DNA of 64,000 bases from Jatrophihabitantaceae bacterium (lineage in GTDB: Bacteria > Actinomycetota > Actinomycetes > Mycobacteriales > Jatrophihabitantaceae), in NCBI GenBank assembly GCA_036502575.1, contig DASXYL010000040.1, positions 47,283 through 111,282 on the forward strand, in the 5' to 3' direction. The position numbers and the translations under genes were made by a program. The notes below the pieces were generated by a model. It did no database searches. It saw only the letters and a list, made by a program, of their open reading frames with translations, and had not been told where the DNA came from. Shown piece after piece: positions 1 through 64,000 of this stretch (position 1 is the stretch's first letter; each line of letters opens with the position of its first letter).

Positions 1-186
1 GAGCTGGTACTGCAGGCCCGAGCAGCCGCCAGGCTGAACGGCGACGCGCAGTCGGAGATCGTCGCGGCCCTCCTGATCGAGCAGGGCCCGAACCTTGCCC
101 GCTGCCGTCTCGGTCAACGTCACCGTGCTGGCCGGCGCCTCGGTCGGTGCGCTGGTCAGCTCGATCGCGGTGGTATCGGTAGTCAT
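1..186 (-). CDS. HesB/IscA/ErpA-family iron-sulfur cluster insertion protein (N-terminal part; runs off window edge)
   Basis: Reverse translation from CAT at 184-186 gives [12 protein letters not shown]...[19 protein letters not shown], which carries the GGCSG-x-x-Y signature of HesB/IscA. It is absent from the ORF track because the window edge truncates it. Confidence 0.6.
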
Positions 187-273
187 ATGGCTCCCCGGGC
201 TTGAACGGGCGTATTCGTACTTGGACGCAACCCGGCTGCGCCAGGAAGCTATTCCCGATCGTACCCGTCAAGG

Positions 274-1278
274 TCAGGTGGATCGGATTTCGCCACCCAC
301 AACCTGCACCGGGACGGCCGTGAGCCCGGTCGTAGCCGGCCCGTTGAGCAGTTTGCCGGTCGCGTCGAAGCGCGAGCCGTGGCACGGGCAGGTGAAGCCG
401 GTCGACGGCGACTCGAACGCAACGGTGCAGCCCTGATGCGGGCACTTCGCGTCCACCGCGGTGAACTGGCCGGCTTGCAGCTGCAGGACCCAGTCGGTCT
501 GACCGGTGCCGGGGTCCTTGACCTGCTTGGCGCCGCCCACCGGGACGTCGGCCACGTTGGCCAGGACCGGGCCCGTCGGGGCGGCCGATGTGCTGGCCGA
601 CGTCGTCGGATCCGATGGACTGCCGGACGGGTCGGCCGACGACGGCGGCACCGCCGGATCAGCCGATCGCGCCGGCTTGTCCGAGCTGCGGAACAGCGCC
701 GAACCACCGGCCAGTACGCCACCGAGCAGCGCGGCTCCCCCGGCGAGCACGAGGCGGCGGGTGCGGTCCTCGGAGACGCCCGGATGCCGCTCCCGCGTCT
801 GGGCCAGCCAGGCGTCCAGGGACAGCACCTGGGCGCCACCGATCAGCAGCGGCGTCCACGCGAACAGGTAGACGACGTCGGCGCTGGTGAACCACGGCTC
901 GGCGCCCCAGCTGATGGTCAGCCACAGGGACAGCGACAAGATCATGCCGCCGAGCGCTGCGATCCGCGTGAACAGGCCCAGCAGCACGCCGAGCCCTATC
1001 GCGATCTCGGCGAGCGAGGTGAACACGCCGAATGCGAACGAGTGGTCGACCACCGGTCCGAGCAGGCCGCTGACCGGGCTGATGTCACGCACCGCCACGA
1101 TCTGGGCGTGTATGGATATCGGCGAGGACGCGTCCAGGAAGTGCCGGTCGGCGATCTTGGAGATGCCCGCGTAGAGGAAGACGACGCTGAGGAAGCCGCG
1201 TAGCGGCAGCAGCACCCAGCCTCCCTGCAGGTATCGCGATGGGATCAACGATCTTCCTCTCGACGTGTGTGGGGCCAC
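274..1278 (-). CDS. Membrane DoxX-like domain fused to a C-terminal Rieske [2Fe-2S] domain
   Basis: 334 aa ORF. The N-terminal part has about 4 hydrophobic helices (LLPLRGFLSVVFLYAGISK...), followed by a Pro/Ser/Ala linker. The C-terminus has CPHQGC...CPCHGSRF Rieske cluster ligands. The start codon is uncertain. Confidence 0.75.
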   Translation of the reverse strand: MAPHTSRGRSLIPSRYLQGGWVLLPLRGFLSVVFLYAGISKIADRHFLDASSPISIHAQIVAVRDISPVSGLLGPVVDHSFAFGVFTSLAEIAIGLGVLLGLFTRIAALGGMILSLSLWLTISWGAEPWFTSADVVYLFAWTPLLIGGAQVLSLDAWLAQTRERHPGVSEDRTRRLVLAGGAALLGGVLAGGSALFRSSDKPARSADPAVPPSSADPSGSPSDPTTSASTSAAPTGPVLANVADVPVGGAKQVKDPGTGQTDWVLQLQAGQFTAVDAKCPHQGCTVAFESPSTGFTCPCHGSRFDATGKLLNGPATTGLTAVPVQVVGGEIRST

Positions 1279-1319
1279 ATTGGAGCACGTGTATATGAAG
1301 TGGTACGTAGATTGGTGGC

Positions 1320-2501
1320 GTGACGTTCACCGAACCGCAACCCACACAGCTGGCGCTGATGTTGCTCGGGCGCGGGAGCGACGCGGAGTCCGAGCGCGGC
1401 GTGGACTGTCCGGGCGACCTGCCGCCCGCGTCCGACCCGGATCTGGTCGAGCGGGCCCGGGCGGCGAAGGCGGCCCTGGACGACCGGCTGTTCATCCTCG
1501 GGCACCATTACCAGCGTGACGAGGTGATCCAGTTCGCCGACGTCACGGGCGATTCGTTCAAGCTGGCCCGTGATGCCGCGGCCCGTCCCGCCGCCGACTA
1601 CATCGTCTTCTGCGGCGTGCACTTCATGGCCGAGTCGGCCGACATTCTCACCTCCCCTGAGCAGAAGGTGATCTTGCCCGATCTCGCGGCCGGTTGCTCG
1701 ATGGCCGACATGGCGACCGGGCAGCAGCTGCTCGACGCCTGGGACGTGCTCACCGACGCGGGCGTCGCCGACGTCACCATCCCGATCACGTACATGAACT
1801 CCTCGGCGGCGATCAAGGGCTTCACCGGCGCGCATCGTGGCGCGGTGTGCACGTCGTCCAACGCCGAGCGCGCGCTGCGCTGGGCGTTCGAGCAGGGTGA
1901 GAAGGTGCTGTTCCTGCCCGACCAGCACCTGGGTCGCAACACCGCTGTGCTCGAACTCGGCCTGTCGTTGGACGACTGCGTGCTGTTCGACCCGCACAAG
2001 CCCGGCGGTGGTCTCACGCCGCAGCAGCTGCGCGACGCGAAGGTCATCCTGTGGCGCGGGCACTGCTCGGTGCACGGACGCTTCACCGCCGAGAACATCG
2101 ACGACGTGCGGGCCCGCGTCCCCGGCGTCAACGTCCTCGTCCACCCCGAGTGCCGCCACGACGTCGTGCTCAAGGCCGACTACGTCGGGTCGACCGAGTA
2201 CATCATCAACACGCTGAACGCCGCCCCCGCCGGATCGTCCTGGGCGCTCGGCACCGAGCTCAACCTCGTGCGCCGGCTGGCCGACCAGCACCCGGACAAG
2301 CGGATCGTGTTCCTGGAGAAGACGGTCTGCTACTGCGCGACGATGAACCGCATCGACCTGCCGCACCTGGTGCACTCGCTCGAGTCGCTGGTGCGCGGTG
2401 AGGTGGTCAACCAGATCACCGTCGAGAAGTCCGTTGCCGCCAACGCGCGCATTGCCCTGGATCGGATGCTGGCTCTGCCCTCTGTGATCTCGGGGACCTA
2501 G
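1320..2501 (+). CDS. nadA: Quinolinate synthase NadA
   Basis: 393 aa with GTG start. Motifs ILGHHYQRDEV, CGVHFMAESADIL, VHPEC and CATMNRI are typical of NadA. Confidence 0.9.
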   Translation: MTFTEPQPTQLALMLLGRGSDAESERGVDCPGDLPPASDPDLVERARAAKAALDDRLFILGHHYQRDEVIQFADVTGDSFKLARDAAARPAADYIVFCGVHFMAESADILTSPEQKVILPDLAAGCSMADMATGQQLLDAWDVLTDAGVADVTIPITYMNSSAAIKGFTGAHRGAVCTSSNAERALRWAFEQGEKVLFLPDQHLGRNTAVLELGLSLDDCVLFDPHKPGGGLTPQQLRDAKVILWRGHCSVHGRFTAENIDDVRARVPGVNVLVHPECRHDVVLKADYVGSTEYIINTLNAAPAGSSWALGTELNLVRRLADQHPDKRIVFLEKTVCYCATMNRIDLPHLVHSLESLVRGEVVNQITVEKSVAANARIALDRMLALPSVISGT

Positions 2502-2519
2502 CCCCCTCCACTACTCTCG

Positions 2520-3152
2520 TTGACTGTGAAGCTGTTGCGCCGGCGTCCGGCCGCCCCCGAAGCCGATGTCATGCCCGAGGACCCGACCGCGGACGTCGTC
2601 TCCGGCGGCTCCGGCAAAGGCCGGCCCACGCCGAAGCGGCGCGACACCACGCCGGTCCGGGGCCCGGTGAGCGCGCCGAAGACGCGCAAGGAGGCCTACC
2701 GCTGGCAGAAGCAGCAGACCGCGCGCCCGAGCGGCAGCGCAGCCGGCGGGGGACGGGGCGGCAAGCGGCAGAGTGGCCTGGCGCACCGGGAGGCGCTGCG
2801 CCGCGGCGACCCGGACGCGCTGCCCAAGCGCGACCGCGGCCCGGTACGCAAGATCGCCCGGGACTGGGTCGACTCGCACCGGATGCTGTCGAACTACATG
2901 CTGATCCTGTTCCCACTGATGGTCGTCGGGTATTTCATCTCGTACCTGAACATCGCGGTCATCGCGCTGCTGTTCACCATCGTCATCGAGTGGTATCTCA
3001 CCGGACGGCGGATCCGCGCGCTCGCCCTGAGCCGGCTCGACGACGTGCGCGAGGGCCCGTGGGGGCTCGGGTTCTACGCGGGCAGCCGCGCCTACATGCC
3101 TCGCCGCTGGCGGATGCCCGGCCCCCAGGTGCAAATCGGCGACTCAATCTAA
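2520..3152 (+). CDS. DUF3043-like membrane protein
   Basis: 210 aa. Basic N-terminus (KGRPTPKRRD...KTRKEAYRWQKQQ) followed by two TM helices. This architecture is typical of actinobacterial DUF3043. Confidence 0.55.
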   Translation: MTVKLLRRRPAAPEADVMPEDPTADVVSGGSGKGRPTPKRRDTTPVRGPVSAPKTRKEAYRWQKQQTARPSGSAAGGGRGGKRQSGLAHREALRRGDPDALPKRDRGPVRKIARDWVDSHRMLSNYMLILFPLMVVGYFISYLNIAVIALLFTIVIEWYLTGRRIRALALSRLDDVREGPWGLGFYAGSRAYMPRRWRMPGPQVQIGDSI

Positions 3153-3230
3153 CCGGCCCAAATCGGATCTGCGCGGGCCCGCTACAGAACAGCGGGCCGC
3201 GCGCAGACCGAGCGCAAGCTCCCTCCGGTC

Positions 3231-3282
3231 GCGCGCGGGCCGGGCTCTTCGCGCGAGCGCTCATCGCCTCGTGGTTGCGAGG
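3231..3282 (+). repeat. Intergenic repeat, module M3 copy (26-nt invariant core at 3242-3267)
   Basis: The core gggctcttcgcgcgagcgctcatcgc is identical at 26271-26296, 54818-54843 and 58336-58361. This copy lies between convergent genes. Confidence 0.85.
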
Positions 3283-3298
3283 GGTGGCTGAGTTTCGC

Positions 3299-3961
3299 TT
3301 ATGGGGCGGTCCGGTCCAGGGCTAGGGCGGCGAGCTTCACCATGGCCGGTTCGCGCTTGGCCGCCGAGAGCAGGTTCTGGTCGACGCTCACCGCGACCGT
3401 GCGCTGACCGGACGCCACGACCAGCAGCGGGACGTCGTAGCCGGCGCCCTTCCCGACGAGCAAGGTCGCGTCGTTGCCGGCCACCTGCGTCGTTGACCGC
3501 GTGGCTCCATGATCGAGGTAGTCGGTGACGGTGCCGGAGAGCCGCTTCTGCGCCTGGGCCGGTGTCGTGTAGAGGCTGATGCCGACCTCGACGGTCGGGG
3601 TGCCCTTGCCACTGGTGCCCAGTCCGTAGCGACAGTTGAGGTAGCCGAGGCGGCCGATGTTCTTCTCCGCGACGCCCACCACGTAGGCGTTCTTGCCGAC
3701 GAAGTGAATGCCCATCAGGTCCTCGACCTCGGGCTGCGGCAACAGGGTGTCGCAGGTGCCGTGCAGCTTGGTCACCAGCTTGGTCGGTGACGCACTGGTC
3801 GACGGCGCAGCCGACGAACTCGCGGTCGTCGAGGCCGAGGAGCTGGGTTGCGTCGAAGGCGTCGTCTTGGCGTTCTTGGACCCGCTCGACCCGCACCCGC
3901 TTACCGCGATCAGCACGGAAAGGGCGCCGGCGGAGCAAGCCAGGGTTCTGGCCATGTGCAC
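3299..3961 (-). CDS. Putative secreted lipoprotein
   Basis: 220 aa with signal peptide and lipobox (LIAVSGCGSSGS). No family recognised. Confidence 0.55.
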   Translation of the reverse strand: MHMARTLACSAGALSVLIAVSGCGSSGSKNAKTTPSTQPSSSASTTASSSAAPSTSASPTKLVTKLHGTCDTLLPQPEVEDLMGIHFVGKNAYVVGVAEKNIGRLGYLNCRYGLGTSGKGTPTVEVGISLYTTPAQAQKRLSGTVTDYLDHGATRSTTQVAGNDATLLVGKGAGYDVPLLVVASGQRTVAVSVDQNLLSAAKREPAMVKLAALALDRTAP

Positions 3962-3965
3962 GTTT

Positions 3966-4790
3966 TCACCCTAACTGGGGAGGTGGCTCGGGTCCGTCAT
4001 CGACACGGCTCGCAATCGAGTCATTGCGTTGAGTCGATCCCGGCGCGCGCTCGAGGAAGCGCAGCAGCTCGACCGGGAACGGCAGCACCAGCGTCGAGTT
4101 CTTCTCGGCGGCCACCTCGACGACGGTCTCGAGCAGGCGCAGCTGCAACGCTGCCGGCGTGTCGGCCATGGCGGCCGCGGCCTGGGCGAGCTTCTCCGAG
4201 GCCTGCAGCTCACCCTCGGCCGAGATGACCCGCGCCCGCCGTTCGCGCTCGGCCTCGGCCTGGCGCGACATCGAGCGCTTCATCGACTCGGGCAGCGCGA
4301 CGTCCTTGATCTCGACCCGGTCGATGTGGATGCCCCAGTCCAGCGCCGGGCTGTCGATCATCATCTCCAGGCCCTGGTTGAGCCGCTCCCGGTTGGCCAG
4401 CAGGTCGTCCAGATCGCTCTTGCCGATCATCGAGCGCAGCGACGTCTGCGCCACCTGCAAGATCGCGAAGCGGTAGTCCTGCACGTTCACGATGGCCAGC
4501 GCCGGATCGACCACCTTGAAGTACACGACCGCATCGACGCGCACCGTCACGTTGTCGCGCGTGATGCCGTCCTGCGCCGGCACCGGCATGGTGACGAGCT
4601 GGACGTTGACCTTGCGCATCCGCTCGATGCCGGGACGGACGAAGGTCAGCCCCGGCCCGCGCGTCTGTTCGAGTACCCGCCCGAGCCGGAACACCAGTCC
4701 GCGCTCGTACTGCTTGACGGTGCGCGCTCCGAGCGCGAGGTAGATGGCGACGAGGCCCAGCAGGGCAAGAATGAGGATGATGACGGCCAT
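3966..4790 (-). CDS. SPFH/Band 7 (stomatin-like, slipin) family protein
   Basis: 274 aa. N-terminal TM, then YERGLVFRLGR...VDAVVYFKV...LRSMIGKSDLDDLL...EAERERRA, typical of the SPFH domain. Confidence 0.85.
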   Translation of the reverse strand: MAVIILILALLGLVAIYLALGARTVKQYERGLVFRLGRVLEQTRGPGLTFVRPGIERMRKVNVQLVTMPVPAQDGITRDNVTVRVDAVVYFKVVDPALAIVNVQDYRFAILQVAQTSLRSMIGKSDLDDLLANRERLNQGLEMMIDSPALDWGIHIDRVEIKDVALPESMKRSMSRQAEAERERRARVISAEGELQASEKLAQAAAAMADTPAALQLRLLETVVEVAAEKNSTLVLPFPVELLRFLERAPGSTQRNDSIASRVDDGPEPPPQLG

Positions 4791-4856
4791 CGCGACCTCC
4801 CGCGTGTGCGGCGGTGGCGCCTGGCCTCGATGGTAGCTCCGGCCGGTGTGCTGCTC

Positions 4857-5057
4857 TCAGTCTTCTGACAGCGGCATCGGCCCGTACACCAGGACGCTGT
4901 CCTCGTAGAGGCTTACCTGAGCGACGCCGTGCGCCGCGAGCTCGCGCCAGTCCTCGCCGAGCCAGCTCTCCGCATCGGACTGGCTCGGGTGCGGCGGCGA
5001 GTTCGGCATCGTCAACACTGTGCCGTCAGCCGTCTCGAGGCGCCACACCCAGCTCAT
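4857..5057 (-). CDS. Small hypothetical protein (66 aa)
   Basis: Internal ATG of the long ORF 4857..6023 gives MSWVWRLETADGTV...VYGPMPLSED. The upstream remainder of that ORF is antisense to cbiB and Arg/Pro-rich, which looks like an artefact. Confidence 0.3.
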   Translation of the reverse strand: MSWVWRLETADGTVLTMPNSPPHPSQSDAESWLGEDWRELAAHGVAQVSLYEDSVLVYGPMPLSED

Positions 5058-5087
5058 GAGCGCCGAGCCTAACGGTACGTTCGGCGG

Positions 5088-5789
5088 GTGCCCGCTCGGT
5101 CCTCGCTCGCCGCCGGGCTGCTCATCGGCACAGCACTGGACGCGCTCGTGCCTGATCCGGGCCGCGGTCACCCGGTGGCGATCTTCGGCGCGGCCCGCCA
5201 GCAGGTGACCCATCTCGTCGGCCGTGACCCGGCCGCACTCGACGCGGACGGCGTCGCGCGGGCGGCGGTCGAATCGGTCGCCGAGAACACCTGCGACGCG
5301 ATCGTCGCGCCGCTGTTCTGGGGCGCGGTCGCCGGCGTCCCCGGGTTGCTCGGCTACCGGGCGATCAACACGCTCGACGCGATGGTCGGACACCGTACCC
5401 CTCGGTATGGGAACTTCGGCTGGGCGTCCGCCCGGCTGGACGATCTCGCCAACCTCGTCCCGGCGCGGCTCACCGCGGGGCTCGTCGCGCTGGCGAGCGG
5501 GCGCGCCCGGCGAACCCTCCGGGTCGCGGTTCGCGATGGCCATCGGCACCCGAGCCCGAACTCCGGTTACGCCGAGGCGGCCTACGCGGGAGCGTTGGGG
5601 TTGCGGCTCGGCGGCCGCAGCGTCTACGCGAATAGGGTCGAACACCGCCCGGAGCTGGGCGACGGGACGCTGCCGGGCCGGCAGGACATCCCGCGCGCCA
5701 CCCGCCTGTGCGCCGCCGTGACGATCGCCGCGGCCGTCACGGCGGCGCCGATCGCTCGGGGGCGCGGCCGACAAGGCCTGCGTTGCTAG
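5088..5789 (+). CDS. cbiB: CobD/CbiB adenosylcobinamide-phosphate synthase homolog with an in-frame internal deletion (233 aa)
   Basis: Has the N-terminal DPGRGHPVAIFG motif and the C-terminal two thirds (VGRDP...ESVAENTCDAIVAPLFW...YRAINTLDAMVGH...ARLDDLANLVPARL...HPSPNSGYAEAA). The roughly 80-residue segment normally between HPV..G and GRD is missing. Confidence 0.75.
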   Translation: MPARSSLAAGLLIGTALDALVPDPGRGHPVAIFGAARQQVTHLVGRDPAALDADGVARAAVESVAENTCDAIVAPLFWGAVAGVPGLLGYRAINTLDAMVGHRTPRYGNFGWASARLDDLANLVPARLTAGLVALASGRARRTLRVAVRDGHRHPSPNSGYAEAAYAGALGLRLGGRSVYANRVEHRPELGDGTLPGRQDIPRATRLCAAVTIAAAVTAAPIARGRGRQGLRC

Positions 5790-6005
5790 GGTGACGGGGT
5801 CCCAGGAGCCATCCCGGGATGGCCCAGGTGCAGCGAAGACCGGTGAGAGCCCGGCGCTGTCCCGCAACGGTACTGCTCCCGGAACCGGGGGCGAGCCCGG
5901 ACGCCTGCCCTGCGCCAGCGCAACCAGTCCTCGGAGGAAGGGCGGTTCGTTCGGCGCCTCCGGTGTCGAAGCGGGCGCACTTCGTCCTCCGCGACACGAT
6001 GGAGG
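5790..6005 (+). promoter_or_regulatory. Cobalamin (B12) riboswitch with an SD-sequestering expression platform
   Basis: Conserved core gaagaccggtgagagcccggcgctgtcccgcaacggta (5836-5873). B12-box-like gagcccggacgcctgcc (5892-5908). cgtcctcc (5983-5990) can pair with ggaggatg (6001-6008), which covers the RBS and start of the downstream transporter gene. Confidence 0.8.
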
Positions 6006-6011
6006 ATGAGC

Positions 6012-6980
6012 ATGTTCACCCACTCGCGACAGGCCCGCGCGGCCCTGGTCGCATCAGTCGCAGCACTCTCGGCCGTGGCCGCGTGCAGCAGCTCCAGTAG
6101 CCCGGCGCCGAGCTCCGCACCCGGATCAGGCACGACGGCGCCGGCCAGCGCCGCCCACTTCCCGGTCACGGTGCACGCCGCCAACGGCAACGTCACCATC
6201 GCCGGCAAACCCACCGCGATCGTCTCGCTCTCGCCGACCGCGACCGAGATGCTGTACGCGATCGGGGCCGGAGCCCAGGTCAAGGCGGTTGACAAGGACT
6301 CCGACTATCCGGCGGGCACGCCGCGCACCACTCTGAATGCCGTGGTGCTCAACGCCGAGGCGGTGGCGAAATACCAGCCGGACCTCGTCGTGGCGGCCGG
6401 ACTCGCGCCCGCACAGGCGCAGCAGCTCGCCAAGCTGAACGTCAAGGTGCTCGACGAGCCGGCCGCGACCGATGTCTCGCAGTCCTACGAACAGCTCACC
6501 CAGCTCGGTGACGCCACGGGGCACCCGGACGGCGCGGCGGCGGTGATCGCGACCATGAAGCAGAAGATCGCGGCGATCGTCACGACGGCGTCGAAGCGGG
6601 CCGCCACGTACTACTACGAGCTCGACCAGACGTATTACTCGGTGACGTCGACAACCTTCGTCGGACGGGTGTTGCGGATGCTCGGGCTGACCAGCATCGC
6701 CGACGCCGCGAAGGGGGCGGCCGCGAGCGGGGGCTACCCGCAGCTGTCCGCCGAATTCATCCTCAAGGCCAACCCAGACTACGTCTTCCTCGCCGACACC
6801 CGCTGCTGCAAGCAGTCGCTCACGACGGTGGGCAAACGTCCGGGCTGGTCGGCGCTGTCGTCAGTGCGCGGGGGCCGCGTCATCTCCATCGACGACTCGA
6901 TCGCCTCCCGGTGGGGGCCGCGCATCGTCGACCTGCTGAGCACGGTTGCCGCGGCCCTCCAGCAGCATCCGGTGACGTGA
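6012..6980 (+). CDS. ABC transporter substrate-binding lipoprotein, BtuF/iron-siderophore type (Peripla_BP_2)
   Basis: Lipobox LSAVAACSS. IVSLSPTATEMLYAIGAG..VKAVD is typical of the family. The ORF track starts at 6006. The ATG at 6012 is better spaced from GGAGGA (6001-6006). Confidence 0.85.
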   Translation: MFTHSRQARAALVASVAALSAVAACSSSSSPAPSSAPGSGTTAPASAAHFPVTVHAANGNVTIAGKPTAIVSLSPTATEMLYAIGAGAQVKAVDKDSDYPAGTPRTTLNAVVLNAEAVAKYQPDLVVAAGLAPAQAQQLAKLNVKVLDEPAATDVSQSYEQLTQLGDATGHPDGAAAVIATMKQKIAAIVTTASKRAATYYYELDQTYYSVTSTTFVGRVLRMLGLTSIADAAKGAAASGGYPQLSAEFILKANPDYVFLADTRCCKQSLTTVGKRPGWSALSSVRGGRVISIDDSIASRWGPRIVDLLSTVAAALQQHPVT

Positions 6981-8074
6981 GCGCCGAGCCGGCCGCCACT
7001 GACGGAGAGCGCGGTGCTGTGCTGCCCGGGGTCGACCGGGCGCTCGATCGTCCGCATCCGGTCCGTCGGCCACTGACCGTTTCCGCCGTTGTGCTGGTCG
7101 GGGCGATGCTGCTGGCTACCGCGGTGGGGCCGGTGAACATCAGCGTGGGCGACGTGGTCGGCACGATCTTGGCCCACGTTTCCTTCCTGGACTTCCACAC
7201 CGCGACTCCCCCGGTCGACCAGGCGATCGTGTGGCAACTGCGGTTGCCCCGAGTCGTGCTGGCCGCACTGGTCGGGGCGATGCTCGCCGCCGGCGGCACC
7301 TCCTACCAGGGCGTGCTGCGCAACTCGCTGGCCGACCCGTTCCTGCTCGGCGTAGCCGCCGGCGCCGGGCTGGGCGCCACCGTGGCCATCGTCACCGGAC
7401 ACGGCGGCGGCATCGTCCTCCCCGCATCGGCGTTCGTCGGAGCGGTGCTCGCCGTGGGGCTGACGTACCTGGTCGCGACGGCCGGGGGCGGGCCGGCGAG
7501 CGGCTACGCGATCCTGCTCGCCGGGGTGGCCATCGCGGCGATGCTCACCGCCGTGCAGACCTACCTGCAGCAGCGGCACACCGAGGAGATCCGCCAGATC
7601 TACAACTGGATCCTCGGCAGCTTCTCGGTCGCCTCGTGGTCGGACGTGCGACTCGTCCTGCCCTACGTCGCGGTCAGCGCCGTCGTGCTGCTCGCTCACC
7701 GCCGCGTCCTAGACGTATTGCGGGTCGGCGGCGAGGAAGCCGGTGCGCTCGGCATTCACCCGGAACGCAGCCGGCTGATCATCGTGGCCGCCGCCACGCT
7801 GGGGACCGCCGCGGCCGTGTCGGTGAGCGGGCTGATCGGGTTCGTGGGGATCCTCGTCCCGCACGCGGTCCGGCTGGCCGCCAGCGCCAGCTACCGCGTC
7901 GTGCTTCCGGTGTCCATGGTGTGCGGGGCGGCGTTCCTGGTGCTCGCCGATCTGGTCGCGCGCACGATCCAGGCGCCGACCGAGCTGCCGGTCGGCGTCG
8001 TCACCGCGGTGACCGGCGCGCCGTTCTTCCTGCTCGTGCTGCGCTCACGACGCACCCGGCACGGCGTTCTCTGA
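6977..8074 (+). CDS. FecCD/BtuC-family ABC permease
   Basis: Multi-TM protein with RLPRVVLAALVGAMLAAGGTSYQGVLRN.LADPFLLGV and the C-terminal ELPVGVVTAVTGAPFFL motif. GTG start at 6977 overlaps the upstream TGA (GTGA). Confidence 0.85.
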   Translation: MSAEPAATDGERGAVLPGVDRALDRPHPVRRPLTVSAVVLVGAMLLATAVGPVNISVGDVVGTILAHVSFLDFHTATPPVDQAIVWQLRLPRVVLAALVGAMLAAGGTSYQGVLRNSLADPFLLGVAAGAGLGATVAIVTGHGGGIVLPASAFVGAVLAVGLTYLVATAGGGPASGYAILLAGVAIAAMLTAVQTYLQQRHTEEIRQIYNWILGSFSVASWSDVRLVLPYVAVSAVVLLAHRRVLDVLRVGGEEAGALGIHPERSRLIIVAAATLGTAAAVSVSGLIGFVGILVPHAVRLAASASYRVVLPVSMVCGAAFLVLADLVARTIQAPTELPVGVVTAVTGAPFFLLVLRSRRTRHGVL

Positions 8075-8859
8075 TGCTGAGCCTCGAGCGAGTCACCGTG
8101 CGCTACGGGGCGTCCGTCGCCGTGGATGCCGTGAGCGAGTCAGCCGCCGCCGGCGAGTGGGTCGGCGTCATCGGGGCCAACGGCGCCGGGAAGTCCAGCC
8201 TGCTGCGGGCGGTGGCCCACCTGGTGCCGCACGAGGGCGTCGTGCGAATCGGCCGCGAGACGATGGGCCGGCTCTCCCCTCGGCGCCGTGCTCGGCTCGT
8301 CGCGTACGTGCCGCAGCAACCGGAGCTGCCGGCCGGGATGTCCGTGCTCGACTACACCCTGCTCGGCCGCACCCCGCACATCGGCTACTTCGGCGTCGAG
8401 TCGATGCACGATCGCGAGCGCTGCGCCGAGGTGCTCGACCGGATCGGCCTCGCCGATCTCACCGACCGATACCTGTCCACCCTCTCCGGCGGTGAGGTCC
8501 AGCGCGTGGTGTTGGCGCGGGCCCTGGCTCAGGAGGCGCCCGTTCTGCTGCTCGACGAGCCGACGAGTGCACTGGATCTGGGGCGGCGGGTCGACGCGCT
8601 CGAACTCGTCGACGAGCTGCGCCGCGAGCGGGACCTCACCGTGCTGAGCGCGATGCACGACCTGACGCTGGCCGCCCAGTTCGCCGACCGACTCGTGCTC
8701 CTCTCGGACGGCCGCGTCATCGCGTCCGGGCCGCCGGCCGACGTCCTGGACGAGAAGGTGCTCTCGGCCTGCTTCGGCGGCCGGGTCCGGGTGCTCACCG
8801 ACGACGACGGGCAACTACTCGTCGTGCCCCAGCGCTCGCGGAGGCGGATCGGATGCTGA
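8074..8859 (+). CDS. ABC transporter ATP-binding protein (BtuD/FecE type)
   Basis: Walker A GANGAGKSSLL, signature LSGGEVQRV, Walker B LLLDEPTSALD. ATG at 8074 overlaps the permease stop. Confidence 0.9.
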   Translation: MLSLERVTVRYGASVAVDAVSESAAAGEWVGVIGANGAGKSSLLRAVAHLVPHEGVVRIGRETMGRLSPRRRARLVAYVPQQPELPAGMSVLDYTLLGRTPHIGYFGVESMHDRERCAEVLDRIGLADLTDRYLSTLSGGEVQRVVLARALAQEAPVLLLDEPTSALDLGRRVDALELVDELRRERDLTVLSAMHDLTLAAQFADRLVLLSDGRVIASGPPADVLDEKVLSACFGGRVRVLTDDDGQLLVVPQRSRRRIGC

Positions 8860-9194
8860 TCAGCAGCCGGATCGAGGACGGGCGCCCGCTGTCCATGCTG
8901 GTGTGGCGGTTCGCCGAGCCGATGACGGTCGCGTCGACCGCGGCGTGCGGCGGCGGGCTGGGCGAGCGCGACTGGATCATCAACGCCCAGGTCGGGCACG
9001 ACTACCGGCGCCGCGACCAGCAGCGGCACGGCGCCGAGTTGGCCGCGGCAGCGACCGTGGACGGGGCCGGCGTCGTGATGTTCACCGCCGTCGACGTTCG
9101 CGAGGTGCGGTCCGGAGAGGACGGCGGGGTGCGGGTGGATGCGACCGTCGGGCTGGCCCGGGCCGTCCACTACGCCGTGTCGGCGGGAACATGA
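8853..9194 (+). pseudogene. CbiZ (adenosylcobinamide amidohydrolase) remnant, 113 codons, probably internally deleted
   Basis: LVWRF..P..VASTA.CGGGLG...W.INAQV...GVVMFTAVDV..V....GVRVDATVGL resembles the N-terminal half of CbiZ, then runs directly into ARAVHYAVSAGT-stop. This is about half the length I recall for the family. Confidence 0.5.
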
Positions 9195-9373
9195 CCCTCG
9201 ACCTCGGCCACCACGGTGATGTGGATGTCGCCCCCGGGCTGGTGGACCTCGCGCTCAACGTCCGGCCGGGCACACCGCCCGCCTGGCTGGCCGACGCGCA
9301 CTGGCTCCGGGTCGCGGTGCGCGATACCCCGACATCTACCGCCTTCGTGGAGGCTCTACATGACATTGCTTGA
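9191..9373 (+). pseudogene. CobC/CobD-type threonine-phosphate decarboxylase (aminotransferase) remnant, 60 codons
   Basis: MTLDLGHHGDVDVAPGLVDLALNVRPGTPPAWL matches the N-terminus of the family. HWLRVAVRD...FVEALHDIA matches its C-terminus. The whole PLP-binding core is absent. ATGA overlap upstream and 14-nt overlap with cobT downstream. Confidence 0.6.
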
Positions 9374-10415
9374 GGACACGATCAGCGCCATCAGCCCGCT
9401 CGACGCCGCCGCGGTCGCGGCGGCCCGCGCCCGGCAGGACAGCCTGACCAAGCCCCGCGGTGCGCTCGGTGCGTTGGAGGACGTCTCGGTGCAGCTGGCC
9501 GGGCTGGCCGGGGTTTGCCCGCCGCCGCTGCCGACGCCGGCGGCGGTTGTGGTGTTCGCCGGCGACCACGGGGTGCACGCGCAGGGCGTGACACCGTGGC
9601 CGCAGGAGGTCACCGCGCAGATGGTCGCGAACTTCCTCGCCGGCGGCGCGGTGATCAACGCGCTGGCCGCGCAGTCCGACGCCGAGGTCCTCGTCGTGGA
9701 CGTCGGGGTCGCGGCGGACCTGGACGCCGTTCCGGGCCTGCTGGTCCGCAAGGTGGCGCCCGGCACGCGGGACATGACCGGCGAGCCGGCGATGAGCCGG
9801 GCCGAGGCCCAGGCCGCGATCGAGGTCGGCATCGTGATCGCCCGCGATCTGGTGGCCGCCGGCACGCGGTGCCTGCTCACCGGCGACATGGGTATCGCCA
9901 ACACCACCCCGGCGGCCGCGCTGATCGCCGCGTTCACCGGTGCGGCTCCGGCTGAGGTGACCGGGCGCGGCACCGGCGTCGACGACGCGACGCTCGCCCA
10001 CAAGATCGAGGTCGTGACGCAGGCGCTTGCCCTACACCGGCCCGAGCCCGGCGATCCTCTCGGCGCGCTTGCCGCCGTAGGTGGCTTCGAGCACGCGGCG
10101 CTCACCGGCTACCTCCTCGGCGCGGCCGCGGCCCGGGTTCCGGTCGTGCTGGACGGAGTGATCGCCGACGCCGCGGCCCTCGTCGCGCGGACGCTCGCGC
10201 CGGACAGCACGGCGGCGATGATCGCCGGACATCGCTCGGCCGAGCCCGGCGCGTCCGTGGCTCTGGCGGCGCTCGGGCTCGCGCCGCTGGTCGATCTCGA
10301 CCTGCGCCTGGGCGAGGGGTCCGGGGCGGTCCTCGCGCTGCCGATCGTGCAGGGCGCCGTCCGGGTGCTGCGCGACGTCGCGACCTTCGACTCGGCCGGC
10401 GTCACGGAAAAGTGA
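9360..10415 (+). CDS. cobT: Nicotinate-nucleotide--dimethylbenzimidazole phosphoribosyltransferase CobT
   Basis: 351 aa from the internal ATG. Motifs DSLTKPRGALGALE, VVVFAGDHGV, GDMGIANTT and LRLGEGSGAVLALPIV (catalytic Glu motif). Confidence 0.9.
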   Translation: MTLLEDTISAISPLDAAAVAAARARQDSLTKPRGALGALEDVSVQLAGLAGVCPPPLPTPAAVVVFAGDHGVHAQGVTPWPQEVTAQMVANFLAGGAVINALAAQSDAEVLVVDVGVAADLDAVPGLLVRKVAPGTRDMTGEPAMSRAEAQAAIEVGIVIARDLVAAGTRCLLTGDMGIANTTPAAALIAAFTGAAPAEVTGRGTGVDDATLAHKIEVVTQALALHRPEPGDPLGALAAVGGFEHAALTGYLLGAAAARVPVVLDGVIADAAALVARTLAPDSTAAMIAGHRSAEPGASVALAALGLAPLVDLDLRLGEGSGAVLALPIVQGAVRVLRDVATFDSAGVTEK

Positions 10416-10537
10416 GCCGCGCCCTGGTGCTGGGCGGTCGCCGCGCTGACGCGCTGGGCCTGCTCAACCAACGGCTCGCGGCCACTGCGGACTACGTGCA
10501 TCTGGTCGTGGCCGGGCTGCCGTTGCGGCTGACATGA
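10412..10537 (+). pseudogene. CobU/CobP (adenosylcobinamide kinase/guanylyltransferase) remnant, 41 codons
   Basis: Read directly from the sequence: VSRALVLGGRRADALGLLNQRLAATADYVHLVVAGLPLRLT-stop. ALVLGG is the start of the P-loop strand. LG..NQRLA...D.V.LVVAG is the family C-terminus. Bracketed by GTGA (cobT stop) and ATGA (cobS start). It is too short for the ORF track. Confidence 0.65.
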
Positions 10538-11289
10538 GGACGGCGCTCGCGCTCTTCACGATCGTGCCGGTGCGAGACGCCGCGGCACTGACCCGCGAGC
10601 GGGCGGTGGTCGCGCTGCGCTGGTTCCCATTGGTGGGGGCGGGGCTCGGTGCCGTCGCCGCGCTGCCGCTGGCCGCGGTACGCGCCTGGGCGCCGCACGC
10701 GACCCTGCTCGGCGCGGTGCTCGCGGTGGCGCTGCTCGCGCTGTGCAGCCGCGGCCTGCATCTGGACGGGCTGGCCGACACGGCCGACGGTCTGGCGTCG
10801 CGGGCCCCCGCCGAGCGAGCGCTGCAGATCATGCGCCGCTCGGACATCGGCCCGTTCGGCGTGCTCGGGATCGTCCTGACCGTGCTGATCGACATCGCTG
10901 CCCTGGCCGCACTGGACGGTTCGTCCTGGCGTCCGGTCGCGGCGCTCGCGGTGGCGGCCGCGACCGGGCGCCTCGCCGTGTTGCACGCCGCGCACCCCCG
11001 GGTGCCGTCGGCGCGGACGTCGGGGTTCGGGGCGTACGTGGCCGGCTCGGTGGCCACTCCGGTGGCGGCGCTCGAGACCGTCGTCGTCCTCGGCGGCGCG
11101 GCGGGCTTGGCAGCAGCGGTGCACACCAGCGTGCTCGGATGGCTGGTCGCGTCGGCATCGGCACTGGTGGCAGTGGCCGGCGTCCGCTGGCACACGACGC
11201 GTCGCCTCGGCGGCGTGACCGGCGACGTGTTCGGCGCACTGGTCGAAATCGGCACCGCGCTCACCCTGACCGGCCTCGCCTTCTGCTGA
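10534..11289 (+). CDS. cobS: Adenosylcobinamide-GDP ribazoletransferase (cobalamin synthase) CobS
   Basis: 251 aa multi-TM protein. MRTALALFTIVPV, GLHLDGLADTADGL and IMRRSDIGPFGV are typical of CobS. Confidence 0.9.
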   Translation: MRTALALFTIVPVRDAAALTRERAVVALRWFPLVGAGLGAVAALPLAAVRAWAPHATLLGAVLAVALLALCSRGLHLDGLADTADGLASRAPAERALQIMRRSDIGPFGVLGIVLTVLIDIAALAALDGSSWRPVAALAVAAATGRLAVLHAAHPRVPSARTSGFGAYVAGSVATPVAALETVVVLGGAAGLAAAVHTSVLGWLVASASALVAVAGVRWHTTRRLGGVTGDVFGALVEIGTALTLTGLAFC

Positions 11290-11309
11290 CCTGCACCGCG
11301 CCGGGCAAG

Positions 11310-12317
11310 ATGAGCACCGTGACCGACATCGCGACCATCGCCGCCGAGGTGCCCTGGCCGGATCACGAGGCCGAGCAGGCCGCCCGCGAGCACGCCGGCA
11401 ACCTGGGCGAGCTGGACGGGCTGGCCGAGTGGCTGGCCGGCGCTCAGGGCAGTTACCCGCCGGCTGATCCCGAACGGGTGCGGGCGCTGGTCTTCGCTGC
11501 CGACCACGGCATCGCGGCGGCCGACGTGTCGACGGCGCCCCCGGACGCCACCCCCGGGTGGGTCGCCGACGTGAGCGGCGGCGCGACGGGGCTGAACGTC
11601 CTGGCCGAGCTGGCCGGAGCGACGGTGCGCGTGGTCGACGCCGGGGTCGGTCAGCCCAGCGGCCGGATCGATCGCGAGGACGCCTTGTCCGCGGACGAGG
11701 TCGAGCAGGCGATGCAGGCCGGCATCGACGTCGCCGATGACGAGATCGACGGCGGCACCGACCTGATCGTCGTGGGCGATCTGGGCGTTGGTGCGACGAC
11801 TATCGCCGCGGTGCTCGTCTCGGTGATCACGAACACCGAGCCGGTGAAGGTGGTGGGACGCGGCGGCGGTGACGGCATCGACGACGAAACGTGGATGCGC
11901 AAGACGACCGCCGTCCGCGACGCGCGGCTGCGTGCATGGGATGTCCGAGCAGCACCCGTCGATCTGCTGGCTACCGCCGGCGGCGCCGACATCGCGGCGA
12001 TGGTGGGCTTCCTGATCCGGGCGGCGGCCCGGCGCACACCGGTGTTGTTGGACGGCGTCGTGGCGACCTCGGCCGCCCTCGTCGTGCAGGAGCTGCAGCC
12101 GCGCTGCGTGCGCTGGTGGCGAGCCGGGCAGCGGACGAGCGAACCCGCCCAGGCGGTGGCGCTGCGCCGGCTCGGCCTGGAGCCGATCCTGGACCTCGGC
12201 GTCCAGGCCGGCGACGGCTCCGGCGCCCTACTGGCGGTGCCGATCCTGCGAGCAGCCGCCCGCACGTCTGGGTCACGGGCGAAGAACTCAAGCGAAGAGC
12301 CCGCCGGCCGCGACTGA
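11310..12317 (+). CDS. CobT-family paralog (DMB phosphoribosyltransferase-like), divergent active site
   Basis: 335 aa from the internal ATG. ALVFAADHGI, GDLGVGATT and AGDGSGALLAVPIL are collinear with CobT, but Asp replaces the catalytic-motif Glu and the N-terminal TKP.G.LG.LE motif is degenerate. Confidence 0.7.
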   Translation: MSTVTDIATIAAEVPWPDHEAEQAAREHAGNLGELDGLAEWLAGAQGSYPPADPERVRALVFAADHGIAAADVSTAPPDATPGWVADVSGGATGLNVLAELAGATVRVVDAGVGQPSGRIDREDALSADEVEQAMQAGIDVADDEIDGGTDLIVVGDLGVGATTIAAVLVSVITNTEPVKVVGRGGGDGIDDETWMRKTTAVRDARLRAWDVRAAPVDLLATAGGADIAAMVGFLIRAAARRTPVLLDGVVATSAALVVQELQPRCVRWWRAGQRTSEPAQAVALRRLGLEPILDLGVQAGDGSGALLAVPILRAAARTSGSRAKNSSEEPAGRD

Positions 12318-12443
12318 TCTACCCGCGGCCAAGCAGGGTGCCGGACTAAGCCGCGGCGCAGGAGCGTGAACCGGCAGTCTCCGGCCACCTTTGCTCTGCT
12401 TACCAATACGCATCAGCTGGACTGAAACGTGGCTCCCGCTAGC

Positions 12444-12491
12444 GATCTTGATATCGATCGCGGCGTATGACCCACTCCGGGTATCAAGATC
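12444..12491. repeat. Perfect 10-bp-stem hairpin (gatcttgata / tatcaagatc), possibly related to module M4
   Basis: Inverted repeat read directly, with a 28-nt loop. It lies in a lower-GC spacer between convergent cobT paralog and gcvT. Confidence 0.5.
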
Positions 12492-12546
12492 CGTCCCGGC
12501 TGGGTGAGTCGGCTTAACCGTCCGGCGACTTGAGGCTCGACGGCAC

Positions 12547-13668
12547 CTACCTGACGTGCGACGCCACGAACGGCGGCTTGACGATCCGGACCGGGATCTG
12601 CCGGCCCCGCACGTCCACGACGACCTCGTCACCCTCGGCAATGCCGGTGCCGCCGGTGCCGCCGGTGCCGAGCAGCGCCAGCCCGATGCCCTTCTTCAGC
12701 GTGGGCGAGAACGTCCCGCTCGTGACCTCGCCGATCTGCTTGCCGTCGGCGTCGAGCACGCTCATATGCGCCCGCGGGATGCCCCGGTCCAGCGCCTCCA
12801 GCCCCCACAGCGTCCGCACCGGCCCGGCCGCCTTCTCGGCGAGCAGCGCCACGCGCCCCCAGAAGGCGTCCTTGCTCCAGCCGACGGCCCAGCCGGCCCG
12901 CGCCTGCAGCGGCGAGATGTCCAGCGAGAGGTCCTGCCCGTGCAGCGGATAGCCCATCTCGGTGCGCAGGGTGTCGCGGGCGCCGAGCCCGGCCGGCATG
13001 CCGCCCAGCTCGCGAATGACGTCGACCAGCGCGTCCCACAACAGCGCGGTGTCGTTCCAGGCCGGGATCAGTTCGTAGCCGTGCTCGCCGGTGTAACCGG
13101 TGCGGCAGATCCGCACCGCGCGCCCGTCGTAGCCGGCCTCGACATAGGCCATGTAGGGCAGCTCGGACGGCAGGCCGAGCCGGCTCAGCACCTCGGCCGA
13201 GCGCGGCCCCTGCACGGCCAGCACGCCGAAGTCCTGGTGCTGGCCGGTGACCGTGATGTCGTCGGGGGCGCCCGCCTCGAGCCGGCGCACCACCTCGGCG
13301 GTGTTCGCGGCGTTCGGCACCAGGAACACCTCGTCGTCACTGACCAGGTAGGCGATCAGGTCGTCGACCACGCCGCCGGACTGGTCGCAGCACAGCGTGT
13401 ACTGCGCCTTGCCGGGCTCGATGCGGCCGAGGTCGTTCGACAGGCAGGCGTTGACGAAGTCCCGCGCGCCGTTGCCTCGAACGGTGGCCTTGCCGAGATG
13501 CGACACGTCGAACACGCCGACCGCCTCACGAACCGCGGCGTGCTCCTTGAGAACCCCGCCGCCGGTCGCGGCGTACTCGATCGGCATCTCCCATCCTCCG
13601 AAGTCGGCGAGCTTGGCGCCGAGGTCGACATGTCGATCGTGCAACGGGGATCGCAGGAGGTCACTCAC
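12547..13668 (-). CDS. gcvT: Glycine cleavage system aminomethyltransferase GcvT
   Basis: [58 protein letters not shown] at 13668 (VSDLL...) gives a canonical N-terminus. The ORF track extension to 13785 would overlap pepA. Confidence 0.85.
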
Positions 13669-13751
13669 GGCGTGCACGCTACAGAGATCGGTTGGTGCCA
13701 ATGGCGCCGCAGGCCACCTGCCGGGCCGACCGGACCGCATAAGCTGCCCGG

Positions 13752-15230
13752 ATGCCTTCGGTCTCTCTCGTCGACGCAACGTCACTGGACAAGGACGCCG
13801 CCGTCGTCGTCGGCGTCCACGCCGGCCCGGACGGCCCGGTGCCCGAAGCCGGCGCCGCTCCGATCGACCAGGCGCTGGGCGGTCGGCTGTCCGCGGCGCT
13901 CACGGCACTGGGCGCGACGGGCCAGGCCGACGAGGTTGTGAAGATCGCCACGCTCGGGTTGGCGCCGTTCGGGGTAGTGATCGCCACCGGGCTGGGCGCG
14001 GCCAACGGCGCGCTGGACCCCGAGCAGGTGCGCCGCGCGGTCGGTGCTGCGCTGCGCACGCTCGGCTCGAACGCCCGGGCGCACATCGCGATCGGCGACG
14101 CCGCCACGGCCGGGGCCGCCGCCGAAGGCGCCCTGCTCGGGGCGTACGCCTACACGCGGTACAAGTCGCAAGCCAAGCCGCCGACGCTGCGTCGAGTGAC
14201 GATCGGGGTCAGCGACTCCCGCGATCGGGGGGCCCGAGCCGCGCTTCGCCGGGCCCAGGTCATCGCCGACGCGGTCACGTTCACCCGCGACCTCGTCAAC
14301 GTCCCGCCCAACGACCTGTACCCGGACGCACTCGCCACGCGAGGCGCCGAAGCCGGACGCGAGGCCGGCCTCGAGGTCGAGGTGCTCGATGAGAAGGCGC
14401 TTCGACGGCAGGGCTTCGGCGGCATCCTCGGCGTCGGCTCGGGGTCCTCGCGGCCACCACGCCTGGTCCGGCTGCGCTACCTGCCGGCCCGTCCGCGCGG
14501 CCGGGTCGCCCTCGTCGGCAAGGGCATCACGTTCGACTCCGGCGGGCTGAACCTCAAGCCGGGCAGCGCCCTGTCCGGGATGAAGTCCGACATGGGGGGT
14601 GCGGCTGCCGTGCTGTCCGCGGTGATCGCGGCGGCCAAGCTGAAGCTGCCGATCGAGGTGGTCGCCACGCTGCCCATCGCCGAGAACATGATCTCCGGGT
14701 CGTCGTACCGGCCGTCGGACGTCCTCACCCTGCGCGGCGGCAAGACGCTCGAGATCACCGACACCGACGCCGAGGGCCGGGTCATCCTGGCCGACGCGAT
14801 CGTGCGGGCCGGCGAGGACTCCCCCGACTACCTGCTCGAGATCTCGACGCTCACCGGCGGCCAGGTGGTGGCCCTCGGCACGCGGGTGATCGGCGCGATG
14901 GGCGAGGCCGGCTTTCGCGACCGCGTCGTCGCGGCCGGCAACGCCGCCGGAGAAGCGTTGTGGGGTATGCCGCTGCCCGACGAGCTACGAGCCGGCCTGG
15001 ATTCGCAGGTGGCCGACATCGCCAACCTGCCGAGCGACCGATGGGGCTCGATGCTCGTCGGCGGGCGCTTCCTGGCCGAGTTCGTGCCCGAGGGGGTGCC
15101 CTGGGTGCACCTCGACATCGCCGGGCCGTCGTGGAACCCGAGCGCCGCGCACGACTACACCCCCAAGGGCGGCACCGGCGCCGGCGCGCGCACCCTCATC
15201 GCCGTGCTCGAGGACATCGTCGCGAACTAG
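13752..15230 (+). CDS. pepA: Leucyl aminopeptidase (M17)
   Basis: 492 aa with [16 protein letters not shown] and NTDAEGR-type motif ([15 protein letters not shown]). Confidence 0.9.
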
Positions 15231-15583
15231 ACGGACGGGCCGGACATGCCGGGCGGCCCGATCTCGCCGTTGGCCTTGCGCTTGGCCGTCCAGTCGCGCA
15301 TCCGTTGCGGATAGCCGACGACGCCGACGTCGTAGAGCGGCACTCCGTGCTTGCGCGCGAAGTCGCGGGCCCCCTGGACGCCGGCCACCCGACGACGCGT
15401 CCACTCGCCGGTCGCGGCCACCAGGACGACGGTGGTTTCGGTCACGGTGGTGCGCGGCTCGATGTAGGCCTCGACACCCGGTCGCGACTTGACGAACTGC
15501 ACCAGGTGCGCCACATCGGTCGATGACGCACCCCGCAGCGTGCCGGCCCGCTTGTTCTTCCGGCGACTCAGCAGCCCCACCAC
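15227..15583 (-). CDS. Conserved hypothetical protein (118 aa)
   Basis: ORF with sensible composition and a 4-nt convergent overlap with the pepA end. No family recognised. Confidence 0.45.
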   Translation of the reverse strand: MVGLLSRRKNKRAGTLRGASSTDVAHLVQFVKSRPGVEAYIEPRTTVTETTVVLVAATGEWTRRRVAGVQGARDFARKHGVPLYDVGVVGYPQRMRDWTAKRKANGEIGPPGMSGPSV

Positions 15584-15713
15584 TCCCCCCTTCGTTAGCC
15601 CTGACGATACCGGCGACCCCTAGGTCGTGACCCAGCCAGCGCCGAGTGTCGCCCGCTGTGTGGTGGGTGCCAAGATGGGAGTAGGCACAGTCCACAAGGG
15701 TCAGGAGAACAAC

Positions 15714-17111
<1,398 letters not shown>

Positions 17112-17160
17112 CTCCAGATGACGCCCGACCGCAGAAGTTGACTCGAAGGAGCCTTGGACC

Positions 17161-18816
17161 ATGTCGGTCTCTGTGACCATGCCGCGCCTCGGTGAGAGCG
17201 TCACCGAGGGAACCGTCACTCGATGGTTGAAGAACGAGGGCGACCACGTCGACGCCGACGAGCCGCTACTCGAGGTCTCTACCGACAAGGTCGACACCGA
17301 GGTCCCCTCGCCGGCTTCCGGCACGCTCACGTCGATCAAGGTGCAAGAGGACGAGACGGTCGAGATCGGCGTCGAGCTGGCCGTGATCGGTGACGACGGG
17401 GCGAGCGCGGCTCCCGCTGAGGCAGCCCCGGCCCAACAGGCGGCTCCTCCGCCGCCCGCGCCGGCCGAGCAGGCCGCGCCCCCTGCGCCCGCGCCGGCCG
17501 AGCAAGCTGCGCCGGCGCAGCAGGAGCAACCGGCACCTGCAGCCGAGCCCGCCGCGCCCGCTGCGCCAGCCCAGGAGCCCCAGCCAGCACAACAGGCCCA
17601 GGCGCCCCAGCCGGCACCGGCCGCCCAGCCGGCCCCCGCGGACGAAGCCGGAGCCGGCGACGAGGCGGGCGACGAGGCGGGCGACGATGACGACCTGGCC
17701 GGTACCTACGTCACGCCCCTGGTGCGCAAGCTGGCCAGCGAGCACGGCGTGGACCTCACCGCCATCGCGGGCACCGGCGTCGGTGGCCGCATCCGCAAGT
17801 CCGACGTCCTGGCCGCGGCCGAACGAAACGCCGCCGTCGCCGAAGAACCGGTTTCCGCTCCGGCCGCGGTAGCGCCGGCACCGGCTACCGCGCCAGCGAC
17901 AACGCTCACCCCCGAGCCATTCACGCCGCCGGCGCCCACCCCGGTGCCGAGCGCAGTCCCAGATCGGGCGCCGAACGGCGCGCCGAGCGTGGCAGCGGCC
18001 ACCGCAACGGTCACAGCGCCGACCACCGCACCGGCCACCGCGCCGGCCGTCCAAGAAAGCGCCCCGGCGCCCATAGCTGCGGCGGCGACAACACGTGGTC
18101 ACACCGAGAAGATGAGCCGGCTGCGGCAGACGATCGCCGCGCGCATGGTCGAGTCGCTGCAGGTCTCGGCCCAGCTCACGACCGTGATCGAGGTGGACGT
18201 CACCAAGATCGCGCGGCTGCGCGACCGGGCCAAGGCGTCGTTCGAGGCCCGCGAAGGCGTCAAACTCTCGTTCCTGCCGTTCTTCGCGGTAGCCGCCGTC
18301 GAGGCGCTCAAGGCCCATCCTGCGGTCAACTCCTCGATCGACACCGAGGCCAAGACGATCACCTACCACGACGCCGAGCACCTGGGCATCGCGGTCGACA
18401 CCGAGCGGGGCCTGCTCGCACCCGTGATTCACAACGCCGGCGACCTCAACCTGTCCGGCCTGGCTCGCAGCATCTCCGATCTGGCCGAGCGCACCCGCAC
18501 CAATCGGATCAGCCCGGACGAGCTGTCAGGCGGCACATTCACCCTGACCAACACCGGCAGCCGGGGGGCCCTGTTCGACACGCCGATCCTCAACCAGCCG
18601 CAGGTCGGCATCCTGGGCACCGGCGCGGTCGTCAAGCGGCCGGTCGTGGTGAGCGACCCCGAGCTGGGCGAGACGATCGCGATCCGCTCGATGGTCTACC
18701 TGGCGCTGACCTACGACCACCGCATCGTCGACGGCGCGGACGCCGCCCGGTTCCTCGGCACGGTCAAGGACCGCCTGCAGGCGGGCAACTTCGAGCGAGC
18801 ACTCGGGCTGCTGTAG
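17161..18816 (+). CDS. sucB: Dihydrolipoamide acyltransferase E2 (SucB/DlaT)
   Basis: Lipoyl domain [15 protein letters not shown], Pro/Ala linker, E3-binding PLVRKLA..HGVDL, catalytic [11 protein letters not shown]. Confidence 0.9.
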
Positions 18817-18826
18817 GAGGTCGATA

Positions 18827-19711
18827 GTGCGCGTGCTGGTCGCGGGCGCGTCCGGACTGATCGGCACGGCGCTCGCGACCTCGCTGCGCGGTGACGGGCA
18901 CGAGGTGCGGCGCCTGGTGCGCCGGCCGTCCGCGCAGGCGGACGAGATCGAGTGGCACCCGGACGGCCATGAGCTGCCGTCGACGGCGCTGACCACCATC
19001 GACGTCGTGGTGTGCCTGACCGGCGCACCCATCCCGATCCGCCGGCCGACAGCGGCGCTCAAGACCAAGCTGCGCGCCAGCCGCATCGACGCCGTGGCCA
19101 CGCTCGCGGAGGCGATCGCCGCCAGCGACCATCGTCCGCCGCTGATCGCCGCATCGGCGGTCGGTTACTACGGCGACAAGGGCGATGCCGAGATCGACGA
19201 GTCGGCGCCGTCCGGATCCACCTTTCTCTCCGGACTGTGTCGCGACTGGGAGGCGGCCGCCGAGCCGGCCCTGGTCGCCGGCGCCCGTGTCGTGTCGTTG
19301 CGCACCGGCATCGTGCTCGCCCGCAACGGTGGCCTGCTCGCGACCCTGCGCCCGATCTTCTGGCTCGGCCTCGGTGGTCGGCAGGGCAGCGGGCGGCAGT
19401 TCCTGCCCTGGATCTCGCTCGCCGACGAGGTGGCGGCGATCCGGTTCCTGATCGACTCCGACGTGCACGGCCCGGTCAATCTGACCGGACCGAACCCGGC
19501 CCGCAACGCCGAGCTCATGGACGCCGTGGCCCGGGTCATGCACCGCCCGGCCATCGTCGCGGTGCCGGGCTTCGCGCTGCGTCTGGTCCTCGGCGAGTTC
19601 GCGGCCGACGTGCTGGGTGGGCAGCGCGCCCGGCCGGCCAAGCTGACCGACGCGGGCTTCGAGTTCCGGGACACCCAGCTCGAACCGACTCTGCGCAAGG
19701 TCCTGCGCTAA
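18827..19711 (+). CDS. TIGR01777-type NAD-dependent epimerase/dehydratase family protein (SDR with DUF1731 C-terminus)
   Basis: MRVLVAGASGLIGTAL Rossmann motif, 294 aa. Its position after sucB matches the Rv2216 position as I recall. Confidence 0.75.
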   Translation: MRVLVAGASGLIGTALATSLRGDGHEVRRLVRRPSAQADEIEWHPDGHELPSTALTTIDVVVCLTGAPIPIRRPTAALKTKLRASRIDAVATLAEAIAASDHRPPLIAASAVGYYGDKGDAEIDESAPSGSTFLSGLCRDWEAAAEPALVAGARVVSLRTGIVLARNGGLLATLRPIFWLGLGGRQGSGRQFLPWISLADEVAAIRFLIDSDVHGPVNLTGPNPARNAELMDAVARVMHRPAIVAVPGFALRLVLGEFAADVLGGQRARPAKLTDAGFEFRDTQLEPTLRKVLR

Positions 19712-19713
19712 GT

Positions 19714-19778
19714 CTTGAAGTTGTCCACCCTTCGTGACGCTATGTCATAGCACCGCCAAGCGCGGACAACTCGAACGG
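19714..19778. repeat. Intergenic repeat, module M2 copy (divergent)
   Basis: aagttgtccaccc...gctatgtcatagc...gcgcggacaactc has the same architecture as 33894-33952 and 47211-47270. Confidence 0.65.
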
Positions 19779-19905
19779 CGAGCGAGCGGACGCCGGTTTC
19801 AGGACGGTGTCGTGACGCATTCATAGGTGCGCCCGGACGCCGGGAAGTAGCCGAGCCGCCGACCGCCGACCTACTCTCACCGTGCACACACAGTGAGGAG
19901 CGCCG

Positions 19906-22900
19906 GTGGAGTTTCGCGTGCTCGGACCGCTCGAGGTCGTCAAGGACGGCCGGCCGGTGCCGATCGCCGCGGCGAAGCAGCGCGCGCTGCTCGCCACGTT
20001 GCTGCTGCGCGCGAACCAGCCCACGTCGGTCGACTGCATCGCGGAACGCCTGTGGCGAGACGATGCGCCGACTCACCCGCGCCGGGCCGTCCATACCCAC
20101 GTGACCCGGCTGCGCGACACGCTGGGTGAGCATCGCGACCTGATCCGGACCCAACCCGACGGTTACCTGATCGAGCTCGACGGCGCCCAGCTCGACCTGA
20201 CCGTCTTCGGGGCACTGCTCGACCGGGCCATGGCGGGCGAGAACCCGGAGGACTCCGTCGCCCTGCTGGATCAGGCCGACCGGCTGTGGCGGGGGGCGCC
20301 GCTGTCCAACGTCGAGTCCGACGTGCTGCACGCGCACGACGTCGCACCGCTGATCGAGCGCTGGCTGCTGGCCAAGGAGCGTCGCCTGGACGCCGGCCTA
20401 CGCCTCGGCGAGCAGCACGAACTGGTGCCCCAGCTGGTCGAACTGACCACGGCGTATCCGTGGCACGAGCGCTTCTGGGTGCAGCTGATGCTCGCCCTGG
20501 ATCGGTGCGGCCGCACCGGGGACGCGCTGCTGGCCTTCGAGGCGGCGCGCGGGCGGCTGGTGCACGAGTTCGGAATCGATCCGGGCGAACAGCTGCGGAC
20601 CACGCACGCCGCCCTGCAGGCCGGTGACCACCACGGCGCCGACCGACCGGCCGCGCGGCCGCGGCAGTTGCCGCCTGACGTGCGGGGCTTCACCGGCCGG
20701 ACGGCGGAACTCGCGCAGCTCGACGCGTATCTGAAGGGGGCCCCCGCGGTCTGCGTCCTCACCGGGACGGCCGGCGTGGGCAAGACCGCGCTGGCCGTGC
20801 ACTGGGCGCACCGGGTGGCGTCACGCTTCCCCGACGGCCAGCTCTACCTGAACCTGCGCGGCTACGACCCGGGCCGGCCGATGAGTTCAGACCACGCGCT
20901 GGAGTTGCTGCTGCGCGCCGTCGGCGTCTCCGGACGCGATGTGCCCGTGGGCGAGGACGCGCGGGGCGCGCTGTTGCGGTCCCGGCTGGTCGACCGCGAG
21001 GTGCTGATCGTCCTGGACAACGCGAGCAACCCGGACCAGATCCGGCCCCTGCTGCCGGGTACGCCGTCGTGCCGCATCGTGGTGACCAGCCGCGACGATC
21101 TCGCCGGGCTGGTGGCCCGCGACGGCGCCGTCCGGGTCCGTGTCGACCGGCTCAGCCACGGCGACGCGACCGGCGTGCTGCGCTTCCTGCTGCCGCCCGG
21201 TGACCACGACGACGCCGCGCTCGATCAGCTGGTGCAGCTGTGCGACCGCCTGCCACTTGCCCTGCGCATCGCCGCCGATCGCGTCGCGACGCGCGTCGAG
21301 GCCTCCCCGTCCGAGGCGGTCGCCGAGCTCACCGCGCAGCCCCGCCTGGACGCGCTCGCCACGGAGGGAGACGCGCACAGCGCCCTGGACGTCGTGCTGT
21401 CGTGGTCCTACCGATCGGTGTCCCGGCCGGCGGCGCGACTGTTCCGGCTGCTCGGGCTCGTGCCCGGCGGCAGCTGGGACGCCCCCTGCGCTGCCGCGCT
21501 CGCCGGCTCCACCCTCGCCGAGGCCCGCCGGCACCTCGCGGCCCTGGCCGCAGCCCACCTGATCGAGGTTCGACACGACGGCCGGTACGTCATGCACGAC
21601 CTGCTGCGCGCATACGCCGCCGACCGCGCGCAGGCGCACGAGACCCGGGCCGGGCGCCGAGCAGCGACCGGACGCCTGCTCGACTACTACGTCCAGGCCA
21701 GTTCCCTGGCGATGGACGCCGCGTTCGCCTTCGAGCGACATCGCCGCCCGGCGGTTCCGGCGGCCGTATCGGTGCACCCGCCGTGCGATGCCAAGGCGGC
21801 ACTCGCCTGGCTCGACGGGCAGCGATCAGCGCTCGTTGCGGCGACCCTCCAAGCCGCCGACCAGGGTCGGCCGGACCACGCGATCACCCTGGCGGCGACG
21901 CTGCACCGCTACCTGTTCGTGGGCGCCCACCACACGGATCTGCTCGCGGTGCACGGCCAGGCGCTGCGGTGCGCACGAACCGACGCCGAACGCGGGCTGG
22001 CGCTGCACAACCTGGGCCGTACCCATCTGCGCCTGGGACGCTTCGAGGACGCGAACGACGAGCTGCACCGCGCCCTCGCGCTCGTCCGGCAGGCCGACGA
22101 TCACGGCGCCGAGGCCGACACGGTGCAGAGCATCGGCCTGATCCATCTGGAACGTGGCCAATGGGACGCCGCGTTCGACTCCTTCCAACGGGCGCTCGCG
22201 CTCGCCCGCGCGGCCGGTGACCGCAGCCTGGAGGCCCGGGCGCTGGGCAGCCTGGGCGAGGTCACCCAGTACCAGGGGCGCTACCACGTCGCTCTCGGCC
22301 ACGTGCGCGAGGCGTTGGCGTTGTTCCGCGCGATCGGCGATCGGGCCACCGAGGCCGACGCGCTGATCGGCACCGGCAGCCTGTACGGACGCCTCGGCGA
22401 CGACAGCCGGGCCTTCGACCATCTGCAGCAGGCCGTTCGCGTCGCCCGCGACATCGGCGACCGGCACCGCGAGGCGTCGGCGCTCGAGCACCTCGGCGAC
22501 GCGAGCCGGCGCCAGGGCCGCAACGCCGTTGCCTACGACCAGTACCACCAGGCCATGAGGCTGTTCCGCGAGATCGGCGACATCGCCCGGGAGGTCAGTT
22601 GCCTGATCGGCCTCGGATCACTCGACGCGTGCCGCGGCCGTACCGCCGAAGCCCTCGAGCGGCACGAGCGGGCGCTGGTCATCGCGCAGCAGATCGGTCA
22701 TCGGCGCGGCCAGGTGCGCGCCCATAACGCGCTCGGCGAGTCGCTGCGACTCGCCGGTCGGCCGGCGCAGGCCGGGGCCAGCCACGAGTCGGCGCTGGCG
22801 TTGGCCGGCGAGCTCGGCGACCGGTATGAGCAGGCCCGAGCGCTGGCCGGCCTCGGCGCTGCTCGGCAGGATCTGGGCGACGACGACGGTGCGCAGGAGA

Positions 22901-22998
22901 GCCGAACGCGCGCCCTGCGTGAGTTCGCGAGCCTCGGCGTGCGCGAGGCGGACGAGCTGCGCGCCGAGATCGCCCTGCCGTGTGCCGCCGGGGCCTGA
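19906..22998 (+). CDS. AfsR-like regulator: SARP (OmpR-type wHTH + BTAD) - NB-ARC ATPase - TPR
   Basis: 1030 aa. (V)EFRVLGPLEV start, BTAD WRG.PL, P-loop GTAGVGKTALAVHWAH, long C-terminal TPR array. Confidence 0.85.
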   Translation: MEFRVLGPLEVVKDGRPVPIAAAKQRALLATLLLRANQPTSVDCIAERLWRDDAPTHPRRAVHTHVTRLRDTLGEHRDLIRTQPDGYLIELDGAQLDLTVFGALLDRAMAGENPEDSVALLDQADRLWRGAPLSNVESDVLHAHDVAPLIERWLLAKERRLDAGLRLGEQHELVPQLVELTTAYPWHERFWVQLMLALDRCGRTGDALLAFEAARGRLVHEFGIDPGEQLRTTHAALQAGDHHGADRPAARPRQLPPDVRGFTGRTAELAQLDAYLKGAPAVCVLTGTAGVGKTALAVHWAHRVASRFPDGQLYLNLRGYDPGRPMSSDHALELLLRAVGVSGRDVPVGEDARGALLRSRLVDREVLIVLDNASNPDQIRPLLPGTPSCRIVVTSRDDLAGLVARDGAVRVRVDRLSHGDATGVLRFLLPPGDHDDAALDQLVQLCDRLPLALRIAADRVATRVEASPSEAVAELTAQPRLDALATEGDAHSALDVVLSWSYRSVSRPAARLFRLLGLVPGGSWDAPCAAALAGSTLAEARRHLAALAAAHLIEVRHDGRYVMHDLLRAYAADRAQAHETRAGRRAATGRLLDYYVQASSLAMDAAFAFERHRRPAVPAAVSVHPPCDAKAALAWLDGQRSALVAATLQAADQGRPDHAITLAATLHRYLFVGAHHTDLLAVHGQALRCARTDAERGLALHNLGRTHLRLGRFEDANDELHRALALVRQADDHGAEADTVQSIGLIHLERGQWDAAFDSFQRALALARAAGDRSLEARALGSLGEVTQYQGRYHVALGHVREALALFRAIGDRATEADALIGTGSLYGRLGDDSRAFDHLQQAVRVARDIGDRHREASALEHLGDASRRQGRNAVAYDQYHQAMRLFREIGDIAREVSCLIGLGSLDACRGRTAEALERHERALVIAQQIGHRRGQVRAHNALGESLRLAGRPAQAGASHESALALAGELGDRYEQARALAGLGAARQDLGDDDGAQESRTRALREFASLGVREADELRAEIALPCAAGA

Positions 22999-23087
22999 TC
23001 GATTTCAACTTCGTCTCGGTGTCCCCGTGCATTCATCCCTGTGCCTACGCTGTCACCGACCTGTGAGCGAGGAGCCTGAACGGATCC

Positions 23088-26000
23088 ATGCCGCCGATGG
23101 AGTTTCGCGTACTCGGTCCACTCGATGCACGGCGAGCGGGCCGGTCCGTGCCGATCCCGGCCGCGAAGCTGCGGACGCTCCTGGCGACGCTGCTGCTGCG
23201 GGCCAACCAGCCGACCTCGCTCGGCCAGATCGCCGATCATCTTTGGGCCGACGCTCAGCCGGACAATCCCCGGCGAGCGATCCAGACCTACGTCACGCGA
23301 CTGCGACAGCTCCTCGGCGACGACGGCCGGCTGATCGACACGCTGCCGGGGGGCTACCTGATCCACGTCGAATCCGGCCAGCTGGACCTGACGACCTTCG
23401 AGGAGCTGCTGCGGCAGGCCGTCGGCACGGACGACGCCGGCGAGCGGGCGGCGCGGCTCGACCGGGCGATCTCACTGTGGCACGGCAATCCGCTGGGCAA
23501 CGTCGACTCCGACCAGCTGCACAGCCGTGACGTGCCGCGGCTGGTCGAGCTCTACCTGCAGGCGCAAGAACATCGGGTCGAGGCGAACCTGAGTCTCGGC
23601 CGGCACGCCGAACTGCTGGCCGACCTGCGGGCGCTGACGATCGCGCATCCCCTGCGCGAAACCCTGTGGGCGCAGCTGATGGTGGCGTTGTGGCGCGCCG
23701 GACGGCAGGCCGATGCGCTCTCGGCGTACGAGACGGCCCGGCGGGCGCTGGTGTCCGAGCTCGGTATCGCCCCGGGCGACGAGCTGCGCAAGGTGCACGC
23801 CGCCGTTCTGGCCGGCGATGAGTCCACGTCGCGGGTCACGCCGGTACCGGTCCCCCGCCATCTGCCGCCCGACGTCCCCGGCTTCACCGGGCGCACCGGC
23901 GACCTGGCTCGCCTGGACGCCCTGCTGAGCGGCGAGGACGGGTTGTCGGTGGCGGTGATCGCCGGTACGGCCGGCGTCGGCAAGACGGCGCTCGCGGTGC
24001 ACTGGGCGCATCGCATCCTCGATCGGTTCCCCGACGGGCAGATCTACGTGAATCTGCGCGGTTACGACCTCGACCGTCCGGTGCGGGCCGCGCAGGCACT
24101 GGCCGGCGTCCTGCGCACGCTCGGCCTGTCGGGAGCCGAGATCCCGCTCGATCTCGACGCCCTCACCGGCATGTACCGCTCACTGATCGACGGCCGGCGC
24201 ATGCTCATCGTGCTCGACAACGCCTGCCATCCGGATCAGGTCCGGCCATTGCTGCCCGGTACGTCCAGCAGCCTGGTGCTGGTCACGAGCCGCGACGACC
24301 TCGCCGGTCTGATCGCGCGCGACGGTGCGGCCCGGGTCGGGCTGTCGCGGCTGTCCGAGGACGACGCGGTGGCGCTGCTGCACGGCGTGCTCGGCCCGGA
24401 CGCGGTGGGCCCGACCGAGACCGGCGCGATCCACGAACTCGCCGGGCTGTGCGCCGGCCTGCCGCTGGCGCTGCGCATCGCCGCCGAGCGGATCGCCGAC
24501 CACCCGGTGCGCGACATGGTGGCCGAGCTGCGCGACGGGTCCCGGCTCGACGCCCTCACCGCGGGCGACGACCCGCACACCGCCGTCCGCGGGGTGTTCT
24601 CCTGGTCCTACCGGGCCCTGACTCCCGAGGCGGCCCGGATGTTCCGCCTGCTCGGGTTGGTATCCGCGGCTGAGTGGGATTACCACGCCGCCGCGTCACT
24701 CGCCGACTGCTCGCTGCCCGAGGCCCGGCGCCTGCTCGCGGTGCTGCGCGCGGCGCACCTCGTCGACGTCGTCGGGCGCGACCGGTTCACGATGCACGAC
24801 CTGCTCCGGGCCTACGCCGCCGAGCACGCGCTGATCGCCGAGGCGGACGCGGACCGCCGAGCGGCCGTTCGGCGCCTGCTCGACTACTACCTGCACGCGT
24901 CGATCACCGCGATGTCCGTCGCCTTCCCGTTCGGGCAGGAGCACCGACCACGGCCGCCCCGCACGCCCGCGCCGGTGCCGGAGTTCGCCGAAGCCGACCC
25001 GGCTCTGGCCTGGCTGGACGGGCTGCGCGCCAACCTGGCCGCGATCGTCGCCCAGGCCGTCGAATACGCCGAGCACGCGCTGGTCGTCGGCCTGAGCCAG
25101 TCGCTGGAGCAGTACCTGCACGTCGGCGCCCACCTCACCGAGTCCCTCGTCGTCCACGAGCACGCACTGGGCTCGGCCACGGCACTGGGCGACCAGGACG
25201 CGCGGGCGCGAGCGCTGATGAGCCTCGGCACCACCTACTTCATGCTCAGTCGCCTCGACGAGGCGATCGAGCGGTTCGGGCAGGCGCTGCAGATCCGCCG
25301 CAAGATCGGCGACCGGGCCGGCGTCGCCGCGTCGCTGAACACCCTGGGCTGCGCGTACTGGCAGCAGGGCCGCTACGACGACGCCTTCGACCGGCTGCGC
25401 GCGTCCTTGCGCGTGTGTCGCGACGTCGCCGACCGCGGCAGCGAGGCGAAGGCGCTCGGCAATCTCGGCATCGTCTACGAGTCGTGGGGTCGCTACGCCG
25501 ACGCGCTCGAGCACCACCGCAACGCGCTGGCCATCCGCCGCGAGATCGCCGACCGCAGTGCCGAGGCCAACGCGCTGCTGAACCTCGGCAGCGTGCTCAT
25601 CCGCTGCGGGCAGTTGGACGAGGCGCACGACCTCCTGCAGGAGTCGCTGCAGATCGCCCGGCAGATCGGCAACCGGGTCCGTGAGGGCGAGGCCCTCGAC
25701 GAGCTCGGCAAGATCCACCTGCGCTGGCAGGACGTCGACCTGGCCCACGACCATCACCGGCGGGCGGTCGAGATCTTCCGCGAGGTCGGTTACCGCGCCC
25801 GAGAGGCCGAGGCGCTGAGCAACCTCGGCCGGGTCTACCTGCAACGGCAGCGCCACGACGAGGCGACGCTGCACGAGCAGCGCGCGCTGGCCATCGCCCG
25901 CGAGATCGGGCAACGCCACGTCGAGATCGGCGCCCTCAACGGGCTGGGCGACGTCAGCCGGGCGATGTCGCGCCCCGGAGAGGCCCTCGAACATCACCGG

Positions 26001-26171
26001 GCGGCGCTGCGCCTGGCCCGCGAGCTCGGTGAGCCCTACGAGCAGGCTCGCGCACTGGAAGGGATCAGCGACGCGCTCGGCGAGTTGGGCGATTGCGTCA
26101 GCGCCGCCGAATGCCGGATCGATGCCCGGGCCCTGTTCGCCGAGCTCGGCGTTCCCGAAACCACGCGCTGA
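23088..26171 (+). CDS. AfsR-like regulator: SARP - NB-ARC - TPR (tandem paralog)
   Basis: 1027 aa, collinear with the upstream gene (MEFRVLGPLDA, GTAGVGKTALAVHWAH, TPR array). The start could be ATG 23097. Confidence 0.85.
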   Translation: MPPMEFRVLGPLDARRAGRSVPIPAAKLRTLLATLLLRANQPTSLGQIADHLWADAQPDNPRRAIQTYVTRLRQLLGDDGRLIDTLPGGYLIHVESGQLDLTTFEELLRQAVGTDDAGERAARLDRAISLWHGNPLGNVDSDQLHSRDVPRLVELYLQAQEHRVEANLSLGRHAELLADLRALTIAHPLRETLWAQLMVALWRAGRQADALSAYETARRALVSELGIAPGDELRKVHAAVLAGDESTSRVTPVPVPRHLPPDVPGFTGRTGDLARLDALLSGEDGLSVAVIAGTAGVGKTALAVHWAHRILDRFPDGQIYVNLRGYDLDRPVRAAQALAGVLRTLGLSGAEIPLDLDALTGMYRSLIDGRRMLIVLDNACHPDQVRPLLPGTSSSLVLVTSRDDLAGLIARDGAARVGLSRLSEDDAVALLHGVLGPDAVGPTETGAIHELAGLCAGLPLALRIAAERIADHPVRDMVAELRDGSRLDALTAGDDPHTAVRGVFSWSYRALTPEAARMFRLLGLVSAAEWDYHAAASLADCSLPEARRLLAVLRAAHLVDVVGRDRFTMHDLLRAYAAEHALIAEADADRRAAVRRLLDYYLHASITAMSVAFPFGQEHRPRPPRTPAPVPEFAEADPALAWLDGLRANLAAIVAQAVEYAEHALVVGLSQSLEQYLHVGAHLTESLVVHEHALGSATALGDQDARARALMSLGTTYFMLSRLDEAIERFGQALQIRRKIGDRAGVAASLNTLGCAYWQQGRYDDAFDRLRASLRVCRDVADRGSEAKALGNLGIVYESWGRYADALEHHRNALAIRREIADRSAEANALLNLGSVLIRCGQLDEAHDLLQESLQIARQIGNRVREGEALDELGKIHLRWQDVDLAHDHHRRAVEIFREVGYRAREAEALSNLGRVYLQRQRHDEATLHEQRALAIAREIGQRHVEIGALNGLGDVSRAMSRPGEALEHHRAALRLARELGEPYEQARALEGISDALGELGDCVSAAECRIDARALFAELGVPETTR

Positions 26172-26175
26172 CTCA

Positions 26176-26313
26176 TCCGCCGGAGTCGAATCCGGGCTCG
26201 CCCCACTCGCAAGCTCGGGGGCAATCCCGGATCCGAGCCTTCGCTCCGCTCGGCCCGCATAGCGGCCGGCGGGCTCTTCGCGCGAGCGCTCATCGCGTTC
26301 GTGGTTGCGTTCC
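26176..26313 (+). repeat. Intergenic mosaic repeat: module M1 hairpin (26176-26230) + module M3 (26261-26313)
   Basis: M1 (gagtcgaatccgggctcgccccactcgc...gggggcaatcccggatccgag) matches the reverse complement of 34005-34059. The M3 core is identical to three other loci. Confidence 0.85.
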
Positions 26314-26339
26314 CTGCCTTCCCCGGACACGTTTGCTGG

Positions 26340-27866
26340 CTACAACTTCTGCTGGCTGGCTATTCGGTAGCCGTCGGAGCGTTTTTCCAACTCGATGCGC
26401 AACCTGGTCGGCTTCTCCCCCGCCGCGCCGCTCGACGCGGTGGCGTGGCAAGTGAGCGTCGACGGCGCCAGCGTCGCCGTGGTGGCGAGCACCAGCCGGT
26501 CGTCCACCACGTCGGCTTGCAGCTGCGCGTAGGTGGTGTGGACGCCGACCAAGCCGCAGCCGGCCGGCACCACGCGTCGCAGCAGCGCCGCGTCCTGGGC
26601 GAGCAGTGGCCCGGATACGTAGACGCGCGCGAGCAGCGAGACCTGGCGGCGGGCGAACGCCAGCTCGCGGATCCGATCCAGATCGCGCAGGAGGACCGCG
26701 GCGCGAGCCGCCGGGCTCGTCGCCGGCGCGGTGGTTGCCGGCGCGGTCGTCGCTGGTGCCGACGGACGGGGCTGGGCCGCCGGGTGACTCGCCGTCCCGT
26801 GGACGAGGAGCGCGCTACCGATCGCGAACAGGACGAGAACCAGCGCAGCAACCCGAATCGCCCGGCGGTGCAGCAGGTCGGCAACGCGAGAGCGCCGCTG
26901 CGGGACCGGGGCATGCAGCGCCGCCCGAACGCCGTGGGTGAGCTGCGCCGGATTCGAGATCGGGGCGTCGTAGCCCGGACGGGTGAACGTCGGGCGGGCC
27001 GGATCGCCGGTCACTGCGAGCTCGTCGACGCGGCCGCGTGGGTCGACGGGCACCGGGGCGCCGGCGGACAGCTCGACGGGAGCCGGCTCGCCGCTGTGTC
27101 GCAGGTCGAGCGCGAATTCGGCGGCGTTGCAGCGGAGGTGTGGCGCGATACTGAGTCCCCGCTGCAGCAGGGCGGCCAGGTCGGGCGACAGCTGCGCGAG
27201 CCGGGACGCCAGATCGCCGACGTCGCCCGCGGCCGCCCGGGCGATCGTGTCCTCGGGAGTGACCCCCGTCCATACCGGAACTCCGGTGAGCGCGTGCACC
27301 GCCACGGCGGCCAACATGAACACGTCGCTCGCGGCCCCCGGGGCACAGCCGGCCGCGACCGACGGATCGACATACGCCGGCGTACTGCGCGCCGGGCCAT
27401 TGTCGCCGACGATGCGCGCCACCCCCAGATCAGCCAGCAGCGGCAGGCCGATCTCGGTGAACAGCACGTTCGCCGGGGTGACGTCGCCGTGCACGACCCC
27501 CTCGTTGTGCGCATACGCGAGAGCGGCGCCGATCGGCGACAACGCGGTGATCACCTCACCCGGTGTCAGCCGGCCCCGCCGGGCGACCAGATCGGCCAGC
27601 GAGCCACCGCCTGCGAGATCGAGCACGAGCACCACGCCGGCCTCGACCGGGACGAGCTCGTGCAGCCGGATCAGGTGCGGATGATCGAGCGTCGACAGCA
27701 ACGCCGCCTCGGCGCGCGCGGCCTGCACCTGCGCTGCATCACCGACCGGGAGCCGCTTGAGAGCAACCGGCGCCCCGGTGGCGGTTGCGTGACCGCGCCA
27801 CACCTCGCCCGAGCCGCCGTAGCCGAGCAGCTCCTCCACCACGTAGCCGGGCACCGTCCAGGTCAT
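26340..27866 (-). CDS. Transmembrane Ser/Thr protein kinase (Hanks type) with an extracytoplasmic C-terminal domain
   Basis: Internal ATG at 27866. GYGGSGEVWRG, VALKRL, HGDVTPANVLF, DLGVAR. One TM (AALVLVLFAIGSALLV), then a PAxT-rich linker and a domain of about 130 aa. Confidence 0.85.
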   Translation of the reverse strand: MTWTVPGYVVEELLGYGGSGEVWRGHATATGAPVALKRLPVGDAAQVQAARAEAALLSTLDHPHLIRLHELVPVEAGVVLVLDLAGGGSLADLVARRGRLTPGEVITALSPIGAALAYAHNEGVVHGDVTPANVLFTEIGLPLLADLGVARIVGDNGPARSTPAYVDPSVAAGCAPGAASDVFMLAAVAVHALTGVPVWTGVTPEDTIARAAAGDVGDLASRLAQLSPDLAALLQRGLSIAPHLRCNAAEFALDLRHSGEPAPVELSAGAPVPVDPRGRVDELAVTGDPARPTFTRPGYDAPISNPAQLTHGVRAALHAPVPQRRSRVADLLHRRAIRVAALVLVLFAIGSALLVHGTASHPAAQPRPSAPATTAPATTAPATSPAARAAVLLRDLDRIRELAFARRQVSLLARVYVSGPLLAQDAALLRRVVPAGCGLVGVHTTYAQLQADVVDDRLVLATTATLAPSTLTCHATASSGAAGEKPTRLRIELEKRSDGYRIASQQKL

Positions 27867-28025
27867 GGCCGAAACGGTAGAGAATCCAGCCGCTCGGCGT
27901 CGGCGGTTATCCACAGGGCTCGTCGAAGACGACTTCGGGATAGGCCTTCCTCGGCCCAGCGCGATGGCCTCGTGGCTCACAGTTGCCTCTGCGCCCGCGA
28001 CAAATCCTTCGCATAGGGTGCGGAG

Positions 28026-28757
28026 ATGCCAGCTGCGCATCCCACCATCCTCGCGACATCCGGCGGCATGACTCCCGGTCGCCGCATCCGATGGGAGTTC
28101 GCCCCGCTCACCGAGTACGCCATCGACCTGGCCGGCGTGACCGGTCGGGAGGCGCGCGTGTGCTTGCTCGCCACGGCGATGGGCGACAACCCAGCTGTGG
28201 TGTCGACGTTCTACGAGGCCGCGCTCCAGTGGCGGCTCGCGCCCTCGCACGTCGCGCTGCTGCCGATGCCGAGCGTCGACGATTTGCGCGAACACCTGCT
28301 CGGCCAGGACGTGATCTGGGTCTACGGCGGCAGCGTCGCCGGACTGCTCGCGCTGTGGCGGCTGCACGGACTCGACGTCGTCCTGCGCGAGGCGTGGCAG
28401 GCCGGCGTCGTCCTCACGGGTGTCTCCGCCGGGTCGATCTGCTGGCACGCCGGCGGCACTACCGACTCGTTCGGCCCCGAGCTGCGGGCGGTCACCGACG
28501 GGCTCGGCTTCGTCCCCTACTCCAACGGCGTCCACTACGACAACGAGGAGCAGCGCCGTCCGCTGTTCCAGCGGCTGATCGCCGACGGCACGCTGCCCGC
28601 CGGGTACGCCACCGACGACGGGACGGGCGTGCTCTACCGGGGAACCGAGATGGTCGAGGCTCTCACCGAGGTCGACGGCAAGAGTGCCTACTACGTCGAG
28701 CGCGGCCCAGACGGGTCAGCCGTCGAGACCCGTCTCGAGCCGCGCCTGCTGAAGTAG
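28026..28757 (+). CDS. Peptidase S51 (dipeptidase E-like) family protein
   Basis: 243 aa. ILATSGG..., VIWVYGGS and GVSAGSICW (nucleophile Ser context) are typical of S51. Confidence 0.7.
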   Translation: MPAAHPTILATSGGMTPGRRIRWEFAPLTEYAIDLAGVTGREARVCLLATAMGDNPAVVSTFYEAALQWRLAPSHVALLPMPSVDDLREHLLGQDVIWVYGGSVAGLLALWRLHGLDVVLREAWQAGVVLTGVSAGSICWHAGGTTDSFGPELRAVTDGLGFVPYSNGVHYDNEEQRRPLFQRLIADGTLPAGYATDDGTGVLYRGTEMVEALTEVDGKSAYYVERGPDGSAVETRLEPRLLK

Positions 28758-28937
28758 CTAGTCGGCGGTGAGCTTGCCGGCAGCACCCCAGCTGTCCGGC
28801 GGCGTCTCGTGGATCCACACCTGCACGGCCTCGGCCGGGATGCCGTAACTGTCGACCATGGCGTCGGTGAGGTTACGCACCAGCTTGCGCTTGAGTTCGA
28901 CGTCGCGCGGTCCCTGCTGGACGGTGATGATGGGCAT
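28758..28937 (-). CDS. 4-oxalocrotonate tautomerase family protein
   Basis: An internal start gives MPIITVQQGPR... (59 aa) with the catalytic Pro1 after Met removal. Confidence 0.7.
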   Translation of the reverse strand: MPIITVQQGPRDVELKRKLVRNLTDAMVDSYGIPAEAVQVWIHETPPDSWGAAGKLTAD

Positions 28938-29018
28938 CGGAATCTCCTTTGCTGATTGGTGATTCCATCTCATCCGGTCCGCCGTCCGGGATCCAGACGC
29001 GAACTCGATGCCCAGCCA

Positions 29019-29902
29019 TCACGATTCGTGATCAGCCGCCTCGCTGCAGGCTCGCAACAGCGGAGCGAGCGAACGCGACGTCGCCGACTCGGGCACGGCC
29101 AGCATCGTCGGCAGGTACAGCGCGGGGCGCAAGGGTCGAAAGGCGAGTCGCGACGAGCGCAGCGCGCGGGCATGCGACTCGTAGACCACGGTCCAGCACG
29201 GCCGCCCGGTGCCGATCTGGGCCAGGGTGTCCTCGAGCCGGTCGTTCGCGGGGCCGAGCACCGGTTCGAAGCCGGCGTCGGCACAGGCGGTGAGCACGAG
29301 ATCGATCAGTGGGGGGTTGTCTCGGCGCCGAGCGATCTTGAGCGGTAGCTCCCGCAGCTGCTCGATGGCCACCGCGCCCTGACCGGCCAGCTCGTGTCGG
29401 GCCGGCAGCGCGGCCACCAACTGGTCCTGCCACACCGGGATCAGGTCCAGACCGGTGACCGCGCTCGCGCCACGGACGAATGTCGCGTCCAACTGCCCGG
29501 CGCGCACCCGCTCCAGGCGGGCCCGCGTCGAGGCGTTGACCAGCTCGACGGGCACGCCCGGGGCCAGCCGCCGCATCGCCTCCAACACCTGCTCAGCCGT
29601 TCGCCCAGCCCGGTGCTGGTGCCCAACCGCAGCGGGCCGGACGCCGGCCCACCCTGCGCGGCCGCCCGGGCCCGCTCCACTGCGGCGAGCACGGCCCGGG
29701 CCTCGGGCAGTAGTCGCTGGCCGGCCTCGGTGAGCCGGACCGTCCGGGCCGAGCGGTCGAACAGCGGCTGGCCGAGCTCACGCTCCAGGCGCTGGATCTG
29801 CTGGCTGACCGCTGGTTGGCCGACGTGCAGGCGCTCGGCGGCGCGGCCGAAGTTCAGCAGCTCGGCGACCTCGGCGAAGTACTCCAGCTGGCGCAGCTCC
29901 AC
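29019..29902 (-). pseudogene. LysR-family transcriptional regulator, split by a frameshift near 29590-29620
   Basis: HTH half ([37 protein letters not shown]...[13 protein letters not shown]) is in ORF 29441..29902. The effector-domain half ([16 protein letters not shown]...) is in ORF 29019..29588, in another frame. Confidence 0.7.
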
Positions 29903-29937
29903 TCGGGCATTGTGCCCGGCGCGGTCGTTACGCTGGT

Positions 29938-30582
29938 GTGGTGAGCGACCTCGAGATCGTCCGGGCCGGGCTGGTCCCCTACGAGGACGCCTGGCAGCGC
30001 CAGCGCGACCTGCACGCAGCGGTGGTCGAAGGTACGGCGCCGGACACCGTGCTGCTGCTCGAACACCCGCCGGTGTTCACCGCCGGCAAGCGCACCCTGC
30101 CCGAGCAGCGCCCGATCGACGGCACGCCCGTGGTCGAGGTCGACCGGGGCGGGCTGATCACCTGGCACGGGCCGGGCCAGCTCGTCGGCTACCCGATCGT
30201 GCGGCTGCCCCGTCCGCTGGACGTCGTGGCCTACGTACGGGCCATGGAGCAGCTGCTCATCGACGTGTGCGCGTCGCTGGGCGTGCTGACCGAGCGGGTC
30301 GAGGGGCGCACCGGAGTGTGGCTGCGCGACCCGGACCGCAAGATCGCCGCGATCGGAGTTCGGGTACGCCGCGTGGTCGCGATGCACGGGTTCGCGCTCA
30401 ACTGCGATCCGGACCTGTCGTGGTACGACCGCATCGTGCCGTGCGGCATCGCCGACGCCGGCGTCACCTCGCTGTCCCGCGAGCTGGGCCGCGACGTCAC
30501 CGTTGCCGAGGTGCTGCCGATCGTCGAGGCGCACCTGCCGGCCTTCGTGACCGGCCTGGCCCGTCACCCGGTCACGGCTTAA
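29938..30582 (+). CDS. lipB: Octanoyltransferase LipB
   Basis: 214 aa with [38 protein letters not shown]. Confidence 0.9.
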
Positions 30583-31256
30583 GCGCCTGCGCATCCCGCC
30601 AAGCTGGCGGACTGCGCCTCCGGGCTGGACGGGCCGGTGAGCACGGCCGCCCGCACGACCGCCGAGTCGATGCCCAGCGCCTGGACGACCCGCGACGCGT
30701 CGTCCGGCGGCACGCGCAGCACGACCGTCTCACCGTTGCCGGTGCCGAACGTGCCACCGCCGGTGTTCGTGACGTCCTGCACGGCGACGTCGGCGAGCAC
30801 GACGACCGCCTTGCACCGTCGCGTCGACAGCCACAGCCGCACGCGCTGGCCACGCGTCACGGGCGGCGCGGCACCGCTCGGCAACGGCACGCTGACCGTT
30901 GTGCCGGCGCCGGTACCGCTCAGCCCGGACCTGGGCAGCAACTCGTTCGCGGTGAGGGCCCGGTTGACCGTCAGGCCGACCAGCTTGTCCCTGTCGGTGG
31001 CCGCGACGTACCGCGCGCCGTCGCCCGGCAGGCGCACGTTCACCGACTGCAGGTCGTCGGCCCGCAGCACGATGCCGGGAGCCAACGCTCGGGTTGTCGA
31101 CCACACCCGGTCCGTCCGCTGGGCCCGCCCGACCACGAGCGCACCCACCACGGTCGCCACCAGGACGAGCACGATCCCGGCGATCACTCGCGGGTTGAGC
31201 CAGCCCGGCGTGCGCGACCCACCCGACGACACCGACGTAGCCACCACTCGCGACAT
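30579..31256 (-). CDS. SAF-domain protein (CpaB/RcpC-like), N-terminal TM
   Basis: 225 aa. [20 protein letters not shown], then a SAF-like [12 protein letters not shown]...LTANELL segment. The stop shares the CTTAAG palindrome with the lipB stop. Confidence 0.55.
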
Positions 31257-31474
31257 CGTGCCCTATCGAGGCCATCCTTACGAGATAGGTTGGCCGTCCT
31301 GTGGATTACTGGTGGGGTTAGGGCCAAACGACACCAAAGCTCATGGCCAGTCACCTCCTGTCGTGGACAGGCCGCACAGAGTTGCGGCAAGATACGGGAT
31401 AACGCCAACTTTGCGCACGCGGTCGGTTGTGCGCGAGGTTGTCATGCACCGTCATGCGGAGGGGACGGCAGACC

Positions 31475-32800
31475 ATGATTATCGCCTGGGGACGGCATGG
31501 CGATAAAGGCCGCCCGAAACGACCTGCCATTCGGCGGTGGGCGTTGTGGTCGCTCCCGAGCCAGGCACTCGCCTTCGTGTTCGGCGTCGAGGTCCTAGCG
31601 GCTGTACTCACCGCGGCCGAGCTGCGCTACGCCGACCCGACGAGCAACGATGTCATCCGGTTCACGTTGCTGGCCTGTCTCAGCGCCATCTACGCGGAAA
31701 CGGAAGACCGCACCCAGCGCTCCCGACGGTATGCCGCGCAGGGCAAGCCGTATGTCGACCCGACATCTGTCTGGGTCTTCGCCGGCGTCCTACTTCTTCC
31801 GGGGGGCTACGCCGCACTGCTTGTCGTTGTGATCTACGCGCACACGCTGCTTCGCGCGTATCGCAATCGAATCTGGCTCCCCCACCGCGTGGCATTTACT
31901 GGCGCGGCGATGGTGCTGTCGACACTGGCCGCCGCAGCGATCAACGCGTCGCTCGGCTCGCTACACCACCCGTTCCCAGCGGGCGCGGCCACCGCGCTGG
32001 GAATCGTCGTAGCACTCATCAGCTTCCCGATCATCGACGGTGCGCTCGTCGCGGGTGTCATGTATTTGGCGACCAAGCCGGCCAATCTGAAAGACGTCGT
32101 ACTGAAGCCGGACGAGTTCGCGGTCGAGCTCGCCACCCTGGTGCTGGGCGCGTTCACCGCGCAGACCGTCATTCAGACGCCTTGGCTCACCCCAGCGGTG
32201 CTCGTGCTGATCGTCATGATGTATCGCGGGTTGCTGGTCAAGAAGCTCGAGGTGGCTGCCACCACTGACGGCAAGACCGGTCTGCTCAATTCCACCGCCT
32301 GGCGCGAGCTGGCGCAGCGGCATCTGTGGCGGGCCGTCCGCGAGGACCAGGCAGCGGCGGCGCTGGTTATCGACCTCGACCGGTTCAAGGCGCTGAACGA
32401 CGCGCACGGGCACCTGGTCGGCGACCTCGCGCTCAAGACCGTTGCCGAGTGCATCAAGCACGAACTGCGCGACTACGACGCTGTCGGCCGCTACGGCGGT
32501 GAGGAGTTCGTGGCGTTGCTGCCCAATGCCGGCGCCAACGTGGCGATGCGCGTCGCCGAGCGGGTGCGGGCGCGGATCGAGGACGAGCCGATCACCACCG
32601 ACGACGGTACGACGCTGCACCTCACCGGATCGGTCGGCGTAGCCACCTACCCAACGCACGGCGACGAGCTCGACGAGCTGATTCGCGCCGCCGACACCGC
32701 CCTCTACGCGGCCAAGGACGCCGGGCGCAACGCCGTCCGGCTGGCGGTGGGCACGACGGCGTCTGCCACGTCACACCAGCCACGATCCATGCCCGCGTAG
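31475..32800 (+). CDS. Membrane-anchored diguanylate cyclase (GGDEF)
   Basis: ATG at 31475 follows GGAGGGG. About 6 TM helices, then [16 protein letters not shown] and [12 protein letters not shown]. Confidence 0.8.
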
Positions 32801-32810
32801 GCTCGATGAC

Positions 32811-33737
32811 GTGAGTGTCGCCCCACCGGAAGGCCGCCGGCTGCTGCGGCTGGAGGCCCGTAACGCCGAGACGCCCATCGAGCGCAAGCCGCCGTGGATC
32901 AAGACTCGGGCGAGGATGGGCCCCGAGTACACCGAGCTGCAGGCGCTGGTGAAGCGTGAGGGACTTCACACGGTGTGCCAGGAGGCCGGCTGCCCCAACA
33001 TCTACGAGTGCTGGGAAGACCGCGAGGCGACGTTCCTGATCGGCGGCGACCAGTGCACGCGGCGCTGCGACTTCTGCCAGATCGACACCGGCAAGCCGTC
33101 CGCCCTCGACCGGGACGAGCCGCGCCGGGTCGCCGAGAGCGTCCAGGCGATGGGGCTGCGCTACGCGACGGTCACCGGTGTGGCCCGCGACGACCTGGCC
33201 GACGGCGGCGCCTGGCTCTACGCCGAGACGGTCCGCCAGATCCACCAGCTCAATCCGGGCACGGGCGTCGAGCTGCTCATCCCCGACTTCAACGCGGTGC
33301 CCGAGCAGCTCGCCGAGGTGTTCGGCAGCGAGCCCGAGGTGCTGGCGCACAACGTCGAGACGGTGCCCCGCATCTTCAAGCGGATCCGGCCCGCATTCAC
33401 CTACGACCGCTCGCTGGACGTCATCCGGCAGGCGCGCACCGCGCAGCTGGTCACCAAGTCGAACCTCATCCTCGGTATGGGCGAGACCCGCGAGGAGGTC
33501 AGCCAAGCCCTGCGCGACCTGCACGGCTCCGGTTGCGAGCTGATCACGATCACGCAGTACCTGCGCCCGTCCCCCCGACACCACCCGGTCGAGCGGTGGG
33601 TCAAGCCCGAGGAGTTCGTCGAGCTGCGCGAGGAGGCCGAGCAGATCGGCTTCGCCGGCGTGATGAGCGGCCCATTGGTGCGCTCGTCCTACCGCGCCGG
33701 CCGGCTGTACCAGCAAGCAATCGCCGCCCGCGTCTGA
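32811..33737 (+). CDS. lipA: Lipoyl synthase LipA
   Basis: [13 protein letters not shown] and radical-SAM [13 protein letters not shown] motifs, 308 aa. Confidence 0.95.
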
Positions 33738-33770
33738 ACCATCCAGACGGGGGCCGGACCCGGCCCGCCT

Positions 33771-34059
33771 CCATGATCAAGAGCCACTCAGCCAGCGATA
33801 ACGGCAGCCACCGGGCTCTTGATCATGAGAGTGGGGGAACGAGAGGCAAACCAAGAGATCCGCAACCACAAACGCGATGAGCGGTCGGACGAGCCACAAG
33901 TTGTCCGCGCTAAACGACGTCATAGCGTCGCGACGCGCGGACGACTCCCAAGGAGGGAGGGCAACGCGCCCGACAGCGAGACTCGACCGCGACGAAGTCG
34001 CGTTCGGATCCGGGATTGCCCCCGAAGCGAAGCGAGTGGGGCGAGCCCGGATCCGACTC
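33771..34059. repeat. Composite intergenic mosaic carrying all four repeat modules (M4 33771-33828, M3rev 33861-33895, M2 33894-33952, M1rev 34005-34059)
   Basis: Each module was matched by eye to copies elsewhere in the window. The locus sits in a 335-bp spacer between convergent lipA and the NlpC/P60 gene. Confidence 0.8.
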
Positions 34060-34072
34060 TGGCTGATTTAGA

Positions 34073-34786
34073 TCAGTGCCAGTCGGTGCCGAAGGTGATG
34101 TCCGATGACCAGATCGGTTCGAGCTTGACGTTCTGGCCCGGAGCCGGTGCCGCGTACTGCATGCCGTAGCCGGCGTAGATCGCCACGTGATAGGCGTAGT
34201 TGCCGTCCAGATAGAAGATCAGATCGCCGGGACGGGCCGCCGATTGCGGGATCTGGTGGAAGATCTCCCGCTGCGCCTCGCCGTTGTGCGGCAGCTCGGC
34301 GACGCCGACGTGCGAGTACACCCACATCGTGTAGCCCGAGCAGTCGAAGCCGTCCGGGGTGGCTCCGTTGGACACGTAGGGCACGCCCAGGTACTTGCGC
34401 GCCTCGGCGATGATGCGGGCGCCGGTGGAGCCGTCGCTCGGGATCACGGGTCCGGTGCCGACCGACGGTGCTGCATCGCCGGACGGGGCGGGGGACGAAG
34501 GTGGCGACGGCATCACCGCGACGAGGGCGACCAACGCCGCGTCCGGCACGGCCGAGGCCCGCAGCGGGCGCACGGTGGCCGCATGGCGAGCCGGTCGAGC
34601 CGCCCGCGGCAGCGGCGCACGCGTCGCGCGGCTGACCCGCGGCGAGTAACGCAGCGGAGTCAGTGGAGACGTCGCCTGCGCCGGCGAGCGCGGATGGGTG
34701 CTGGAAACGACCTTGGGCGCCGCGGACGGAATGACCGCCGTGGCAGTGACCAGTCCCATGACGGGCACGGCGCGGCGCTTCCACAC
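34073..34786 (-). CDS. Secreted NlpC/P60 peptidoglycan endopeptidase
   Basis: C-terminal YLGVPYVSNGATPDGFDCSGYTMWVY...YHVAIYAG catalytic Cys/His context. The start is uncertain (GTG 34786 or ATG 34759). Confidence 0.8.
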   Translation of the reverse strand: MWKRRAVPVMGLVTATAVIPSAAPKVVSSTHPRSPAQATSPLTPLRYSPRVSRATRAPLPRAARPARHAATVRPLRASAVPDAALVALVAVMPSPPSSPAPSGDAAPSVGTGPVIPSDGSTGARIIAEARKYLGVPYVSNGATPDGFDCSGYTMWVYSHVGVAELPHNGEAQREIFHQIPQSAARPGDLIFYLDGNYAYHVAIYAGYGMQYAAPAPGQNVKLEPIWSSDITFGTDWH

Positions 34787-35037
34787 GTCGGGCGGGATTG
34801 GACGTCGATGGCGACCGCGCTCGTGTCCGTTCTCACGTCCGTGCCCGCGCCGGTGCCGACCGATCTCTCGATCAGGCACCCGAGTCAGCTCCCTACTCGT
34901 TCGACGATCCGGCAAGTATGCATAACGAACCCGCATCAGGGAAATCGCAACACGATAACCGTCCGGCGTGGGTCCTTGCGCGCGGCCCGGAGCGAACACC
35001 CGGCGCCGAGTGACCCCGACGCCGATATCCTTGTCGC

Positions 35038-35796
35038 ATGGCCAAACCTGCCGGGCCGAGCAAGCCCGTTAAGCTCACGCGTGCCGAGAAGAAGGCCGCC
35101 CGCGCCACCAAGCGCGCCAGCCGTCGCCAGACCTGGTCGAACGTCCGGCAGGCGTTCACGCTCACCCGGCAGAACGACAGCCGGCTGATCCCGTACCTGA
35201 TCATCGCCGGCGTGCTGACCGCCGCCGTCCTGTACTTCGTCATCTCCTTGTTCGCCGGGCCGTTCATCCCGATCCCGATCGCGGTGCTCGGCGCCGTCGT
35301 CGTAGTGATGCTGATCTTCAGCCGGCGGGCGCAGACCTCGATGTTCAGCCAGGCCGAGGGCACGCCGGGGGCAGCCGCCTGGGTGCTGCAGAACAACCTT
35401 CGCGGCGACTGGCGGTCCACACCCGCGATCGCCGGCAACTCGCAGCTCGACGCCGTGCATCGTCTCGTCGGTCGTCCCGGCGTCGTGCTGGTCGGTGAGG
35501 GCGCGCCGCACCGGGTGCGCGGGCTCATCGCCCAGGAGAAGCGCAAGATCGCCCGGGTGGCCGGAGACACCCCGATCTACGACGTGATCGTCGGGACGGA
35601 CGAGGGCGAGGTGTCGTTGCGCAAGCTGAACGGGTACCTGTTCAAGCTGCCCCGCAACCTCGACAAGGCGCAGGTCAGCGCGTTGGAGAAGCGGTTGCAG
35701 GCACTCGGCGGTGGCAAACCGCCGCTGCCGCAGGGTCCGATGCCGGCCGGCGCCAAGATGCGCAACGTGCAGCGGACGGCCCGACGACGGTCATGA
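35038..35796 (+). CDS. DUF4191-like membrane protein
   Basis: 252 aa. Basic N-terminus, two TM helices, and a position after lipA matching the Rv2219 position as I recall. Confidence 0.65.
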   Translation: MAKPAGPSKPVKLTRAEKKAARATKRASRRQTWSNVRQAFTLTRQNDSRLIPYLIIAGVLTAAVLYFVISLFAGPFIPIPIAVLGAVVVVMLIFSRRAQTSMFSQAEGTPGAAAWVLQNNLRGDWRSTPAIAGNSQLDAVHRLVGRPGVVLVGEGAPHRVRGLIAQEKRKIARVAGDTPIYDVIVGTDEGEVSLRKLNGYLFKLPRNLDKAQVSALEKRLQALGGGKPPLPQGPMPAGAKMRNVQRTARRRS

Positions 35797-36233
35797 GCAC
35801 GTCGGGGGTGAGCGCGCCGCAGCGTTACCGAGGCGAGCGCCTCGGCCTGCCCCGGTCCGGGCCGGGCTCGCTCGCCACGTCCGGCACCCGCTTCGGCGCG
35901 CTGCTCGTCGACTGCATCGCCTCCGGGCTCATCGCCGGGCTGTTCGTCCAGCACCGCGGCGCCCACAACTTCGCCGACCGGCTGCCCGGGTCGTGGAGCC
36001 TCATCCCGCTCGCTATCGATTACCTCGTCGGGCTGTGCCTCGGCGGTCAGACGCTCGGCATGCACCTGGTGGGCATCCGAGTCGTTCCGGTGGACGAGAA
36101 GCGCCGGATCCTGCCGCTCTCCGCGGCGGTACGGACGGCGTTGCTTTTCGTCCTCGTCCCGGCCGTAATCGTGGACAAGGACGGCCGCGGGCTGCACGAT
36201 CGGATCACCGGCACGGCCGTCGTCCGGGCGTGA
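35793..36233 (+). CDS. RDD-family membrane protein
   Basis: 146 aa. 4-nt overlap with the upstream gene. GTRFGALLVDCI...LHDRITGTAVV is typical of RDD. Confidence 0.65.
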   Translation: MSTSGVSAPQRYRGERLGLPRSGPGSLATSGTRFGALLVDCIASGLIAGLFVQHRGAHNFADRLPGSWSLIPLAIDYLVGLCLGGQTLGMHLVGIRVVPVDEKRRILPLSAAVRTALLFVLVPAVIVDKDGRGLHDRITGTAVVRA

Positions 36234-36269
36234 TGGTGCTGATCACGGAAACGATCAAGGCACGGTCGC

Positions 36270-36307
36270 GTAACACTGCAGAAACAGACGAGATACCGAT
36301 AAGCAAC
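36270..36307 (+). promoter_or_regulatory. GlnR-type operator (GTAAC-n6-GAAAC-n6-GATAC-n6-GCAAC)
   Basis: Four pentamers with exact 6-nt spacing, 48 bp upstream of the glnA ATG. This matches the a-n6-b-n6-a-n6-b architecture (gTnAc/GaAAc) described for actinobacterial GlnR boxes. Confidence 0.55.
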
Positions 36308-36354
36308 CCCTCGTTCGTAGCGTTCACGCCACCCACACCGCATTCGGAGGCCGC

Positions 36355-37779
36355 ATGTTTACCAACTCAGACGAAGTCCTGAAATACATCAAGGACAACG
36401 ACGTCAAGTTCGTCGATGTCCGCTTTTGTGACCTGCCCGGCATCATGCAGCACTTCACCACCCCGGCGGCGGCTTTCTCCGAGCAGGTGTTCACCGAGGG
36501 GCTCGCCTTCGACGGTTCGTCGATTCGCGGCTTCCAGGAGATCCACGAGTCGGACATGCTGCTGCTGCCCGACGCCACGACGGCGGTGGTGGACCCGTTC
36601 CGGGCCGAGAAGACGCTCAACATCAACTTCTTCATCCACGACCCGCTCACGCGCGAGGCCTACAGCCGCGACCCGCGCAACGTGGCGAAGAAGGCCGAGG
36701 CTTTCCTCAAGTCGTCCAACATTGCCGACACCGCCTACTTCGGCGCGGAAGCCGAGTTCTACATCTTCGACTCGGTGCGCTACGACACGACGGCCAATCA
36801 GAGCTACTACTACGTCGACTCCGAATCCGGGGCCTGGAACAGCGGCCGGGAGGAGGAGGGCGGCAACCTCGGCTACAAGGTGCGACACAAGGGCGGCTAC
36901 TTCCCCGTGGCGCCCTACGACCACTACGGCGACCTGCGCGACTCCATGGTGACCGCGCTGACCGGCGTCGGGCTCGAGGTCGAGCGTGCGCACCACGAGG
37001 TCGGCACGGCCGGGCAGGCCGAGATCAACTACAAGTTCAACTCGCTGCTGGCCGCCGCCGACGAGTTGATGCTGTTCAAGTACGTCATCAAGAACACGGC
37101 ATGGGCGCACGGCAAGACCGTCACGTTCATGCCCAAGCCGCTGTTCCAGGACAACGGGTCGGGCATGCACTGCCACCAATCGCTGTGGCTGGGCGGCGAG
37201 CCGCTGTTCTACGACGAGGTGGGCTACGCCGGCCTCTCCGACACCGCGCGCCACTACATCGGCGGCCTGCTCTCCCACGCCCCGTCGCTGCTGGCGTTCA
37301 CCAACCCGACGACGAACTCCTACCACCGGCTCGTCCCGGGCTACGAGGCGCCGATCAACCTGGTGTACTCGCAGCGCAACCGTTCCGCGTGCTGCCGCAT
37401 CCCGATCACCGGCACCAACCCGAAGGCGAAGCGCGTCGAGTTCCGGGTGCCCGACCCGTCCTCGAACCCGTACCTGGCCTTCTCGGCGATGCTGCTGGCT
37501 GGCCTGGACGGCATCAAGAACAAGATCGAGCCGCCGTCGCCGATCGACAAGGACCTCTACGAGCTGCCGCCGGACGAGGCGAAGGCCGTCGCGCAGGTCC
37601 CCGGATCGCTCGACGCGGTGCTCGACGCACTCGAGACAGACCACGACTACCTGCTCGAAGGGGGCGTCTTCACCGACGACCTCATCGAGACGTGGCTGGA
37701 GTACAAGCGCCTCAACGAGGTCGACGCCGTCCGGCTGCGTCCGCACCCCTACGAGTTCGCGCTCTACTACGACATCTGA
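36355..37779 (+). CDS. glnA: Glutamine synthetase type I (GlnA1)
   Basis: 474 aa. [22 protein letters not shown], and the adenylylation-site context NLYELPPDE-like ([10 protein letters not shown]). Confidence 0.95.
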
Positions 37780-37789
37780 GTACGTCCGT

Positions 37790-37819
37790 CGAAGGGCCCG
37801 GCCGTCGCCGGGCCCTTCG
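37790..37819 (+). terminator. Stem-loop downstream of glnA (13-bp GC stem, 4-nt loop)
   Basis: cgaagggcccggc-cgtc-gccgggcccttcg lies 11 nt after the glnA stop. There is no U-tract. Confidence 0.5.
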
Positions 37820-37884
37820 TCGTAACGGCACCGACGCGCGGACGTCACGCATCGGGGGCGTTACCGTTACTTGGGTGATAGCTC

Positions 37885-39009
37885 ATGCGTGACGTACTCG
37901 ACGAGTTGCTCGGCTGGTGGCGCGCGGGCCAGCCGGTCGGCCTCGCCACCGTCGTCGGGACGTGGAAGTCGGCGCCCCGACCCCCTGGCGCGGCCATGCT
38001 CGTCGGGCCGGACGGCACAGCGGTCGGCAGCGTGTCGGGCGGCTGCGTCGAGGGCGCCGTCTATGACCTGGCGTCCGAGGTCCGCGATGGCAGTGCACCT
38101 GTACTGCAGCGCTACGGCGTGAGCGACGACGATGCGTTCGCGGTCGGCCTCACCTGCGGCGGCATCATCGATGTGTACGTCGAGCGGATCAGCCCAGCGA
38201 CCTTCGCCGGACTCAACGACGTGGCCGCCGACATCCGCGACGGGCGGCCGGTCGCGGTGGCGACGCTCGTCGATGCGGAGGACGCCCTGCGCGGGCGGCG
38301 CCTCGTCGTGCGCCCCGAGTCGGTGATCGGCTCGCTCGGCTCGCCTCGCCTGGACGCCGCCGTGTGCGACGACGCCCGCGGGCTGCTCGAGCAGGGACGA
38401 TCCGCGGTCATCCGTTACGGACGAGACGGCGAGCGGCGCCTGGACGACATCGGCGTCTTCGTCGCGTCGCATGCGCCCCGTCCCCGAATGATCGTGTTCG
38501 GCGCCATCGACTTCGCGGCCGCCGTGGCGCGGATAGGCTCGTTCCTCGGCTACCGCGTCACGGTCTGCGACGCCCGGCCGGTGTTCGCGACGGCGCGGCG
38601 ATTCCCGGACGCGGACGAGGTCGTCGTCGAGTGGCCGCACAAGTACCTGAGCCAGACCGCGACCGACGAGCGCACCGTCGTGTGCGTGCTCACCCACGAT
38701 CCGAAATTCGACGTGCCCCTGCTAGAGATCGCGCTACGTCTGCCGCTGGCCTATGTCGGTGCGATGGGGTCGCGTCGCACGAACGACGGGCGGCTGCAGC
38801 AGCTCCGCGAGCGCGGACTGACTGCAGACGAACTCGACCGGCTGCACGCCCCGATCGGGCTCGACGTCGGTGCCCGTACGCCGGAGGAGACCGCCGTCTC
38901 GATCGCGGCCGAGATCGTCGGGGCGAGATGGGGTGGCACCGGGACGCCGCTGCGCGACGCAACGGGCGCGATACATGCCGAACCACAGCCGCGGCTGAGC
39001 TTGACCTGA
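37885..39009 (+). CDS. XdhC/CoxI-family accessory protein
   Basis: 374 aa. N-terminal XdhC_CoxI (GSVSGGCVEGAV) and C-terminal Rossmann-like (MIVFGAIDFA) domains. Confidence 0.75.
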   Translation: MRDVLDELLGWWRAGQPVGLATVVGTWKSAPRPPGAAMLVGPDGTAVGSVSGGCVEGAVYDLASEVRDGSAPVLQRYGVSDDDAFAVGLTCGGIIDVYVERISPATFAGLNDVAADIRDGRPVAVATLVDAEDALRGRRLVVRPESVIGSLGSPRLDAAVCDDARGLLEQGRSAVIRYGRDGERRLDDIGVFVASHAPRPRMIVFGAIDFAAAVARIGSFLGYRVTVCDARPVFATARRFPDADEVVVEWPHKYLSQTATDERTVVCVLTHDPKFDVPLLEIALRLPLAYVGAMGSRRTNDGRLQQLRERGLTADELDRLHAPIGLDVGARTPEETAVSIAAEIVGARWGGTGTPLRDATGAIHAEPQPRLSLT

Positions 39010-39054
39010 GCGAGCCGTGCGCAGCGTCCCCGCCGGGAATGGGATTATTGCCAG

Positions 39055-39933
39055 GTGACCGCGACTGCCACGAAGACCGAGCCGGCCGGGCCACCTCCGG
39101 CTCACCGGTTCAAAGGGCTGTGGCCGCAACGGCTGCTGCATCACCGCACTCCGCGGCTGTGGCAAGAGCTGCTGCTGACCGGCGTCGGCTATTTCCTCTA
39201 CAGCAAGGTCCGCAACCTGCTGCCCGAGCAGGAGAGCATCGCGACGCGGCACGGTCGCAGCGTGCAATGGCTGCAAGATCATCTGCACCTGAACTTCGAG
39301 CTGTCGGTGAACCGCTTCGTGTACCACCACGAGTGGATCGCGCAGACGATGGACTACTACTACGCGACGATGCACTTCGTCGTCACCATCGGCGTACTGG
39401 TGTGGCTGTTCGTGGCCCGCAAACGGATCTATCGCGGCATGCGCACGGCGCTGTTCGCGACGACGCTGTTCGGGCTGCTCGGGTTCTTCCTGTATCCGCT
39501 CGCGCCCCCGCGGCTACTGCCGCAGTACGGCTACTTCGACACGCTGAAGCTGTACCACACCTGGGGTTCGCTGGCTGATCCGGACGTCGAGAAGCACACC
39601 AACCAGTACGCGGCGATGCCCAGCCTGCACATCGGCTGGTCCACGTGGTGCGCGATCGCCGTGTTCTTCTGTACCCGGCTGGTCTGGCTACGCGTGCTGG
39701 CAGTGTCCTACCCGATCGTCACGCTCATGGTCATCGTCGGCACGGCCAACCACTTCGTCATCGACGCGGTCGGCGGCTTGATCGTCGTCAGCGCCGGGTT
39801 CGGCGTGCAGTGGCTGATGTCCGGGCACCCGGCCCACGAGCCGGCGCCCGATCCACCCGACGATGTCCACCCGCCGAGCTGGCTGCGCCGACCCCCCTGG
39901 CTGCATTGGCCCTGGGAGCGCACTCAGTCGTAG
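39055..39933 (+). CDS. PAP2_C-like (inositolphosphotransferase/sphingomyelin-synthase-like) membrane protein
   Basis: 292 aa multi-TM protein with PSLHIGWSTW and a NHFVIDAVGG motif context. Confidence 0.55.
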   Translation: MTATATKTEPAGPPPAHRFKGLWPQRLLHHRTPRLWQELLLTGVGYFLYSKVRNLLPEQESIATRHGRSVQWLQDHLHLNFELSVNRFVYHHEWIAQTMDYYYATMHFVVTIGVLVWLFVARKRIYRGMRTALFATTLFGLLGFFLYPLAPPRLLPQYGYFDTLKLYHTWGSLADPDVEKHTNQYAAMPSLHIGWSTWCAIAVFFCTRLVWLRVLAVSYPIVTLMVIVGTANHFVIDAVGGLIVVSAGFGVQWLMSGHPAHEPAPDPPDDVHPPSWLRRPPWLHWPWERTQS

Positions 39934-42857
39934 AAGATCCGCTCGACGACGCGACGCGCTCGGCGCGCGGTACGCCGCCAGTCGTCGATGACCTGTCCGG
40001 GGTCGAAGCCCGGCGGGTAACCCAATGCCCGGCCCACCCCGACCAGGGCCGGGCCCTGCGTGGGCAGCTGGTCGTCGGCCTTGTCGCGGACGAGCATCAC
40101 GGCATTGCGCGCGTGCGTGGCCAGACGCCAGGCCGCCTCCAGCGTGGCGGCGTCGTGGCCGTCGATCAGCCCGGCTGACGCCGCGGCCCGCAACGCGGGC
40201 AGCGTCTGCGTGGTGCGCAGTCCCTCGACCCCGTGCCCGTGCGCGAGCTGCAGCAGCTGGACCGTCCACTCGATGTCGGTTAGACCACCGCGCCCCAGCT
40301 TGAGGTGCGTCGTCGGGTCGGCGCCCCGGGGCAGCCGCTCGGCGTCCATCCGCCCCTTGAGCCGACGGATCTCGGCGCGGTCGTCGGCCCGCACGCCGGC
40401 CGCCGGGTAACGCACCGGGTCGATCAGCTCGGTGAACCGCGCACCGAGGGACGCGTCCCCCGCCGCGAAGCGCGCCCGCAGCAGCGCCTGCGCCTCCCAC
40501 GCCGATGACCAGCGGGCGTAGTACTCGGCGTACGAGCCAAGCGATCGCACGAGCGGGCCATTGCGTCCCTCCGGGCGCAGGTTCGCGTCGATGCCGAGCG
40601 GCGCGTCCGTGGACGGCGCCCCGAGCAGGGTCCGCATCCGCTCGGCGACGCCGTGGGCCATCCGGGCGGAGTCACCGGCTGCGTCTCCGCCCGAGCCCCC
40701 GTCGTACACGAACATGACGTCGGCGTCGGAGCCGTAGCCGACCTCGCAGCCACCGAGCCGACCCATCGCGATCACCGCGAACTCGATGGGCAGCTCGGCT
40801 ACACCGAGCTCGGCGGCCACCGAGCGCCGCGCGACGCCGAGAGCCCCGTCCAGCGTCGCCTCGGTGATCGCGGTGATCGCCTCCCCCACGGCCGCGACGT
40901 CGATGCGGCCCAGCAGGTCCGCGAAGGCGGTGCGCAGCAGTTCCTGGCGACGGATGCCGCGCACGACCGACACGGCGGCGACGTCGTCGGGCTGGCGCGC
41001 GGCCGCGTCGCTCATGGTGGCGCGCAGCTCGTCGGCGGGCCGCGGTGCGAGCGACGCGTCGTCGGCCAGCAGTTGCAGCGCCTCGGGGGCGCGTTCGAGC
41101 ATGCCGGCGACGTAGCGGCTCGTGCCGAGCAGGAACGCCAGCCGCTGTGCCACCGCGCCCTCGTCCCGCAGCAGGCGCAGATACCAGGGCGAGGTGCCCA
41201 GGGCCTCGGACACGCGCCGGTACGCCAGCAGCCCGGCGTCGGAATCGGTGGCGTCGGCGAAGTACGCCAGCATCGCGGGCAGCAACGCCCGCTGCAACGC
41301 GGCCCGGCGCGACACTCCGGCGGTCAGCGCCTCGATGTGCCGCAGCGCGCCGCTCGGGTCGGCGAATCCCAGCGCGGCGAGCCGGCGGCCGGCCTCGCCC
41401 GCAGTCAGGCGCAGGCCCTCGGACGGCACACGCGCCACGGCGTCCAGCAGCGGGCGATAGAACAGTTTCTCGTGCAGCCGGCGCACCTCTCGGGCATGCA
41501 GCGCCCACTCGGCCGCGAACACCGCGCGCACGTCGCCGCGAGCGTCCGGGCGGTAGCCCATGGCGCGGGCCAGCACGGCGAGCTCGTACGGGTCGTCAGG
41601 GATGAGATGCGTGCGCCGCAGCCGGCGCAGTTGCACCCGATGCTCGGCGGCGCGCAGGAACCGGTACGCATCGCCCAGGCTCAGCGCGTCGTCGCGGCCG
41701 ACGTAGCCGCCGTCGCGCAGGGCATCGAGCGCCGGCAGGGTGCCGGCCACCCGCAACGACTCGTCGCCGCGTCCGTGCACCAGCTGCAGCAGCTGCACCG
41801 CGAACTCGACGTCGCGCAAACCGCCCGGCCCGAGTTTGATCTCGCGCTCGGCGACGTCGGCCGGCAGCTGGGCGACCACCCGCCGCCGCATCGCCTGGAC
41901 GTCGCCGACGAAGCCGGGACGCTCCGCCGCTGTCCACACCAGGGGCGCAATCACGTCGAGGTACTGCTGGCCGAGTGCCGCATCGCCCGCGACCGGACAC
42001 GCCTTGAGCAGCGCCTGGAACTCCCAGGTGCTGGCCCAGCGCCGGTAGTACGCCTCGTGACTGGCCAGCGTGCGGACCAGCGGGCCGGCCTTGCCCTCCG
42101 GACGCAGCGCCGCGTCGACCTCCCACGCGGCTGCCCCGCAGACGCGCATCGTTTCGGCGGCCAGCCTCGTCGCGACCCCCAATGCGGCTTGCTCGTCGGC
42201 ACCGTCCACGGGCTCGGCCACGAAGATCACGTCGACGTCGGAGACGTAGTTCAGCTCGCGAGCGCCGGCCTTGCCCATGGCGATGACCGCGAGCCGGCAC
42301 GTCGACGCCTCGACGGGCATCGCCGCGACCGCCCCGGACAGCGCGGCCCGCAGCACCTCCCCGGCCAGGCCGGCCAGCGCCTCGGTCACCGCCCGCATGT
42401 CCAGCTCCCCGGCCAGATCGCGACCGGCGATCGCCACGAGCTCGCGCCGATGAGCCGCCCGCAGCTCGGCGATCGTCCCGGGCGGCACCGTCGACGGTTG
42501 GTAGGGCCCCACCAGCACGCGCCAGTCCGCTGGGTACGCGACGAGATGGTCAGCCAGCGCGGACGAGGCGCCGAGCAGGCCGGTCAGCCGAGCCCGGAAG
42601 GGCTGGTCCCGACCGAGGGTCTCGAGCAGGTCCGGGCCGGCGGCCTCGGCCAGATCGGCCAGGCTGCGCAGGGCGGCGTCAGGGTCCGCGCACCGGCCCA
42701 GCGCCGCGACGACCGCGGCGGCCCGGTCGTCGCTCGGGGCGTTGGCGTCGGCGTCCCACAGCTGGAGCGGCTTGCCACCGAGCAGCTCGCCGGCCCGGGC
42801 CGCCTCGGTGAAGCCCAGGCGGGCGAGCCGCTGCGCGATCCGGCCCTCCGCGCTCAC
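39924..42857 (-). CDS. glnE: Bifunctional glutamine synthetase adenylyltransferase/adenylyl-removing enzyme GlnE
   Basis: Two nucleotidyltransferase modules (GKAGARELNYVSDVDVIFV and GRLGGCEVGYGSDADVMFV). GTG at 42857 gives VSAEGRIAQRLARLGF and overlaps the upstream stop (GTGA). Confidence 0.9.
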   Translation of the reverse strand: MSAEGRIAQRLARLGFTEAARAGELLGGKPLQLWDADANAPSDDRAAAVVAALGRCADPDAALRSLADLAEAAGPDLLETLGRDQPFRARLTGLLGASSALADHLVAYPADWRVLVGPYQPSTVPPGTIAELRAAHRRELVAIAGRDLAGELDMRAVTEALAGLAGEVLRAALSGAVAAMPVEASTCRLAVIAMGKAGARELNYVSDVDVIFVAEPVDGADEQAALGVATRLAAETMRVCGAAAWEVDAALRPEGKAGPLVRTLASHEAYYRRWASTWEFQALLKACPVAGDAALGQQYLDVIAPLVWTAAERPGFVGDVQAMRRRVVAQLPADVAEREIKLGPGGLRDVEFAVQLLQLVHGRGDESLRVAGTLPALDALRDGGYVGRDDALSLGDAYRFLRAAEHRVQLRRLRRTHLIPDDPYELAVLARAMGYRPDARGDVRAVFAAEWALHAREVRRLHEKLFYRPLLDAVARVPSEGLRLTAGEAGRRLAALGFADPSGALRHIEALTAGVSRRAALQRALLPAMLAYFADATDSDAGLLAYRRVSEALGTSPWYLRLLRDEGAVAQRLAFLLGTSRYVAGMLERAPEALQLLADDASLAPRPADELRATMSDAAARQPDDVAAVSVVRGIRRQELLRTAFADLLGRIDVAAVGEAITAITEATLDGALGVARRSVAAELGVAELPIEFAVIAMGRLGGCEVGYGSDADVMFVYDGGSGGDAAGDSARMAHGVAERMRTLLGAPSTDAPLGIDANLRPEGRNGPLVRSLGSYAEYYARWSSAWEAQALLRARFAAGDASLGARFTELIDPVRYPAAGVRADDRAEIRRLKGRMDAERLPRGADPTTHLKLGRGGLTDIEWTVQLLQLAHGHGVEGLRTTQTLPALRAAASAGLIDGHDAATLEAAWRLATHARNAVMLVRDKADDQLPTQGPALVGVGRALGYPPGFDPGQVIDDWRRTARRARRVVERIFYD

Positions 42858-43687
42858 TGGTCGAACGTCGGAGGCTCGTGGGCGGCCTGCATCTGCGCCG
42901 CCAGCGCGGCCCGGATCGCCGCGGGGTCGGTCACCGGTTCGGCGGTGGCCATGCGCAGCGGACGGGTGCGGGGCACCGACGCCGGATCGTCGACGATGCC
43001 GGCGAACGTGGCGACCACCGGCGGCCACACCTCGGCGATGTCGGCGTGCACGGCGTCGCTGCGCTCGAGCAGGCGCTCGACGTCGTAGCCGTCGAGCGCA
43101 GCCGCGTCCTCAGCGGCCCACTGGCGCACCAGGGCCGGCGTGGTCTCGATGTGGAACTGGATGCCCCACGCGACGCGTCCGGCCCGGAACGCCTGCACCT
43201 CGCAGGTGGGCGAACCGGCCAGCAGCACGGCGCCGGGCGGCAGGTCGAGCACGGCGTCGAAGTGCCACTGGATCACGTCCGGGGTGATCGGCAGGTCGCG
43301 AAACAGTGGATCGGTGCCCGCGTTGGCCCGCTTGGCCACCAGCTGCGCCCCGAACTCGGGGCCCTCGGGGTTGGGTCCGACCCGCCCGCCCAGCGCGACG
43401 GCGAGCAACTGGGCGCCGAGGCAGATCGCCAGCGTCGGTGTCTCGTCCGCGAGCGCCTGCGCCAGCAGGGCCCGCACCGACGGCAGCCAGGGTGCGCGCT
43501 CGTCGTCGGCGGCCGACATGCCGCCGCCGAGCACGACCAGCCCGTCGTAGCCGTTCAGCGCCGGTATCGAGTCCCCGGCCTCCGCGTTGCGGACATCGAG
43601 GCGCACGCCGGCCGCGCTCAGCCAGTCGCCCAGCGGCCCGAGCGGGTCGCTGACCGCGTTCTGCACGACCAGCACCGAACGACTCAT
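42854..43687 (-). CDS. Class I glutamine amidotransferase-like protein
   Basis: 277 aa with LAICLGAQLL (nucleophile Cys) and IQFHIE (His/Glu). Confidence 0.75.
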   Translation of the reverse strand: MSRSVLVVQNAVSDPLGPLGDWLSAAGVRLDVRNAEAGDSIPALNGYDGLVVLGGGMSAADDERAPWLPSVRALLAQALADETPTLAICLGAQLLAVALGGRVGPNPEGPEFGAQLVAKRANAGTDPLFRDLPITPDVIQWHFDAVLDLPPGAVLLAGSPTCEVQAFRAGRVAWGIQFHIETTPALVRQWAAEDAAALDGYDVERLLERSDAVHADIAEVWPPVVATFAGIVDDPASVPRTRPLRMATAEPVTDPAAIRAALAAQMQAAHEPPTFDQ

Positions 43688-43697
43688 GCTCTCGACT

Positions 43698-45779
43698 CTA
43701 AACGGCCACCATCTCGCGTTTCGGCGGTGCCGCCGACGGTTCCGCCTCGTCCGGTTCGCGTGGCATCAGCAAATAGGCACTGATGTACAGCAAGGCTGCG
43801 ATGATCAGCAGGGCGCGGTATCCGAACGCGAGCGACAGGTACTCGAGGGCACCGCCGAGCATCGAGCCGAGCAGATTCGTCGCGAAAGCGATCGTCGGAT
43901 GCTTGGTACTTGCGAACCGCTTGGCGAAGATCACGTTCGCGGCGAAGATCGGCAGGAACGCGATGAGCACCGCGAGCGGCAGCCTGCCCAGGGCCGGCAG
44001 CGACAGCAGCCAGGACGCGGGCACGAGCCAGGCCAGGGCCAGACCGCCCAGCAGCAACCCGTACATGACCGGCACGGGCGGCGTCGCCCGTCTTCGCGTC
44101 ACCTCCACCGCCGCGAGCACGGCGAGCAGCACGCCGCCGAACACGAACGCGTTGACCAACCAGGTCGTGCCGAACAGCAGGGCGAACCCGGTGACGTTCT
44201 TCGTCTCCAGCAGCAGGAACGCAGCCCCGAGCAGGAACAGGTCGCGGTAGGACCACATCTGCCGCACCGCGCCGAGCCGGGATGTGTTTGCACTTCGCGG
44301 GCGGGTGAGCAGCACCGCGAGCACGGCCAGCACGCTCGCCAGCAGGATGAGCGCCAGCGTCTTGACGTACAGCGCGGGCACCCTCGAGTGCTCGAGGTAC
44401 AGGAACGGCTTGTCGTCCGTCGACGGAGGCGGCGTGGCCGCCGAACGCTGCCAGGTGTGCTGCTGGCAGTTCTGGTCGGCCGCTGACAGTCCGGCCAGAA
44501 TAACGGCGCGGTTGGGTGCGGACGGATCCTGCGCCAGGCAGGGCGTATGGCTGAACGCGGCGTCGGCCGTCCCGGCGAGCCGATCGACGAGCCAGCCCTC
44601 GCGGTAGTAGTTGTACATCGCGAAGGCCCCACCGGCCGCCAAGTGCGAGCGTGCGGATCGCATCGCCTCGACGGTGAATAGGTAGCTCTCCAGGCGTAGC
44701 GAGCTGGCGCCGGAGACGAGCGTCAACGAGTCAGGTAAGGCGAACAGGATCAGATCGAACTTCTTGTGCGTCGACTGCAGGTACGCCCGCCCGTCGGTGA
44801 CATGGGTGGTGACCCGCGGGTTTTGGTATACGTGATCGGGATTGTGCTGGCGGCCGAAGCGCAGCAATGTCGGGTCGATCTCGACAGCGTCCACGTGCTG
44901 GACGTGCCGGGCCAGCGCGATCGCGACATCCGTACCGGTGCCTGCGCCCACGATCAGCACGTTCTTCGGCGGCCGCGGCGCCAGCAGGTAGGGCTGCAGG
45001 TACCAGGACTCCTCCGTCTCGCGCGCGGTCGCGCTCGTCAACCGTTGGTGCGGGATGCCGTTGACCTGCACGTCCCAGGCCGGCCCGCCCTTCGCGTCCT
45101 GCGACGGGATCGTCGTCACCTGGTAGTACGGCGACCAGAAGACGCCCTTGTCGTGTCGCAACGGATACACGAGCATCAACGCGAGGCCTAGCAACAGCGG
45201 CACCGAGACCGACACGCCCGGTTTACCGAGCAGCGCGACGAACAGTGCGCCGATGATGGTGAACCACACCAGCGGCGGCGCGTCCAGGAAGGCCAGACCG
45301 GTGAACGCGACGATGCCGATGAGGCTGCCAAGCAGGTCGTAACGGTAGGCGTCGAGCCTGGGCAGCTGCTGGAAGCACGCAGCGACGAGCTCGCCCGGTC
45401 CAGCCATGATGGCGGCCACGGCGAGGAAAATCGCCGGCAAGGTAAGCCAGATCGGTGGCCCGTTCGTGCTGAGGCTGGTGAAGAAGATGACCGAGCTGCC
45501 CTGCCGGTCGACGGTCACGGGATAGGCCGAGATGAAGCCGATCAAGCCGAGCAGCACCATCGGGGAGTAGTACGGCGTGGGCACGCGATCCTCGGGAGCT
45601 CGCAGGAACCCCAGGCCGATGCCGAGGAACGAGCCCAGCAGGACGAAGTTCGAGAAGTAACTCAGATGCAGGACGTTCGCGCCGGTCCAGCGGATGAGCG
45701 ACAACTCGAGGAACAACATGAGCGCACTGGCTAGAACAAGTCGGGCGCGCGACGACATACCGGACCTCCCAGGGTGCAC
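43698..45779 (-). CDS. Polytopic membrane protein with an embedded spermidine-synthase-like (aminopropyl/methyltransferase fold) domain
   Basis: 693 aa. About 7 TM helices, then VLIVGAGTGTDV...VDAVEIDP...FDLILFALPD, then about 5 more TM helices. Confidence 0.7.
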   Translation of the reverse strand: MHPGRSGMSSRARLVLASALMLFLELSLIRWTGANVLHLSYFSNFVLLGSFLGIGLGFLRAPEDRVPTPYYSPMVLLGLIGFISAYPVTVDRQGSSVIFFTSLSTNGPPIWLTLPAIFLAVAAIMAGPGELVAACFQQLPRLDAYRYDLLGSLIGIVAFTGLAFLDAPPLVWFTIIGALFVALLGKPGVSVSVPLLLGLALMLVYPLRHDKGVFWSPYYQVTTIPSQDAKGGPAWDVQVNGIPHQRLTSATARETEESWYLQPYLLAPRPPKNVLIVGAGTGTDVAIALARHVQHVDAVEIDPTLLRFGRQHNPDHVYQNPRVTTHVTDGRAYLQSTHKKFDLILFALPDSLTLVSGASSLRLESYLFTVEAMRSARSHLAAGGAFAMYNYYREGWLVDRLAGTADAAFSHTPCLAQDPSAPNRAVILAGLSAADQNCQQHTWQRSAATPPPSTDDKPFLYLEHSRVPALYVKTLALILLASVLAVLAVLLTRPRSANTSRLGAVRQMWSYRDLFLLGAAFLLLETKNVTGFALLFGTTWLVNAFVFGGVLLAVLAAVEVTRRRATPPVPVMYGLLLGGLALAWLVPASWLLSLPALGRLPLAVLIAFLPIFAANVIFAKRFASTKHPTIAFATNLLGSMLGGALEYLSLAFGYRALLIIAALLYISAYLLMPREPDEAEPSAAPPKREMVAV

Positions 45780-45806
45780 GGCTTATCGGTGGTACCGGGT
45801 CAGCGA

Positions 45807-47165
45807 CTACAGCGAAGGCAGGTAGCGCTGCAGCTCGAACGGAGTGACCTCGGCACGATAGTCGACCCACTCGGCTCGCTTGTTACGCAGGAAGTAGTCG
45901 AAGACGTGCTCGCCCAGCGTTTCGGCGACCAGCTCGGACTCCTCCATCGCCCGCAACGCGTCGGCGAGGTTGTGCGGCAACTCGTCGTAGCCCAGCGCCC
46001 GCCGCTCGGTGTCCGAGAGCGACCAGACGTCGTTCTCGGCCCCTGGGGGTAGCTCGTAGCCCTGCTCGATGCCCCGCATGCCGGCCGCGAGCAGCACGGC
46101 GAAGGCGAGGTACGGATTGCACGCCGAGTCCGGCGATCGCATCTCGACCCGCGTCGAGTTGGCCTTGCCCGGCTTGTACATCGGTACGCGCACCAGCGCC
46201 GAGCGGTTGGCGTGACCCCAGCAGATGAACGTCGGCGCTTCGACGAGCTCGCCCGGCGCGGCGTAGCCGTACAGCCGCTTGTAGGAGTTCACCCACTGGT
46301 TGGTGACCGCCGTGATCTCGCGGGCGTGGTGCAGCAGCCCGGCGATGAACGCCCGCGCCGTCTTGGACAGGTTCAGCGGATCGCTCGGATCGTGGAAGGC
46401 GTTGCTGTCGCTCTCGAACAGCGACAGGTGGGTGTGCATACCGCTACCCGGGCGCTGCCCGAACGGTTTGGGCATGAACGTCGCGTGCACGCCGTGCGCG
46501 ATCGCGACCTCCTTGACCACGTGCCGGAACGTCATGATGTTGTCGGCCATCGACAGCGCATCGGCGTAGCGCAGATCGATCTCCTGCTGCCCCGGCGCCA
46601 CCTCGTGGTGGCTGAACTCGACCGAGATGCCCAAGCCTTCCAAAGCACTGACCGCGTCGCGCCGGAAGTCGTGCGCCGTGTCGTGGCTGGTCATGTCGAA
46701 ATAGCCGCCGTTGTCGATCGGCTGCGGCTCGCTGCCGTCGGTCGGGCGGTCCTTCAGCAGGAAGAACTCGATCTCGGGATGGGTGTAGAACGTGAACCCG
46801 CGCTCGGCCGCCCTCGACAGCGACCGGCGCAGCACATAGCGAGGATCGGCCCACGACGGCGAGCCGTCGGGCATCGTGATGTCGCAGAACATGCGCGCCG
46901 AGTCGGCCGGGCGACCGTCTGGCTCGGGCAGGATCTGGAACGTCGCGGGATCTGGACGGGCGAGCATGTCGCTCTCGCTGGCCCTCGCAAAACCCTCGAT
47001 CGCCGAGCCGTCGAACCCGATGCCCTCCTCGAACGCGCCGTCGAGTTCCGCGGGCGCGATCGCCACCGACTTGAGGTAGCCGAGGACATCGGTGAACCAC
47101 AGCCGCACGAACCGGATCTGACGCTCCTCGAGCGTCCTGAGCACGAACTCCTGTTGGCGGTCCAC
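45807..47165 (-). CDS. glnA2: Glutamine synthetase-like protein GlnA2
   Basis: 452 aa with GTG start after GGAGA. FDGSAIEGF, MPKPFGQRPGSGMHTHLS. Confidence 0.9.
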   Translation of the reverse strand: MDRQQEFVLRTLEERQIRFVRLWFTDVLGYLKSVAIAPAELDGAFEEGIGFDGSAIEGFARASESDMLARPDPATFQILPEPDGRPADSARMFCDITMPDGSPSWADPRYVLRRSLSRAAERGFTFYTHPEIEFFLLKDRPTDGSEPQPIDNGGYFDMTSHDTAHDFRRDAVSALEGLGISVEFSHHEVAPGQQEIDLRYADALSMADNIMTFRHVVKEVAIAHGVHATFMPKPFGQRPGSGMHTHLSLFESDSNAFHDPSDPLNLSKTARAFIAGLLHHAREITAVTNQWVNSYKRLYGYAAPGELVEAPTFICWGHANRSALVRVPMYKPGKANSTRVEMRSPDSACNPYLAFAVLLAAGMRGIEQGYELPPGAENDVWSLSDTERRALGYDELPHNLADALRAMEESELVAETLGEHVFDYFLRNKRAEWVDYRAEVTPFELQRYLPSL

Positions 47166-47210
47166 GGTTCTCCAGTCTCCAGGTGACCGATGACGGCGAG
47201 ATTACGCCGC

Positions 47211-47320
47211 CCTTGGGAGTTGTCCGCGCTTCGCGGCGCTATGACGTCGTTTAGCGCGGACAACTTGCGGCCCCACGCGCTCTGAGCGCGGGCGCTCTTC
47301 GCGTGTGGGGGCGTGTGGGG
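47211..47320 (+). repeat. Intergenic repeat: module M2 (47211-47270) + degenerate M3 with a 10-bp tandem duplication (47287-47320)
   Basis: ccttgggagttgtccgcgc...gctatgacgtcgtttagcgcggacaacttg is the reverse complement match of 33894-33952. It lies 46-105 bp upstream of the glnA2 start. Confidence 0.8.
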
Positions 47321-47322
47321 AG

Positions 47323-48699
47323 TCAGTGGGGGCAGGCGGGGAGATCCGGTAGGCCTTGCAGGCTGAACAGGTACTGGTCCCACTGATAGGTCGCGGCGAC
47401 CTGGTTGCCGGCCGGGTTGGTGTACTCCTGGATGGACACCATGCCGTCGGTCGTCTCCTCCCCCGCGACCCGGCTGCCGTGTGCCAGCTGGGCGAAGGTG
47501 CCGGTACTGAGATCGAGGACGAACACGCCGCCCGCGTCCCACACGAGGAAGTGCCCGTACAGCGCCGGGTAGGTCGGCCCGGCGATCTGCAGCCGTTGGC
47601 CGTCCGGCCAGGACGGGCCGCTGGGGACGAGCGTGACCGACTTGCCCCACGAAGGACGCCAGGCTCGGATGACCTGATCGGTCGTCCACACGATCAGGTC
47701 GCCATTGCTGATCACGTAGTTGGGCCGGTCGGCGGCGATGGTCAGCCCGGCCGGCAGCGTCCTCGGCGTGCCGGTGTCCTGGTCGATCGCGATCAAGCGC
47801 TCGGGTGGGCCGCTCGTGTCGGTCGGCTGCGGCCGGGGGGCGTTCGGCGCGATCGCGGTGTAGAGCAACTGGTCGTTGTAGGACACGAACGATTCCGTCA
47901 GTCCCCGGTACAAGACCTTCGTCCGGCCGGTGGCCAGCGCGTACTGCATCAGCTGGCTGCCACCCCAACCGGTGGTGTCGGGCGCGGCCTGGATCCAGTA
48001 CAGGTACCGCGACGTCAGCTTGGGCTGGACGTATCCACTGCGCAGCGGACGCCCGGCGGAATCGACCGGATTGCTCGCGACCAGCGTGAGCTTGCTCGCG
48101 CCCCGATCCCACAGGTAGAGGCGCCACACCCAGGCGGCACCTTCGCCGTTGACCGGGTGGTAGATGAACGCTGTGTGGTCCGACGTGCCCGAATCCCAGC
48201 CGATTCCGCCGGCGTAGCCCATCCCGGGTTCGGAGGCGTTGGGCGCGTCGGGGTCGATCCGGATCGTGCCGACGTCCTCGACGACGCGATGTTGCTTGCC
48301 GACAAAAGCGATGCGGGCGGTCGTCCCGCTGTCCGACTCGAGCAGCACGCCGGTGCCCTGCGCGTTCGGTGCCTTGGTCCCGTGGTGATCCCACACGCCT
48401 TGCCACAGCTGGCCCCGCTGCTTCGCGGCTTGCCACGCCAGGGGCAACGCGACGAAGCAGGGCTGCGCGCGCACGACGACGTTGGGCGATGAAGGCAAGC
48501 TGCTCGGCGACGGAGCAGGGCTGCTCGACGAGGAGCGGACCGTCTCGCCGGGCGTCGAACGAGACGAACTCGAACGGTGCCCGGCCGAGTGACTCGTGCA
48601 CCCGGCTACCACCACCACCACCGCCAGCACCGCGGCGAAGCGCCGCCTACCAGATGTAGCCACGGCCACCGAGCGCGACGACGACGGTGTGCGCACCAC
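47323..48699 (-). CDS. Secreted lipoprotein, unknown function (beta-rich)
   Basis: Signal peptide and lipobox VVVVAGCTS, Ser-rich linker. The start is uncertain (ATG 48699 overlaps the upstream gene by 53 nt; GTG 48669 and 48663 are alternatives). Confidence 0.55.
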   Translation of the reverse strand: MVRTPSSSRSVAVATSGRRRFAAVLAVVVVVAGCTSHSAGHRSSSSRSTPGETVRSSSSSPAPSPSSLPSSPNVVVRAQPCFVALPLAWQAAKQRGQLWQGVWDHHGTKAPNAQGTGVLLESDSGTTARIAFVGKQHRVVEDVGTIRIDPDAPNASEPGMGYAGGIGWDSGTSDHTAFIYHPVNGEGAAWVWRLYLWDRGASKLTLVASNPVDSAGRPLRSGYVQPKLTSRYLYWIQAAPDTTGWGGSQLMQYALATGRTKVLYRGLTESFVSYNDQLLYTAIAPNAPRPQPTDTSGPPERLIAIDQDTGTPRTLPAGLTIAADRPNYVISNGDLIVWTTDQVIRAWRPSWGKSVTLVPSGPSWPDGQRLQIAGPTYPALYGHFLVWDAGGVFVLDLSTGTFAQLAHGSRVAGEETTDGMVSIQEYTNPAGNQVAATYQWDQYLFSLQGLPDLPACPH

Positions 48700-49534
48700 C
48701 CCTGCTCGTCACCCAGTGCTGGACGCCGTTGGCGAACGCGGCCGGATCGTTGATTCCGGTGGTCTGGCCGCTGTCCTGGTAGCCCCGGGCCGACCACCAG
48801 TGGTACCAGGTCCCGTTCGGCTGGTACGGCAGCTGATAGCCCGGTATCGAGTACTGGTTGTCGGCCTGCGGATGCCCGTGCGAGATGTCGTAAACCAGAT
48901 CGGTGACGAACTGGTTCTGCTGCGCCGCGGTCGGCGCATCGGGCAGCGGCCGGGCCGAATACCACTCACCCGAGGTGCCGTACTTGAGATAGAGCCGGTA
49001 GTTCAGCACGTCCTGGACCGGGTACCAGCTCGTGCCCGGATAGCTGGGCACGTTGTCGCTGCCGTACCACGAGGTGCCGTCGTCCGTGGTGCCCAGCAGT
49101 TGGGCCGCCGCCGACTGCTGACTGGACGCGCTTCCGGTCCAGCCGACGCCGAGGAAGTCGGCCACCATGGTGGTTGTGGCCGGGCCGCAGAAGATCTCGT
49201 TGACCTGCTGGTAGTACGGCTCGCCGAGGTTGGCCGAGGTCGCCGCAGCCGGGCGCAGCTGGCCAGCTGCTCGGGCCATAAGGCTGCGGTAGTAGCTGGT
49301 CGCCTGCTGCTGTTTCGCGGCGTCTCGCTGCAGATCAGCGCCTGTGAGAGGCCGCGAGGAGGCCGAGCTGTACTGGCCGATCGTGGGCTCCGGCGGCGCG
49401 GCGCCCGGTCCGCCCGGACTGGCGCCCGCCGGGCCGGGTGCGAGTTGCGACACGACGAGTCCGGCCACCGTGGCCACGACGAGCAGGCCGACCAGCCGCC
49501 GCTTCGCGTTCCGATTCGGGAATGATGCCGTCAT
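48647..49534 (-). CDS. Secreted protein, putative papain-like (C39-like) cysteine peptidase/amidase
   Basis: Internal ATG after GGAGGG. Signal/TM RRLVGLLVVATVAGLVV. QQVNEIFCGPATTTMV resembles the Cys-nucleophile context of C39-like folds. The family call is weak. Confidence 0.45.
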   Translation of the reverse strand: MTASFPNRNAKRRLVGLLVVATVAGLVVSQLAPGPAGASPGGPGAAPPEPTIGQYSSASSRPLTGADLQRDAAKQQQATSYYRSLMARAAGQLRPAAATSANLGEPYYQQVNEIFCGPATTTMVADFLGVGWTGSASSQQSAAAQLLGTTDDGTSWYGSDNVPSYPGTSWYPVQDVLNYRLYLKYGTSGEWYSARPLPDAPTAAQQNQFVTDLVYDISHGHPQADNQYSIPGYQLPYQPNGTWYHWWSARGYQDSGQTTGINDPAAFANGVQHWVTSRGGAHTVVVALGGRGYIW

Positions 49535-49642
49535 TGTTACGACCCTCCGCGTGCAAGGCACATACACCGGTTGGTGGTACTGCCTCGGGGAGGTTACTCG
49601 GGACCCACGGGTCGGCCCAGCCAGCGTCGACCCGCCTCACGC

Positions 49643-49695
49643 TGGACTTACGGTCGAGACCCGGACTTCGAGACCTGGACTTACGGGTCGAGACT
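49643..49695. repeat. Three tandem direct repeats (tggacttacggtcgagacc / cggacttcgagacc / tggacttacgggtcgagact)
   Basis: Read directly. The full copies are 33 bp apart. The array abuts the ldt stop codon and lies upstream of the putative peptidase gene. Confidence 0.7.
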
Positions 49696-51026
49696 CAGTG
49701 CAGGGCGCTGCCGGCTACCCACTGGGCCCACGGCACGCTCCAGTCGCCGTTCTGCCACACCTGCAGGGCCGGCCCGCCGGTGTTCTTCACCTGCACGACG
49801 TCGCCGATCACCGAGTGGTCGTAGAACCACTGGGCGTTGTCCTTGTTCAGGTTCAGGCAGCCGTGCGAGGTGTCGGTGTTGCCCTGCGCCCACACGGTGG
49901 TGTCGAGTCGGTGCAGGTAGATGCCGTCGGTGCTGATCTGGGTCGCGAGGTAGATGTACTCCTTGTAGCCCTTCGGCGAGTTCACCGGCAGGCCGTAGGT
50001 GCTCGAGTCCATCAGCACCGGGTTGGCGTGGCCGATCACCGTGTAGATGCCGGGCATCGTCCACAGCGAGATCTGACCGTGGACGCCCTGGACGTAGCCG
50101 CCCTGGCCCATCGAGGTCGGCATCGACCGAACGAGCTTGTCGTTGTAGTAGACCTTCACCGTGTGAGTCTTGTCGTCGGAGATCGAGACGTGCTTGGCGC
50201 CGATCTTGAACGACGCGCTGGCGTCGGCCTGACCGTAGAGACCGGGGCTGACCTGCTTGCCGTAGACATTGGCCGAGACGCTGACCTTCGTGCCGGGCTT
50301 GTAGTACACCTTCGGACGCCAGTGCACGTTCTGGTCGTCCATCCAGTACCAGCCGCCCGGCTGCACCGGCGACGTCGTGATCTTCAGCGTCTTCTCGGCG
50401 GCCGCCTTGTTCGAGATCGGCTCGTCGAAGTGGACGCTCACCACCATGCCCACGCCGTAGGTCGCACCACTCTTCAGGGCTGACCGACCGGTCGTCTCGA
50501 GGTCGGGCATCGTCATGTTGTCCGGCGTGACGGTGGTGAAGTGCGAGGTCTTGCTGACCGGCTTGCCGTCGGCGTTGGTCGCCTTGGCCACGACCGTGTA
50601 GGTCTTGCTGTAGCCGAGCGGCTCAGCGACGCTCCAGGACGTCTTGTCCGTGTTGTAGGAGCCCTTGATGGCCTTGCCCTCGGGGTTGGTGACCTTCACC
50701 GACGACAACGTGCCGTCGGCCACCGCCACGGTGATCGGCCCGGACGGACTGATCGACTGCGCCCCGTTGGCCGGGATCGCAGTGAGCTTCGCCGGGGGCG
50801 CGGGCGGCTTGGTCGTGGGCGGCGCGCTCGAGGTCGAATCGCCGGTCGGGCTGGTGTTGCCCACGGGAGATGTTCCCTGAGAGGAGCTGTGGTGCCCCGA
50901 GGAGCACGCGCCCAGCACCAAAACACCCGTGGCGGCCACCGCCGCCACGTACCAACGCCGCCGAATCCCCACCGACACCCCAACCTCCGGCCTAGCACCC
51001 ACAGACACTGCAGCACCCCACGCCAT
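49695..51026 (-). CDS. L,D-transpeptidase lipoprotein (YkuD domain with Ig-like N-terminal domains)
   Basis: Lipobox LVLGACSS. Catalytic SHGCLNL near the C-terminus. The start was chosen at ATG 51026 (boundary uncertain). Confidence 0.8.
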   Translation of the reverse strand: MAWGAAVSVGARPEVGVSVGIRRRWYVAAVAATGVLVLGACSSGHHSSSQGTSPVGNTSPTGDSTSSAPPTTKPPAPPAKLTAIPANGAQSISPSGPITVAVADGTLSSVKVTNPEGKAIKGSYNTDKTSWSVAEPLGYSKTYTVVAKATNADGKPVSKTSHFTTVTPDNMTMPDLETTGRSALKSGATYGVGMVVSVHFDEPISNKAAAEKTLKITTSPVQPGGWYWMDDQNVHWRPKVYYKPGTKVSVSANVYGKQVSPGLYGQADASASFKIGAKHVSISDDKTHTVKVYYNDKLVRSMPTSMGQGGYVQGVHGQISLWTMPGIYTVIGHANPVLMDSSTYGLPVNSPKGYKEYIYLATQISTDGIYLHRLDTTVWAQGNTDTSHGCLNLNKDNAQWFYDHSVIGDVVQVKNTGGPALQVWQNGDWSVPWAQWVAGSALH

Positions 51027-51294
51027 TCGTGAGTTCAATTGTGGACCACGTCGGCGCAGCGACACGCCAGGCAGAAGGTCACGATCGGCTCTAACTGTAA
51101 TGACGCATGCACAGCTGGTTTGGTTGCATGGGATCGAGATGCGTTGTGCACGTCGCGACCGGGCACCGCGCCAGCTTGCGACATTCTGCCCTATCGGGGT
51201 GACGCTTCTCGCACCGGGCGCCCGATCCGGTGATCGATCAGTCACCGGCTGCTGTGGCCCTCGGGGCGATCTCGCGCTGAGGGACACTTGAGGC

Positions 51295-53046
51295 ATGCCC
51301 CAGCTGCGCCTAGCCCTCGCCCAGATCGACGTGACGGTCGGCGACCTGACCGGCAACGCGGCCACCGTCCTGTCGCGGACCCGCGAGGCCGCAGCGGCCG
51401 GCGCGCACCTGGTCGCGTTCCCCGAGATGGCGATCACCGGCTACCCACCCGAGGACCTCGTGTTCCGGGAGTCGTTCCGGGCCGCGTCCCGCGCCGCGGT
51501 CGAGAAGCTCGCCGCCGACCTCGCCGCCGAAGGTCTCGGCGACATCGCGGTGATCGTCGGCTACCTCGATGAGGACGGCGGGCCGCACAACCCGGCGACG
51601 CTGTACCTGGACGACCGCGCGGGCCCTCGTGACGCAGCCGCGTTCTGCCTCGGCGGGAGCGTCGTCGCGACGTACTTCAAGCACCATCTGCAGAACTACG
51701 GAGTTTTCGACGAGGCGCGCTACTTCGTGCGGGGTGATCGCTTCACCGTCGTGCGGTACCGCGATGTCGATGTCGCGCTGACGATCTGCGAGGACATCTG
51801 GCAGGACGATGGACCGTTCGCGATCGCCGGCGAGGTGGGCGTCGGCCTGGTGGTCAACATCAACGGCTCCCCCTACGAACGCAACAAGGACGACGTGCGT
51901 CTGTCGCTCCTTCAGCGCCGAGCCCGCGAGGCGAAGGCGGCCGTCGCCTACGTGAACATGGTGGGCGCCCAGGACGAGCTGGTCTACGACGGCGACTCGA
52001 TCGTCGTCGGCGCGGACGGCTCGGTCATCGCTCGCACGCCTCAGTACGTCGAGGGCCTGTTCTACGCCGACCTCAGCCTGCCCGCGGCCGGTACCTTGGG
52101 CCGTCCCAGCAAGACGCGGATGCGGCTCGAGCACCACGACACGCAGCTACCTGCCGTGGCGCCGTACCCCTCGGTACCGGCCGTAGTTGCTGAGCGCATC
52201 AGCGACGAGGCCGAGATCTGGGGCGCGCTGGTCACGGGCACCCGCGACTACGTGCGCAAGAACGGCTTCCGCTCGGTCGTGTTCGGCATGTCCGGAGGCA
52301 TCGACTCGTCCGTGGTGGCCGCGATCGCCGCCGATGCGATCGGCGGCGCGAACGTGTACGGCGTCTCGATGCCCAGCGACTACTCCTCCGAGCATTCCAA
52401 GTCCGACGCCGCAGATCTGGCCGCACGCATCGGCGCGAACTTCCGCGTGGTGCCGATCGCCCCGATGGTGGCCGACTTCGTCGAGACGCTGAAACTCACC
52501 GGACTGGCCGAGGAGAACGTCCAGGCTCGGGTACGCGGCACGACCCTGATGGCCTTGTCGAACGCCGAGGGCCACCTGGTGCTCGCGCCGGGCAACAAGA
52601 GCGAGCTCGCCGTGGGCTACTCGACGATCTACGGCGACGCGGTCGGCGGATTCGGTCCGATCAAGGACGTCCCCAAGTCGCTGGTCTGGCAGCTGGCCCG
52701 TTGGCGCAACGCCGAGGCGGAGGCGCGCGGTGAGACGCCGCCGATCCCGCCGAACTCGATCGAGAAGCCGCCGTCGGCGGAGCTGCGACCGGGCCAGCTC
52801 GACACCGACTCGCTGCCGGACTACTCGCTGCTCGACGCGATCCTGGCGCTCTACGTCGACGGCGACGCGGGCATCGCCGAGATCGTCTCCGCCGGCTATG
52901 ACCCGGTCCTGGTCGGTCGGGTCGCCCGGATGGTCGACGCCGCAGAGTGGAAGCGGCGCCAGTATCCGCTGGGCCCGAAGATCAGCTTCAAGTCGTTCGG
53001 CCGCGACCGGCGGCTGCCCGTCAGCAACCGCTGGCGCGAGGAGTAG
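51295..53046 (+). CDS. nadE: Glutamine-dependent NAD+ synthetase NadE
   Basis: N-terminal CN-hydrolase (FPEMAITGYPPEDL, ICEDIW) and C-terminal PP-loop (FGMSGGIDSS). Confidence 0.9.
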   Translation: MPQLRLALAQIDVTVGDLTGNAATVLSRTREAAAAGAHLVAFPEMAITGYPPEDLVFRESFRAASRAAVEKLAADLAAEGLGDIAVIVGYLDEDGGPHNPATLYLDDRAGPRDAAAFCLGGSVVATYFKHHLQNYGVFDEARYFVRGDRFTVVRYRDVDVALTICEDIWQDDGPFAIAGEVGVGLVVNINGSPYERNKDDVRLSLLQRRAREAKAAVAYVNMVGAQDELVYDGDSIVVGADGSVIARTPQYVEGLFYADLSLPAAGTLGRPSKTRMRLEHHDTQLPAVAPYPSVPAVVAERISDEAEIWGALVTGTRDYVRKNGFRSVVFGMSGGIDSSVVAAIAADAIGGANVYGVSMPSDYSSEHSKSDAADLAARIGANFRVVPIAPMVADFVETLKLTGLAEENVQARVRGTTLMALSNAEGHLVLAPGNKSELAVGYSTIYGDAVGGFGPIKDVPKSLVWQLARWRNAEAEARGETPPIPPNSIEKPPSAELRPGQLDTDSLPDYSLLDAILALYVDGDAGIAEIVSAGYDPVLVGRVARMVDAAEWKRRQYPLGPKISFKSFGRDRRLPVSNRWREE

Positions 53047-53049
53047 CGG

Positions 53050-53793
53050 TCAGGTGGCGTAGTTCCGTAGGACGTTGAGGGCGGCGTCGCCGTCGGGGCC
53101 ACTCGTTCCCAGCCCCGACGCGCTCGGCGCCAGGCGTTGGGCGCCGACTCGGCAGAATGCGCCGGCCGATCCGGTGATCCTCGACGCGGCGTCCGACGGG
53201 CCGAACTGCCAGACCGCCCTGCCGTCCGGCGCGATCAGATCGCAACGAACGTCCTGCGGCTGCTGCCCGGCGAGGGCGAAGGCGAACGGCAACGTCGCGT
53301 GCCCGAGCCACGCGATGTGCTGTAGGCGCTCGGTGTCCGGGAACGAGATGGCCAGTGGCTCGGTGATGTCCAGACCGTGAGCCCAGTGCTCGGCGAGCCG
53401 AGTGGTGGCGAGCGTCCGCGGCTTCAGCGCGTTGGTGGCCCACGGCATCGCCTGCTCGGGGTCGGCATCGCGCAGCGTGCGGAGCGCCGCTCGCCGGGCG
53501 GTGCGCCACCGCTCGAACACGGTCGCCGGCTCGGATCGTTGCGCCTGAACGAGCCGGTCCATGCGCTCGTCCAACGTGGCGCCCGCACCGAGGTCCTGCA
53601 GGCCGGCGCCGGACCGGCTCGCGACCACGGCCTCTTCGGTCTGGGCCAGGTGCAGCACCACGTCGGCGATCGTCCAGCCCGGTGCCGCGGACGCCCGCGT
53701 CCAGTCCGCATCACTCAGCTCGGCCAGCAACGCCTCCAGCCGGTCCTGCTCGGCGGCCAGGTCGTCGAAGATGTCGGTAGTCGTCTTCGTCAC
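53050..53793 (-). CDS. Maleylpyruvate isomerase-family, mycothiol-dependent (DinB-fold, TIGR03084-like) protein
   Basis: 247 aa. N-terminal W...S.APGWTIADVVLHL metal-binding motif context. Confidence 0.7.
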   Translation of the reverse strand: MTKTTTDIFDDLAAEQDRLEALLAELSDADWTRASAAPGWTIADVVLHLAQTEEAVVASRSGAGLQDLGAGATLDERMDRLVQAQRSEPATVFERWRTARRAALRTLRDADPEQAMPWATNALKPRTLATTRLAEHWAHGLDITEPLAISFPDTERLQHIAWLGHATLPFAFALAGQQPQDVRCDLIAPDGRAVWQFGPSDAASRITGSAGAFCRVGAQRLAPSASGLGTSGPDGDAALNVLRNYAT

Positions 53794-53950
53794 GCTGCGA
53801 GTGTCCGTCCACGTGCTCGATACAGGGTTGTAACTCGCCCGTGACAGTGCTCACAGAGACATTTCAACGCCGCAGGGTGCACCATGAGCGCATCCACATA
53901 TGACAGCCCGGGGACCGGCCAGCCGGCCTCGAGGAGAGAGTGGGGACGCC

Positions 53951-54784
53951 ATGTCAGAGACCCTGTACGGGGGCGTGCAGAACCGGCGCGTGACCATCCG
54001 CGACCTGCAGCGCGCCAAGGATGTCGGCGAACGATGGCCGATGCTCACCGCCTACGACTATTCGACCGCGCGAGTGTTCGACGACGCCGGCATCCCGGTG
54101 CTGCTCGTCGGCGACTCCGCCGCCAACGTGATCTACGGCTACGACACCACCGTGCCGGTCACCGTCGACGAACTGCTGCCGCTCGTACGCGGCGTCGTGC
54201 GGGGAACCAAGCGGGCGCTCGTCGTCGCGGACCTGCCGTTCGGCAGCTACCAATCCTCGCCGCAGCAAGCACTCGAGACCGCTTCGCGCTTCATGAAGGA
54301 GGGCGGCGCGCAGGCGGTGAAACTCGAGGGTGGACGCCGAGTGGTGGCGCAGGTCGAGGCGCTGGTGGCCGCCGGCATCCCGGTCATGGCGCACATCGGG
54401 TTGACGCCGCAGTCGGTGAACGCGCTCGGCGGCTACCGCGTCCAGGGACGGGGTGACGAGGCGGCGCATCGCCTGCTGCAGGCGGCGAAAGCACTACAGC
54501 ATGCGGGCGCGTTCTCGGTCGTCATGGAGGTCGTGCCGGCCGAGGTGGCTCGCGATGTCACCGCGCAGCTGCACATCCCGACCATCGGCATCGGCGCCGG
54601 TCCGGACTGCGATGCCCAGGTACTGGTCTGGCAGGACATGGCCGGCCTGCGCACCGGTGAGCACAAACCCAAGTTCGTGAAGGAGTTCGCCGACCTGGCC
54701 GGCATCTTGCGCGGCGCCGCCGAGCAGTACGGCACCGAGGTCCGCGCGGGCACCTACCCGGCCGCCGAGCACGAATATCACTGA
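53951..54784 (+). CDS. panB: 3-methyl-2-oxobutanoate hydroxymethyltransferase PanB
   Basis: Internal [42 protein letters not shown]. Confidence 0.9.
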
Positions 54785-54807
54785 CCTCATCCGGCCCGAT
54801 TCGTATC

Positions 54808-54866
54808 CGCGCGGGCCGGGCTCTTCGCGCGAGCGCTCATCGCCTGGTGGTTACGTTCTTGTGGGT
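54808..54866 (+). repeat. Intergenic repeat, module M3 copy (core 54818-54843)
   Basis: Identical 26-nt core. It lies between convergent panB and npdG and is preceded by the hairpin ccggcccg...cgggccgg. Confidence 0.85.
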
Positions 54867-54876
54867 CGCCCGCCGC

Positions 54877-55551
54877 TCAAATTCCCGTGATCTTGATTCC
54901 TGAGCGAGCCTTGTAGCGACGGTTGATCGCGATCAGGTTGGCGGTGAGCGCCTCGACCTGACCGGCATTGCGCAGCCGTCCGCCGAACACGCCACGAACC
55001 CCGGGCATGAGCTCGGCGAGCGCGCGTACGACGTCGGTGGCGCCACGATCGTCGCCGAGCACGAGCACGTCCTGGTCGAGGTCGTCGACGCCGGCGTCCA
55101 TGAGCATCGACGCACTGACGTTGTGGAACGCTGCCACGACCCGTGACCGGGGCAGCAGACCCGCAGCCTGCTGCGCGGCGCTACCGGCGGCGACGTCGAG
55201 GCGGTACGGGCCGTGCGAGTCGAATCCCAACGGGTTGACGCAATCGACGACGATCTTGTCGGCCAGCTGCTCGGTGAGATCCCGCAGCGTGGATTCGTGC
55301 GCGGCCCACGGGACGGCGACGATGACCACGTCGGCCTGCGCGCTCGCCGCGTCGTTGGCCGCGCCCGCGACCACGCCGGTGACCCGGCCGTCGATCGCGG
55401 CCGCGCACGCCTGGGCGCGCTGCGCGTCACGCGATCCGATGATCACGCGGACTCCGGCCGCCCCCAGCCGGTACGCGAGGCCTTGTCCCTGATCTCCCGT
55501 GCCGCCCAGCACGGCGACGCTGAGCGCGCGGGCGTCGACCTGATCGGCCAC
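54877..55551 (-). CDS. npdG: NADPH-dependent F420 reductase
   Basis: 224 aa with VAVLGGTGDQGQGLAYRL Rossmann motif. Family-typical length. Confidence 0.75.
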   Translation of the reverse strand: MADQVDARALSVAVLGGTGDQGQGLAYRLGAAGVRVIIGSRDAQRAQACAAAIDGRVTGVVAGAANDAASAQADVVIVAVPWAAHESTLRDLTEQLADKIVVDCVNPLGFDSHGPYRLDVAAGSAAQQAAGLLPRSRVVAAFHNVSASMLMDAGVDDLDQDVLVLGDDRGATDVVRALAELMPGVRGVFGGRLRNAGQVEALTANLIAINRRYKARSGIKITGI

Positions 55552-55581
55552 TGTCGAGACTCCTTATGGGTGACGGTGCGG

Positions 55582-56985
55582 CTAAGCGAGCTCGAACCGA
55601 ACCGTACGGGATGCGGTGTCGGCCTCGATGAGCCGCACCCCGACCCGTTGCCCGACCGGCAGGTCGCTACCCGTGCAGCGCGCCCGTACCGCCGGCTCGT
55701 CGAGAGCAACGGTCGCGCTCTTCTCGTCGGCGGCCAGCACCGTCGCCTGGAACGTCTGGCCGATGCGTTCGCTGAGCAGCCACGCCTCGGTCATATCGAC
55801 CACTGCCCGATCGACCTCGTGAGCGCGGCGGCCGGCCTTGTCCATGACGTCGGGCAGCTGCGGAACGCGCTCACGCACCCACTCGGGTATCGGCTGCTCG
55901 GCGTGTGCGGCCAGGCAGATCTCGCTGCCGAAGCGATCGACGAGGCGGCGTAGCGGCGCGGTCACGTGCGCGTACGCCGCGGCGACGCCGGAATGCATCG
56001 GCTGACTCGGCGCCGCCCCGTCGAACGGCGTGTAGGACGACCCGCGCAGCAACGAGGCGGCGTGATCGAGGAACGCGACGTGCTTGGGGTCCTTGCGGTC
56101 GAGCGTGGAGAGTACGTCGCCGGGAGGTGCTCCGTCCGGCCAGTCGATGCCGAGGGCGGGTGCGATCCGGCGCAGTGCCGCGATTGCTCCCTGATCGGGC
56201 GGCGGGACGGTGCGCAGGATGCCGTAGTTCGCCTGCAGCATCAGGGTCGCGGCACACATCCCGGTGAGCAGCGAGATCTCGGCGTTGTACGTCTCGACCG
56301 GCAACTGATCGCGAAACGTCAATGTCCAGCCGTGCTGTGCATCGCCGTCGACGATCTGTTCAGGCAGGTCGAGATTTATCGCGTGACGCTGCTGAGCCAG
56401 CTGCCGGCGCAGCCCGCCGACCTCGGGTAGCAGGGCGACGGCCTCGGGCGGGTTGCCGGCATCGACGGCGTGCTGCAAGCCCACGTAGTCGAGTTGCTGT
56501 CGGCTGCGCACCTTCGCTCGGCGCACATCTACGTGCATCGGATTGCCGTCCGAATCGAGCGCGATCTGCCAGAGGACGGCCGGCCTCAGCTCGCCGGGCA
56601 GCAGGCTCGCCGCTCCCTCGGACAGCACCGGCGGATGCATCGGTACGCGCTGGTCGGGGAAGTAGAGGGTTTCCCCTCGCCGCATCGTCTCGGCGTCGAG
56701 TGCTGTACCCGGGCGCACGAACGCGGCGACATCGGCAATCGCGTAGCTGACCAGGTAGCCGCCGTCACTCGACCGTCCGATGTGGACAGCCTGGTCGAGA
56801 TCGCGGCTGCCCGCCGGATCGACAGTGACGAACGGAATGTCGGTCGCGTCGTCGGGAAGGATCGGTGACGCCGCGACTGTGGTCGCCTCGGCCAACACCT
56901 CGGCCGGAAACTCGCCGGGCACCTCCAGCTCGCTGCGTAGTGCAGCGAAGTCCAGAGGTGCGCCGGCAAGCCTATGAGCAACCAC
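55582..56985 (-). CDS. RNB-domain ribonuclease (RNase II/R family)
   Basis: 467 aa. FVTVDPAGSRDLDQAV, YFPDQRVPMHP, HVTAPLRRLVD. Confidence 0.75.
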   Translation of the reverse strand: MVAHRLAGAPLDFAALRSELEVPGEFPAEVLAEATTVAASPILPDDATDIPFVTVDPAGSRDLDQAVHIGRSSDGGYLVSYAIADVAAFVRPGTALDAETMRRGETLYFPDQRVPMHPPVLSEGAASLLPGELRPAVLWQIALDSDGNPMHVDVRRAKVRSRQQLDYVGLQHAVDAGNPPEAVALLPEVGGLRRQLAQQRHAINLDLPEQIVDGDAQHGWTLTFRDQLPVETYNAEISLLTGMCAATLMLQANYGILRTVPPPDQGAIAALRRIAPALGIDWPDGAPPGDVLSTLDRKDPKHVAFLDHAASLLRGSSYTPFDGAAPSQPMHSGVAAAYAHVTAPLRRLVDRFGSEICLAAHAEQPIPEWVRERVPQLPDVMDKAGRRAHEVDRAVVDMTEAWLLSERIGQTFQATVLAADEKSATVALDEPAVRARCTGSDLPVGQRVGVRLIEADTASRTVRFELA

Positions 56986-56992
56986 TTAGTGC

Positions 56993-57406
56993 TTAGCGAG
57001 CACGCTTCGCCGGAGCCTTGCGGGCGGGCGCTTTCTTGGCGACCGTCTTGCGAGCGGTCGTCTTCGCGACTGCGCGCTTGGCCGGAGCCTTCTTCGCCGC
57101 GGTCGTCTTGGCGGCAGCACGCTTCGCCGGTGCCTTCTTGGCGACCGTCTTCTTGGCAACCGTCTTCCTGGCCGGAGCCTTCTTGGCGACGGTCTTCTTC
57201 GCCGGCGCCTTCTTGGCGACGGTCTTGCGAGCCGTCGTCTTGCGAGCGGTCGTCTTCGCGACTGCGCGCTTCGCCGGAGCCTTCTTCGCCGCGGTCGTCT
57301 TAGCGGCAGCACGCTTCGCCGGCGCCTTCTTGGCCGCGGCCTTTCTGGCCGGAGCCTTCTTCGCAGGCGCCTTCTTCGCGGCGGCCCTCTTCGCGGGTGC
57401 GGTCAT
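56993..57406 (-). CDS. Lys/Ala-rich histone H1-like basic protein (137 aa)
   Basis: ATG at 57406 is preceded by AAGGAGG. The protein is almost entirely [17 protein letters not shown] repeats, like the C-terminal tails of actinobacterial HU/Hlp, but has no HU fold. Confidence 0.7.
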
Positions 57407-57550
57407 TGCCGTGCCTCCTTGTAGGCAACTCTTACTAGATCGATCGTGATCAGTGGACGATGCAATGAGCCACATCGTCAATGCGCCACGCCGTCTTGCG
57501 TTGTTGTATCGCGATACCTGGTTCACGACGATTGTGCTTAAGAAGTCGCA

Positions 57551-57748
57551 TCAGGAGTCGCCGTCCCACGCAGAATCCTCTGCCTGGTAACGCTTTTCTC
57601 GATCGGCGACGGTCTGCAACGCGTGCGAAGCGGCGTCCGCATCAGGAAACGGACCGAGCCGATCTTTGCTGTCGGCCGACTCGAATGTTTCGACGCGATG
57701 ATGCTTCAAGCAGAACCAGAACGTGCCCTCGAGCTCGTCATCCGCCAT
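57551..57748 (-). CDS. Small conserved hypothetical protein (65 aa)
   Basis: MADDELEGTFWFCLKHHRVE... after GGAGAGG. No family name recalled. Confidence 0.4.
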   Translation of the reverse strand: MADDELEGTFWFCLKHHRVETFESADSKDRLGPFPDADAASHALQTVADREKRYQAEDSAWDGDS

Positions 57749-57845
57749 TGCACTGCGCCTCTCCATACCGGGTCGTATGCCGACTGCTGACCAGCACGAT
57801 CAACCAACTTCGCCTCATACGCAAGACGAGGTGTCAGGCGGATGA

Positions 57846-58267
57846 GGCGACGGACGAGTCGACCTGTAAGCCGGGTCCTGTACCTGACGCTTGCGCGCCC
57901 GGTGGCGGCCATCCATCTCGGCCTGCCGTCGCCGACAGGTTCTAGCGATCTACCCGCAGGCTCGGGCGGGCCGCCCTCGATCGCCTACGCGAATCCCCTG
58001 GTTTCCCAAGGGATCCTTCTTGACCTTGCTCCGGGTGGGGTTTACCGAGCCGCTCCGATCGCTCGGAACGCTGGTGGTCTCTTACACCGCCGTTTCACCC
58101 TTACCGGCCATTGGCGAGCCAACGCCGGCGGTCTGTTTTCTGTGGCACTTTCCCGCGGGTCGCCCCGGGTTGCCGTTAACAACCACCCTGCCCTGTGGAG
58201 CCCGGACTTTCCTCGGCGAACCTGTCTGACAGGTTCGACGCGACCGCCCGGTCGGCTCGTCCGCCGC
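57846..58267 (-). ncRNA. rnpB: RNase P RNA (bacterial type A)
   Basis: The minus strand contains GAGGAAAGTCCGGGCT (58201-58216), CACAGAAAACAGACCGCC, GTAAGGGTGAAACGG, GGTAAACCCCACCCGGAGCAAGGTCAA and ACAGGACCCGGCTTACAGGTCGACTCGTCC. The 5' and 3' ends pair as P1. Confidence 0.88.
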
Positions 58268-58324
58268 TGTAGAAGCATATCCGGCTGTACTTAATCCGCC
58301 GGAGGCGGATTCGTCGCGACCGAG

Positions 58325-58394
58325 TCGCGGCCGGCGGGCTCTTCGCGCGAGCGCTCATCGCGTCGGCGGTTGCGTTCTTCGTGGTTGCGTTTCC
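58325..58394 (+). repeat. Intergenic repeat, module M3 copy (core 58336-58361)
   Basis: Identical 26-nt core plus the gttgcgttcttcgtggttgcg tail. It lies between the rnpB 5' end and the TauE gene. Confidence 0.85.
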
Positions 58395-58455
58395 TTTGGT
58401 TGCCATTGGTGATTGCCGCATGCGCTCATCGGTAGCCTCAGACGGTGATCCGCTC

Positions 58456-59208
58456 ATGACTGCCGCCGACATTGTGCTGCTCTGCGGCGCGGGGCTCGTT
58501 GGCGGCATGGTCAATTCCATCGCCGGGGGCGGTTCGTTGTTGCTCTTCCCGGCGCTGGTCGCGACCGGTCTCGGCCCGGTGGCCGCGAACGTCACCAACT
58601 CGGTGGCACTGTGGCCAGGCTACGTCGGCACGTTGTTCGGGCTCGGGTCGTTGGTGAACACGCAGGCCCGCCGCGCACGCGAACTCGCGTTGACCGCGTG
58701 CGTCGGGGCGGCGATCGGGTGCGCAGTGTTGCTCTCGACCCCGACCCGCGCGTTCAACGTCGTGGTTCCGTTCCTCGTCATCGGCGCCAGCCTGCTCGTC
58801 GCGGCCCAACCGGCGATCGCGCGACGCATCGGCACAGAGCACGAGTCGCACCCACGGGCCCTGATCGTGGCGGTCGGGATCGGAGCGGTCTACGGCGGCT
58901 ACTTCGGCGGCGGACTCGGCGTAATCCTGCTCGCCGTCATCGGGCTGACCCTCGCCGTGCCGCTACGAGAGACGAATGCGCTGAAGAGCATCGTGTCGCT
59001 GATCGTGGCGACCGTTTCGCTCATCGCGTTCGCGATCTTCGGACCGGTGCATTGGACGGAAGTCGCGATCACCGCACCGACGGCGCTGATCGGCGGAGTG
59101 CTGGGCGGACGGCTGGCCGCATCGGTGAACGAACGCGCATTGCGTATCGCGATTGTAGTGTTCGGTCTCGGCGTAGGCACCTGGCTCGCGGTGCGGGCGT
59201 TTCGCTGA
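58456..59208 (+). CDS. TauE/SafE-family sulfite/anion exporter
   Basis: Internal ATG. 250 aa multi-TM protein with GLVGGMVNSIAGGGSLLLFPAL and a second GGYFGGGLGVI repeat. Confidence 0.8.
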   Translation: MTAADIVLLCGAGLVGGMVNSIAGGGSLLLFPALVATGLGPVAANVTNSVALWPGYVGTLFGLGSLVNTQARRARELALTACVGAAIGCAVLLSTPTRAFNVVVPFLVIGASLLVAAQPAIARRIGTEHESHPRALIVAVGIGAVYGGYFGGGLGVILLAVIGLTLAVPLRETNALKSIVSLIVATVSLIAFAIFGPVHWTEVAITAPTALIGGVLGGRLAASVNERALRIAIVVFGLGVGTWLAVRAFR

Positions 59209-59272
59209 ACGCCTGATCAACGGCGTCGGCGGTGCCGCCCGGAAGCAGCACCGCCGACTGGCCGCGAAGGCG

Positions 59273-59452
59273 TTATGACTGGTCGTCGCCCTTGTCGATC
59301 AGGTCCTTCGCCTTGTCCTGCGCGGTATCGACCTTGTCGGTGTACTTGCCACCGGTCTTGTCGTCGACGAAGTCGCCACCCTTGTCGACCGCGTCGTTCG
59401 CCTTGTCCTTGTTCTGCGACAACAAGGACTTCGCCTTGTCCAGCAGGCCCAT
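59273..59452 (-). CDS. Small MT0933/Rv0909-like 'antitoxin' family protein (CsbD-like repeats)
   Basis: MGLLDKAKSLLSQNKDKANDAVDKGGDFVDDKTGGKYTDKVD... after GAGGAGG, 59 aa. Confidence 0.6.
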   Translation of the reverse strand: MGLLDKAKSLLSQNKDKANDAVDKGGDFVDDKTGGKYTDKVDTAQDKAKDLIDKGDDQS

Positions 59453-59578
59453 CTTCAACCGCCTCCTCATCGCAACATCGCCCACAGTCGGGGCGCGACG
59501 GCACACTACGCGCCACCTGCCAGCATGAACCCGTCGCCGCGCCGAGAAAAGCCATACCGGCGAGTATTGATCAAGTGG

Positions 59579-60061
59579 TCAGTGCGGAGGCGGGGGGATG
59601 GAGTCGATGCCCGGCGCCTGTTCCGGCCAGACGAGCAGTACCGGGCAGGGGGCGTGATCGACCACGAAGCGGGTCGGCGGTCCGAGGCTGCGCGGGCCCA
59701 GGCGAGTGCGATCACCGTCGCGCGCGAGAACCAACAGCTCGGCGCCGTCCGCAGCCTGCACAACCTCACGCTCGATTCGCCCGTGCCGTTCCTGGCGCGC
59801 CGCGGCCCGACCGAGTGCAGCCGCGGCAGCCTCGAGGAGCTCGGACGCCGCGCCAGCGGCCATCGCCTCGACACGCGCACCCGGATCGCGTTCAGGATGC
59901 CCACGTCCCAGCAGGCCGCGGTACGCGCCGTGTGCCGCAGCCGGGACATCGTCGCCGGTGACGTGCAGCAACGTGATCTCCGAGCTCGGCGGTACGTAGG
60001 ATCGCGCGGCGTCGACGCACGAGCGCCACGTCCCCTCGGCTATCCAAATGACCACGGTCAT
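59579..60061 (-). CDS. Universal stress protein family
   Basis: 160 aa from the internal ATG. The C-terminal LLVLARDG...GPPTRFVVDHAPCPVLLV is typical of Usp. Confidence 0.7.
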   Translation of the reverse strand: MTVVIWIAEGTWRSCVDAARSYVPPSSEITLLHVTGDDVPAAAHGAYRGLLGRGHPERDPGARVEAMAAGAASELLEAAAAALGRAAARQERHGRIEREVVQAADGAELLVLARDGDRTRLGPRSLGPPTRFVVDHAPCPVLLVWPEQAPGIDSIPPPPH

Positions 60062-60066
60062 CGCCG

Positions 60067-61320
60067 TCAGCCTCCGATCGTCCGAAGCATGAGCCACAGT
60101 GCCAGCACCGCACCGACCAGGGCGAGCGGCACGGTCATCAACCCCAACCGGGTGAACTCGCCCGGTGCCGGCTCCGCGTCGTGTTCACGCGCGACCCGTC
60201 GCCACAACAGTGTTGCCAGCGAGCCGACGTAGGTGAGGTTCGGGCCGACGTTCACGCCGATCAGGGTCGCCAGTACCGGACCCGGACCGCCCAGCGCCGC
60301 GACCGGCAGCAACGCCAGCACGGCGGGCAGGTTGTTCACGACGTTGGCGAGTACCGCCGCACAGGCCGCCACCCCGAGCAGTGCGGGTAGCGACGCACCT
60401 TGCGGGAGCACGCGATCGACCGCCGTGCCGAGTCCGTTGTCGACGACCGCCCGGACGACGACGCCGAGCGCGAGCACGAACATCAGGAACAGCGGACTCG
60501 CGGCCCGGACCAGGCCGGGCGGCGTCGCGCACCGCTGGGCCAGCGCCCGGCCGCCGAGCAGCACGACGCCGCCGAGGGCGGCCCACGCCGGGTTGACGCC
60601 GGCGAACGACGTCACCACGAACCCGGCCAGCGTCAACGACAACACCACCAGCGCGAATACCGGCAGAGGCGCCGCAAACACTTGCGCCGGTGCCGCCGGC
60701 ATTGCCAGGTCGACCGCGAACACCCGGCGCAGCACCAGAAACTCGACGCCGATCACGACCAGCCACGGCAGGAACATCAGCGCGCCGAACCGGACGAAGG
60801 ACAGCCCACTCGTCGTGAACGCGAGCAGGTTCGTCAGGTTCGAGACCGGCAACAGCAACGACGCCGAGTTGGCGAGATGGGTACACGCGTACACGTGCGC
60901 CTTCGGCCGCACCCGCAGCAAGGCCGCGGTCGCGAACACGACGGGGGTCAGGAGGACCACCGTCGCGTCGAGGCTGAGCACCGCGGTGACCACCGATGCC
61001 ACGACGAACACTCCGACGAGCAGGCGCGACGGTCGCCCCCGGGACAGGCGGGCCATCGCCGTACCGCACGCGGCGAACACACCTTCGTCGTCGCACAACT
61101 GCGCGAGCACGAGGACGGCGGCGAGAAACCCGACCACCGGCAACAGGCGGTCGAACTCGGCGCGCGCGTGCTTGGCCGATACGGCTCCGACGGCGAGGAC
61201 GATGCCGGCGGCCGGGACGGCGACCACCGCCTCGGGCCATCCCTTCGGGCGCGCCACCGCGAACGCCAGCACCGCCACGAGCAGCCCGGCCGAGAGCACC
61301 TCGGCCGAGGCTCCGGTCAT
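60067..61320 (-). CDS. ArsB/NhaD-superfamily (SLC13/CitMHS-like) permease
   Basis: 417 aa with about 11 TM helices. The LPVSNLTNLL and NNLPA motifs are typical of the superfamily. Confidence 0.7.
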   Translation of the reverse strand: MTGASAEVLSAGLLVAVLAFAVARPKGWPEAVVAVPAAGIVLAVGAVSAKHARAEFDRLLPVVGFLAAVLVLAQLCDDEGVFAACGTAMARLSRGRPSRLLVGVFVVASVVTAVLSLDATVVLLTPVVFATAALLRVRPKAHVYACTHLANSASLLLPVSNLTNLLAFTTSGLSFVRFGALMFLPWLVVIGVEFLVLRRVFAVDLAMPAAPAQVFAAPLPVFALVVLSLTLAGFVVTSFAGVNPAWAALGGVVLLGGRALAQRCATPPGLVRAASPLFLMFVLALGVVVRAVVDNGLGTAVDRVLPQGASLPALLGVAACAAVLANVVNNLPAVLALLPVAALGGPGPVLATLIGVNVGPNLTYVGSLATLLWRRVAREHDAEPAPGEFTRLGLMTVPLALVGAVLALWLMLRTIGG

Positions 61321-62405
61321 CCGTTCAGGTGGCTGGTGTCGTTGACCAGCCGGACAGATGGCGTGCCGTCCGGGTAGTAATTGACGATCGACACGGACGC
61401 CGGATCCAGGAAAATGCGCGACATCGCGCTGATGGGCGCATCGAGCGCGAGTCGCAGCAAGGTCTTGATCGGTGTCACGTGCGAGACGACGACGACTGTC
61501 GCCCCGGGGTGCTTCGCAATCAGCTCGTCGCGGGCCCGCCGCACCCGCCGCGCCACGGCCCCGAACGACTCACCGTTCGGCGGCGCGGCGTCGGCGGACG
61601 AAACCCAGGCATTCAGCTCCTGCGGCCAGCGTTGCTGTACTTCGTCGAGCGTCAAGCCCTCCCAGGCGCCGAAGTCGCTCTCGACGAAGCCTTCGTTGAC
61701 CGAGACCCCGGCCGCCAGTGCTTCGGCAATGAGCTCGGCGCTCTGGGTTGCCCGCCGCAGCGGCGAGCTGATGACCGCCGCGACGTCGCCGAACGTCGAC
61801 GCCCGCCGGGCCAGCGCGGCGGCTTGTCGCTCGCCTATGTCGGACAGCGGCAGGTCGTTGCGGCCGGAGAAGCGCCGCAGCACCGAGTGTTCGGTGGCCC
61901 CGTGGCGCAAGAGAACGAACCGCGTCGGCGTCCCGGTGGGCGGCGTCCAACTCGGAACCGCCGGTGCATCGATCACCGGGCGCGACGCCAGCGGTGGCTT
62001 GCCGGCTGCGAGGTCCATCGCTTCGTTGGCCAGCCGGTCGGCGTGTTTGTTGCGTTCGCGCGGGATCCACTCGAACGTGATCGCGTCGAACCGGTCGCGC
62101 AGCGCCACGGCCTCGCGGGCCAGCGGCCGCAGGCCTTCGTGCTTCACCTGCCAGCGCCCGGACATCTGCTCGACGACGAGCTTCGAGTCCATGCGCACCG
62201 CGACCGACGTGGCGCCGAGCTCAGCCGCCGCCTGAAGGCCCGCGATCAACCCGCGGTACTCGGCGACGTTGTTCGTCGTGCGCCCGAGCGATTCGCGCCG
62301 CTCGGCCAGGACCTCACCGGTGGCGGCGTCGAACACCACCGCGCCGTAGCCCGCCGGCCCAGGATTGCCGCGCGAACCGCCGTCCGCCTCGACAATGACG
62401 TTCAC
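61317..62405 (-). CDS. Bifunctional RNase H / histidine-phosphatase (CobC-like) protein
   Basis: GTG at 62405 (GTGA overlap). DGGSRGNPGPAGYG..NNVAEY RNase HI domain, then FVLLRHGATEHS phosphoglycerate-mutase-like domain. The architecture is like Rv2228c as I recall. Confidence 0.85.
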   Translation of the reverse strand: MNVIVEADGGSRGNPGPAGYGAVVFDAATGEVLAERRESLGRTTNNVAEYRGLIAGLQAAAELGATSVAVRMDSKLVVEQMSGRWQVKHEGLRPLAREAVALRDRFDAITFEWIPRERNKHADRLANEAMDLAAGKPPLASRPVIDAPAVPSWTPPTGTPTRFVLLRHGATEHSVLRRFSGRNDLPLSDIGERQAAALARRASTFGDVAAVISSPLRRATQSAELIAEALAAGVSVNEGFVESDFGAWEGLTLDEVQQRWPQELNAWVSSADAAPPNGESFGAVARRVRRARDELIAKHPGATVVVVSHVTPIKTLLRLALDAPISAMSRIFLDPASVSIVNYYPDGTPSVRLVNDTSHLNG

Positions 62406-63142
62406 AGGCCGGACTCGCCGGTACGGACCAGGATGCGCCGGCAGTTCTCGCACCGCACGACCGCATCGGGCGCGGCCACGCGGACGGCGTTGAGCTCGCT
62501 GCCGGCCAGTTCGAGGTGGCACCCCTCGCAGCGTCGGTGTCGCAGCATGGCCGCGCCCACACCGCCGCTCGTCGCCCGGATCTTGTCGTAGAGCGTGACC
62601 AGGTCGGCCGGCAGCTCGCCCGCGATCTCGGACCGCTCGGCGCCGCGTCGGGTCGCAGCCGCGTCGATATCGGCGAAGGCCGCATCGCGCGTGCCGTCGA
62701 GGTCGGCGCGCTCGGTCGCGAGCACCTGCTGCCGCCGCGCGAGCGACGCCAATGCGGTATCGAGGTTCTCGCGCCGTTCCATCACGTCGAGCAAGTCGTC
62801 CTCGAGCGAGGACTGGCGCCGGGCGAGCGTCGTGATCTCGTGCTGCAGGCCCTCGAGCTCCTTCGCGGGTATTCCCCCGGCCGTGAGGCGCTGGTCGTCG
62901 CGCTTGGCCCTGGTCAGCACGGTCTCGACCTCTTTCTCGAGGCGTCGCTGGTCGTCGGCGATGTCGTCGAGCTGAGTCTGCAGCTCGAGTGTTTCGTCGC
63001 GCAGCTGCGTGACCTGTAGTTCGGACGCGGCGATGGCGGCGAGCTCGGGCAGGTTCCTCCGGCGGTGAGTCAGCTGGGCGAGCTCGGTATCGGCTGCCTG
63101 CAGATCGAGCAGGCGAAGCTGAGCGGTTGGATCGGCTTTCAC
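62402..63142 (-). CDS. Coiled-coil protein with C-terminal C4 zinc ribbon (DUF164-like)
   Basis: GTG at 63142 (GTGA overlap with nif3). Long heptad-like region, then CEGCH...CENCRRIL. Confidence 0.7.
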   Translation of the reverse strand: MKADPTAQLRLLDLQAADTELAQLTHRRRNLPELAAIAASELQVTQLRDETLELQTQLDDIADDQRRLEKEVETVLTRAKRDDQRLTAGGIPAKELEGLQHEITTLARRQSSLEDDLLDVMERRENLDTALASLARRQQVLATERADLDGTRDAAFADIDAAATRRGAERSEIAGELPADLVTLYDKIRATSGGVGAAMLRHRRCEGCHLELAGSELNAVRVAAPDAVVRCENCRRILVRTGESGL

Positions 63143-64000
63143 GTTGGCGAACTCGTTTCCGGCGATGGGACGTGCAGGGTCCACGGATCGGTGACCGTCG
63201 GGGACACGGTCACGTCCACGGTAGTGCCGAAGCGTTCGCGCAGGCGGGCGGCCACAGCGTCGAGCCAGGGCGCCTCGGTGGCCCAGTGCGCGGCGTCGAC
63301 GAGTGCCATCGCATCGCCGCCGCGTTCGGTCACGGCCTCCAGGGCCGTGTGGTGCTTCAGGTCCGCGGTGAGGTACGCGTCGGCGCCCGCGCGCCGGGCC
63401 GCGTCGATGAAGGACCCGCCCGAACCACCACAGACGGCCACGGTTCGCACCGGCCGTTGCGGGTCGCCGGCGGCACGCACGCCCCAGACGGTGCGCGGCA
63501 ACACTTCTACAGCGTGGCTGACGAACTCGCGTAACGTCATCGGCGCGGCGAGTTCGCCCACGCGTCCGGTCCCCCGCGGGCCCACGATCGGCACCTGTGG
63601 GTAGACGTCGAACGCCGGCTCCTCATAGGAATGGGCCTGCCGCAGCGCGGTGATCACGGCCGGCAGGGCCGGTCGCGGCACCACCATCTCGATGCGAGTC
63701 TCGGCCACTGCCTCGATCGCGCCCGGCCGCCCGATCGTCGGGTTGGCCGCGGCGCCGGGCCGGAACGTGCCCACGCCGACGGTCGTCCAGGCGCAGCGCT
63801 CGTAGTCGCCGATGTGTCCCGCCCCGGCAGCGGCCAGCGCGTCGATCAACCGCCCGCTGTCGTCGGTCGGGACGAACACGACCAGCTTGTCCGGGGCATC
63901 GTCTGCGGCCGGATCGAGTGGGGTCAGCCCAGCGAGGCCGATGCGCTCGGCGAGGGCGTCCGACACTCCGGGATCGGCGCTGTCGGCGTTGGTGTGCGCG
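63139..64000 (-). CDS. Nif3-like dinuclear metal centre protein (C-terminal part; continues beyond window)
   Basis: Translation at the window edge reads AHTNADSADPGVSDAL. Later AHWATE is typical of NIF3. Confidence 0.8.
   Translation of the reverse strand, partial: AHTNADSADPGVSDALAERIGLAGLTPLDPAADDAPDKLVVFVPTDDSGRLIDALAAAGAGHIGDYERCAWTTVGVGTFRPGAAANPTIGRPGAIEAVAETRIEMVVPRPALPAVITALRQAHSYEEPAFDVYPQVPIVGPRGTGRVGELAAPMTLREFVSHAVEVLPRTVWGVRAAGDPQRPVRTVAVCGGSGGSFIDAARRAGADAYLTADLKHHTALEAVTERGGDAMALVDAAHWATEAPWLDAVAARLRERFGTTVDVTVSPTVTDPWTLHVPSPETSSPT

Follow-up and report, generated by a model that had tools for sequence, protein, structure and literature searches.

Four cobalamin (B12) pathway genes, cbiB, cbiZ, cobC, and cobU, have been gutted by large internal in-frame deletions in a soil-metagenome contig of a Jatrophihabitantaceae bacterium (an uncultured MAG lineage), and comparison with relatives confirmed that the guttings are real. 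The window analyzed here is the whole stretch of 64,000 nucleotides. All four deletion sizes (Table 1) are multiples of 3, and each deletion is confined to one gene. The most fitting interpretation is gene decay in a fresh state; the evidence that selection preserved the frames for the downstream genes is only modest.

The gene order is cbiB, a B12 riboswitch, and then btuF-btuC-btuD-cbiZ-cobC-cobT-cobU-cobS-cobT2. From btuF through cobS there is a stop/start overlap at every junction; the open reading frames and overlap positions of the initial annotation held up, and the gene calls in the JGI annotation are identical. The JGI annotation places the btuF start at 6012. The upstream cbiB does not belong to the overlap chain, being separated from btuF by a 216-nt gap with the riboswitch inside. 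The riboswitch scored 30.7 bits against RF00174 (E = 1.4e-5), just below the Rfam gathering threshold of 31.5, and the orthologous sites in the syntenic relatives L082 and L002 scored 32.2 (above threshold) and 31.1 bits, respectively. As first described, cobT, cobS, and the cobT paralog (cobT2) are intact by profile coverage and score. In cobT, Pfam DBI_PRT was covered at positions 1-329 of 329 (432.8 bits), and TIGR03160 gave 427.9 versus a cut-off of 319.3; in cobS, Pfam CobS was covered at positions 1-206 of 207, and TIGR00317 gave 110.4 versus a cut-off of 110. cobT2 lies 20 nt beyond cobS and was also found in L082 and L001.

Table 1. Features of the cobalamin locus, in window positions; deletion sizes are relative to syntenic relatives.
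Feature	Position	Strand	Description
cbiB remnant	5088..5789	+	233 aa; 219-nt (73-codon) in-frame deletion; junction ~5190-5196
Cobalamin riboswitch aptamer	5782..5926	+	Between cbiB and btuF; 8-nt overlap with the cbiB stop codon side
btuF-like periplasmic binding protein	6006..6980	+	Intact; Pfam Peripla_BP_2 positions 1-233/235; upstream GGAGG Shine-Dalgarno
Overlap btuF/btuC	6977-6980		GTGA
btuC-like FecCD permease	6977..8074	+	Intact; GTGA start overlap with btuF stop; no Shine-Dalgarno
Overlap btuC/btuD	8072-8076		TGATG
btuD-like ABC ATPase	8074..8859	+	Intact; TGATG overlap with btuC; no Shine-Dalgarno
Overlap btuD/cbiZ remnant	8853-8859		ATGCTGA
cbiZ remnant	8853..9194	+	113 aa; 267-nt (89-codon) in-frame deletion; junction between 9155 and 9156
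Overlap cbiZ remnant/cobC remnant	9191-9194		ATGA
cobC remnant (Rv2231c-family PLP enzyme, aminopropanol arm)	9191..9373	+	60 aa; 816-nt (272-codon) in-frame deletion; junction between 9292 and 9293; GA microhomology (2 nt)
Overlap cobC remnant/cobT	9360-9373		14 nt
cobT (nicotinate-nucleotide:DMB phosphoribosyltransferase)	9360..10415	+	Intact; own Shine-Dalgarno
Overlap cobT/cobU remnant	10412-10415		GTGA
cobU remnant	10412..10537	+	41 aa; 369-nt (123-codon) in-frame deletion; junction within 10439-10447
Overlap cobU remnant/cobS	10534-10537		ATGA
cobS (cobalamin-5'-phosphate synthase)	10534..11289	+	Intact; no recognizable Shine-Dalgarno
cobT2 (cobT paralog)	11310..12317	+	Intact; Pfam DBI_PRT; NF000996 318.2 versus cut-off 306

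We compared the locus with syntenic relatives (78 to 94% DNA identity); eight of them share the operon, and its genes are full-length there. The nearest are other soil metagenome contigs (L082, 92 to 94% nt identity; L083, L090, and L091, about 92 to 94%), while L002 (about 83%) and L001 (about 78 to 82%) are more distant. The cbiB gene is full-length in L002, and the first 17 nt of L082 read as a right flank of the intact type. Intact cbiZ is present in L082, L083, L084, L085, L002, and L001, and an intact cobU of 164 aa is present in L082, L090, L091, L002, and L001; the full-length CobC of L082 (332 aa) scored 460.7 bits against NF005915 (cut-off, 360). These full-length genes prove that the short ORFs of the window carry internal in-frame deletions, one per gene, with the C-terminal part still in frame as originally proposed.

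Profile searches with Pfam, NCBIfam, and TIGRFAM matched each remnant to part of its expected family, which together with the relatives bears out their assignment to CbiB, CbiZ, CobC (the Rv2231c-type aminotransferase/decarboxylase), and CobU. In the cbiB remnant, codons 1 to 35 (to HPVAIFG) are fused to AARQQVTHLVG...; in addition to these N-terminal 35 aa it covers positions 113-281 of 282 in Pfam CobD_Cbib, and it scored 305.8 with NF002276 (below the cut-off of 381) and 173.9 with TIGR00380 (above the cut-off of 165.9). The cobC remnant retains 34 N-terminal and 26 C-terminal codons, the GGAGG Shine-Dalgarno of cobT among them, and matched NF005915 at positions 1-32 (E = 7e-13). The cobU remnant, which spans the region from the cobT stop to the cobS start, matched Pfam CobU at positions 136-168 of 168. 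The initial annotation held that the remnants keep only their termini; this is right as to the internal loss but does not fit cbiZ, where the whole N-terminal half is kept (101 codons, plus 12 from the C terminus; match to Pfam CbiZ at positions 1-94 of 191). Its claim that the catalytic middle is lost was upheld for CobU, which lacks the P-loop GGSRSGKS, and for CobC, which lacks the SLTK (PLP-lysine) region.

The collapsed state is unique to the lineage of the window. A search of the same 90% clusters among 15 billion proteins found no other lineage with such remnant forms, and the nearest 120 CobU clusters are all 155 to 219 aa. Across the remaining 5 kb that align with L082 there was no large coding indel, which makes the deletions specific to the B12 pathway. 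We also looked for short direct repeats at the junctions and found flanking homology of 0 to 5 nt, far under any assembler k-mer and thus too short to cause an assembly collapse. A Logan contig (run SRR11833234) matches the window through the cbiZ and cobC junctions at 100% identity, and the same remnant proteins are encoded on a JGI contig and in an NCBI third-party MAG. The collapse therefore survives the objection that it arose in assembly, which is not supported.

The deletions are very recent. Codon changes on the window branch number 5 nonsynonymous and 13 synonymous for the remnants, and 26 and 87, respectively, for the intact genes. The remnants show no excess of amino acid changes, and we estimate from these counts that they have been unconstrained for at most about 12% of the branch. 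No frameshift, nonsense codon, or small indel was found in the 388 remnant codons. Due to this recency, intact cobT and cobS need not imply continued function, and with a single lineage and zero divergence after the deletions, selection on the stubs is not measurable.

The chance of four in-frame deletions out of four had been put at roughly 1 in 81 (0.012), which is too low for these genes. Direct repeats of 5 to 12 nt within these GC3-rich genes are in codon phase 53 to 69% of the time (5-mers, 0.53; 6-mers, 0.585; imperfect 10- to 12-mers, 0.66 to 0.69), and two junctions carry in-phase microhomology, at cbiZ (GGCTG at 9151-9155, 8/9 matching) and at cbiB (9/13 matching). With codon-phase microhomology taken into account, the chance becomes about 0.03 to 0.09. 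Phase bias is of no help at the other two junctions, which are unlike slippage: cobC has 2 nt of homology, and cobU has none, with 3 nt (GCT) unlike either flank. For junctions of this kind the in-frame probability is only 1/3 each.

We then asked how far translational coupling could account for the frames. A scan found no Shine-Dalgarno core within 25 nt of btuC, btuD, cobU, cobS, or cobT2. With both cobU and cobS lacking one, the likeliest candidate for a ribosome relay is the cobU remnant of 41 codons, and translation of cobS would presumably re-initiate after it. A GGAGG of its own serves cobT, and so the cbiZ and cobC remnants are not obviously needed as relays. Most simulated frameshifting deletions overran the next start by 100 to 1000 nt or terminated early. 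However, one frameshift class in cobC ended at the cobT ATGA in 98% of simulations, and another in cobU stopped 2 nt short of the cobS ATG in 61%, so the native frame is not the only one that coupling would allow. The likelihood of the pattern was about 0.10 to 0.17 with a coupling filter versus 0.03 to 0.09 with mutation alone, a modest preference of only about 3- to 5-fold. We infer a contribution from selection on coupling, as well as translation of the remnants. The suggestion that selection kept ribosomes reading through thus stands in part: the preserved overlaps, absent Shine-Dalgarno sequences, and likelihoods favor it, while the cobT GGAGG, the uncoupled cbiB, and the shifted frames that would also serve count against it.

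There is precedent for such coupling. NUGA overlaps occur frequently in Mycobacterium tuberculosis, where over half of the downstream ORFs have no Shine-Dalgarno and tight overlaps go along with reduced Rho termination (bioRxiv 10.1101/2022.06.01.494293). In uPPE2-PPE2, a short upstream ORF acts by termination-reinitiation in the B12-riboswitch-controlled ppe2-cobQ-cobU operon of M. tuberculosis, and downstream expression needed both translation of that ORF and the tight AUGA overlap (PMC11260477). The window resembles this system in having short ORFs that end in AUGA/GUGA overlaps, a B12 riboswitch operon in Mycobacteriales, and a downstream gene (cobS) with no Shine-Dalgarno of its own. In contrast, its short ORFs are fresh enzyme remnants rather than dedicated leaders, their relay role is putative, and alternative frames would partly serve.

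Taken together, we favor, at a probability of about 0.5, a salvage operon in early decay whose in-frame pattern reflects mutational bias and a coupling filter jointly. The locus would be a cobinamide-salvage and nucleotide-loop operon at the onset of decay, in which four independent and very recent genomic deletions in one lineage took the catalytic cores of cbiB, cbiZ, cobC, and cobU. Together these genes supply every step to adenosylcobinamide-GDP; the B12 transporter btuFCD and cobT, cobS, and cobT2 are intact. Short direct repeats, being mostly in phase in GC3-rich genes, place slippage deletions in frame more than half the time, and a selective filter would remove any deletion that disrupts the ribosome relay (stop/start re-initiation and Rho protection). 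Dependent on the relay would be the downstream genes lacking a Shine-Dalgarno, above all along the path from cobT through the cobU remnant to cobS. The mini-ORFs would be pseudogene stubs and at most passive ribosome conveyors.

Bacterial pseudogenes and gene remnants arise by deletional bias once a pathway is dispensable. Like them, the window has lost the catalytic cores of a coherent gene set, with still-needed neighbors intact and little or no microhomology at the junctions. Typical young pseudogenes differ in having frameshifts, stops, and small indels, whereas here there are four large, clean, in-frame intragenic deletions with no other lesion and untouched overlaps. A possible, if rather doubtful, account is that this is neutral decay alone: complete B12 imported by BtuFCD would make salvage useless, the deletions would be ordinary deletional-bias events kept in frame by mutational bias and luck with no selection, and cobT and cobS would simply be next to decay. 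The 3 to 9% chance leaves room for this, and the cbiB deletion is in frame despite having no coupling partner. The deletions are also so recent that intact cobT and cobS are uninformative, and large intergenic indels relative to L082 nearby (12263-12546 and 15228) show that these lineages acquire large indels fairly readily. Within the window there is no second cobU, cbiB, or cobC; if there is no second cobU, preservation of the relay has no beneficiary for selection to act on. Even so, neutral decay requires the 3 to 9% coincidence as well as the confinement of every deletion within a gene (a probability of about 0.03 if deletions of these lengths fell at random) and the clean remnant codons. 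At the two junctions unlike slippage, moreover, the in-frame probability is only 1/3.

It is improbable that one catastrophic event, with several double-strand breaks in 6 kb (e.g., from desiccation or radiation), was repaired simultaneously by end joining or microhomology-mediated joining to leave a survivor with its frames kept. All four deletions did fall within a time too brief for extra substitutions and cluster in 5.4 kb, the adjacent 5 kb of genes having none, and the cobU and cobC junctions are typical of end joining. There is no direct evidence for simultaneity, however, and the remaining two junctions are slippage-like. Moreover, under random placement the chance of striking exactly the four functionally linked genes while leaving cobT and btuFCD in between untouched is about 1.5e-5, which points to function-guided sequential loss.

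We give little credence to functional mini-proteins (regulatory or scaffold peptides, or a shortened CbiB) kept in frame for that role. The CbiB remnant is above the Pfam and TIGR00380 cut-offs, the CbiZ remnant is above its Pfam threshold, and the lack of excess amino acid change would fit, but recency accounts for the last. Stubs of 41 and 60 aa with no P-loop or PLP-lysine region are too small for these enzyme folds, such forms occur in no other lineage searched, the nearest CobU clusters are all far longer, and simultaneous new roles for four different enzymes are implausible. Equally slight is the prospect that assembly, amplification chimeras, or a rare subpopulation produced the sequence and that the dominant genome is intact. 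The available assemblies are probably all from one sample and agree at the assembly level, and the Logan contig is just 935 nt, suggesting graph branching close by. Nevertheless, there is exact agreement among three assemblies built by different software, the flanking repeats are well short of a k-mer, and the rest of the 231-kb contig is collinear with relatives. Nor would an artifact have reason to favor multiples of 3 or to target four functionally linked genes alone.

In the laboratory, non-polar (markerless, in-frame) deletions are made so that translationally coupled operons escape polar effects; a Streptomyces tun cluster study is reportedly an example. The window resembles this textbook design in keeping a few N- and C-terminal codons, the frame, and the downstream overlap and ribosome-binding region, yet engineering in a contaminating laboratory strain has a negligible claim, given an uncultured soil MAG lineage with 92 to 94% identical soil relatives, irregular retained parts (9 to 198 codons), junctions of the microhomology/end-joining type, and no scar or restriction site at any of them.

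Cobinamide salvage and remodeling operons (btuFCD with cbiZ, cbiB, cobU, cobT, and cobS) are known from archaea and Rhodobacter, and the intact relatives L082, L002, and L001 have exactly that gene set behind a cobalamin riboswitch. The CobU step is missing locally, as first noted, with the P-loop gone and no second copy in the window; if the cell has no CobU, CobS would be left with no substrate. Unlike the known operons, the window has lost every step to adenosylcobinamide-GDP, leaving transport and the last two loop-assembly enzymes.

Gene calling returned the ORFs of the initial annotation together with all seven stop/start overlaps that it had quoted, which follow one another without a break from btuF to cobS (see table). 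The four in-frame internal deletions that it had proposed, in cbiB, cbiZ, cobC and cobU, were borne out both by profile coverage and by full-length syntenic relatives. This is real incipient operon decay through four clean in-frame deletions.

Coordinates of the cobalamin operon and of two further RNA genes in the window
Feature	Position	Strand	Score
cbiB remnant	5088-5789	+	
cobalamin riboswitch	5782-5926		
btuF	6006-6980		
btuC	6977-8074		
btuD	8074-8859		
cbiZ remnant	8853-9194	+	
cobC remnant	9191-9373	+	
cobT	9360-10415		
cobU remnant	10412-10537	+	
cobS	10534-11289		
cobT2	11310-12317		
tRNA-Thr(GGT), single	29209-29285	+	
RNase P RNA class A	57851-58259	-	280.6 bits

Membership of the CobU/CobP family (PF02283, NF004469) was taken to need an N-terminal P-loop (G-x4-GKS/T), a full length of ~165 to 180 aa, and a score above the curated cut-off. 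The 41-aa cobU ORF covers only positions 136 to 168 of the 168-position CobU profile and fell short both in Pfam (26.7 bits; threshold, 27) and in NCBIfam (25.7 bits; cut-off, 161). Compared with full-length relatives, whose intact CobU is 164 aa, 369 nt (123 codons) are gone, and the P-loop GGSRSGKS of the closely related locus L082 is replaced by GGRRAD at the protein join LVLGG-RRA-DALGLLNQ. By these measures, the ORF is a CobU remnant and not a family member. For the Rv2231c-family CobC, a threonine-phosphate decarboxylase-type PLP enzyme (NF005915, TIGR01140, PF00155), the criterion was ~330 aa in an aminotransferase class I/II fold that includes the lysine region for PLP binding (SLTK in L082). 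The 332-aa L082 ortholog reached 460.7 bits on NF005915 (cut-off, 360), while the 60-aa window ORF fell short with 48.6 bits over positions 1 to 32 and had no match in a Pfam search. Its deletion of 816 nt (272 codons; join PPAWLA/DAHW, with the slash marking the junction) includes the SLTK region.

CbiZ membership (PF01955) requires the full domain of ~190 positions. The cbiZ remnant matched positions 1 to 94 of 191 with 59.5 bits (threshold, 27) and thus lacks the C-terminal half; relative to the 202-aa L082 protein, 267 nt (89 codons) are missing at the join DATVGL/ARAVH. A CbiB/CobD member (PF03186, TIGR00380, NF002276) is a membrane protein of ~300 to 320 aa covering the whole profile. 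The cbiB remnant is without profile positions ~35 to 112, a deletion of 219 nt (73 codons) relative to the relative L002 (join HPVAIFG/AARQQ), but it remained above the thresholds of Pfam (252 bits) and TIGR00380 (173.9; cut-off, 165.9) and below that of NF002276 (305.8; cut-off, 381). With the CobU P-loop and the CobC SLTK region deleted, the remnants are enzymes no longer; this applies to cbiZ, cobC and cobU, while the cbiB remnant, which passes two of three profile cut-offs, may or may not be active. Public records read differently: JGI and NCBI call the CbiB and CbiZ stubs functional enzymes, and JGI calls the 41-aa cobU stub a cobinamide kinase. With such labels, automated reconstruction of the B12 pathway would credit this organism with a cobinamide salvage ability that it does not have, and metabolic reconstruction of B12 cross-feeding can be misled.

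Relatives with the same gene order were recovered by a genome scan and a metagenome scan. Nucleotide identity to the window was 92 to 94% for L082 (Ga0137415_10002391) over window positions 5177 to 17714, ~92 to 94% for L083, L090 and L091, ~84% for L084 and L085, ~83% for L002, and ~78 to 82% for L001. At every site that they cover, the relatives carry full-length genes, as the initial annotation had left to be seen at this locus; their CbiB spans Pfam positions 1 to 281 of 282. Insertions in the relatives, instead of deletions in the window, were ruled out since the relatives fill the whole Pfam and NCBIfam profiles. Import of a diverged allele by recombination was ruled out by the even identity to L082 (92 to 94%) over operon and flanks; an apparent 85.9% at 9151 to 9333 came from an alignment overrunning the junction, and the correct segment has 90.7%. 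In L002, the btuF ortholog (5404 to 6471) covers only positions 1 to 144 of the 235 in Peripla_BP_2, in one ORF; the L002 assembly may contain a frameshift here, or the gene may have been damaged independently.

Over the remaining 5 kb of alignment to L082, two intergenic indels and no coding indel were seen. A lower-GC spacer of ~230 nt (12318 to 12546), located where cobT2 and gcvT converge, is ~209 nt longer than its L082 counterpart, and the L001 counterpart is also far shorter; the spacer had no Rfam match at an E value of ≤1 and no second copy within the window. L082 carries ~222 extra nt (11311 to 11533) between pepA and a convergent 118-aa ORF, ending with tandem GGGCTAGACGGACGG repeats, at a place (window ~15228) where the window genes overlap by 4 nt. 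The latter indel shows that large indels are common in the neutral DNA of these lineages.

We polarized codon changes on the window branch with L002 or L001 as the outgroup. The 388 remnant codons had 5 nonsynonymous and 13 synonymous changes, and the 1,856 codons of intact genes had 26 and 87. Neutral evolution over the full branch would give an estimated ~55 nonsynonymous changes in the stubs, so that they have been unconstrained for at most ~12% of the branch (also an estimate); these relative-rate counts ruled out old remnants under relaxed selection. The stubs are free of frameshifts, stop codons, and small indels. Among ~15 billion proteins, the 90% clusters of the stubs contained this lineage alone, the 120 nearest CobU clusters were all 155 to 219 aa with no collapsed CobU among them, and a metagenome scan for the same collapsed state returned intact relatives only. 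With close relatives' orthologs intact, essential motifs lost, and the loss limited to one lineage, the stubs have every mark of a recent pseudogene or gene remnant. The deletions are very recent and restricted to this lineage.

In the established pathway, CbiZ, CobC/CobD, CbiB and CobU are the steps that jointly make adenosylcobinamide-GDP. The deletions coincide exactly with these genes and leave the interleaved btuFCD, cobT and cobS untouched. Deletions of the same sizes, if placed at random, would fall within four different genes in 1.2% of cases and within exactly these four in ~1.5e-5. The restriction to these genes implies that the salvage/activation branch has lost its usefulness and is under removal; an organism that salvaged cobinamide is coming to rely on B12 made elsewhere. 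The locus offers an unusually clean view of pathway loss at its first stage, with four genes knocked out and no further damage visible yet. It also holds a paradox that was pointed out initially and that stands within the 64-kb window: cobT and cobS are intact, yet the loss of CobU leaves CobS with no substrate made locally. By tblastn and a Pfam survey, there are no cbiB, cbiZ, cobC or cobU paralogs within the window. Given how young the deletions are, the intact state of cobT and cobS is no proof of continued need. A second set of cobU and cbiB in the genome would make cobT and cobS necessary, and selection for ribosome hand-over to them would be sensible; if there is none, the organism is a new B12 importer, decay will reach cobT and cobS next, and mutation bias and luck account for the in-frame pattern.

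How much the in-frame pattern calls for selection depends on the null. Third codon positions in these genes are ~90% G+C, so direct repeats inside a gene mostly share codon phase: within genes, the in-phase fraction was 0.53 for exact 5-mers, 0.585 for 6-mers, and 0.66 to 0.69 for imperfect 10- to 12-mers. A whole-operon estimate of 0.37 to 0.40 was set aside as misleading, being diluted since genes occupy different frames. Repeats at the junctions, raised in the initial annotation, were found at cbiB (4 nt; imperfect match, 9/13) and cbiZ (5 nt, GGCTG; 8/9 matching), where the microhomology is in phase. It is absent at cobC, with only 2 nt (GA), and at cobU, whose flanks share 0 nt and where 3 bases fit neither flank. 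The four junctions showed no recombination motif in common. The chance of four of four in frame becomes ~0.03, or 0.09 if all four are taken as microhomology events, and the 1 in 81 proposed earlier is too strict. As a caution, microhomology-mediated deletions in GC3-rich genomes fall in frame more than half the time, so the usual one-in-three null overstates the evidence for selection. The design-like look of the locus is partly a by-product of codon-periodic composition.

We therefore weighed a coupling filter, i.e., selection for keeping ribosome hand-over at the overlaps to downstream genes. Coupling was judged by consecutive NUGA or URRUG overlaps and a downstream ORF without its own Shine-Dalgarno sequence. 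L082 has the same seven overlaps. The starts of btuC, btuD, cobU, cobS and cobT2 have no Shine-Dalgarno core within 25 nt, while cbiZ and cobT have GGAGG and cobC a weak GGGA. Under such tight coupling, removing or frameshifting a dispensable gene might silence downstream genes that lack a Shine-Dalgarno sequence. In Mycobacterium tuberculosis, genes most commonly meet at an NUGA overlap, the ORFs that follow such overlaps mostly have no Shine-Dalgarno sequence, and tight overlap goes with less Rho-dependent termination (bioRxiv 10.1101/2022.06.01.494293). The one analogy is uPPE2-PPE2 of the same species, a B12-riboswitch operon in which a short ORF that overlaps the next gene at AUGA is needed for expression of that gene, which is abolished when the stop of the short ORF is shifted beyond the start (PMC11260477); the window overlaps are known from sequence. 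The mechanistic premise of the filter is reasonable.

The filter was gauged by simulating deletions that shift the frame of the intact L082 genes. In cbiZ, either shifted frame stops early or runs past the start of cobC, by 103 or 998 nt, and the hand-over is kept by in-frame deletions alone. In cobC, one of the shifted frames has its stop within the cobT ATGA in 98% of the simulations, and in cobU, one ends 2 nt before the cobS ATG in 61%; cbiB has no coupling partner. Owing to these alternative frames and the partnerless cbiB, the filter model gives a probability of ~0.10 to 0.17 for four of four in frame, only 3 to 5 times above mutation alone. Coupling selection, as first suggested, thus draws on the genes without Shine-Dalgarno sequences and on the cobU stub and loses ground through the small gain and cbiB. 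With cobU and cobS both lacking a Shine-Dalgarno sequence and the uPPE2-like precedent, a ribosome relay by termination-reinitiation would be most credible from cobT through the 41-codon cobU stub to cobS, the clearest case here for a relay stub. Selection for such a relay is plausible, above all at this stub, with modest support.

At two junctions, a second frame also ends at the next start: a TGA lies within the cobT ATGA (window 9360 to 9363; L082 5299 to 5302), and another lies 2 nt before the cobS ATG in CTGACATGA (window 10529 to 10537; L082 6837 to 6845). The hand-over point would therefore stop ribosomes that arrive in either of two frames out of three, which may be coincidental or may act as a fail-safe for coupled junctions.

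Taken together, we favor decay of the salvage operon with the in-frame pattern arising from mutation bias and the coupling filter, at a probability of about one-half. Neutral decay alone, with mutation bias and luck behind the pattern, is a weaker but serious contender. A single multi-break repair event making all four deletions is improbable. Functional mini-proteins are more doubtful still. The same low standing falls to a minor variant or an artefact. Over its first 20.4 kb, the window matches what is available of JGI contig Ga0376651_0000019 (sample 3300036773; 231.7 kb) with 100% identity. Its proteins are also found in an NCBI third-party MAG, Jatrophihabitantaceae bacterium (HEY3715006 to HEY3715014; locus tags VGL39_108xx), and in the Logan assembly of run SRR11833234, in which a 935-nt contig has 100% identity over the cbiZ and cobC junctions. 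Assembly collapse, named initially as what would overturn the deletions, was ruled out because these assemblies agree and flank homology of 0 to 5 nt is far under any assembler word size. Engineered deletions are highly improbable.

The locus is a new example of a known process. On natural in-frame pseudogenization in coupled operons, our literature search returned laboratory deletion studies only; the operon is a natural test case for polarity and coupling as a limit on loss-of-function mutations, which is routine in the laboratory and poorly documented in evolution. We tentatively propose that operon-polarity selection shapes gene death, with coupled dispensable genes whittled to in-frame stubs that act as passive ribosome relays. 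If this is general, many annotated "hypothetical" mini-ORFs in high-GC actinobacterial operons would be relay fossils.

The criterion for a cobalamin riboswitch was a score at or above the RF00174 gathering threshold (31.5 bits) and a place upstream of a B12 transport or biosynthesis gene. The window copy, directly upstream of btuF, matched the whole model (positions 1 to 189) with 30.7 bits (E = 1.4e-5), and its orthologs scored 32.2 bits (L082) and 31.1 bits (L002). Despite its score, the window element is very likely genuine. Genes around the operon include nadA, a Band-7 protein gene, gcvT, pepA, lpd, sucB, lipA, glnA, glnE, glnA2, nadE, panB and RNase P RNA, a neighborhood that we take to be the conserved core region holding cobT-cobS in Mycobacterium (Rv2207-Rv2225). 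The RNase P RNA and tRNA-Thr(GGT) are ordinary housekeeping features. Two tandem paralogous regulators of ~1030 aa each (19897 to 22998 and 23067 to 26171) share an AfsR/SARP-like architecture of Trans_reg_C, BTAD, an NTPase domain (AAA_16 or NB-ARC), and TPR repeats. Finally, a 45-nt GC-rich element (cgcgcgggccgggctcttcgcgcgagcgctcatcgcctSgtggtt), which contains a CGCGCG...CGCGCG palindrome, occurs at two intergenic sites with 98% identity between copies, 3' of a DUF3043 gene and 3' of panB (3232 to 3276 and 54808 to 54852), and may be terminator-like or REP-like.
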